Shown: positions 1-64,000, counted from the stretch's first letter. The stretch: DNA of 64,000 nt from Ylistrum balloti (GCF_031769215.1 NW_026782932.1:62001-126000); one strand, 5' to 3'. Translations and numbers: made by a program. Notes: a model not told the origin generated them from the sequence alone.

Positions 1-59
1 ATGCGGTGGAATGTTAATACATTTTGTAGCAGACGACAACATTTCCAAGGTCTAAAGCA

Positions 60-720
60 GCTATGGAAAACAAAATTGTTCTGAAAGGGATCAAATTGAC
101 TCAGATTTCAAAAATCTTCTTCTCAGAACCCAAATTTTATGGCCCCAGGCTCTCACATTTCCCCGTGGAGAGGGGGTAAAGTTTACTATAGGTTATAAAG
201 GAAAAATAGATTTTTCAGCATAATTTGTTTAATTTCCAATGGAAATATTTCAAACTTAGTTAGAATTATGAGTGAAGGATGACGGCATATTGGTATGGCC
301 ATATTGATCCTAGCTGACTCCCAAGGGCTGATGGGCGGGTCCAAAAGGGGTCAAATTGATTTAAATTTCACTTTTCACTCAACACCCCGGTATGGTGGAT
401 TCAAATGCTCTATATGAATGGAAGCATCTTAAGGTGCTTTAATTACCAAATTAAGTCTCATATTTTTCCCTAGGGAAGAAGTTTACTATAATTTTTATAG
501 AAAAAATTACATTTTTGAGCAGTACATTGGAAAATACTTTGGAAATAACTTTGTAAGAATGATAAATATAGGATGACAGTTTTGATGATATGCATGTATT
601 GACATTGACTTACTATAGTCACAAATTCTTTTTCATGACACTTGAAAGTTACCCTCGAACCTTTATATTCAATATCGTTTATCTCAGGTGACCGTCAAGA
701 TCGCTTGGCCCTATGTTAAT
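60..720 (+). mobile_element. Degenerate non-autonomous interspersed element (HINE/Helitron-like family)
   Basis: Contains family motifs 'aaaatcttcttctcagaacc' and 'ggggtcaaattga'. Ends in 'caggtgaccgtcaag..ttggcc..tgtt', which resembles the terminal motif of copies at 34.9, 38.5, 46.4, 51.9 and 58.6 kb. Family assignment is from recalled similarity to bivalve elements. Confidence 0.5.
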
Positions 721-1180
721 TCATATTCTGCAAATCTGGGATAAATTTGATTACTTTTATTTACAGTTATGCCGCAACATATATGTGTTTGTCTCAGGTG
801 ACCGTCAAGATCGCTTGGCCTAATGTTAATTCATATTCTGCAAATCTGGGATAAATTTGATAACTTTTATTTACAGCTATGCCGCAACATGCATGCGTTT
901 ATCTCAGGTGACCGTCAAGATCGCTTGGCCTAATGTTAATTCATATACTGCAAATCTGGGATAAATTTGATTACTTTTATTTACAGCTATGTCGCAACAT
1001 ACATGTGTTTGTCTCAGGTGACCGTCAAGATCGCTTGGCCTAATGTTAATTCATATTCTGCAAATCTGGGATAAATTTGATTACTTTTATTTACAGCTAT
1101 GCCGCAACATACATGTGTTTGTCTCAGGTGACCGTCAAGATCGCTTGGCCTAATGTTAATTCATATTCTGCAAATCTGGG
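678..1180. repeat. 110-bp tandem repeat, ~4.6 copies
   Basis: 'caggtgaccgtcaagatcgcttggcc' recurs at 685, 795, 905, 1015 and 1125. Confidence 0.95.
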
Positions 1181-1968
1181 ATTTGACAACTTTTAAACAA
1201 CATAATGATCCTTAACAACATTAACAAGATCATCAAGATGTAAACTTTTGTTGAAACATCTATTCGATAAATATAATGTTTGATTAGAATTCAGATTTCC
1301 TTATCAACTGAACTGGCATGTGTTGATATGATTCCAAATAGAAATGATTCTTTATTGGAAGAGAATACAATAAATAGAATATAAAGAAGATTTTCAAATT
1401 CCTGAAATAACCCTTGCGCATTCTAGATTACCATAAGCAGTGAATTAATGTTTCTGGTTCATTATTACAAAAGCTACATAGTGAATTAGAAGAGATTTTC
1501 CTCTTAAAAAGAAAGGCATTTGATATGATGTATAATTCTCACCTGAAACCACTGCAACCTTGAACGTTATGAGGTTTTTGAGACTGTAAAGGGAATTTCA
1601 AAAATCTTTTCCCATTTAACTTAATCAAAGAATATAAAGATTTTCTCAATTTTTGACTTAAATAATCTTCGAACTCATTCAAGTTTCAGAGATTCCATGA
1701 AAGTTTGAAAATCAATAATTTTAAAACCCCCATCCAAATCATGTTGAATAACATCTCTTTTTATCTTATATGGTCCTTAATTCTAAAGAAAATAAAAAAT
1801 GAGATAACTCAATTTTCTTATACATCACTCTGTAGGGTTTGGTAGAGTAATAAACAGGTAGTTGAGCTGAAATATCAACAAAGATCTTATGACACGTGTA
1901 AGACTCTCCACTGACCGCTACTCCTCTTGTTTACATATTGGTTAACAGCTTTGAGAGCCAGTGGTGAA

Positions 1969-2020
1969 AGGTCAAAATCTAGAACGTGGGCAAAGAGGTC
2001 ATCGGTCAATGTTGGCGGGG
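1969..2020 (+). promoter_or_regulatory. Candidate promoter of TPMT copy 1 (nuclear-receptor half-sites and GC box)
   Basis: AGGTCA at 1969-1974; AGGTCA-T-CGGTCA (DR1-like) at 1996-2008; GGCGGGG just after. Lies immediately upstream of a GTGAGT donor at 2073. Confidence 0.35.
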
Positions 2021-2072
2021 CGCTGTACATTATGCCACGTTGTACTGAAAGAGGATCATCCCGATATACCTG

Positions 2073-2196
2073 GTGAGTAATTCGTTATTCCTATTCTGAA
2101 ATGACCACTTCTTGGTAGTATACCGATACCAATGCTACTGTAAATATATATACACAAACCCTTTCGTTTATAACAATGTAATTAATATCGATGTAG
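2073..2196 (+). other. Probable 5'UTR intron of TPMT copy 1
   Basis: Donor CTG|GTGAGT at 2073 and acceptor ATGTAG|G at 2196, 26 nt before the ATG. The same acceptor context precedes copy 2. Confidence 0.6.
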
Positions 2197-2222
2197 GTGA
2201 AACAATCGAGCAACTGGTAAGA

Positions 2223-2897
2223 ATGGATGACAAAACGATGCAAGGCTGGCTTAACTGTTGGGAGAAAAAAACTATTCCCTGGCACCACACTGACGTCCAC
2301 GAAACTATAGAGAAGTATTATGAAATATTGGCAGCGTCACCAACAGCCAAGAACAAAATCTTCATACCACTGTGTGGGAAGACTGTAGATATCAAATATC
2401 TGGTAGACCGCGGGAACGAGGTTGTGGGACTGGAAGCTTCCGAAATAGCAGTGAGAGATTTCTTTACAGAACAAAATATCGAATACACCTCGGAGGACGT
2501 CCCTGCCGTGAAAGGAAAATTATACCGGTCAAGTGACAAAATGATAAAGATATACTGCTGTGACCTGTTTTTATTTTCTGCTGAAGTAGAATCTGGATTC
2601 AGTGGTATCTGGGATCGAGGCTCTATGGTTGCTCTATCACCTGAAGCCCGGAAAAGATATTTCGAGATAATGAAAACACTAACATATCCAGGGATAGGTT
2701 ACTTGCTCGAAATGCCAGATCGGGATCCCAAAAATGGACCTCCATTTTTTGTTCCGTTTGACGACCTCGAACGAGGATTTGAGCAAAAGTGTAGGGTAAC
2801 AAAGCTCTTTGCCACGGAAAAATTGCCACCGGGACTGGATGGTGAAAAAATGCCGGACCTGAAAGGCATGGTTGTTTTCCGTCTTGCTTTTCAATAA
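2223..2897 (+). CDS. TPMT: Thiopurine S-methyltransferase-like protein, copy 1 (224 aa, single coding exon)
   Basis: Motifs W-x3-W, IFIPLCGKTVD, VVGLEASE, IYCCDLF, GIWDRG and GPPFFVP align with human TPMT (FFPLCGKAVE, VVGVEISE, LYCCSIF, MIWDRG, GPPFYVP). ATG at 2223. Confidence 0.92.
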   Translation: MDDKTMQGWLNCWEKKTIPWHHTDVHETIEKYYEILAASPTAKNKIFIPLCGKTVDIKYLVDRGNEVVGLEASEIAVRDFFTEQNIEYTSEDVPAVKGKLYRSSDKMIKIYCCDLFLFSAEVESGFSGIWDRGSMVALSPEARKRYFEIMKTLTYPGIGYLLEMPDRDPKNGPPFFVPFDDLERGFEQKCRVTKLFATEKLPPGLDGEKMPDLKGMVVFRLAFQ

Positions 2898-4669
2898 GAA
2901 TAACATGTATTTTTACCAGAACATTTATATTCATTTGAGTCGTCTGATGTTTTAAATTCATTTCAATGTTATTTATTTCCATAGCGTATGTTATGTACAA
3001 TATATGGTAACACAACGCAGTGTTGATAACATTTCATCAACAAAGTCTCGCAGATTTGATTCAAAGAAAATAAAATGAAGAGTCAATCTTTTTTTTAAGT
3101 ATTGTATAGTGGAGCGGGTTGAAAAATGTGTTCTATTTCTCTGGCATGTCTTACAAACTTTTCGTCGTTGACACCAGTACATAAAAGAAAGTGAATAGTA
3201 CACTTTAATGCAAATTTATCACCATCATATAAGTAATTCGTCCTGCTACAACTCGTCAGTGATGCTGAGGACCGAAATTGTTTGGCCTATGAAGCGACGG
3301 AGAAAAATCCAAATTGATCGAAACATACGTAACAAATTAAATGAAGAGATGGGCTAGTCCCGATACGCAACCTATTTAGTAATTTTCTGTATTGAATGAT
3401 ATCAAAGAACGTTGAGCACATCATGGACCGTGCCGCTATTCGAACGAATTAAATCGTGTAATGCAGGCTACGGACACGATGAGGACAAAAAAATCCACCA
3501 GCATTGTCTCTCCTCATCTGTAATATAGAAGACTGTATATAAGAAACACACGTGAATAGAATTTGTAGGGGATAGAAATTAAGAATTAGAATTGGATGTT
3601 ACGCCACCGACATACTTGCAGGTAAACACAGAGAAGCATTGGTCATGAAAAAGGTGAACGACAACCAAAGGAACTGGATCTTTACATAATATTGATTGCT
3701 AACGTGTATTATTGACATTGCATTGTCGTAGGAAGTTGTCAAAATCTTGCGGAGTGAGGTTTGGGTTTGGTTTCTTCGAGAATCCTTAAAAAGTAGAGAA
3801 TCCTGTAATATTTACGCGAAATTAGTCAGTTACACGCACCAGTCTTCATTTCAATGTATCCATTGTATGCATGGTGTACCATTACAGAATTTGCCAGGTA
3901 CCATGTAGTACGAAAGTCTGAACGAACCTGACAATGAATGACGCGAATTTCCAAGAAGTTTTGAACATTTGTAATTTGGCCTAATTCGCTGGATGATTGT
4001 AATACAGATAACGTTCACTGGAACTACACGGAAATTTCTGTTGGATTTATTTAGATTCTTATTTATTTCTATTCTATACTTGTGTTGTTGGTAGTCACGT
4101 CTGCTAAAACGATTCAATGTGTAAATCTAGTTTCTAAACAGAGTGACGTGCTTATTCACCAGACAAATGTGTTGTTCTTTTTACTCAAAGTGCCAGACTC
4201 GCTCCGTTATAAATATTTTTTTTCATATTTTATTGACTGGAAATGTTGTTGTATGCTAATAGATAATATATAAATAAAGACTTGTATAAAGTTTCGAACT
4301 TGAAATTGAAAGGGTACCGGAGATATCGGTGCCGGAATTAATCTCATTAATCAACACCAGGATATGAATATTGATGAGGAAAAGTCATGCGATACGTTCA
4401 GACGCGATCAGAACCAAAACAAAAATGGAGGAAGAGGTGAGTAGTACGTCCATGTGGTATCGCTTGTAAAGAGATTTTACCGATAAATGCAATCAATACT
4501 CTATATATCCTGTATGGAAATCATCTAACGTATGTATTGATCACATCTTTCAATGCTTAGATATGATTACGAGATTACGAGAAAAACTACGTCAAAACAC
4601 GTTTTCTTTCCCGCTTCCCTCGCACGCTTTCTGCCATGGTGGAAGACGGCGGATTTATTTACAGTTCTT

Positions 4670-4680
4670 TGCGCATGCGT
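4670..4680. promoter_or_regulatory. NRF1-like palindrome TGCGCATGCG in a CpG-richer patch
   Basis: The motif is seen directly. It may mark a promoter for TPMT copy 2, but the target is not established. Confidence 0.3.
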
Positions 4681-5460
4681 CAGAGGGCAGGACTTCCCGT
4701 TTAATTATGAATTAGCACCGAGTCGTTTCGAATTATTTTTTAAAACTATTTATTACGTTAGATTGGTAGCGATTTACTTTAAAATTGCGGTATTACAGGG
4801 TTAGTCAGAACTTTTGCTACCCGAGAAAAATAGAAAATCATGATTTTTTTAAAATATAAACTAATATCGGTTGAGGCAGGTCTGGCTCTTTAAATAATTC
4901 CAGACAACAAAACAGCCCCATTCCTTGCTATGCAACTTTTGTTTAGAATAAAAGAGGAGTTCAAAATCTGGAACGTGATTTGTTGCGTTATATAGGTCAG
5001 ACAGGACTCCGTTCACAGGTTCGATTTGTTTGGACTCAGTAACAGCGATTACTCTGACAGCTTAATCAACTCAAGGTACGTAATTTCGAATGACCCATCG
5101 TTAAGTTGTTTTGTTTTTCACTTTTATCTCTATACTTCAATATAGTTCATCAAATAATATCGCACCGGCAGAAACCGCGTAATACATTAGAAGTCCCTAC
5201 CACAGGATAAGTTAACTGCATGTATACGTTTCGTAGTGTTAAACTACTGAGAAAAGTATTTCGTAGCATAGACATTTGTGAATAACCAAACTCTTTCAGT
5301 TATTGACAAATATATTAATTGGTTCTGGCAGCCGACTTGAAGCCTTCATAATTCTTCTCCAAATTCAAGCGGTTAATTTACAAAACATTGTAGAATGGAG
5401 ACAACTCTTGTTTCTCATATAAATCATATAAATATAAATGTAGAACAGATGAAGTGAGTA

Positions 5461-7260
5461 TTCACCAAAATACAACATATACAGTAGATATTATCAAATA
5501 TACAACATATACAGTAGATATCACCAAAATACAACATATACAGTAGATATTATCAAATATACAACATATACAGTAGATATCACCAAAATACAACATATAC
5601 AGTAGATATTATCAAATATACAACATATACAGTAGTATTCACCAAAATACAACATATACAGTAGATATTATCAAATATACAACATATACAGTAGATATCA
5701 CCAAAATACAACATATACAGTAGATATCATCAAATATACAACATATACAGTAGATATTATCAAATATACAACATATACAGTAGATATCACCAAAATACAA
5801 CATATACAGTAGATATCACCAAAATACAACATATACAGTAGATATTATCAAATATACAACATATACAGTAGATATCACCAAAATACAACATATACAGTAG
5901 ATATTATCAAATATACAACATATACAGTAGTATTCACCAAAATATAACATATACAGTAGATATCACCAAAATACAACATATACAGTAGATATCACCAAAA
6001 TACAACATATACAGTAGATATTATCAAATATACAACATATACAGTAGATATCACCAAAATACAACATATACAGTAGATATTATCAAATATACAACATATA
6101 CAGTAGATATCACCAAAATACAACATATACAGTAGATATTATCAAATATACAACATATACAGTAGATATCATCAAATATACAACATATACAGTAGATATC
6201 ACCAAAATACAACATATACAGTAGATATTATCAAATATACAACATATACAGTAGATATCACCAAAATACAACATATACAGTAGATATTATCAAATATACA
6301 ACATATACAGTAGATATTATCAAATATACAACATATACAGTAGATATCATCAAATATACAACATATACAGTAGATATTATCAAATATACAACATATACAG
6401 TAGATATCACCAAAATACAACATATACAGTAGATATTATCAAATATACAACATATACAGTAGATATCACCAAAATACAACATATACAGTAGATATTATCA
6501 AACATACAACATATACAGTAGATATCATCAAATATACAACATATACAGTAGATATCATCAAATATACAACATATACAGTAGATATCATCAAATATACAAC
6601 ATATACAGTAGATATTATCAAATATACAACATATACAGTAGATATCATCAAATATACAACATATACAGTAGATATTATCAAATATACAACATATACAGTA
6701 GATATCACCAAAATACAACATATACAGTAGATATCATCAAATATACAACATATACAGTAGATATCATCAAATATACAACATATACAGTAGATATTATCAA
6801 ATATACAACATATACAGTAGATATCACCAAAATACAACATATACAGTAGATATTATCAAATATACAACATATACAGTAGATATCACCAAAATACAACATA
6901 TACAGTAGATATCATCAAATATACAACATATACAGTAGATATCATCAAATATACAACATATACAGTAGATATTATCAAATATACAACATATACAGTAGAT
7001 ATCACCAAAATACAACATATACAGTAGATATCATCAAATATAACACAAACACGGTGACTATCATCAAATATAACACTAGTACAGTGAATATCATTCAATA
7101 TAACACTTATACAGTGAATATCATCCAATATAACACTTATACAGTGAATATCATCAATTAAGCAACAGATACGGTGAATATCATTCAATATAACACAAAT
7201 ACAGTGAATATCATCCAATATAACACAAATACAGTGAATATCAACAGAAGTACAACATAT
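5461..7260. repeat. 29/30-bp minisatellite, often alternating as a 59-bp dimer, with a diverged 30-bp tail from ~7020
   Basis: Units caccaaaatacaacatatacagtagatat and tatcaaatatacaacatatacagtagatat. The minus-strand ORFs here are repeat artefacts. Confidence 0.97.
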
Positions 7261-7715
7261 ATATGTATGTTAAAGAGAGACTAGCTGTTTGATGATGTAC
7301 GAGATTCACGAATTATCATATCATTGAATGAAATCATTTTGTCAAAAAAAATTGATTTTAACCATGTCATACTTTCTCGATATATATATGTGTGTGTGTA
7401 TTTAAGTACCTGGCCTTATTTGCCATGTACTTTCTCAAGTAAAATAGTTCTTTTGTTCATATTTTGCTCTGGTTTCATTGAATTTAAGTTGGCGGACAAT
7501 TATGTTGACATGTCGATATTTTTTTAGTTTTCGAAAAAGAGCATTAATTCATTAAGCCTTTCAACCTGATCAATTTTACATCTTGGCGCTCTATCGGCGT
7601 TAGAACTAGTATTAATGAAAACCAATGCTACTGTAAATATACATACACAAACCCTTTCGTTTATAACAATGTAATTAATATCGATGTAGGTGAAACAATC
7701 GAGCAACTGGTAAAA

Positions 7716-8396
7716 ATGGATGACAAAACGATGCAAGGCTGGCTTAACTGTTGGGAGAGAAAAACTATTCCCTGGCACCACACTGACGTCCACGAAGCTA
7801 TAGAGAAGTATTATGAAATATTGGCAGCGTCACCAACAGCCAAGAACAAAATATTCATACCTCTGTGTGGGAAGACTGTAGATATCAAATATCTGGTAGA
7901 CCGCGGGAGCGAGGTCGTGGGACTGGAAGCTTCCGAAATAGCAGTGAGAGATTTCTTTACAGAACAAAATATCGAATACACCTCGGAGGACGTCCCTGCC
8001 GTGAAAGGAAAATTATACCGGTCAAGTGACAAAATGATCAAGATATACTGCTGTGACCTGTTTTTATTTTCTGCTGAAGTAGAATCTGGATTTAGTGGTA
8101 TCTGGGATCGAGGTGCTTTGGGTGCCTTTTCATCTGAAGATCGCAGAAGATATATTGAGATAATGAAAACACTAACACATCCAGGGATAGGTTACTTGCT
8201 CGAAGTGGCGGATAGGGATCCAGAGAAAGGACCTCCATTTTTTGTTTCGTTTGACGAACTCGAACAAGGATTTGGGCAAGGGTGTGGAGTAAGTAACCTC
8301 TGTACTGTGGAAAAAACACCACCTGGGATGATGGATTTGCCCGTAAATTACGCGGACCTGAAAGGCATGAAAGTTTATCGTCTTACTTTTCAATAA
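7716..8396 (+). CDS. TPMT: TPMT-like methyltransferase, copy 2 (226 aa)
   Basis: Intact ORF with the same TPMT motifs; WDRGALGAF; about 98% identical to copy 1 up to WDRG. Confidence 0.92.
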   Translation: MDDKTMQGWLNCWERKTIPWHHTDVHEAIEKYYEILAASPTAKNKIFIPLCGKTVDIKYLVDRGSEVVGLEASEIAVRDFFTEQNIEYTSEDVPAVKGKLYRSSDKMIKIYCCDLFLFSAEVESGFSGIWDRGALGAFSSEDRRRYIEIMKTLTHPGIGYLLEVADRDPEKGPPFFVSFDELEQGFGQGCGVSNLCTVEKTPPGMMDLPVNYADLKGMKVYRLTFQ

Positions 8397-8599
8397 GTTT
8401 ATCAACAAATACAAAAACTGTAACTTGTTCAAATATATTTATGTTTACCTAAAACTGCATTTAACAAGATTAGAACTTAGTGATAATATAACTAAACGCC
8501 ATTTACAGATGATAAAATTTCAAAATGTGATCTTTGTTTCAAATATTGTACACGTCATTTGTTATTCCCCACGTTAACCTTATTTTGACAAGGTACCCA

Positions 8600-9070
8600 A
8601 GTAAAACTGTACACGAAATCATAGTGTGACCAAGATGTATGATAAACGAGTTTTAATTCTTGATAGCAGTCACTGCATCGCCAATCTATGGTGTAAATAT
8701 GTCGTAGTTGATTCAAGTGCCTATTCCCTTTATCTGGATTTTCGTGCAAGAAGTCGATGACTGACTGACAAACTCGCAACACATTATTTCAGAAGATAAA
8801 AGTTGATTGAAGTTATCGAAAGGGAAGTTATACTGTCGTTAAAGTGCTCTCATTGAGAAACTTTGTATTTCAATGTGCGATGTGAGCTGGACATGTTTGA
8901 TACTGTTTGACTGTTGGTTCCGTTGTTGTATACCTTTTTCTCATATGAGAACCTTTCGTTGCTCAATCGGATTGACTATGATTTACATGGCAGATGTCGT
9001 CGATGAAGCAGCAGACGCCTATTCTTCCGGAACACCTGGTAATATTCTCTTTGTATTTTAGTAGTCTTCT
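8600..9070 (+). mobile_element. Decayed Penelope-like retroelement remnant (RT C-terminus and 3' tail)
   Basis: Frameshifted fragments TKMYDKR (8629), ASPIYGVNMS*LI and DFRARSR*LTDKL match the recalled PLE RT consensus TKLYDKRDDF...SPAYGVYISQLIRY...DF...LTNKL. A tail-like 'gcagcagacgcctattcttccggaacacctgg' follows. Confidence 0.65.
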
Positions 9071-9172
9071 TGTACATGTTTCTTTTGTTGAATTTGAGTT
9101 TGGATTAAAATTATGTTGACATGTTGGATTTTTCTCCTTGTTTCTTGTCTAGCTTGTTGACTTTGAGGTCCT

Positions 9173-9240
9173 GGATAACTCAGTCGGTGGGGTTATGGCA
9201 AACATAACCTCAAATGAAGACAGCAGGTACGATCACAACC
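9173..9240 (+). mobile_element. Degenerate tRNA-derived SINE head
   Basis: A-box-like GGATAACTCAGTCGGT and B-box-like GGTACGATCAC at tRNA-like spacing; no intact cloverleaf. Confidence 0.4.
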
Positions 9241-9753
9241 CGTAATTGGTTGTGTTTCTCAGGAAGCCGAGACATAGTTGTGTCCTTCACATGCTGCTCT
9301 AACTGCCAAGGAATGCATCCGACGAGCATAGCGTATGTTTTTCACTGAAGTAGTCACTGGTAGCTACTACAAACATACCCCTGTCGAAGTGTCAATTAGG
9401 AATGAGTGTTTTTGTGGTTGATTAACAACGATACAATATATTACAAACTTAATTAAGACACAAACAAGGCGTTCAAATGCTTTTTCATGTTTCGTACGCA
9501 AGTGATGCCATTGGATGAAAGGATATAGCAAATGCTGTCTTGAAGAAAAATATGTATGTTACATTTCTGTTTTATTATTTGTTATTATATCATGAAAATC
9601 ATCTCTCATTGAATGAGAAGAAGGTATATTTCTTACCTATATCGATATGGTTTGTAAAAGTGAATTAACATTCTTCAGTAGCACAGACACTGAAATCTTA
9701 GAGCTAAAACAAGAATTAGACTGCCCTAAACAGCTTTTACTCGTTAGTGATGC

Positions 9754-9791
9754 CAGAGACATATATAACACATGTGATATATACGTCTCTG
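9754..9791. mobile_element. 38-bp palindromic micro-MITE flanked by a 7-bp target-site duplication
   Basis: gtgatgc[cagagacatatataacacatgtgatatatacgtctctg]gtgatgc. The arms have two mismatches and the termini are CAGAG...CTCTG. Confidence 0.65.
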
Positions 9792-12019
9792 GTGATGCTA
9801 CGTGCCTAAATTGTCAAAACATATGATACGATTAAGGAGGATCCAAATTAGTCGAAACAAATGCCATTAACCAATATGGCGGTGCACTATCCCACAAATT
9901 ATATAAATTTTGTAACTTTAAATGTTTCATTGTTGACAACCTGATGGTTGTTGTCGGTTCACGCGGGTTTGTGTGTTATTTAGTATACCTATAGTTTGGG
10001 TCACTAATCATACAGGTGGTATTCCGGGGTGATCAGCTCGTTCTGCACTATTGTATCTTTACAGCAAGACTAGACTAGGTGGGTATCGTGTAAGCACCTA
10101 TTTCGAGCAAGTAAGATATAAATATAACTGCGAGACAGAATGAGCTTTCACTGTTCTAGATTAATCACTCCTACATCATGTTAAAGTCAACATGAGGTTG
10201 TGTGTTGGTGAGTGTGTAGGGAAGAATTATAATGGTGGTTTTGGCAATCTCGCCCTCTCCCCCAACTTTCCAAGTCAAACGTCGTGTGTTCGTAGTCTAT
10301 CCTTAATCGTGAAATTATTACAGCGTGCATGCATATTTTACTATTAGGTTAACGTCATACATATTCTGAATAATACAAACTAGTACCATAACTAAAATTT
10401 CGTTTTGCAAGGCTGTGTTGAAATGTTTGGAAAATCTTTATTTATGACTAAATCTACTACTGGTGTTAAAAATGTGTGTCTCGCTGCAGTTTTTATGCAC
10501 ATAAAATGTCTTAAAACCCTTTTGTATCCATTCAAAAACGTATCGTTTTACCTGCGATATCGTCAAAACCATCATATAAATCGCCCCTATGTCAACATTA
10601 TTACCCGTCCTGTCCTAATGTTCACCTAAACACGATGTCTAAGCACCAGACCTTCCAAATTATGCTGCAAATATCGTCTTTCTGTGACCTAACTACAATC
10701 ATGATAGCTGTTGAAAACGAGAACAAAATCGGTCTAAAATCTTTAATCATTGAACAACATATTTTTCAGTCTTTCGGTTGCCAAAAAAAAAAAGAACAAG
10801 TATTTTTATATAATTTACATTTGTTCAAATATCATTAGCTAAATACATAATTCATTTGTTATTTGGAGATTCCGTAAAAGAAAACAAAAATTGGCTGAAG
10901 GACCATATTTAAAATGGAGGCATTTGAAACGTTACGAAATTCAACTGTGCTAGAGAGAAAATTATCATTTATGTCATGTAAAATTGTGACGAAAAAGGAC
11001 TTTACCGTTGCAAGAACTACGTAAATTGACATCAATGAAAATGAAATGACGAATGATTGTTTGCAAAACAATAGAAAAGCAGCATAGCCGACAATCTGCG
11101 TGTTTAGTGGTGGTTTCGAAAATTAAAAAGAACAAACAAAATATAATATAATGTTACTTGTCCTCCCTTCTCGGCCTCCGAACTTTTTCACGCTCCAAAG
11201 CAGATGAATTGGGATATGCAACCTACATGATTCATGGTAGTCCACACCTTTACAATAATAACGTAGGATATACACAGTTAATATCGGCCTCGTCACGGTA
11301 TACTGATGTCGTCGTAACAAACATCATCGATATTAGGAGACTGTCGAGCATCCGAATAATTTACCATCGAAACCTTCTTTGCTGTGTATTTTATAAAGTG
11401 TTAATATATTAATATATACCGGATATTAGAACTTGGTTCACATTGAATTTTGATTATGTTGATATAAATCCAGCAAACAAACGCCCAAAGTGTCTTGTTA
11501 CAAGAGTTTTACATGCAGCCCCCGTCGAACATCGCGAATTGTGGCGATGTTAAACCCAAATACACTCTGCATATGAATCACTCTACATTATGCCCTAAAA
11601 TTGTTACCAGACTTCTACAAATGCCATTATATTGTCAATTATCTGGCATCAAAATCAAAATAACCCCATGTTGGCTCTCATTTATCGTTAATAGGAACAA
11701 AACATGCAGTGGTTTTGAAGGACTGTGCAAATCTGGAACAAGAAAGGTGCACCTTTCAATGCAATAGCTGAAGTAAGATAGTTAAAACAAACCAATAAGC
11801 ATGAATCTACATGGGATAAAGAAACAAACCCTCGTTTTACATGCTAAGCACTCGTCAATTATTATATCAGATTGTACAAAAGTCACGTGAACAAACAATA
11901 TCAGCGGGGAAAGGCAGACAACTAAAGGTGGTTTGTCAAATACGGATAATTGTTGTCCGTAAAAGTAATTGTGTCTGTATTTTTCTTAAGGTCTAAACAT
12001 ACGTACCAGTGAGAGTGAA

Positions 12020-12688
12020 ATGGATGCCGATGAGATGCAGGGCTGGCTAAACTGTTGGGAGAAGGACACAGCACCTTGGCACATTCATCATGTACACGAA
12101 GCTATAGAGAAGTATCATGAAATATTGGCAGCGTCACCAACAGCCAAGAACAAAATCTTCATACCTCTGTGTGGGAAGACTGTGGATATCAAATACCTGG
12201 CAGACCGCGGGAACGAGGTTGTGGGACTGGAAGCTTCCGAAATAGCAGTGAGAGATTTCTTTACAGAACAAAATATCGAATACACCTCGGAGGACGTCCC
12301 TGCCGTGAAAGGAAAATTATACCGGTCAAGTGACAAAATGATCAAGATATACTGCTGTGACCTGTTTTTATTTTCTGCTGAAGTAGAATCTGGATTTAGT
12401 GGTATCTGGGATCGAGGCTCTCTGATTGCTATGTCACAAGCAGACCAGAAAAGATACATTGGCCTTATAAAGACACTAACATATCCAGGAATTGGTTACT
12501 TGCTTGAAATGCCTGATCGTGATCCGAACATTGGTCCTCCATTTTCTGTTCCACTTGATGTTCTCGAGACAGGATTCGGACCAGGTTGCAGAGTTGTTCA
12601 ATTGTCAGAAGTGGTAAAAAATCCACCGGAGTTTCTCTCCATGCCTGGCGTGAAAGGAAACCACGTCTATCGTATTTCCTTTCAATAA
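12020..12688 (+). CDS. TPMT: TPMT-like methyltransferase, copy 3 (222 aa)
   Basis: Intact ORF with TPMT motifs; WDRGSLIAM; acceptor-like ttttcttaag ends at 11990. Confidence 0.92.
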   Translation: MDADEMQGWLNCWEKDTAPWHIHHVHEAIEKYHEILAASPTAKNKIFIPLCGKTVDIKYLADRGNEVVGLEASEIAVRDFFTEQNIEYTSEDVPAVKGKLYRSSDKMIKIYCCDLFLFSAEVESGFSGIWDRGSLIAMSQADQKRYIGLIKTLTYPGIGYLLEMPDRDPNIGPPFSVPLDVLETGFGPGCRVVQLSEVVKNPPEFLSMPGVKGNHVYRISFQ

Positions 12689-13562
12689 GACTATTAAATA
12701 CATGGCAGGCTGTCCTATGTACTATTGATTAATACATCAATGTCTATTACCATTGTATATACATAACTTTTTATATATTCTATTCATTAATACAGTAGTT
12801 ATACATAAGACATTATATACAATTAGAAAATTGGAAAAACACCAGATATCGACGTTATTTAACTAGCTTAAGCCGAAATACATCAATACGTAATATATAA
12901 CAGCACAATTAAATGCACCTCCTCTGTCTAATTCACAACGTTGCCTTGTGTAAGTTTGCATCTTTCAATTGTAACTCTTTTGCGCAAAATAAAGGAAAGA
13001 TTTTGAGGTAAACTAATCAAAAAGTGTTTTTATCAGTTGCTATTCAATACTCCAACCACTAACTTAGGTTTAATTACCTCGGTTCCATCATTAAAAAGTC
13101 CACGTTTAGGTGATCCAGGTCTCAACGTGTGGATACATTTCACACAAGAAAGGCTCATGACTACTTATTTGATTTTTTTTCAGTCAAAAATATGTCCATA
13201 ACCAATAACAAAGGCCTTACACCAAACCAAAGACAGTCGACGTTGACATTTAGTGTTTGTTTTTCAGTTGTTTTCGTCAAAAAGATAATTAAGTATGTGT
13301 ACTAGACTTCCTTACCAGAGGTAATCAAATCGTAACCGTACGGCAAGCACATTCAGACACTTCAGGCCTGTCGTGACAAATCCTATTGGCGCAGAGGATT
13401 GGACCAGTAGTAGAAGATATCTACATTTTGGATTTTACGAATAAAAACCTACCAAAATGTCTTGATGCTTGTAACTTAAAGCAACTAATCTTATATGCAT
13501 ACTTTAAACAAATCTACTTTTTATCGTGTCTATTTATTTCCATTAGGTGTCGGTGGCGGACG

Positions 13563-14231
13563 ATGTCGTCTGATCAGATCCAAGGATGGCTTAATAACTG
13601 GGAAAGTGACTGTACACCATGGCACATGACAGACGTACACGAAGGTTTGGCTAGGTACTATCAAATGTTGGTAAACAAGACTTCTGTCCATAATAAAATA
13701 TTCATTCCTCTATGTGGAAAGTCTGTGGATATTAAATGGCTTGCCGATCGCGGGAACGAAGTGGTAGGAGTAGAAGCTTCTGAAACAGGTTTGATGGAAT
13801 TCTTTGTCGAGCAAAACGTAAAGTATTCTGTGGAAAGCGCTCCTTCTGTTGATGGAAAGCTTTTTCGGTCCCACGACAATAAAATTCGACTTTACTGCTG
13901 TGATATTTTTCATTTCACTAGCGATGTAGAATCCGGTTTCAGCGGGGTGTGGGATCGAGGTTCAATAGAGGCTCTTGAGCCCGAGGACAGGAAAAAATAC
14001 ATAGATCTGATGAAAACTCTAATTGGCCCGGAGACAGGCTATTTAACAGAGATCGTTGAACGTGATCTTGGCAAAGGACCGCCGTTTTGTATTACAGTAG
14101 ATGAACTCCGAGCAGGATTTGGCCCAGGATGTGAGGTCAAGAAATTGATGACCACTACAAAACTGCCTCCATACGCCTTTCATGTTCCTGACTTAATTGG
14201 TTTTAATGTTTTTTCTATTTCGTATCGCTGA
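13563..14231 (+). CDS. TPMT: TPMT-like methyltransferase, copy 4 (222 aa, most divergent)
   Basis: IFIPLCGKSVDIKWLADRG, VVGVEASE, LYCCDIF, WDRGSIEAL and GPPFCI. ATG at 13563 follows acceptor ttccattag. Confidence 0.92.
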   Translation: MSSDQIQGWLNNWESDCTPWHMTDVHEGLARYYQMLVNKTSVHNKIFIPLCGKSVDIKWLADRGNEVVGVEASETGLMEFFVEQNVKYSVESAPSVDGKLFRSHDNKIRLYCCDIFHFTSDVESGFSGVWDRGSIEALEPEDRKKYIDLMKTLIGPETGYLTEIVERDLGKGPPFCITVDELRAGFGPGCEVKKLMTTTKLPPYAFHVPDLIGFNVFSISYR

Positions 14232-14689
14232 ACTGGCTATATTTTATATAGATCTAAATGTGACGATATTGGTCTGCAAAGCATTGCTGACTTAAACCAT
14301 ATTGTAGCACTTCACATAAAACTAACGATATACTAAACATGTATGCAAATGCTGAACATAAAGCAATTACAATGCAACCAACATATATGTAGCATATTTT
14401 GTTATTTATATACACAAAAACATAATACACCCTGAAAACTACACGAAAATACCGAAATGTTAACAAAATATTTACTCAAACTCAAGATGGATGAAACGAG
14501 GGCAGAAATGTGAACAAAAGAAATTTTAACGAGGAGTTCCTGGAAAACGGTTTGTGGAGAGTAAACCATTCGAAATGATAAACGCCTACTGTTTTATCTT
14601 CAACAACTTTCATGTAAACTTTCGTCAGTCCAAGTAAGCTACATCACGTTTCAAAAGAGAATCAGGTATACAACGAAACCAGTAGGTAT

Positions 14690-14990
14690 TCTATTGAACA
14701 TCAGATATGTTCAACTTCATATCACAAACCGACATAAAATATGTCCTCATAGTCTTCATCAATCTCTCTCGAAACTATGTGTTTTGGATGTTGCTGTCAG
14801 CTGTCGGCGTTTCTCTGAATTTATCACTGACAAATAAACAGCGGTTGGAAAAGTGGTGAAGACATAGTCAACTGGACAATTATCCTTGTTGCTTGTATTT
14901 AAGGTAAAAATCCAGGTAAACGCAGTTGATGTAGAAGAGACTGCTGTGTCCTTGATATCCAGTTCTGGAGAGTTTATCTGATGGATATGG
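14690..14990 (-). mobile_element. Second decayed Penelope-like RT remnant
   Basis: Minus-strand fragments PELDIKDTAVSSTS, YLDFYLK and KRRQLT match the recalled PLE RT consensus P-ELEIKDTT-S--SASYLDL ... RQLT-KL, with frameshifts and stops. Confidence 0.6.
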
Positions 14991-15254
14991 TGGGTTAATG
15001 AATCACATGGATTAATGGATTAATTATACAGTTACATCATTGAAGACGTACATGTAAATTAGATTTATGTGACGTACATACAAAATTCTTAAATATAAAT
15101 AAGAATAAATAAAAATAAGAACAATAAAAAGATTTCGAAATACTGAATGAAATCATTCTGTCATGGACAAATTCTTCGATAAATTCAGACTCGTATGAAA
15201 ATATAAAACAACACAGCCAAGAAACTGACACGGTTTGTTCCCATGTATGTAAAT

Positions 15255-16445
15255 ATTAATATATACTGGCAAGCTTTGTTCTTGTATGTGTAAAGTTAAT
15301 ATACTGACAAGCTTTGTTCTTGTAGGTGTAAAGTTAATATACTAGCAAGGTTTGTTCTTGTAGGTGTAAAGTTAATATACTAGCAAGGTTTGTTTTTGTA
15401 GGTGTAAAGTTGATATACTAGCAAGGTTTGTTTTTGTGGGTGTAAAGTTAATATACTGGCAAGCTTTGTTCTTGTGGGTGTAAAGTTAATATACTTGCAA
15501 GATTTGTTCTTGTGGGTGTAAAGTTAATATACTGGCAAGCTTTGTTATTGTGGATGTAAAGTTAATATACTGGCAAGCTTTGTTCTTGTGGGTGTAAAGT
15601 TAATATACCGGCAAGCTTTGTTCTTGTAGGTGTAAAGTTAATATACTATCATGGTTTGTTCTTGTAGGTGTAAAGTTAATATACTAGCAAGTTTTGTTTT
15701 TGTAGGTGCAAAGTTAATATACTAGCAAGGTTTGTTTTTGTGGGTGTAAAGTTAATATATACTGGCAAGCTTTGTTCTTGTATGTGTAAAGTTAATATAC
15801 TTGCAAGCTTTGTTCTTGTGGGTGTAAAGTTAATATACTGGCAAGCTTTGTTATTGTGGATGTAAAGTTAATATACTGGCAAGCTTTGTTCTTGTGGGTG
15901 TAAAGTTAATATACTTGCAAGCTTTGTTCTTGTGGGTGTAAAGTTGATATATACTGGCAAGCTTTGTTCTTGTGGGTGTAAAGTTAATATACTGGCAAGC
16001 TTTGTTCTTGTAGGTGTAAAGTTAATATACTAGCAAGGTTTGTTCTTGTAGGTGTAAAGTTAATATACTAGCAAGGTTTGTTCTTGTAGGTGTAAAGTTA
16101 ATATACTAGCAAGGTTTGTTTTTGTAGGTGTAAAGTTGATATACTAGCAAGGTTTGTTTTTGTGGGTGTAAAGTTAATATACTGGCAAGCTTTGTTCTTG
16201 TGGGTGTAAAGTTAATATACTTGCAAGATTTGTTCTTGTGGGTGTAAAGTTAATATACTGGCAAGCTTTGTTCTTGTGGGTGTAAAGTTAATATACTTGC
16301 AAGCTTTGTTCTTGTGGGTGTAAAGTTGATATATACTGGCAAGCTTTGTTCTTGTGGGTGTAAAGTTAATATACTGGCAAGCTTTGTTCTTGTGGGTGTA
16401 AAGTTAAGAGACTGGCACGGTTTGTTCCTACGGGTGTAAAATCCA
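15255..16445. repeat. 38-bp minisatellite, ~31 copies
   Basis: Unit gtaaagttaatatactggcaagctttgttcttgtgggt; period 38 (e.g. 15961 and 15999). Confidence 0.96.
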
Positions 16446-17209
16446 AGAGACCGGCACGGTATGGTCCCCACGGGTGTAAATATCGACAGTCTGTCTGAAG
16501 CTCTTACCACCAAACTCTACGAAGACTTCTTTTACTGCTGTATCACAAAAAGATTTTTACTCCTATGTAATGAAGGAAAATGCAATCACCAAGACACCTG
16601 GTTCTATCACAATAAGATTTTGCGAGAGAGTCACAACGCCATCAGTAATCATTAACTTCCATATCAGAAAGCAAGGAAACATTCCAAAGACACAAGAAAA
16701 TACATGATGGGTTCAGGATCGCAAAAAGGAAATTTTGATTTTTTGATTGATACCATTTAAAGCACATATAGACAGCGTGATTGAGCAGCAGTAACAGAGC
16801 GGTGAAGATTTTTGTTCTGTTTTTAGTTTTGCTTTTCTGTTTTTGTTTTGTAATGAGGTTTAACGTACTTCCCAGAGCTATGTAAACCACAGAAAAAAAA
16901 ATTCAGAGAGAAAAAAGACAAATGTGTATATCATTAATCACTAATATGGACAAATCTTTTGACACACATGTCTGCAGACGTTTTCAATACTCATATATTC
17001 TTATATTCAATACATATGTTCGTAAAGGCATATATCAAAAGACTCAGTGGAAATACTCCAAAGTTACAAGTAAATGGATGTTCAACGATAGATAAAAACA
17101 ATCAGATGTTGTCTATAAAGGTGGAATTAAGAAATGTATCATGTTTTTATCTGATAATGTAAATTACCAGGGTTACACGTTGTTGAAGTTATGATTTTGA
17201 AATATCAAA

Positions 17210-18262
17210 CCTTTCTTTATCCTCGCTCATTATCCTCGCTCTTCATACTCACTCTTTATCCTCGCTCTTTATCCTCGCTCTTTATATTCACTCTTTATCC
17301 ACACTCCTTATACTCACTCCTTATACTCACTCTTTATCCACACTCTTCATACTCACTCTTTATCCTCGCTCATTATCCTCGCTCTTCATACTCACTCTTT
17401 ATCCTCGCTCTTTATACTCACTCTTTATCCACACTCTTTACACTCGCAATTTATACCCACTCTTTATACTCGCTCTTTATACTCACTCTTTATACACACT
17501 CTTTATACTCACTCTTTTTACCCACTCTTTATACTCACTCTTTTTACCCACTCTTTATACTCACTCTTTTTACTCACTCCTTTGACTCGCTCTTTATACT
17601 CGCTCTTCATACTCACTCTTTTTACCCACTCTTTATACTCACTCTTTTTACTCACTCCTTTGACTCGCTCTTTATACTCGCTCTTCATACTCACTCTTTA
17701 TCCTCGCTCTTTATATTCACTCTTTATCCACACTCTTTATACTCACTCTTTTTACCCACTCTTTATACTCACTCTTTTTACTCACTCCTTTGACTCGCTC
17801 TTTATACTCACTGTTTTTACTCACTCTTTATACTCACTCCTTTTACTCGCTCTTTATACTCACTCTTTTTACTCACTCTTTATACTCGCTCGTTATACTC
17901 ACTCTTTATATACAATATTTATCCACACTCTTTATACTCACTCTTTTTACTCACTCCTTTTACTCGCTCTTTATACTCGCTCTTTATACTCACTGTTTAT
18001 ACTCACTCTTTATACTCACTCATTTTACTCGCTCTTTATCCACGCTCTTTATACTCACTCTTTTTACTCACTCTTTGTACTCACTCCTTTTACTCGCTCT
18101 TTATACTCGCTCTTTATACTCACTCCTTTACTCGCTCTTTATACTCACTCTTTATCCACGCTCTTTATACTCGCTCTTCATACTCACTCTTTATCCACGC
18201 TCTTTATACTCTCTCTTTATACTCACTCTTTATACTCGCTCTTTATACTCATTCCACGCTCA
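17210..18262. repeat. Degenerate ~13-bp pyrimidine-rich tandem repeat
   Basis: Variants of cactctttatact and cgctctttatact. The overlapping L/Y/S/T/H-rich ORFs are artefacts. Confidence 0.93.
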
Positions 18263-19875
18263 TTCCACGTATGAAATGAAATGGAAATTACACAATATAC
18301 ATAAGTAAGGAACTGAATCTTGCATCTATTGTCGATATCTCATTTTTGGCAATATGTAAATAAGTCTGCAAATCCTCGAATGTGAATAAGGTGTCTTTAA
18401 TTCTTATGGATCTTGGTACCACGATATTAGATATATGTAGTAATACATACACAGTCACTTGTTCGCCACCAAAACAAAATTCTAATTTTGAATCGTCCTG
18501 GAATATATTTATACATTGTGTTCCTAGGTCCATCAACTAACAGATGATGATGATTAGTTTCGTTTGCCTCAGGACAGGAACAAGGTGGAATTGCTGATAG
18601 TTTATTTAAAGCAAAAGACGTATGTTAGTGAACTACGTTTCATTCTGAGCCTGACATGATATACAAAATGTATTTGAATTATCTTATTACCACTGATTCT
18701 TTTTGTAGTAAGTTCCTGTTCAGATTTAACTTTTTTGCTAACGGATTCATCACTTCCTATTGAGGCAGGAGCGGCTATGAAACTTTTCGATAAAAGTTTG
18801 CTCTACAGTTTGGTCTAAAACTATTTGGTTTCTAGTGTTATAGTGATGGATCCGAATATCGTTCTGGGAGAATGGAACTTAGATACAGCAGGGTAATGTT
18901 ATTCATGGTGGTCTGTTTTGTAAATTATATTATTTTTTGACGGTCTTCCTTCAAGAAAGCGTTTACCGTCCTGTTTCGTATGATGTCGTATACACATGGA
19001 GAGTGTAACATTCCAGTTATTTTGTCCAAAGCCGGACACGAGACCGAATTACTTCCTTCCTTTCTTCTTTCTTTCATTCTTTCAATGGTGGGAACGTACA
19101 TGATAAGTGGGGGAAAGTTTACCAACATCAAACTTTTGGAAAAATATATGTTAAGATTTCTGGCATATCAAGAAAATAAGAAAAATCACGTTTTAACCTT
19201 CTTTGAAATGCGATATGTACATCTTGTGTCGTAATCAATATGGAAAATCAACAGTGCTATAAGTACAACTAAAACAACATACACATTTACCAATCTTTTC
19301 AACTGTAGTTTTGCATTGAAAAATATCGGACTATCAATATCGCTTTTAAACACCTGACTTGGCGATAATGGCTTTTGTTGTCTTTTTAAATATACTGAGA
19401 AAATGTCATTAATTATAGTAACAATCAGTGCGTATAGCTGACATGTACATAACTATCAGATTGAAGGAAATATATACCCTTACTTTCATAGTTCAAGCAT
19501 AAGTATGTGCCTGACACACAAATAATGTTTGGGTTTATCATTATTTAATTTTTTTTATTTTGTTCCATTTAATACATTAATCAAGCAGCTATTTCATTGA
19601 CTTGATCTAGCTATAACAGTTCTTGGCATACTGCCAGCAAGAAGTAGAGGTGGACGTCTGCCGTTATATTTTGATACGAGTTGTTTCCCTTTGATCATTA
19701 TGAACTAAGCAATTTTACCTTAGCCGGTCATTTTTTTCATTTTACCTATTCTTGCAGTGAAATATAAATCTTATGATAGCTAGTAAATCAAAGTTGATAG
19801 GTTATGTCTATCAATGTTGAAAAATCCTCGCTTCAAGCCATATTTTACTGTTTTCTTTCAATGTTCTCTTACTTG

Positions 19876-19927
19876 TACGCATGCGCACTGAAAGAAGGTA
19901 ATGGAGAGGCCATGAAAATGGCGGAGC
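19876..19927 (+). promoter_or_regulatory. PWWP2 proximal promoter and start context
   Basis: NRF1-like CGCATGCGCA near 19878, and AAAATGGCGG (YY1-like, strong Kozak) at the start codon. Confidence 0.45.
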
Positions 19928-20066
19928 AAAAAAGACGAAACGGCCTACTTTCTAAGGGCATGAAATTGCCTGTAACGATAGAGGAAGCTCTAAATGATGT
20001 GCTCGTCGTATCCCTAGAAACCGGAAGCAAAGTTTTCCGTGGCATTTTGTTAGATATGAAGAAGAG
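19918..20066 (+). CDS. PWWP2: PWWP2 coding exon 1 (MAEQKRR...GILLDMKKR); an alternative ATG lies at 19912
   Basis: LPVTIEEALNDVLVVSLETGSKVFRGILLD resembles the vertebrate PWWP2 N-terminal motif (LPVRVEQ...LVV...SF.GILLD). The phase-2 donor AG|GTAACG fits exon 2. Confidence 0.85.
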
Positions 20067-22754
20067 GTAACGGAATATTCCTTCGAAAATACAACCCAAT
20101 TTCTGTTTTTTTCTTGCATTTACATCTGTCATTCATCACGATTTTCCCATGCCAATTATTCGTTTGACGTGTTAAGCACTTTTCAGTAAAGAGGTTTGTT
20201 GGTATATGTGTATGTGTAGCTAATGCCATATGTATTTGACATGACTATTGGTGCATATTTTAAAAATACATTATTTGTAATCCACACCCCCCCTTCCCCT
20301 GATAAATATTAGGCCTATATTCTGCATCAAGTCCTGGATGCACGATGTGTAGCAAAATAAATGCTCATTTCTATTCTTAAACCTCACGTAAAGCAATATG
20401 ATGTAAATGAGGCGAGATGTAAGTTCATTCTGCCAATGACACGTAATGCAACATTTGTTTTATTAAAAAAAAACTTTCATTCATTGAAAGTGAAAACTGG
20501 TCACGAGACCTTCCCAGATGATGACGATCTGTATTTCGTTCTATAACCACCACTCCCACTTGCACCTAATTTTGAAATTACAGTAACCAGATACAACTCT
20601 TTGTATAGCATCTTGCTTGGTAAGAGAACATGGCCGTGAAAAAATATGTTGCATTTGATGGAACTACAGATGTCTGTGAAACTTATCTTGCACATCAGAA
20701 AAGTCTCATTAATAATCTTAAAACCTTTTCTGATTATGCGAAAGATATGTAAGAGAAGAAAACATTGGTCACTCCCATGATAGAAATACTAAGTAGCATC
20801 TGAGACATGATGTGATAGTCTAGTTATGTCAAGATCTCTTGATGGATTCCTTTTATTAATCAATAAGCAGATATACATTGGAAAAAGACGTTTATCTCAG
20901 AAGTGTCACAGGCACATTGCATATAAATAAAGGTGCCATCAAATAGGGCTTTTCTCGTCCACTGAAAGGCAGAAAGGCCGTAAAAGTGGATGTTAAACCT
21001 GTTAAATAAAAAAATAAATATGGACAATGGAACTGATGATTAAATGCCATGGCATTGCTTTGGGACACTGGAGGATATCAGCTTTCCTAGTAGGAGAGTA
21101 TAACATGATAAAATAATAGCTGTTTGATGTTTGAGAAAATCTCCATTTACATCATTGGATAGCACAATGTAGTATTTTTATAGCAAAGCTTCCTGATTTT
21201 ATGCTTATAGTGGATGCTTCCTATGTTGCAATCAATATTGGTATTACGGTGAATAAGCTGGATGCCGCTTAATATTGTAAAAACACTCCAAAATGGGTTT
21301 ATTTCTGCACTTAAATTATAGATAATATAAAGGACTTTGGTATTTTCTGTTATGGCAAGCTTTTACCTTGTAGATTTATTTATGATTGAGCAATTGTTAA
21401 TTATCTCCTCCCTGTGGTTTGAAGCTGGTTGTATTCAAACTGATAACAGCCAAATATAAAGAAGCAATAGAATGAGTGTTGAGATATTGTATTTTATAAC
21501 AACCAGAGAACTACCCAAACCTGAGACACTTCACTGAACTTTGATATATATACCGAACTGAGAAAACACGTCAAATAATAGTAGTTATAATAAACCTGTT
21601 CTATATTCTGAATAAGATACTGCCATTCAGTGTGACATTAAGTTTGCATTGACCAGAATGAGATCTATGCAAGATTTTCCCAACTGGTCTAGTCTAAATA
21701 TCATGAGATACTGTAATGTACACTGTAAACTATATTTTTCACAATAAATATACAGTGGACTTTACATATATGAAAGCTCTGTTGACATTTGGGCACTTCT
21801 AGTTCAAATGTAGGAATAATAATTTTATCACTGATTCTTATGGTTCATCTAATACATAATTGTCCAGGCATACTATTACTTTTGAACAGTGTGAGATATC
21901 TTGATGAAACTTAAAACATAACTTTTATGGCTGCATCACACACACGTGCCAAAAATAGGTCAACGTGACCTTTACAGTACCTCAAGATTAAAGGTCAAAT
22001 ATGTGCAAAATTCCCAGGACATAAAGAATGAGTAATAACTTTTGAGTTGTCAAGGAAAGTTTGATGAAATTTAAGAAAAATAACTAAATCATCCACAGGT
22101 GGCTACAGTGCACTGAAATTAGGTTACTTTCACATTCACCTTCAGGTCAAAGGACAAATAAGTGCAACTTTTTAGGATCCACTTTTTGAAATAAAATTGT
22201 ATCTTGATGACAACTGAAATGTTTACATCTCGCACAGGTGATGAGAAGTGCATTAAAGTAAGATCTCTGACTGTGACATCTGTCTTAACATCAAAGTTAA
22301 ATTGAATGGAAATTTAGTATATATCTTGGCAATAATGTAATGATTTCTCATTATGATATAATGAATCAAAGACGATTTGAAGTTCAATGTGAAGTCACAT
22401 TGTATAAGTGGAGATCAGTGATATGTTTTAAATAACAAAGTCTGTTTATCTTTTTACTGGTATATCTTATTCATATTTTTTTTATTTATCTCACTTCTTT
22501 TTCCATTTTTGTAAATGAATAGGAAAGAGGTTCTTTGCAAAAGGGACGCATACATTTAGGCGGCAGAAACACTTTTCAAGTTTTATTTTAGTCTTGCAAG
22601 TCATTTATTTCCAAGAATATGATACTGTTCATTGTAGATGTATCAATTTTTTGAAAAAGCCTACCACAAAAAAAGAGTGATGTCAAAGAAAAATTATGAT
22701 TTGGTCAATTTAAGTAAATAACCTCATTATTTTATTTTGCTTATTGTCTTTTAG

Positions 22755-24897
22755 AAATCTACCACATGGAGTCCCATGGCAATTTGACCAGAGTGGATCA
22801 AACAATGGTAAAGATGTCCAACCTGTTACTGAAGGTGATACCAGCTCACAGCCGGAGGTAGCTGCCACATCAAATAGACACACATACCAACAAGACTGTA
22901 GTCAATATAACAGCCAGGCACCTCCACATCCAGTGGCCCTCACACGTGCACTTTACAAAGACAAAAATGTTCGGCGAATTCGATTACGCCCAAGGCAAAC
23001 CTTGTGTAACAAATGTAAAGCTGTCTGTACTGAAACAGACAAAGGTATTGTGCCAGTCACAGCTGTAACAAAACAACAAAAACCCACACCAGTACACCAG
23101 CCATCTCCTGCACCGATATCGCGTAGGCCTCTCAAGGAAGGGTTGAGGAAACGACCAGCACCACAACCTAGTTCACAACCTCAGACTTATTCATCACGAA
23201 GGAAGTCACTTATTCAGAGCAAACCAGTCTCATCCAGGATTCCATCAAGAACTATGTTAACTCGTAGTGATTCTCTCCCGGAAAGTAGGGTTGTGTTATC
23301 GCGAAGAGTTTCTCTGACTGAATCTAAGACTGTGTCAAGTCGGAGGGAATCTTCTTCTGAACTTAGAAATGTGTTATCACGTAGAGAGTCTCTACCAGAG
23401 AGCAGAATAGTGTTAACTCGTAGGGAATCCCTTACAGATAAAATAGTGTCAAATCGTAAAGACTATAACTCAGAAAGTAAACCTGTGACATCTAGAAGGG
23501 ATTCTAATCCCGAGACTAAACCATTACCATTGCGGAAAGATTCGAATGGTGAAGCAAAGTTATTGACTGCAGTTGTAAATGAGAATAAAATACAGAAATT
23601 AGATAAATCATCAGCAGCTAATACTAAGGCAAGTCCATTGATAAAGATAACAATTGGGGAAGGGACAGTTATCAAGATCCCTCCCCGTATCCATGGTGAT
23701 GAGGTAGATGGAGAGGGACAGAGTCCAGTGAAGACACAAGAGACAGATTCTAATGATCAAACAAGTAGTTCAGAAGAAATGTCACCATACAAAAAGCTTA
23801 AAAGGGCATTTAAAAAACCAAAAGATAAGAAAGATTCAGAAAATAATTCTTCTGGAATTCAAATGTCTTATCTTGTATCTAGTCACCATAAAAAACACAA
23901 GCGGAAACATCGCCATCGTCATGGAAGTCATAGCAATGATAGTGATGTGTTTCAGCCAGAAGGTGATATGTTAGACATGTTTGATGAAAATGGTGAAACT
24001 CATTCAGAAACTACACAAACAGAGGTTATTTCTCAGCGTCCTCGACTCCTTTACACATGGCGACAAAACAAAGGACTTTCACCTAGGCGAGATATCAACA
24101 AAGGGCTTTCACCTCGGCGAGATGTCAACAAAGGGCTTTCACCAAGACAGGAAAACACATCATTCAGTAAGATTGACATATCTATGTCTCCAAAAATAGC
24201 ACCAAACATAGAAAACACTTCATTTGGTAACCTGGACAAGGCTTTGTCTCCTAAAATTAAATCCAATGAAAATGTTGAGGTTCAGAAGAAAGAATATCGA
24301 CTGAGAAGTCGAGAAAGGAATAGTACTGAATCTGAATCTGTGGACTCTGTTATAACAGATGATTCAGAAGAGTCATGTGAGGATGCCGATATGTTAGGTG
24401 ATAGCTTTACAGTAAAGACTGTTCTGGACAGTGAAAATGACCATAGTGCAAAGTCAGAGGAATGTTCGGGAACAGAGGATGAGGAGGGGCCCCCTGGAGA
24501 CACCAATATCGAGTCCCTACGACCTTTGATGATGAAAATTCAGACTCATGATGTCACAAAGTGTGTGGCTACGGATGGTAGGAGTATACATGTAGGGGAC
24601 ATTGTGTGGGGTAAAATACAGGGCTTTCCCTGGTGGCCTGGGCGTGTTCTCTCCATCACTGTAAGTCAGCGTGATAACGGAATCATGATTCGTCAGCTGG
24701 CTCATGTATCCTGGTTTGGGTCATCAACTATGTCTCACATACAGTGTTCAGACTTGTACCCATTCCTTGAAGACTTTAAACTACGGTTTAACAGGAAGAA
24801 ACGTGGGCCTTACAAGATGGCAATTAAACAGGCCACAATAGCCGCACAGAGTATTACTAATACTCACCATATTGACTTCACAGAATTTGACTTATGA
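22755..24897 (+). CDS. PWWP2: PWWP2 coding exon 2, with C-terminal PWWP domain (763 aa total)
   Basis: Acceptor ttttag at 22754. Contains RLRPRQTLCNKCK (as in PWWP2A RPRQVLCDKCK) and the PWWP domain VGDIVWGKIQGFPWWPGRV...VSWFG. Confidence 0.92.
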
Positions 24898-27800
24898 CAG
24901 TAAGTACTTTGGAGTTTAAAGATTCAATTTGTATTTTAGTAATTTAAATAGAATTATTCATTTCATTTATTTTAGAACAATTGCAAGAAGTTATCATTTA
25001 TTAATCACTCTTGTTAGCCAAGATGAAAGCTCGTGAGGGATCTTCAAAATTTTAATATTTAGAAGTTTTAAATTCAAGGAGTTGTTGTCAACTTTTATTG
25101 ATTGAATAATATTAAATACTGAAAATACTCTTGTATATGATGAAAGTGGATGTAATTATAATATGATAATTAGGTACAGAATTATGTATGATTGATCAGA
25201 AACTGTAAGTAGATGAAACACATGCAATGACTTAAGAGTGATCTAGATATGATTAGGATAAAATTAGTAATTAAAATTGCTGATCATTTCAAAATTAATT
25301 TACTGATAAACACTTGCTGTTTACATTTCTATCAGATATGCATTGTTTCAAGATAAATTTACTAATCAAAATGTTTCACATGTTTATATAACACCATATG
25401 TATAATAGCAGAAATTTGTACATAGTAATAATTCCCAGTTGACAACTTATTACAGGTTCTCTCTGTACTTTTAATCAGCTTATGCCAATTATGTCACAAT
25501 GTGGTATGATAATTCTTATTCTGACAGGGATATATCAGTGGCTGAATAGTTGTAATAGCATATAATAAAATTTAAATCCAGGCCTTAGTTGACCAATTCC
25601 TCTTTGTTATAAATATTTTCCGAACACAAATTGTTAAGTGTTTTCTTTGTTATTTTGAATGAATATGTAAAACAGCTCCTTTCTGATAATATGCATCAGA
25701 ATAGCATAGAATTAAGTAAAAACTGTCTTAAAAAGATGTCTTTTACTCCTTAATTAAATAAAAGTTGTTGTAGGAGCTTCCAATTCAGTCTTCAGTAAAC
25801 ATAAGATTGGTGATATGCCCATTTGTGTATCTGTATATTATTACATATTTGTATTAACTATAGTTTGGTGAACTTTGTTGGACACGTCGTTGGTATTTCA
25901 GTATTGTTTGAAATATTATTGACAAAACTAATGAAAGTGATTAGAAACTGAAATAATGTAAATTTCATTATGCATTGACAATAATCATGCCGGATAAAGT
26001 TATGTATATATTGTAGTTCAGTAAAATTACAAGCCTTTTCATTGTCCTTTAAAAAGCTCACCTGCTGACTTTAAGATAATCTCATTAAAATCAGATGTTA
26101 ATGAAATACTTGTACCTACATCTATTGTGGTACATGATGATGGACATATGTGTTTATTGGGATTGACTAAGAATTGATGTGTTGGCCTCCTGGGTTTATC
26201 ATAGGAGGAATGTGGTGATGTGTCTTGTTTGAATATCGTCAGTATCTAAGGGACTTGTTTTGATTGTATATTTATTGTTTTAGTTGCAGATATGTTTGAC
26301 TTTTGGAGACAGATGACCAGAAACCAAGGGCTGTCCTGTTTTTCCTTGGCAAAGTGGACACATGTGCATTGATAAGATATGTTAGTGATATTTCTGAAAG
26401 ATATTTCTACATAACTACAGAGAATGTTCTATAATTATCAGTTGTTCTTTACTAGCTCTTGAACCAAGTACCTGGTACTTGTATTATTTGTCTCTTGGGA
26501 TATAGAAGTGAAACAAGTTTACACAGAAATACAGATGTTTGGTAATGATTACGTGTATGATTTAGCTGTTCTGTTACCATTGATCTTTGGCCAGTTAATG
26601 ACTTTGAGATATTAAAATGACTGCCTTTAGCTCTTTCACTAGACAGGAAGATTTCTCATTAACTAATGTTTATACAAGATTGTTAGGGATTTTATGTAAA
26701 AAGGGCACTTGTTAAATAATCTTTATTAAAACAGCCATTGTTAATTTTATCTTGGTCTGTCCATATGATTGTACTGAAATTGTTCATCCATCCTTTTAGG
26801 TGTTGTATGAGTGTTATATGACTCATTTAAATTGTATGTTAGTAAGTCAAAGTTCCTACCTTACAGCCCCAGCATATGTCTGTGTGTTCATGATATCATT
26901 TAATACTGGTTTTTCATGAATTTTCATCTTCCGTATTAATTAATTCTTGTATACATGTTAAATTTTCTTTACTTTGGGATATTTTTTCACTACTAAAATG
27001 TGTTTTTGCAATCAGAAATTTTAAGAATTAAGGTGTGAAGAATTTTTCTTTAGTTCTTATGATTACTTTGTAATGGTATTCAGGGTTTAGTACGTCTGCA
27101 GTTGGTGCATTGATTTATGTATTTTGTATAATTTTTTATATAAAAATTTCCTGGCTTTACTGTAAGTATCATTTGAAGGTTACTGTATGAATGTGGTATT
27201 AATTAAAAGAAGTAGTTAAAAAAAGATAACTTTTTTCCTGGAATGACACTTTGAAACTTGTCGAGAATAAATTGTCCTGATATCTTATTTAATAATGTTA
27301 TGTATACACTGCACAGAATGTAGCAGTGGTGATGAAGTATAGTTTTGGTAATGTATTGTTTTATATAAAATATCAAAATGCTATATTAATGGTATATGTT
27401 GTTGATGGCTTTGGATGTAATTGTTTGATGGCCTGCATGCACCATCTTTCTGTTGTAGGAACACAAAAAAGTGGATGTGAATGTCACCTTGGAGTGATAT
27501 TCTAGTGCTGTTGAAGTAACATGTTTAGTCACTGATCAAGTGTATATTTACTATGACTCAAAAATAGTAAGGCTAATAGTCTAAGGCCTGAGACATGCAT
27601 TTTCATATGTCTATACTACTTGCAAATATCTTATCATGCTCAAAATATTTAGGATGCATGCTAAGTTAATACTGAAGATAGTGAAGTACTAGTTCCTTTG
27701 ATAATTAGAACTCTTAAATTTTGAATAATGTTATTTATCTGAAGAAAATGTGTTTGTCCTCATATAACTATTATGAAAGATAGTGAAAAGTGCTTTAATT

Positions 27801-30667
27801 CCTTGTCCACTTCAGTAACTTCATAATGTGCTGTTCTGTTGAACTGAGTATCAATCCCCTCTGCAATTCAGCATGTACCCTCCTCGTGCCCAGTGACTGC
27901 TATATTATCCTAACCCCTTATCTGTTGATATGAATGACTATATACACCACTATCCTCTCTACTACACAGCACACTTTACCTGACCTTCGCTTAAGTGTGC
28001 TGCAGTAACTGCCTTAAGTATATATACATGGTAGATAGTCATATGACCAAAAGTGATGCATGTGCCCATAAACACACGAAATGGAGACCAACAAAATTGT
28101 TGAAGTGGCAGTGTTTTCAGGGCAATATTTCTGTGTGTTTTTGATGGTTAAATGACCATCCAGCTATATATACTTTTTTCAAACACTCTGCTGAAGGGAC
28201 AGTAAGTGTTGCTGTTTTCAAATTGAAGACATCTTTGTGAACAGGAATCACCTCTTCTACATATTTGTTGGTTACCATTTTGTGTGTTCATGTGATGGTC
28301 ACTTTATGTCCTATGATTCCCTATCATGATATAATGCTGTGATATAGATGCTTTTGAGATTACAAGAGTTTGTATTTCGATTTACTGTTTATATAATAAA
28401 GGTATTATCACAGGTTAACTTTAACATATCTAATTTTGTTGTAGTTCTTGATGAGTTTATTGTTTTGTTTTTAATCAATGTATGTCTGTCGTTTTTTTTT
28501 TTTTTTTTTTTTATTTTACATTTGTACTTCATATAAGGGGAGATAATTCAATTATTTCCCACTTTCAATAATATGTTGTTTAATTTTGCTTACTGAATGC
28601 AAAATATAAAAAACTATCATATGTTGCAGAATGTTATATCCTGTGCATGTTAATTGTATATCTAGTCTTATGAAAATGTAATTAAATAATTAATTCTTGA
28701 AATCAAATAACACCAAACTTTTCTTTCTAAATATTTCAAACTATTTTGAAGAATCATATAATTACATTGTTTATAATATCATCGAAGCTCTCTTGATTTG
28801 ATAAGTAGTTTGTGATTGTAGGATTCTCTGTTAGCTAATGAATCACAATTTCTGCCTGTGGGTAGTTCAGATGGACTGCAGGTGATGGTAAAATGCTGGT
28901 ACAGGTTTTACAATATATAGAATCATGAAATAAGTAATATAAACTAACAAAGGAAATCCAGGGTTTGAACATCATCCTTTTTTCAGATGAAACTTTGTAC
29001 AAACAAACTATTATAAGGCACATTCAGTGATTTTGGAGTGAAATATATTTTAACTCTCACACTTGGTAGTAGCTTTATAAATGATGTCATGGTACAACTC
29101 GATATTCTACTAAATCGAGCATCTAAATATGACAAATTAGTGCAATATATGTACGGTATGACAATTATGTACACAATTTTGTTCTATCTTTAAGATACAT
29201 GTATTTGATTAAAGTTTGATAGACTAAATAAATTTGGAACTTTCAGTTTATTTACATGTATAATTCTGTCAGATTTTTTTGTATGATTTTCTCACTTTTT
29301 ATCATCGATATATTCATCTTACCATCTGTGTTCAGGCATATTTCATTAGAGATTCAAATGTATACATGAAAAGGGCAGAAAGATGTTATTATTAAGATTT
29401 AAGATGATGATATAGTTTATCTGTACATATGTACAAGTACCTTGTTGCCAAAACATGTGGAATGAAAAATGATTTGGTCGTATACCTCTGACAGGAAAAT
29501 CTCCCCCAGTACCAGTTTTCATTATACCTTGGTCATATTTACATAGATTTGGTGCCAATTTTCAGGTGTGCTCATTTAGTCCTTCATTAAGCTTAAAGTT
29601 AGTTTTCAAGTGTCAGTATTAAAATTGACGGTTCATGACATTTTGAATTTTTCTTTTGATTATGGCATTTGAGGAAGTTCAGTGCACAAAGGAAAGGAAT
29701 TTTTGTATCCCCTTAAACTATTACATATTGAATGCTAGATGAGTAGTTATGTAGATCACACAGGGAAAACTGAAATATACTGTGTAAAAATTTTCCTTTT
29801 TAGTCAGTAAAGTATGTTATAAAATGAGATTTATTTGGATACTTGCTCAAAGTCTAATCGTACATCAATACATCATATCAGTATGTCAAACAGCTAAAGG
29901 AATTCTTGCTTCTTCAGCATCTGATGCATATACCTTGATAAACATGTTCTTATCTTTTCTGCACTCTTGGTACATGTTTATATCAACAACATGGAAGGCT
30001 CCCTGTTTGCCGTTTTGATTGGTCCAAGACATAAATTGATATTTGTTTTCAAGATTTTAAAAAACGTATTAGTAACCAAAGTCAGTCAATATTTCTTGCT
30101 GGTCCAATACAATTTTCCTTTAAGCTTTATCCAAGAAACAACTTGGTATGCAGGACTTCTGAGCAGTTTTCAGACTAATTGACTCTTAGGATCTTCAACA
30201 TGGAATAGACTCCTTAGATCTTTTCATGACATGTTCCAAGGTGCACCGAAGGTAAAGATAAAACCCTTAGATTTTGAAGCTGCTACTGATTTAGGAATAG
30301 TAATCATATTCATTTTGATTAACATTAAACAGAAAGAAATAATTTGTAAATTAACTTTCAAAATTCTGTATCATGGGAAAGAGACATTATCATGTTCTTT
30401 CAAAAATGATCCTGTATGAAAGAGTTGTGCCTTGAATGGAACTTTCTTTTTGCATTTTTGTTACGGTCTTGGATGTAACCATAGTCTTGGGATTTATTCA
30501 ATGAACAGAATTGATTGTGAAACTTTTGTTAGATATGTTTATTCTGAAATACTTTTAAGTTGTTTATATTTGTACTGCATTGATTTTTCTTTTCTTTTTT
30601 AGTAGCATTACTTGCATTATTGATGGGTAAATCATGAATAAAAGAATGTAGGATGGCTGTAAGAAAT

Positions 30668-32100
30668 GTCAATACTCCATGATACATAGGATCTACATGT
30701 ATAGGGATGAACTCTGTGATACATAGGATCTCTATATAGGGACAGTCTCCATGATACATAGGATCTACATGTATAGGGACGAACTCTGTGATACATAGGA
30801 TCTCTATATAGGAACAGTCTCCATGATACATAGGATCTACATGTATAGGGACGAACTCTGTGATACATAGGATCTCTAAATAGGGACAGTCTCCATGATA
30901 CATAGGATCTACATGTATAGGGACGAACTCTGTGATACATAGGATCTCTATATAGGGACAGTCTCCATGATACATAGGATCTACATGTACAGGGACGAAC
31001 TCTGTGATACATAGGATCTCTATATAGGGACAGTCTCCATGATACATAGGATCTACATGTATAGGGACGAACTCTGTGATACATAGGATCTCTATATAGG
31101 GACAGTCTCCATGATACATAGGATCTACATGTATAGGGACGGACTCAGTGATACATAGGATCTCTATATAGGGACAGTCTCCATGATACATAGGATCTAC
31201 ATGTATAGGGACGAACTCTGTGATACATAGGATCTCTATATAGGAACAGTCTCCATGATACATAGGATCTACATGTATAGGGACGAACTCTGTGATACAT
31301 AGGATCTCTAAATAGGGACAGTCTCCATGATACATAGGATCTACATATATAGGGATGGACTCAGTGATACATTGGATCTACATGTATAGGGATGGACTCG
31401 GTGATACATAGGATCTCAATATAGGGACAGTCTCCATGATACATAGGATCTACATATATAGGGATGGACTCAGTGATACATAGGATCTACATATATAGGG
31501 ATGGACTCAGTGATACATAGGATCTACATATATAGGGATGGACTCAGTGATACATAGGATCTACATGTATAGGGATGGACTCGGTGATACATAGGATCTA
31601 CATGTATAGGGATGGACTCGATGATACATAGGATCTACATGTAGATGGACAGTCCCCATGATACATAGGATCTACATATATAGGGACAGTCCCCATGATA
31701 CATAGGATCTACATATATAGGGACAGTCCCCATGATACATAGGATCTACATATATAGGGACAGTCCCCATGATACAGGGGATCTACATGTATAGGGACAG
31801 TCCCCATGATACATGGGATCGACATGTATAGGGACAGTCCCCATGATACATAGGATCTACATGTATAGGGACAGTCCCCATGATACATGGGATCTGCATA
31901 TATAGGGACAGTCTCCATGATACATAGGATCTACATATATAGGGACAGTCCCCATGATACATAGGATCTACCTATATAGGGACAGTCCCCATGATACATA
32001 GGATCTACATGTATAGGGACAGTCCCCATGATACATAGGATCTACATATATAGGGACAGTCCCCATGATACATAGGATCTACATATATATGGACAGTCTC
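30668..32100. repeat. Satellite: 72-bp dimeric units changing to 37-bp monomers
   Basis: The 24-codon repeat MYHGDCPYIEILCITEFVPIHVDP gives period 72. The distal unit ccccatgatacataggatctacatatatagggacagt has period 37 and forms the GGGAC-A-GTCCC palindrome across unit junctions. Confidence 0.96.
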
Positions 32101-32920
32101 CCATAAGACTTGTAGAAGTATCTTGTTTTCCATTTTATTTATTAACTGTCAATACCTTACCCATATATCTGAATACAAAGATTGTTTTTTGTGTCTAGAT
32201 AAAGTATGAAACAGGTAGACTTTAATAATAAATCTTTTGCTTATATTAAGAAATTTTCCACTGATGATGGGTTTTAGAATTTGTGCAACTGAATAATGGT
32301 ATCAATTAATCCATATAAGGAGAAATGTTAATTTGCAGTCCGGGAGCTACCCACTTTCTTTATTACAAGTGAGAAGGAAGTGTAGTTTTGAAGTTTCGTG
32401 GTGTTATAATATAGTATGATATTAATTTGTCTTTCAGATACTTAAAAATTATATCTGACAAAAATGTACATGTATTTTTCAGTCAGTTTCTTTTATTTGA
32501 AAAGTTGCATTACATATCTACTTGGATGATATGGTTGAAACAATTAAGTTTTTATCAGCAGAGTTTGATTTATATGATTTCTTTGTCAGATGTGTTTGGA
32601 TGGGACGAGATGGATTTTGTCGATGGTAAATTAATTATGAATTAAAACCTGATAGATATGGGGAGAGGTTTTGAAAGCTGTGATACAGTGGAACAGATGG
32701 CCAGATAGATTATATTGTTATTACATTTCTCAACTCATTTTACTTCTATGACATTGATGCGTATACATGAATGTAAAAGAAATGTATATATAAGTTGAAA
32801 TTAAAAACCACCTAAGGCAAATTTGACAATGTGGCTCTATTTCTTTTTCATTCTTGAAAAATTCTATAATCAACGGAATCTGCCAGATCTTTGAACTAGT
32901 TTCAGTTATCTAACAAGATA

Positions 32921-33024
32921 CAGTCAAACCTATCCTATATACCACCTCAGTATTATTCAATCTGATAAAATCATAGTAATGGAACTTTCATACCTTGAGT
33001 GGTCTTTATAGACAGGTTTGACTA
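32921..33024. mobile_element. ~104-bp Tc1/mariner-type MITE
   Basis: TA then cagtcaaacct...accac at the left end and gtggtctttatagacaggtttgact at the right end (imperfect TIRs). Confidence 0.5.
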
Positions 33025-33654
33025 GTTTGCTTGGTTAAATATCACCTATGATCAGCCAGGGGAATTTCAAAGAAGAGTCTTCTGGTAGTGAATGGCAGCT
33101 GCCTCATTTAACATAGGAGCAGCCAGTCATCCAGAGCAAGCATGATAAAGCGTCTCGCTTGTTGACACAACCACTAGTGGACAGATTAGTCCATTTCTCA
33201 GCTTCCTCTTCCATAGGAAGTGGAGTGATCAGATTGACTGTAAAACACTTATCGACACTTGAGTGAGTTTAATGTACAAAAGATGACTCAAATCGTCAAG
33301 AACCGTTTATATATGTTTATATATGTTTAAGTGTAAACAGATTATTTAGATGAAACTTTAGAACAAACCAAAAGAACATGAATTTCTTCTGGCAACAACC
33401 AGATAATGATACCAGGCCCTCACATCTTTTCCTTTGTCTATTGCAGACACACCGATGAGAATAACGAACATTGACCTTTATATATGTTGCTTGAGGAAGA
33501 GAATATATACTAGAGATTGTCATGAGATCAATAAAATTAGGCCATACCCTTCACCAACTGCTACATGTATGTTCTCTAACCTGTAGAATTGGTTGTAGAT
33601 TGAGGTAATATTTGCTAGGTTATCTGACCCAATGGTTCAGGATGACCTATAAGC

Positions 33655-34885
33655 CACTATGTTACATCTGTCATCATGCGCCATCCACTGTGTGTAAACT
33701 TTCTATTCAAATGACTTCTTCTTAATACCCAAAAGGTCCAGGATGCTGATATTTGGCCTGTAGCATGATGGAATGAAGGGTTACCAAGATTGTTAAAAAT
33801 GAATGACCTTGACTTACTTTCAAGATCATAGGGGTAAAATATGTTAAAATCTTTAAACAATTTATTCTCAATAATTATAAGGTCAAGGGTGCTGATAACA
33901 GGCTTGAAGCATGCTAGGATGTAGGACTAACAAGTTTGTTGATATGAATGACTTTGACCCACTTTCAAGGTCACAGGTGTCAAATGTGTTATAATGTTTA
34001 AAAACCAAAAGGCCTAGATTGCTTATATTGGGCCTGTAACATGATGGGATGAAGGACTACCAAGTCTGTTAAAATGGATGACCATGACTCATACTTTCAA
34101 AGTCAAGATGTCAAATACATTGTAAGTGAAATATTTTAAACAACATTTTCTCAACGACCAAAAGGCCCATGGAGCTGATATTATGAATGTTGCTTGCTGG
34201 AATTAAGGCCTATCAAATTTATGCAAATGATTGACCTTGACCTACTTTCAAGGTAACAGGTCTCAAATATGTCAAAATTTTCAGACAACTAAAATGTCCA
34301 GGTTGTTGATATTGCCCCTGTAGCATCCTGGGATTAAGGTTTATAAAGTTTGTTGTATTGAATGACCTTGACCCATTTTCAATGTCACAGGGGACAAACG
34401 TGTAAAAATCTTTTAAACAACTTCTTCTCAATAACTAAAAGCCCCAGAGTGCAGATATGCTGGGATGAAAGGGTTATCAATTTTGTTCATTAGATTGACC
34501 TTTTGTTTTCAAAGGTCACATGGGTCAATGTATTAAAATCTTTTAAACAACTTTCAATAATCAGAAAGTCCAAGCTGTTGATATTGGTTCTTTAATATAA
34601 GTGGATGAAGGGCTACCAATTTATAAAAATAATAGATGTTGACCTATATTCAAGATCTCTGGGGTCAAAAGTTGCATGCTTTTTCAACAAGCAATATGTC
34701 TGAAGTAATGGCATTTAATAGACAAAATGGCAAAGAATATGATTTAAAGTTACAGAAAATGTCTTCATGAACCAACAATGCTTTCTATGTAAGGTGTAGA
34801 GTAGTTGAGCAATTTATTTTAGGTCCATTTGGCTTCTTTTATATATACATTGTAGGTCTTTATAGTCGAATAGGCCTCTTGTTAT
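33655..34885 (+). mobile_element. Non-autonomous element with internal ~105-bp subrepeats (HINE/Helentron-like)
   Basis: Repeated module 'cttcttctcaataacc...ggcctgtagcatg...gatgaagggctaccaag...gaatgaccttgacc...tcaaggtcacagggg tcaaa'; ends 'aggcctcttgtt'. Confidence 0.75.
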
Positions 34886-35924
34886 GGATATTGTGATGTT
34901 TAGAATAATCAGATCAACCTCAACATTTAAACAGCACAGGTGGTTGGAAGACAGAAAGAAATGAAAGTACTGACAGTGTTGTGCTTAATCAGCTAAGTGA
35001 TTATTTGGCCTTGTTTATTATGTTCTAAATGTTGAGGAATGATGAATGGACAATTGGCCTCTCCTGGATGACATTTTTATATAAGCATAAATGTAACAAA
35101 ATACTTTTAAAAAACAAGTTGCCAAGTCCTTTAATATCCTTTTCAGATATACTGATATTTGTTGTGCATGTCAACCATATTTGAATAATTTATCTTTATA
35201 CTGCACTTTGACTGTTGTGAATTTTCCATTTCTAGGTAGTAACAATCCTTTTTTGCAACCTGGTGATTACATACAATTGTACAACAATTTATCCGATATT
35301 CTAGGGGTTATTCCCAATAACTTGATTTCTAGGAAACATGTCGACATGTGACAGATAAACTCAGTGTTTTCATTGATGCAGTTTAATGAAGATGCTCTAT
35401 GGTTATGATGTAATCATAACCTTGATCATTGAGAAATCCTCTGATATTCAGTAATTGATTTACCTGAAGGTTTTGTATGCTCATCTGCTCAAGGGACAAG
35501 TGAGCTCTGCTGTGGTGTCATGTTTGTTCTGCTTCAAGTATTTACTTTAAAACATTTTCTTTTCTATAAGAATTACGAGGCCCAGGGTAATTATACTTGG
35601 TTAGTCTACTGAATCATGAAGAAAACTAGGGCCATTGTACTTGACCTGTGGCATGTTGTAATGCAGGACAACCAAATTGAGGGTTGTGATTTTAAGCTAG
35701 TAGGATCCTGGAATGAAAGGATAGCAAGTTTGTTTAAATGAATTATCTTGACCCACTTATTTAGGAATATATACGAAACTAAAAATGTGTAAAAAAATGT
35801 TTAAATGACAAAAAGCCTCTGGGTGTTCTAATGAAGTTCAGCATGCTGGAGTGATATCAAGTTTGCTCAAATGAATGACAGTAATCCATGTCCTATGTCA
35901 AAATTTGTATGTCTGTATGTCAAT

Positions 35925-36930
35925 TGGTGGTGACCGCATCAGTCTCTGAATGTCATAATAATCTCTGGTGACCTCATCAATCCATTTGACCTCATCAGTC
36001 TCTGAATGTCATAATAATCTCTGGTGACCTCATCAATCCATTTGACCTCATCAGTCTCTGAATGTCATAATAATCTCTGGTGACCTCATCAATCCATTTG
36101 ACCTCATCAGTCTCTGAATGTCATAATAATCTCTGGTGACCTCATCAATCCATATGACCTCATCAGTCTCTGAATGTCATAATAATCTCTGGTGACCTCA
36201 TCAATCCATTCAACCTCATCAGTCTCTGAATGTCATAATAATCTCTGGTGACCTCATCAATCCATTCAACCTCATCAGTCTCTGAATGTCATAATAATCT
36301 CTGGTGACCTCATCAATCCATTTGACCTCATCAGTCTCTGAATGTCATAATAATCTCTGGTGACCTCATCAATCCATTTGACCTCATCAGTCTCTGAATG
36401 TCATAATAATCTCTGGTGACCTCATTAATCCATTTGACCTCATCAGTCTCTGAATGTCATAATAATCTCTGGTGACCTCATCAATCCATATGACCTCATC
36501 AGTCTCTGAATGTCATAATAATCTCTGGTGACCTCATCAATCCATTCAACCTCATCAGTCTCTGAATGTCATAATAATCTCTGGTGACCTCATCAATCCA
36601 TTCGACCTCATCAGTCTCTGAATGTCATAATAATCTCTGGTGACCTCATCAATCCATTCAACCTCATCAGTCTCTGAATGTCATAATAATCTCTGGTGAC
36701 CTCATCAATCCATTCAACCTCATCAGTCTCTGAATGTCATAATAATCTCTGGTGACCTCATCAATCCATTTGACCTCATCAGTCTCTGAATGTCATAATA
36801 ATCTCTGGTGACCTCATCAATCCATTTGACCTCATCAGTCTCTGAATGTCATAATAATCTCTGGTGACCTCATCAATCCATTTGACCTCATCAGTCTCTG
36901 AATGTCATAATAATCTCTTGTGACATCATC
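35925..36930. repeat. 56-bp minisatellite, ~18 copies
   Basis: Unit gacctcatcagtctctgaatgtcataataatctctggtgacctcatcaatccattt; period 56. Confidence 0.96.
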
Positions 36931-48324: not shown

Positions 48325-50742
48325 AGTGATATACAGAACATGTAACATATAGGGGAGATAGTGATATACAGAACATGTAACATGTAGGGGGGATAATGAT
48401 ATAAAGAACATGTAACGTATAGGGGAGATAGTGATATACAGAACATGTAACATGTAGGGGAGATAATGATATAAAGAACATGTAACATGTAGGGGAGATA
48501 ATGATATATAGAACATGTAACATGTAGGGGAGATAATGATATATAGTGCATGTAACATGTAGGGGAGATAATGATATATAGAACATGTAACATGTAGGGG
48601 AGATAATGATATATAAAACATGTAACATGTAGGGGAGATAATGATATATATTACATGTAACATGTAGGGGAGATAATGATATATAGAACATGTAAAATGT
48701 GGGGGAGATAATTATATATTTTACATATAGGGGAGATAATGATATATAGAACATGTAACATGTAGGGGGAGATAATGATATATAGAACATGTAACATGTA
48801 GGGGAGATAATGATATATAGAACATGTAACATGTAGGGGAGATAATGATATATAGTACATGTAGGGGAGATAATGATATATAGAACATGTAACATGTAGG
48901 GGAGATAATGATATATAGAACATGTAACATGTAGGGGAGATAATGATATATAGAACATGTAACATGTAGGGGAGATAATAATATATAGAACATGTAACAT
49001 GTAGGGGAGATAATGATATATAGTACATGTAGGGGAGATAATGATATATAGAACATGTAACATGTAGGGGAGATAATGATATATAGAACATGTAACATGT
49101 AGGGGAGATAATGATATATAGTACATGTAGGGGAGATAATGATATATAGAACATGTAACATGTAGGGGAGATAATGATATATAGAACATGTAACATGTAG
49201 GGGAGATAATGATATATAGAACATGTAGGGGAGATAATGATATATAGAACATGTAACATGTAGGGGAGATAATGATATATAGAACATGTAACATGTAGGG
49301 GAGATAATGATATATAGAACATGTAACATGTAGGGGAGATAATGATATATAGAACATGTAGCATGTAGGGGAGATAATGATATATAGAACATGTAACATG
49401 TAGGGGAGATAATGATATATAGTACATGTAGGGGAGATAATGATATATAGAACATGTAACATGTAGGGGAGATAATGATATATAGAACATGTAACATGTA
49501 GGGGAGAAAATGATATATAAAATATGTAACATGTAGGGGAGATAATGATATATAAAATATGTAACATGTAGGGGAGATAATGATATAAAGAACATGTAAC
49601 ATGTAGGGGAGAAAATGATATATAGAACATGTAACATGTAGGGGAGAAAATGATATATAAAATATGTAACATGTAGGGGAGATAATGATATATAGAACAT
49701 GTAAAATGTGGGGGAGATAATGATATATAGTACATATAGGGGAGATAATGATATATAGAACATGTAACATGTAGGGGGAGATAATGATATATAAAATATG
49801 TAACATGTAGGGGAGATAATGATATATAAAATATGTAACATGTTGGGGAGATAATGATATAAAGAACATGTAACATGTAGGGGAGAAAATGATATATAGA
49901 ACATGTAAAATGTGGGGGAGATAATGATATATAGTACATATAGGGGAGATAATGATATATAGAACATGTAACATGTAGGGGAGAAAATGATATATAAAAT
50001 ATGTAACATGTAGGGGAGATAATGATATATAAAATATGTAACATGTAGGGGAGATAATGATATAAATAACATGTAACATGTAGGGGAGAAAATGATATAT
50101 AGAACATGTAACATGTAGGGGAGAAAATTATATATAAAAAATGTAACATGTAGGGGAGATAATGATATATAGAACATGTAAAATGTAGGGGAGATAATGA
50201 TATATAAAATATGTAACATGTAGGGGAGATAATGATATATAGAACATGTAACATGTAGGGGAGATAATGATATATAGTACATGTAGGGGAGATAATGATA
50301 TATAGAAGATGTAACATGTAGGGGAGATAATGATATATAGAACATGTAAAATGTAGGGGAGATAATGATATATAAAACATGTAACGTGTAGGGGAGATAA
50401 TGATATATAGAACATGTAACATGTAGGGGAGATATTGATATATAGAACATGTAACATGTAGGGGAGATATTGATATATAGAACATGTAACATGTAGGGGA
50501 GATAATGATTTACAGTAAATGTAACATGTAGGGGAGATATTGATATATAGAACATGTAACATGTAGGGGAGATATTGATATATAGAACATGTAACATGTA
50601 GGGGAGATAATGATTTACAGTAAATGTAACATGTAGGGGAGATAATGATATATAGAACATGTAACATGTAGGGGAGATAATGATATATAGAACATGTAAC
50701 ATGTAGGGGAGATAATGATATATAGTACATGTAACATGTACT
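48325..50742. repeat. 35-bp minisatellite (with 28-bp variants), ~70 copies, in GATD3 intron 3
   Basis: Unit aggggagataatgatatatagaacatgtaacatgt. The minus strand has no stops in any frame, which produces the spurious 452-740 aa ORFs. Confidence 0.97.
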
Positions 50743-50793
50743 TGAATTAAGGGAAATAATATTTCCATTAATTAGAACATCTCTTTCCATCAG

Positions 50794-50913
50794 AAATGTA
50801 CTGGTAGAATCTGCAAGAATAGCCAGAGGGAAAATTGATGCTTTATCAAACTTAGATTCCTCCAAATTTGATGCTGTCATCCTACCTGGTGGATTTGGAG
50901 CTGCCAAAAATTT
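50794..50913 (+). CDS. GATD3: GATD3 exon 4 ([12 protein letters not shown]...[15 protein letters not shown])
   Basis: DJ-1/PfpI family [10 protein letters not shown] motif; catcag / GTGAGC boundaries. Confidence 0.93.
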
Positions 50914-51224
50914 GTGAGCTGTACTCTTTGTTATTTCTTATCTAATATATCTAAATTTTACAAGTGTACGAAATTTATGAGATTCCAATGTAAATCTTGT
51001 CAGTTTTGTACTCTCATTAAAAGAATGGAAAATCAGGCTGTATAATAAGACTTCAACATACACATAAGATCAAATAAAAATTCTTACAAAAGCTGCCTCT
51101 GTCAACACTATGAAGTGAATTGATCAAAATCAAAGGTGAGATTTAAGCCACATGACAAAATGCAGAGGGCAAAGCTGAAGGTCCCTTGTAATCTTTTATA
51201 GGTCATTTCTTTCATCATTGTGCG

Positions 51225-51970
51225 CCATGTGCTGTTGACGATCTGCCATGCATAAACTTTTCATTCAAATGACTTCTTTTCAATAACAAGAAGGCTCAGG
51301 GTACTGATAATTGGGCCTGTAGCATGATGGGATGAAGGACTACAAACTTTGTGAATATAAATGACCTTGATGTACTTTCATGGTCACAGGGGTCAAATAT
51401 GTCAAAATCTTTAAACAACTTCTTCTCAATAACAAAATGGCCCATGGTGCTGGTATTGAGTCTGTAGCATGATAAGATGAAGGAATACAAACTATGTTAA
51501 CATGAATGACATATTATACCTGCTTGTAAGGTCAAAGGTGTCAAATATTTTTAAACAACATCTCCTAGATAACCAAAAGGCACATGGAGCTTACATTTGG
51601 ACTGTAGCATGCTGGAATAAATGGTTTTTAAATTTTGTTAATATGAATGACCTTGACCTACTTTCAATGTTACAAGAGGCAAATATGTTAAAATCTTTAA
51701 AGAACTTCTCAATAACCAAAAGGCCAAGAGTCTTGATATTGAGCCTGTAGTTTGCTTTTTTTAACAAGCAATATGTCCGAAGTAATGGAATTTGTGTTGT
51801 GCATGTATAAAAACTATGCATGTTTACAGAAAATGTCTTTAGGAACAAACCAATGTCTTCTATGTAAAGTTGTAGTGTATTTTAGCAGTTCATTTTAGGC
51901 CTATTTGGTCTCTTTCATGTTTAGGTCTTTAAAGTCAGATGACCCCTAAATCCCACTGGCCTCTTGTTGT
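51225..51970 (+). mobile_element. Copy of the 33.7-kb element family in GATD3 intron 4
   Basis: Same ~105-bp modules and terminal 'ggcctcttgtt'. Confidence 0.7.
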
Positions 51971-52364
51971 TAACATTATAATGAAACAGTTGAATGAATT
52001 TCAATGCTTATAATCATTTGATTAAGGGTCAATGGTCAGGGTGAAATTTTCTAGTTTTTGTTAGAAAAATATTTTGTTTTTATATTAGGAAATAGAGATG
52101 ACCAAAATCAAATGAGGAATAATTGAGTGCCAAATGTTAGTATCTTTATATCAAATGAAAAAGGTTTAATCAAGTAATAATTAATATCTTTAAGTCATTA
52201 GAAGGAAATTGTTGAAGAATCACTTGTTCTAAACCTCAAGGTTTTCAAGACAAGTATCAAGCTGTAGTATAAAAAAATCACGAAATAACTCAGCATATTT
52301 ACTTAAATAAAGAGAGGCATAATTTTCATTACAGTTCTTGCATATGTTATGTTCCATTTCATAG

Positions 52365-52460
52365 GTGTACATTTGCAGTAGATGGAGCTGGTGGTATGAA
52401 GGTTGAGAAGGATGTTCAAAGAGTTATAGCAGACTTCCACAAGGAGAGCAAACCCATTGG
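52365..52460 (+). CDS. GATD3: GATD3 exon 5 (CTFAVDG...DFHKESKPIG)
   Basis: ttcatag / GTATGA boundaries; 96 nt; KPIG precedes the catalytic-elbow LCCIAP. Confidence 0.92.
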
Positions 52461-52564
52461 GTATGATGAAAAACATTTCAAATTTGTCAGGTCTGGTAAA
52501 ATGAAGTAGTTTAGATAAAGCCCAGTAAGTAATATTTGTATCTGGTAATGCTTCATGTGGTAAT

Positions 52565-55500
52565 GCCCCTGTCCTGACTGTATGATGGAAGTGCAGGTTT
52601 ATGTTTCAGACTGTGTTGTATCGCCCCTGTCCTGGCTGTATGATGGAAGTGCAGGTTTATGTTTCAGACTGTGTTGTATCGCCCCTGTCCTGGCTGTATG
52701 ATGGAAGTGCAGGTTTATGTTTCAGACTGTGTTGTATCGCCCCTGTCCTGGCTGTATGATGGAAGTGCAGGTTTATGTTTCAGACTGTGTTGTATCGCCC
52801 CTGTCCTGGCTGTATGATGGAAGTGCAGGTTTATGTTTCAGACTGTGTTGTATCGCCCCTGTCCTGGCTGTATGATGGAAGTGCAGGTTTATGTTTCAGA
52901 CTGTGTTGTATCGCCCCTGTCCTGGCTGTATGATGGAAGTGCAGGTTTATGTTTCAGACTGTGTTGTATCGCCCTTGTCCTGGCTGTATGATGGAAGTGC
53001 AGGTTTATGTTTTAGACTGTGTTGTACCTGACTGTATGATGGAAGTGCAGGTTTATGTTTCAGACTGTGTTGTATCGCCCCTGTCCTGGCTGTATGGTGG
53101 AAGTGCAGGTTTATGTTTCAGACTGTGTTGTATCGCCCCTGTCCTGGCTGTATGATGGAAGTGCAGGTTTATGTTTCAGACTGTGTTGTATCGCCCCTGT
53201 CCTGGCTGTATGATGGAAGTGCAGGTTTATGTTTCAGACTGTGTTGTATCGCCCTTGTCCTGGCTGTATGATGGAAGTGGACTGTGTTGTATGACTGTAT
53301 GATGGAAGTGCAGGTTTATGTTTCAGACTGTGTTGTATCGCCCCTGTCCTGGCTGTATGATGGAAGTGCAGGTTTATGTTTCAGACTGTGTTGTTTCAGA
53401 TCGCCCCTGTCCTGGCTGTATGATGGAAGTGCAGGTTTATGTTTCAGACTGTGTTGTATCGCCCCTGTCCTGACTGTATGATGGAAGTGCAGGTTTATGT
53501 TTCAGACTGTGTTGTAGCCCCTGTCCTGGCTGTATGGTGGAAGTGCAGGTTTATGTTTCAGACTGTGTTGTATCGCCCCTGTCCTGGCTGTATGATGGAA
53601 GTGCAGATTTATGTTTCAGACTGTGTTGTATCGCCCCTGTCCTGACTGTATGGTGGAAGTGCAGGTTTATGTTTCAGACTGTGTTGTATCGCCCCTGTCC
53701 TGGCTGTATGGTGGAAGTGCAGGTTTATGTTTCAGACTGTGTGGAAGTGCAGGTTTATGTTTCAGACTGTGTTGTATCGCCCCTTTCCTGACTGTATGAT
53801 GGAAGTGCAGGTTGATGTTTCAGACTGTGTTGTATCGCCCCCTGTCCTGGCTGTATGATGGAAGTGCAGGTTTATGTTTCAGACTGTGTTGTACCTGACT
53901 GTATGATGGAAGTGCAGGTTTATGTTTCAGACTGTGTTGTATCGCCCCTGTCCTGGCTGTATGATGGAAGTGCAGGTTTATGTTTCAGACTGTGTTGTAC
54001 CTGGCTGTATGATGGAAGTGCAGGTTTATGTTTCAGACTGTGTTGTATCGCCCCTGTCCTGGCTGTATGATGGAAGTGCAGGTTTATGTTTCAGACTGTG
54101 TTGTATCGCCCCTGTCCTGGCTGTATGATGGAAGTGCAGGTTTATGTTTCAGACTGTGTTGTACCTGACTGTATGATGGAAGTGCAGGTTTATGTTTCAG
54201 ACTGTGTTGTATCGCCCCCTGTCCTGGCTGTATGGTGGAAGTGCAGGTTTATGTTTCAGACTGTGTTGTATCGCCCCTGTCCTGACTGTATGGTGGAAGT
54301 GCAGGTTTATGTTTCAGACTGTGTTGTATCGCCCCTTTCCTGACTGTATGATGGAAGTGCAGGTTGATGTTTCAGACTGTGTTGTATCGCCCCCTGTCCT
54401 GGCTGTATGATGGAAGTGCAGGTTTATGTTTCAGACTGTGTTGTACCTGAGTGTATGTTGGAAGTTCAGGTTTATGTTTCAGAATGTGTTGTCGCCCCCT
54501 GCCCTGGCTGTATGGTGGAAGTGCAGGTTTATGTTTCAGACTGTGTTGTATCGCCCCTGTCCTGGCTGTATGATGGAAGTGCAGGTTTATGTTTCAGACT
54601 GTGTTGTATCGCCCCTGTCCTGACTGTATGGTGGAAGTGCAGGTTTATGTTTCAGACTGTGTTGTATCGCCCCTGTCCTGGCTGTATGGTGGAAGTGCAG
54701 GTTTATGTTTCAGACTGTGTTGTATCGCCCCTGTCCTGACTGTATGATGGAAGTGCAGGTTTATGTTTCAGACTGTGTTGTATTGCCCCCTGTCCTGGCT
54801 GTATGATGGAAGTGCAGGTTTATGTTTTAGACTGTGTGGTATCACCCCTGTCCTGGCTGTATGATGGAAGTGTAGGTTTATGTTTCAGACTGTGTTGTAT
54901 CGCCCCTGTCCTGGCTGTATGATGGAAGTGCAGATTTATGTTTCAGACTGTGTTGTATCGCCCCTGTCCTGACTGTATGGTGGAAGTGCAGGTTTATGTT
55001 TCAGACTGTGTTGTATCGCCCCTGTCCTGGCTGTATGGTGGAAGTGCAGGTTTATGTTTCAGACTGTGTTGTATCGCCCCTGTCCTGACTGTATGGTGGA
55101 AGTGCAGGTTTATGTTTCAGACTGTGTTGTATCGCCCCTGTCCTGACTGTATGATGGAAGTGCAGGTTAATGTTTCAGACTGTGTTGTATCGCCCCCTGT
55201 CCTGGCTGTATGATGGAAGTGCAGGTTTATGTTTCAGACTGTGTTGTACCTGACTGTATGATGGAAGTGCAGGTTTATGTTTCAGACTGTGTTGTATCGC
55301 CCCTGTCCTGACTGTATGATGGAAGTGCAGGTTTATGTTTCAGACTGTGTTGTATTGCCCCCTGTCCTGGCTGTATGATGGAAGTGCAGGTTTATGTCTT
55401 AGACTGTGTGGTATCGCCCCTGTCCTGGCTGTATGATGGAAGTGTAGGTTTATGTTTCAGACTGTGTTGTATCGTCCCTGTCCTGACTGTATGATGGAAG

Positions 55501-55707
55501 TGCAGGTTTATGTTTTTGACTGTGTTGTATCACCCCTGTCCTGGCTGTATGATGGAAGTGCAGGTTTATGTTTCAGACTGTGTTGTACCTGACTGTATGG
55601 TGGAAGTGCAGGTTTATGTTTCAGACTGTTGTATCGCCCCTGTCCTGATTGTATGATGGAAGTGCAGGTTTATGTTTCAGACTGTGTTGTATCGCTCCTG
55701 TCCTGGC
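52565..55707. repeat. 58-bp minisatellite, ~54 copies; unit = last 31 nt of intron 5 plus first 27 nt of GATD3 exon 6
   Basis: Unit tgtatgatggaagtgcaggtttatgtttcag|actgtgttgtatcgcccctgtcctggc. The real exon starts actgtgttgtatcgctcctgtcctggc (26/27 identical). Confidence 0.97.
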
Positions 55708-55837
55708 AGCAAAGCTGGTGCCAGGTTGTGAAGTGACTGTAGGATCAGATCAGGAGGAAGGAGGGCGTTGGCCGTATGCAGGAACAGCTGGTGCTATAGA
55801 CTCGATGGGATCCAAACACATCAAGAAAAATGTCACT
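55681..55837 (+). CDS. GATD3: GATD3 exon 6 ([21 protein letters not shown]...[10 protein letters not shown]...KKNVT)
   Basis: ES1 motifs [12 protein letters not shown] and WPYAG. Only the last repeat acceptor (55680) gives the conserved frame without an insertion. Confidence 0.92.
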
Positions 55838-56266
55838 GTATCCTTTTACTGTACTGTACCAACTGTGGTAGTTGTTTTTTTTTTAACATTGGTAGTCCTG
55901 ATTTGAATAAGGCCCAACAGCCATGTATGTAACAGTTTGTGGTCAGTGTTATAACATTTCCTTCTTAATACACAGGAATTTTAAAATGTTTAAATATTCA
56001 GCTCTTAAAATTGATTGATCAAGATTTTACTTTACCACTTTCCAATAACTAATTGTTATTCACTGACCCAGTGTTCCAATGGAAGCCTTGAGAAAAATCA
56101 AATGTCTGCATCATAGTGTTTGTATATCTGATGTTTTATCCCTCAAAATGGGAAGATCTTTCATGATAGTGTGGTACAAATAAATATGTTGTACCTATTC
56201 ATCAGCAGTATTGGTGACCCTCATACTTTATGATCACTCTAGCGATTTTCCCTTAACTCTAACCAG
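55838..56266 (+). other. U12-type (minor spliceosome) GT-AG intron
   Basis: 5' site GTATCCTTT; branch-point CCTTAAC at 56251-56257, ending 9 nt before the intron end; no long polypyrimidine tract. Phase 0 gives a continuous ES1 frame. Confidence 0.88.
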
Positions 56267-56407
56267 GATTTTCATGTGGATGAGAAGAATAAGATAGTAA
56301 CTACACCAGCCTTCATGTGTGAAACCGGTCTCCATGAAATTTTTGATGGTATCGGGAAAATGGTAGAAAATGTTCTATCTTTGGCCAACACTAAAAGCAA
56401 AATATAG
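56267..56407 (+). CDS. GATD3: GATD3 exon 7 ([20 protein letters not shown]...[19 protein letters not shown])
   Basis: ES1 C-terminal motif [15 protein letters not shown]. The joined model is 265 aa. Confidence 0.93.
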
Positions 56408-56901
56408 AAGAGGCATGCATGTAAATTAAGATCAACGTTGGGAGTATAAACACATCTACCTAGAGACAATGCACTAGACATCAATATGTGGTGCACAAAA
56501 CTATCCTTTATATTACTACATTGTGTAATCTTGTCCAGAGAAAAAGGATTTAAAAATCAACCGGCATTGGTCCTTCTTCTGCACTCTCAGTCACAACCAG
56601 CTGGAATATTGGGTTGGACAGTTGGACTACATGTAGCTGTATTACTAACAAGACTGTACTGTCTTATGATTTTGTGTAACAACATTTCACAACTTGTATT
56701 TGACACAGGTTTAGCTAACAAAGATAGAATCATGCCTTACAATATACTTCAGTTTTACAATTTTTTCCTTATACTGCTATCATACTACTAAACTTTAACA
56801 ACTTTTATATTGAGATGTACACAAGATCTGATGTTTTTCAGATGTCCATGAAAAACTTAAGAAATGAAGGAATGTTGAATATGCTAGTGTATACAATAAT
56901 T

Positions 56902-56983
56902 AATAAAGTTGTGGTGGAGATTGATCATTGTTTGGTATACTTTGCAATACATCAAAAACATTTTCTCTGTACAAGAGTTTATT
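56902..56983. terminator. Convergent polyadenylation signals: AATAAA (+) at 56902 and AATAAA (-) at 56978-56983
   Basis: Both hexamers are seen directly between the convergent 3' ends. Confidence 0.4.
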
Positions 56984-57409
56984 TCATTTATTTCATACAG
57001 TAATTTAGTTTTATATAAAGTCAACTAAGTAAAAGATTAATTGTTGTATAAACATGAAGTACTTTTAATGGTGATATATATATATATCACCTCATTAGAA
57101 TCAATGCCCCACCCCCCAATCCCCAGGTCCTTCATCCTCTTCATTCACCATCATATTCTTTTCAAGAGTTAAATATGAAAATATAAACATAAAGTATGCA
57201 TTCATCAGACTTCATCATTATTTCTATTTGCTTTAGAATCAGTGTTGTAGGTTAATACTTCCATCTCCAGGAATTTGAGCCAGGTCTGTCTTGTCCATTG
57301 CACAATTTTGCTCCTCTAGTTTGATCAGGCTTCCTATCTGCTTTGATAAAGCATGTAATGACTGTTGAAAAGTTATAGTATACCCACAGTTACATAACTA
57401 CTACTACTT

Positions 57410-57502
57410 TCACGGAGATCCTTCTTCTGCCACTTTGTGAACTTTGTTGATTCTTCCAATGAGAATATTTTCCTTTTCCCGAAGTTTTGCTGCAATGTCA
57501 CT
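57410..57502 (-). CDS. 3' coding exon of an unidentified gene (SDIAAKLREKENILIGRINKVHKVAEEGSP*)
   Basis: Strong acceptor tttttcttttcag; phase 0 matches the upstream exon donor at 60854. The true C-terminus is uncertain. Confidence 0.6.
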   Translation of the reverse strand, partial: SDIAAKLREKENILIGRINKVHKVAEEGSP

Positions 57503-57929
57503 CTGAAAAGAAAAATTAATGTGATAGTTTCCTGTGATTTTGCTTCTTATGCAAGTATTATTCCAATGACTTAATATGCACATTAAAGCAAAACAAGAAT
57601 ACCAAGAGTGCAGTGAGGAATAATATATGCCTTTCCCATGCTGAAAGAGAAATATGTTGTAGTATTGTAGTAGTGAATAGAGATATGGAAATGAAACAAA
57701 AACTGCAAAAGGAAAATGGCACGTTGAAAGCAAAGTTGAATGGGAGTGCTAATAATCATGTTATTGTGATTTGGTAACAGCATACAAAGTTTTAAGTAGA
57801 TCAGTTGGGATCAGAAGTAGATCTCCAGATAAGAATCAAATGAAAAAAAAAAAAAAATAAATAAAAACAGAAAAAAAGAATCATTGAATCAAACTTCCTA
57901 ACTTCCAAACTTTGCAAGGGTCAGGATGA

Positions 57930-58590
57930 CCTATAGCCATCATGTTTCGTTTGTCTTCATGCATAAACTTTCCATTCAAATGACTTCTTCTCAATAACCA
58001 ATATACCCAGTGTGCTGATATTTGGCCAGTAGCATGACTGGATGAAAGGCTACCAAGCTTGTTTAAGGAAAGACCTTGACCAACTTTGAGGGTCACAAGG
58101 GTCAAATATGTAAAAATCGTTGACTTCTCAATAACAATCAAAAGGCCAAGGGTGCTGATATTGGGCTTGTAGCATGCTAGAATGATGGGCTATCAAGTTC
58201 GTTAATTTTATTAAACCTTGACGTACTTTTAAGGTCACAGGGGTCAAATGTGCTGAAGTCTTAAAACAATTTTTTAATTAATAACCAAAAGGGCCAGGGT
58301 GCTGATAATGGGCCTGTAGCATAATGGGATTAATGGCTACCAAAAGTGTTGAAATAAATGTCCTTGACATGCTTTCAAGGCCACAGAGGTCAAATGAGAT
58401 TGTAAAATTTCATTTTCAACAAGTTATATGTCCAGAGTCATGATATTTTTGTTGTTGCAGAAAATATTTTTATGAACTGACAAAGCCTTCTTTTTAAGCT
58501 GTAGAATAGTTGAGCAGTTTAGGTCTATTTGGCCTCTTTCATATATAGATCTGACTGTTAAGGACCATAGGCCTCTTATTAAGTTTGCAT
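57930..58590 (+). mobile_element. Copy of the 33.7-kb element family
   Basis: Same start 'gcataaactttccattcaaatgacttcttctcaataacc', same modules, terminal 'aggcctcttatt'. Confidence 0.7.
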
Positions 58591-58784
58591 GATTAATGTA
58601 TATATCACATTTCATTATCCTAGTTGAAATGTTGGCAAAGTTTTGCTCCAAAATTTTAACAAAGGGCAATTAGATTGCAATTATGAGGTTGCAGGCCCTA
58701 ACATTGTCATTTTCATGGAGCAAAAAAACAGTTGATTATTCAAATTTTCCATAAATGACTAACCCTCATGGGTTAAGTGGCACA

Positions 58785-60866
58785 CCACCATTCAGTACTG
58801 ATTATGTTTACCTGTGATGGGTCTAGTGACACACAGCCATTCAGTACTGATGTTTACCTGTGATTTTTCTAGTGACACACAGCCATTCAGCACTGACAAT
58901 GTTTACCTGTGATCGGTCTAGTGACACACAGCCATTCAGTACTGACAATGTTTACCTGTGATGTATCTAGTGACACACAGCCATTCAGTACTGACAATGT
59001 TTACCTGTGATGTATCTAGTGACACACCCATTCAGTACTGACAATGTTTACCTGTGATGTGTCTAGTGATACACATCAATTCAGTACTGACAATGTTTAC
59101 CTGTGATGGGTCTGATGACACACAGCCATTCAGCACTGACAATGTTTACCTGTGATCGGTCTAGTGACACACAGCCATTCAGTACTGACAATGTTTACCT
59201 GTGATGTATCTAGTGACACACAGCCATTCAGTACTGACAATGTTTACCTGTGATGTATCTAGTAACACACCCATTCAGTACTGACAATGTTTACCTGTGA
59301 TGTGTCTAGTGATACACATCAATTCAGTACTGACAATGTTTACCTGTGATGGGTCTGATGACACACAGCCATTCAGTACTGATAATGTTTACTGTGATGG
59401 GTCTGATGACACACAGCCATTCAGTACTGACAATGTTTACCTGTGAGGGGTCTGACGACACACAGCCATTCATTACCGACAATGTTTACCTGTGATGGGT
59501 CTGATGACACACATCAATTCAGTACTGACAATGTTTACCTGTGATGTATCTAGTGACAAATGGCCATTCAGTACTGACAATGTTTACCTCTGATGGGTGT
59601 GATGACACACAGCCATTCAGTACTGATAATGTTTACCTGTGATGGGTCTGATGACACACAGCCATTCAGCACTGACAATGTTTACCTGTGATCAGTCTAG
59701 TGACACACAGCCATTCAGTACTGACAATGTTTACCTGTGATGTATCTAGTGACACACCCATTCAGTACTGACAATGTTTACCTGTGATGTATCTAGTGAC
59801 ACACCCATTCAGTACTGACAATGTTTACCTGTGATGTGTCTAGTGATACACATCAATTCAGTACTGACAATGTTTACCTGTGATGGGTCTGATGACACAC
59901 AGCCATTCAGTACTGATAATGTTTACTGTGATGGGTCTGATGACACACAGCCATTCAGTACTGACAATGTTTACCTGTGAGGGGTCTGACGACACACAGC
60001 CATTCAGTACCGACAATGTTTACCTGTGATGGGTCTGATGACACACATCAATTCAGTACTGACAATGTTTACCTGTGATGTATCTAGTGACAAATGGCCA
60101 TTCAGTACTGACAATGTTTACCTCTGATGGGTCTGACGACACACAGCCATTCAGTACTGACAATGTTTACCTGTGATGTGTCTTATGACACACAGCCATT
60201 CAGTACTGACAATGTTTACCTCTGATGGGTCTGACGACACACAGCCATTCAGTACTGACAATGTTTACCTGTGATGTATCTAGTAGCACACCACCATTCA
60301 GTACTGACAATGTTTACCTGTGATGTGTCTAGTGACACAAAGCCATTCAGTATTGACAATGTTTACCTGTGATGGGTGTGATGACACACAGCCATTCAGT
60401 ACTGACAATGTTTACCTGTGATGTATCTAGTGACACACAGCCATTCAGTATTGACAATGTTTACCTGTGATGGGTGTGATGACACACAGCCATTCAGTAC
60501 TGATAATGTTTACCTGTGATGGGTGTGATGACACACAGCCATTCAGTACTGATAATGTTTACCTGTGATGGGTCTGATGACACACAGCCATTCAGTACTG
60601 ACAATGTTTACCTGTGAGGGGTCTGACGACACACAGCCATTCAGTACCGACAATGTTTACCTGTGATGGGTCTGATGACACACATCAATTCTGTACTGAC
60701 AATGTTTACCTGTGATGGGTCTGATGACACACAGCCATTCAGTTCTGACAATGTTTTACTTGTGATGGGTCTGATGACATACAGCCATTCAGTACTGACG
60801 TTTACCTGTAATGGGTGTGATGACACACACCCATTCAGTAATGACAATGTTTACCTGTAACGGGTC
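58785..60866. repeat. 49-bp minisatellite, ~42 copies; each unit contains an exon end plus splice donor on the minus strand
   Basis: The minus-strand unit contains GACCCATCACAG|GTAAACATTG; the real junction is GACCCGTTACAG|GTAAACATTG. Confidence 0.96.
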
Positions 60867-60986
60867 CAGTAGCTCTTTTGCTACACTCTCTATGACCTGT
60901 CGTACATCATCTACTGTGAGTTCAGAGAAAATGTCTGTGTCCAATTTAGTCTCCAAGTCCTCCATTGCTTTGTCTCCTTCATCCAC
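60855..60986 (-). CDS. Internal exon of the unidentified gene (VDEGDKAMEDLETKLDTDIFSELTVDDVRQVIESVAKELLDPLQ)
   Basis: Helical, protein-like composition; acceptor atttcag (an alternative acceptor would start the exon at 61003); donor CAG|GTAAAC; 132 nt, phase 0. Confidence 0.65.
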
Positions 60987-62969
60987 CTGAAATTGATCAA
61001 TATCTTTCAAATATATGTAAAAAAAAAAAAATTAAGATGCCTTTCTCAATCTTCATTCAAGAATTTTGAATCACTTTAAAGACCACACAAGCGTATAGAT
61101 ATTCACAGAGGTATGTCCCTAAGTCATTGTGAACTTCCATACAGAATAAGTTTATTGTAAGGCCATTAATGTTTAACCATTAATAAAGATTAACCTTGTT
61201 TGTAAATAGCTCTGTTAATTCCCTGAACAACATTGTCACGCTTACTGATTACACAATCCTAGGTTTATCTGTTCACTATTCCCCAGAAATAACACCTATC
61301 ATGTTAAATACATAGTTCACTTCATTAGAATATGTAATAGCAATTTGATTAAGAAGATGCACACTTGTAGATCTGTATAACTGTATATCACTTAGAACTG
61401 CTTGTTTCATGGCTTCTTTTTAGTTATTTAGATTACCAGGTAATTTCATAAACATTAAATTTAATCAAATGCAAAATGATGATTTTTTTACAAGTGTGTA
61501 ATGCAGTTAGGATATGGGGCAATACAATATCATACATGTTAAAGGGAGACCCTTAGACACTTTATGTGCAGAGATAAATGCATGTATTTCTCATTAACAC
61601 AAAAATGACAAAGCTGGTTTCCAAGCCATAAACAGGAAATCAGACATGTTGTCATCTTAATTGGTTGAAATAGTATTTTTTTTCAACAGGATTTGGCAAC
61701 ATGTGCTTCAAACTAAGGTTTGTAAAGAAACATTTTATCCAATTAATGGGTCGGTCATTCTCATTCTGTGCTGTGTTCCAGCAACCACCTGATTACATAT
61801 GCAGGTTTTTGCTTTGTTTTTTTAACCACATTTAACTTCCACACACAACACCATAAAGTACTTGCTGATAGAATGTGCTGTAATCTGAATAAAGTAGCTG
61901 TATAACATTACATCTTTACTTTTTCCTCAGGTTAAATAAGTGAAAGAATACATACATTTGATTTTAAAAATGGTTAATGTGGAGGTAACATTATGTGATA
62001 AAAAATATTAGTAAACAACAAAGATATGGGTCTATGGGTAAATGTTAGTAAAATGTTAGTAAAACAGTTCAGTCAAAAGGCAAAAGAAAACTTTAAAAAT
62101 TAGTCAAATTTTCACAAACATTTTAAAAGTCCCTGAAAATATACATCAAACTCACAATTTTTGCACATGAAAACAAATGTAAATAATTTTGACGGAGAGA
62201 AGATGTGATCATAAGTCAGAATATATCCTACACAAAGTTTATCATACTAAACCACAGTTGGCATTTAGGTCAACCATTGGATTTTTGTGGAGAGCTGATT
62301 ATCAATCCCATTATTTTCATATACTCTGAAATTGAGGATTTATGTTGTGACATATAAGATAAGGCGTTCCGACCAGCCAGGGATGGCTTGTTATGCAATA
62401 CATCTTACAGTGTTCAACAGGGATGTCAGAAGGATATGTTAGGAAATGAAAATTTGCAGAAATGGATGAGGAAGTAAATGAATATAGAGGGAGTCTAATA
62501 TGACCTAACAAGGTCTAGTTTTACTATAAAGTAGGGAAGTAACTTCTATAAAGAGTATTTAAGTGCTGATCATATCTTCTACAAGATACTACTGTTCATT
62601 TCATTCAATTTTTCAATGGAAAGCAATATAAAAGAGACTGCTAGCCCATCCACATATCACTTCAATGTACTAAGTGTTTGTCACTGTGAGCAAAACCTTC
62701 TTCTGCAGCTTAGATTTTGGTTATGTGTCAGTCTCAATGAGTGAAGTGAATTTTTCAACATACATTTATATACATATGGACATTTTGTGTATGAATTATA
62801 CAGTTCATGGTGTATCAGTACAGGGTCATCAATGATTCATTGACTAACCTTGATTTGATCTTTAGTCACAGAGTTACATGTAGGCTGGGTCCAGAACAAA
62901 TGAAATGTGGATAGGCTGATGAGCTTAGCTTTTTAACAGGAACTAAACAGAGCTATATAAGCATCTTAC

Positions 62970-63002
62970 CTCTCCTGCAAAACCACCTTCACTTTTAACT
63001 AC
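62970..63002 (-). CDS. Candidate 33-nt exon of the same gene (VVKSEGGFAGE)
   Basis: ttaagcag / GAG|GTAAGA boundaries; in frame, phase 0. No homology support. Confidence 0.4.
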
Positions 63003-63594
63003 CTGCTTAATGGTGAGAGGATATAACATATGGAGACCAGCAATGATATTGAAGATCTACATACCTACAGGTTTATTGTCAATAGGATTTTAGTTTTTAA
63101 TGTTCACAAAAAATGGAGAAAAGTTGTCAGATCACATACATTCATTTGGATAAAAAATAAATCTGGAAGTTGAATATTTAGAGTTTTTATTGTAAATCAG
63201 TTCTAGAATATCAATTCCGTACCAGTCTATTTCTCAATGTAGGCCTTTTTCAATGTTTTTCAATGGTAAAATAACTTGCCATTACCTTACGGTCATTCGC
63301 GAGGATTTCATGTAAATTACAGGAATCAGATACACTTTCTGAACTTCATGGAATTACATATCCAATGGAAGGAGATGGTTGCAGTTGTTTGAAGCCTGTC
63401 CACCACTGATTATTTACATCTATGGTTTTAGTGTGTTAACTATGATTATTTTAAACACTTCCATCCAGTATGATCATTATCATTTAAAGTGCCAATCTGT
63501 CCCATCTACATCTAGTGCTCACCAGCAAACAACAACATCAGGGTTGTAAGATTTCATTTCACAGAACCATATACTTTTTTTTTTTTAGTACTGT

Positions 63595-64000
63595 AATGGT
63601 TGGTATTTAATAAAACCATATACTGTAAATGTTGGTATTTCACAGAACAATATACTGTAATGGTTGGTATTTAATAGAACCATTCACTGTAAAGGCTTGA
63701 ATTTTACAGAACTTGTATACACTTAAAAGGTTGGTATTTTATAGAACCATACACTGTAAAGGCTAGAATTTTACAGAACCATACACTTAAAAGGTTGGTA
63801 TTTCACAGAAATATACACTGTTAAGTTTGGTATTTAATAGAACCATTCACTGTAAAGGCTAGAATTTTATAGAACCATACACTAAAATGGTTGGTATTTC
63901 ATAGAACCATACACTAAAATGGTTGGTATTTCATAGAACCATACACTAAAATGGTTGGTATTTCATAGAACCATACACTAAAATGGTTGGTATTTCATAG
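63595..64000. repeat. ~32-bp minisatellite, truncated by the window end
   Basis: Unit aatggttggtatttcatagaaccatacactaa has period 32 distally; proximal units are more diverged. Confidence 0.9.

Follow-up and report, generated by a model that had tools for sequence, protein, structure and literature searches.

In the scallop Ylistrum balloti, four adjacent TPMT-like genes very probably form a scallop-lineage cluster of intronless paralogues with two old subtypes, in which the type-A copies have been partly overwritten by gene conversion and whose products are most likely SAM-dependent methyltransferases with probably altered substrates. The window analysed here is the whole stretch of 64,000 nucleotides (GCF_031769215.1 NW_026782932.1:62001-126000), and all coordinates are counted from its first letter (Table 1). 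A preliminary description, made from the sequence alone, had reported four intact paralogs in tandem, and this observation was confirmed: c1 to c4 are uninterrupted plus-strand open reading frames of 222-226 amino acids at the places given, with the start of the first gene (2223) and the end of the last (14231) correctly set and the ATG of c4 at 13563. The interpretation attached to it held in part; the family, the motifs and the replacement of the R226 region were upheld, whereas the reading of the contrast at WDRG as diversification and the likeness to HOL-type enzymes were not. The coding sequence covered by an independent DNA run from a second individual of the same species contains no indel or stop; its contigs, about 0.6% off the assembly, span the last third of c2, the whole of c3 and most of c4. 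Five "variants" at 12184-12220 in this run, considered as polymorphism, proved to be c2 sequence cross-laid on c3. A genome search found no additional copies on the array's contig. The expansion is genuine, but as a lineage-specific multiplication within a known enzyme family it is fairly ordinary.

Table 1. Genes, conversion tracts and unconverted segments of the TPMT-like array (window coordinates).
Feature	Position	Strand	Description and evidence
c1, type-A TPMT-like gene	2223..2897	+	single-exon CDS, 224 aa; ORF; PF05724 E 3e-45; colinear with full-length annotated scallop proteins
c2, type-A TPMT-like gene	7716..8396	+	single-exon CDS, 226 aa; ORF; PF05724; AlphaFold pLDDT 89; TM 0.85 to mouse/human TPMT
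c3, type-A TPMT-like gene	12020..12688	+	single-exon CDS, 222 aa; ORF; PF05724; supported by contigs of the independent DNA run
c4, type-B TPMT-like gene	13563..14231	+	single-exon CDS, 222 aa; ORF; PF05724; orthologs at 76-81% in Pecten, Mizuhopecten and Argopecten, all of them linked to type-A copies
Conversion tract in c1	2128..2618	+	95 bp of 5' flank and codons 1-132 common with c2; codons 26-134 also common with c3; repeat family D6, flank identity, maximal chi-square
Conversion tract in c2, partner of the c1 tract	7621..8111	+	repeat family D6, flank identity, maximal chi-square
Conversion tract in c3, codons 26-134, common with c1 and c2	12095..12421	+	maximal chi-square; short-read contig breaks
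Unconverted C-terminal third of c1	2619..2897	+	post-WDRG loop, GPPF motif, variable Pro-Pro loop, last strand; dS 0.37 to c2 and 1.15 to c3; dN/dS 0.68 and 0.28
Unconverted C-terminal third of c2	8112..8396	+	dS/dN comparison; loop 201-210 of low model confidence
Unconverted C-terminal third of c3	12422..12688	+	dS/dN comparison; tail resembles the Argopecten type-A tail

Membership of the TPMT family, as originally proposed, was borne out for all four copies, which match PF05724 far above the gathering cut-off (E 1e-43 to 3e-45; 148-155 bits against 26). Every column that is invariant or at least 90% conserved in a 36-sequence TPMT-family alignment is kept in c1 to c4, including the invariant SAM-side residues (PLCGK, the Gly and Glu of the second strand, the Asp of YCCD, WDRG and GPPF) and, within WDRG, the catalytic-site arginine equivalent to human R152. 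The motifs had also been quoted exactly: PWH near the N-terminus; SMVAL, ALGAF, SLIAM and SIEAL after WDRG; and four Pro-Pro loops of variable length. Among solved structures, mouse and human TPMT are the nearest in sequence (phmmer, E 1e-39 to 1e-40). Structure prediction agreed: the model of c2, the only copy modelled, has a pLDDT of 89 and a class I SAM-methyltransferase fold with TPMT topology, and it superposes best on mouse/human TPMT in Foldseek (2GB4, 2BZG, 3BGD; TM 0.85, rmsd 2.6-2.8, 225 columns).

The array copies share with canonical animal TPMT (human/mouse; 2BZG, 2H11, 2GB4, 3BGD/3BGI) a Pfam family, a whole-length fold, 33-35% identity in structural alignments, the PLCGK, VVG-x-E, YCC and WDRG motifs, equivalents of R152 and P196, and an aromatic residue (W) at the F40 position. 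They differ from it in having PWH rather than G/A-F-H, in a length-variable Pro-Pro loop that takes the place of the helix and loop preceding the last strand, and in being tandemly multiplied. Their Pfam match ends at about profile position 196 of 218; the canonical gene matches 2-217. The suggestion that PWH echoes the PWD of HOL-type enzymes was not sustained, as PWH is a variant of the TPMT G-[FW]-H motif, with xWH in other invertebrate paralogs and W usual in bacterial TPMT. HOL/HTMT halide/thiol methyltransferases (Arabidopsis HOL1, 3LCC; fungal 9H04-9H09) belong to the same Pfam clan/family and have the same general fold and an N-terminal Pro-Trp pair. However, both sequence and fold of the array proteins are much nearer to animal TPMT (phmmer E 1e-40 versus 2e-5 to 8e-4; TM 0.85 versus 0.64-0.70), and the TPMT histidine is retained. 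Multi-copy or multi-domain TPMT models of Owenia, Capitella, Tubulanus, Branchiostoma and Clavelina resemble the array in that units are repeated two to three times per locus or gene model and carry variants of x-[FW]-H and of the post-WDRG residues between units; however, they are only 31-40% identical to the scallop copies and are modelled as fused proteins instead of separate genes.

Elsewhere, the same genome carries three further intronless TPMT-like genes and a canonical multi-exon TPMT (G000:C794), recovered as pieces of at least eight coding exons that match RefSeq protein P0205 (IGFH; R226-type arginine kept). The array genes, with intronless coding sequences, are not the one-to-one TPMT orthologue of this genome; they form a separate clade without the multi-exon structure and without the C-terminal ERHK-x-WG region. 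A linked cluster is likewise present in Pecten, Mizuhopecten and Argopecten, where c4 has its linked orthologs, and c4 pairs with Mizuhopecten P0010 at 100/99 support in the tree. The number of type-A copies varies among the species (Argopecten has three, with one type-B gene). The cluster accordingly comprises two old subtypes. Type B (c4) exists as one copy and is conserved across scallops, whereas type A (c1 to c3) is variable in number. When the N- and C-parts were analysed in separate trees, the C-part tree was nearly a star, in which no foreign gene was resolved as an orthologue of c1, c2 or c3. All of the closest relatives are scallop proteins, so the contrast once drawn with single-copy vertebrate TPMT does not apply. 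The nearest relatives outside scallops are TPMTs of Patella, Liolophura, lamprey and Capitella, and a literature search for prior descriptions of scallop or bivalve TPMT expansions returned nothing relevant.

Partial interlocus gene conversion is a general phenomenon in tandem paralogues, for example in opsin, RH and globin genes, and the tracts of the array have the features known from those systems: lengths of a few hundred bases, sharp edges, homogenised synonymous sites and non-homologous flanks. They differ in that the scallop tract edge sits at the junction between the cofactor-binding and substrate sides of an enzyme. Maximal chi-square analysis located 8 differences in 396 nt inside the c1/c2 tract versus 64 in 276 outside, and 7-8 differences in 321-327 nt inside the c3 tract, compared with c1 and c2, versus 114-116 in 339-345 outside (0/200 permutations in each case). 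For c3, the independent run gave the same picture, with short-read contigs that break at 12095-12124 and 12388-12417 and double depth between these points. The tracts are bounded on both sides, and synonymous divergence is far lower within them than in the remainder of the gene and in the flanks: among c1 to c3, dS is 0.075-0.091 in the core (codons 26/28-133) and 0.37-1.15 beyond it, with an overall range of 0.37-2.4 outside the tracts. Synonymous sites of the core are free to vary, because the same core is saturated in comparison with c4. Upstream, c1 and c2 are alike over only 95 bp and unrelated beyond -95; since their similarity also ends on this 5' side, unequal crossing-over was ruled out. 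In c3, the unconverted first 27 codons have a dN of 0.24-0.26, similar to the 0.33-0.35 of the C-terminal third.

Mechanistically, non-allelic gene conversion has overwritten the 5' flank and codons 1-132 in the c1/c2 pair and codons 26-134 in c3 with c1/c2, and the last third of the type-A copies retains the true, older paralogue divergence. Conversion over the SAM-binding two-thirds accounts for the DNA identity of about 97.5% there, and as c1 to c3 were recently rendered near-identical over this region, only the substrate-side third still differs. This qualifies the report of diversified residues after WDRG: the differences themselves are real, but the sharp switch from identical to diverged is mainly a gene-conversion boundary, at which dS rises abruptly from 0.08 to 0.37-1.15. 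On the 3' side the two tracts stop no more than about 25 nt apart, whereas their 5' ends differ (-95 versus codon 26). Chance explains this coincidence only moderately well (roughly 0.07), and we count it against the explanation preferred here.

On the substrate side, MAFFT and hhalign agree that the human R226 position is occupied by G, G, E and Y in c1, c2, c3 and c4, respectively, so that the Pro-rich loop does replace the region containing R226, as had been proposed; this residue mapping is a sequence and profile alignment, and the c2 model is least confident in the same loop (residues 201-210, block mean 68). Both R152 and R226 serve to recognise 6-mercaptopurine, hydrodisulfide and selenium compounds as substrates (PMC13089183; PMC7705256); of these two arginines, the array keeps the first and has lost the second. 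The G, G, E and Y replacements make an altered pocket, differing between the subtypes, plausible, and with the second arginine absent the substrates are probably not the same as for canonical TPMT, nor the same for types A and B. Most likely, all four proteins methylate a soft nucleophile, such as a thiol, sulfide or selenide, with SAM as the methyl donor; as in TPMT, the residues involved would be the WDRG arginine, which is retained, the PWH aromatic residue and the GPPF proline. Across four scallop species the substrate-side residues of c4 are conserved, and this suggests that c4 has a stable function of its own, different from that of c1 to c3.

Positive selection on the C-terminal third, which the preliminary description had raised for testing, is not shown, as dN/dS is 0.28-0.68 among c1 to c3 and 0.14-0.68 over all comparisons, none exceeding 1. 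The highest value belongs to the youngest pair (c1 versus c2) and is not significantly below 1 (Fisher p 0.23). As 0.68 is indistinguishable from neutral drift, c1 or c2 could be decaying, and we consider it quite unlikely that some type-A copies, these two above all, are unexpressed and drifting, such that the array reflects duplication under relaxed constraint without division of labour. The variable type-A number among scallop species is what a birth-and-death family would show. A search for sequencing runs covering the stretch gave one DNA run of the same species and no RNA run, which fits this reading. Against drift, the four reading frames have stayed open over 222-226 codons despite a dS of 0.37-1.15 in the unconverted parts, all family-invariant residues are retained, the second individual has no indel or stop in the coding sequence covered, and dN/dS against c3 and c4 lies at 0.14-0.38, significantly less than 1. 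The missing introns also raised the idea that the genes came by horizontal transfer from bacteria and are not derived from animal TPMT. Bacterial TPMT/Tpm (TIGR03840, Se/Te methylation; 1PJZ) is of the same family, and the W of x-W-H and the Pro-Pro before the last strand occur in both. However, the scallop copies reach only 128-142 bits against the TIGR03840 equivalog cut-off of 223.2 and 120-134 against 213 for NF009732, are 28-35% identical to bacterial TPMTs versus 38-47% to animal ones, and have G, G, E and Y where bacteria have a lysine after Pro-Pro. The scallop copies share animal-type motifs such as YCC and FFTEQN, and their base composition is that of the surrounding AT-rich genome. 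In a tree with animal and bacterial TPMTs, the scallop clade falls among the animal sequences (86/89 support), and among 1.84 billion representatives every one of the best matches outside scallops is an animal protein; on these last two grounds bacterial transfer was rejected as extremely improbable.

A more elaborate account, which adds a mechanism to the idea of the preliminary description, assigns the tract boundary a function: conversion would homogenise the SAM-binding module, while selection would purge any conversion entering the substrate-binding third, itself under diversifying selection, with one substrate per copy. We regard this as unlikely, although several observations fit it. 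Two separate conversion events with different 5' ends both stop at the WDRG codons. Dividing C-part by N-part protein divergence gives 4.9-16 for Y. balloti type-A pairs and 4.9 for the Pecten maximus pair, compared with 0.9-1.9 for all ortholog and unconverted paralog comparisons; C-part end branches are 0.32-0.35 for c1 to c3 versus 0.10-0.18 for Pecten and Mizuhopecten. C-terminal dN/dS peaks in the youngest pair, and the varying positions include the human R226 site and the loop right after the catalytic-site arginine. However, dN/dS never exceeds 1, and its peak of 0.68 is not significantly different from 1 or from relaxed constraint; the three type-A copies of Argopecten show no mosaic; and at 20-30% C-terminal divergence heteroduplex formation stops anyway, so that a shared boundary would reinforce itself without selection. 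It is similarly doubtful that a constant/variable type-A array and the conserved type B together supply four methyltransferases that differ in their thiol, sulfide or selenide substrates, with selection halting conversion exactly at the catalytic-site arginine. If true, the Pecten maximus mosaic would make such an array a recurrent feature of the scallop subfamily.

For the cluster as we read it, that is, intronless paralogues partly homogenised by conversion, there is a practical warning: because of this partial homogenisation, whole-gene trees and whole-gene identity mislead for c1 to c3, and short-read assemblies collapse the common tract. TPMT is familiar chiefly as an enzyme of drug metabolism in humans. 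What it does naturally, namely the methylation of selenide, hydrosulfide and persulfides, is only beginning to be recognised (PMC13089183). The scallop subfamily, in which the catalytic machinery is kept, one of two substrate-recognition arginines is lost and the genes are tandemly multiplied, offers a natural set of pocket variants that could show how the TPMT fold sets substrate choice, and the array could help to clarify the handling of sulfur, selenium or dietary thiols by marine invertebrates.

The four TPMT-like genes noted in the preliminary description (c1 to c4, in order of position) are real and were correctly identified, and the motifs quoted for them match the sequence exactly. All four lie in the window's first 15 kb and are 222–226 codons long. 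They match Pfam PF05724 (TPMT) from profile position 3 to ~196 of 218 (E 1e-43 to 3e-45), the last 22 positions being missing; scores against bacterial equivalog models are all under the cut-off. All columns that are invariant or ≥90% conserved in a 36-sequence family alignment are retained. The nearest solved structures by sequence are mouse and human TPMT (E ~1e-40), with HOL-like enzymes at 2e-5 or worse. For structure prediction, proposed earlier, c2 was modelled with AlphaFold (mean pLDDT 89.4); the model is closest to the same two proteins (TM 0.85, rmsd 2.6–2.8 Å, full-length superposition), and reaches a TM of only 0.63–0.70 with bacterial TPMT and HOL-type halide methyltransferases. 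The suggested likeness of the N-terminal PWH to the PWD of HOL-type enzymes is superficial: the array retains the TPMT-typical histidine, whereas HOL enzymes have P-W-D, and tryptophan here is the norm for bacterial TPMT (G-W-H) and occurs in the bivalve Solemya (I-P-W-H) and in other invertebrate paralogues.

The closest proteins are all scallop "probable thiopurine S-methyltransferase" entries from Pecten maximus, Mizuhopecten yessoensis and Argopecten irradians. In a maximum-likelihood phylogeny, likewise proposed earlier, eleven scallop sequences form a single clade (support 99/99) that groups with animal rather than bacterial TPMTs (86/89). When 1.84 billion representatives were scanned in full with HMMER, no match above 47% identity emerged outside the scallop cluster; the ten top matches looked up were all animal, the single-domain ones belonging to limpet, chiton, lamprey and Capitella. 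The same scan yielded models with two or three TPMT units from Owenia, Capitella, Tubulanus, Branchiostoma and Clavelina, and multiplied TPMT genes therefore seem common in marine invertebrates. Such models (P0038–P0045, from annelids, a nemertean, amphioxus and a tunicate) represent either genuine multi-domain proteins or tandem genes that annotation has joined. The array is a scallop-specific intronless TPMT-like subfamily, already labelled "probable TPMT" in public databases; a literature search found no published study of it.

The remark that TPMT is typically single-copy is true of vertebrates but not of this animal, whose genome holds eight family members in all. A genome search with oyster TPMT located a canonical TPMT on contig C794, as pieces of at least eight exons; these bear IGFH and the ERHK-x-WG region and, compared piece by piece with the exons unjoined, match the Y. 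balloti RefSeq protein P0205, which itself matches PF05724 end to end (2–217 of 218, 218 bits). P0205 carries an N-terminal extension of ~50 aa, missing in the array genes, that could be a targeting sequence. Three further TPMT-like ORFs are intronless, a tandem pair on contig C333 and one on contig C44. The pair has lost the catalytic-site arginine, with WDSG and WDAG replacing WDRG, and its first member has a ~130-aa N-terminal extension with a very high His, Glu and Gly content, resembling a metal-binding tail; the C44 ORF retains WDRG and sits on a long branch in the tree. Most simply, the array goes back to an intronless gene that derived from the animal gene long ago, probably by retroposition, with tandem duplication afterwards.

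Features of the window and TPMT genes elsewhere in the Y. balloti genome (G000; C, contigs; L, stretches of that genome). Positions are those of the window unless a contig or stretch is named.
Feature	Position	Strand	Remarks
c1	2223-2897	+	uninterrupted ORF
c2	7716-8396	+	uninterrupted ORF
c3	12020-12688	+	uninterrupted ORF
c4	13563-14231	+	uninterrupted ORF
Conversion tract, c1/c2	c1 2223-2618, c2 7716-8111		maximal chi-square scan
Conversion tract, c3	12095-12421		maximal chi-square scan
TATATATA element	2146-2153 and 7639-7646		~70 bp before ATG, in upstream stretch common to c1/c2; followed by TGTAG, possibly splice-acceptor-like; candidate core promoter or end of 5'-UTR intron
Minisatellite	5462-7261		1.8 kb, 30/59-nt period, between c1 and c2; spurious long minus-strand ORFs
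Tandem arrays flanking cluster	677-1182 and 15261-16440		one of 110-nt unit x 4.6 copies, other of 38-nt unit x 31 copies
Intergenic repeats	8900-9300 and 9700-9900		depth hundreds to thousands in independent DNA run, hence high-copy dispersed repeats
PWWP open frame	22744-24897		717 aa, C-terminal PWWP domain; probably large exon of chromatin-reader gene
Satellite-like arrays	17191-18308, 30529-31335, 48115-50907		long, reading as repetitive ORFs; strong GC skew in 48-51 kb block
Canonical TPMT (P0205)	L019/L020, G000:C794 ~550.6-557.9 kb		multi-exon
Tandem pair, first ORF	L005:1066-2091 = G000:C333:793209-794234		intronless
Tandem pair, second ORF	L007:1426-2130		intronless
Single ORF	L006:1414-2154 (G000:C44)		intronless

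Two subtypes can be distinguished, type A (c1–c3 and scallop relatives) and type B (c4 and its scallop orthologues). Pecten, Mizuhopecten and Argopecten all have a c4 orthologue (76–81% identity) that shares its contig with a type-A gene, and the residues after WDRG and the Pro-Pro loop of c4 are nearly constant over the four species; type-A copies number at least two in Pecten and three in Argopecten. Given this linkage and these copies in other scallops, the A/B split is older than the radiation of scallops. Type B has remained stable, whereas individual lineages gain, lose or homogenise type-A copies.

The switch from constant to diversified sequence at WDRG, which the preliminary description presented as diversified substrate-side residues, is mainly a gene-conversion boundary. 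Nei-Gojobori estimates among c1–c3 gave a dS of 0.075–0.091 for codons 28–133 (dN/dS 0.09–0.16), compared with 0.37 for c1 versus c2 and 0.94–1.15 for c1/c2 versus c3 in the C-terminal third (dN/dS 0.68 and 0.28–0.38, respectively). Over codons 1–27, dS was 0 for c1 versus c2 (dN/dS undefined) and >2 for c3 versus c1/c2 (0.10–0.12). The same core is saturated against c4 (dS >2.8, dN/dS 0.06–0.10), so its synonymous sites are not constrained in themselves. The c1/c2 tract has 8 differences in 396 nt inside versus 64 in 276 outside, and the c3 tract 7–8 in ~325 nt versus ~115 in 340; none of 200 permutations matched the observed contrast. Upstream, c1 and c2 have 95 bp before the ATG in common, beyond which similarity ends abruptly, and 3′ of their stop codons no similarity was found. 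Similarity bounded on both sides, amid intergenic DNA that is otherwise unrelated, is the mark of gene conversion; neither recent duplication nor unequal crossing-over would produce it. Short-read DNA sequencing of the species in an independent run supports this reading: its contigs break at 12095–12124 and 12388–12417, and the piece between has double depth and c2 sequence. Where this run covers c2, c3 and c4, it shows no indel or stop, and three synonymous and three missense differences.

Special diversification of the C-terminal third stands only in part. The ratio of C-part to N-part protein divergence is 4.9–16 in Y. balloti type-A pairs and 4.9 in two Pecten maximus type-A proteins, compared with 0.9–1.9 without conversion (orthologues, type A versus B, and the three Argopecten type-A copies), and most of the contrast therefore comes from a homogenised N-part. 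For c3, dN of the unconverted codons 1–27 (0.24–0.26) is close to that of the C-terminal third (0.33–0.35). What does stand is a faster evolution of the C-part after duplication: c1–c3 differ there by 36–44% from every known type-A protein, compared with 22–31% for orthologues at such distance, and the C-part tree gives them end branches 2–3 times the length seen in Pecten and Mizuhopecten. These data are compatible with relaxed constraint as well as with adaptive change; dN/dS for c1 versus c2 is not significantly below 1 (p 0.23), whereas purifying selection is clear in older C-terminal comparisons (p <1e-3). The ends of the two conversion events lie within ~25 nt of each other (chance roughly 0.07), which is suggestive, although a drop in homology alone would also enforce a shared tract end.

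For the substrate side, we take the human numbering to be R152, P196, F40 and R226, consistent with the variant positions A154 and Y240. Apart from R152 and R226 (mouse R147 and R221), mammalian TPMT has no polar residue near 6-mercaptopurine. Both arginines likewise bind hydrodisulfide, glutathione persulfide and selenium anions, and activity falls strongly in the R152E variant (PMC13089183; PMC7705256). R152, the arginine of WDRG, is retained in all array copies, as is P196, the second proline of GPPF, and the F40 position is the tryptophan of PWH. By MAFFT and profile-profile alignment, R226 corresponds to the residue directly after the Pro-Pro pair, which is G in c1 and c2, E in c3, Y in c4 and every type-B orthologue, D in Argopecten type A, T or K in Pecten type A, and K in bacterial TPMTs; P0205 retains the arginine. 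The loop that follows is unalignable and has the lowest confidence in the c2 model. Class I methyltransferases bind substrates after the fourth strand, where the five post-WDRG residues lie, and the third of these is V, G, I, E, Q or D across the subfamily. These substitutions lend good support to a pocket predicted to be altered and to differ between subtypes. With the second arginine lost, the small anions preferred by canonical TPMT would be less likely substrates, and neutral or cationic thiols may suit the acidic or aromatic replacements better. Divided substrate specificity between type A and type B is plausible.
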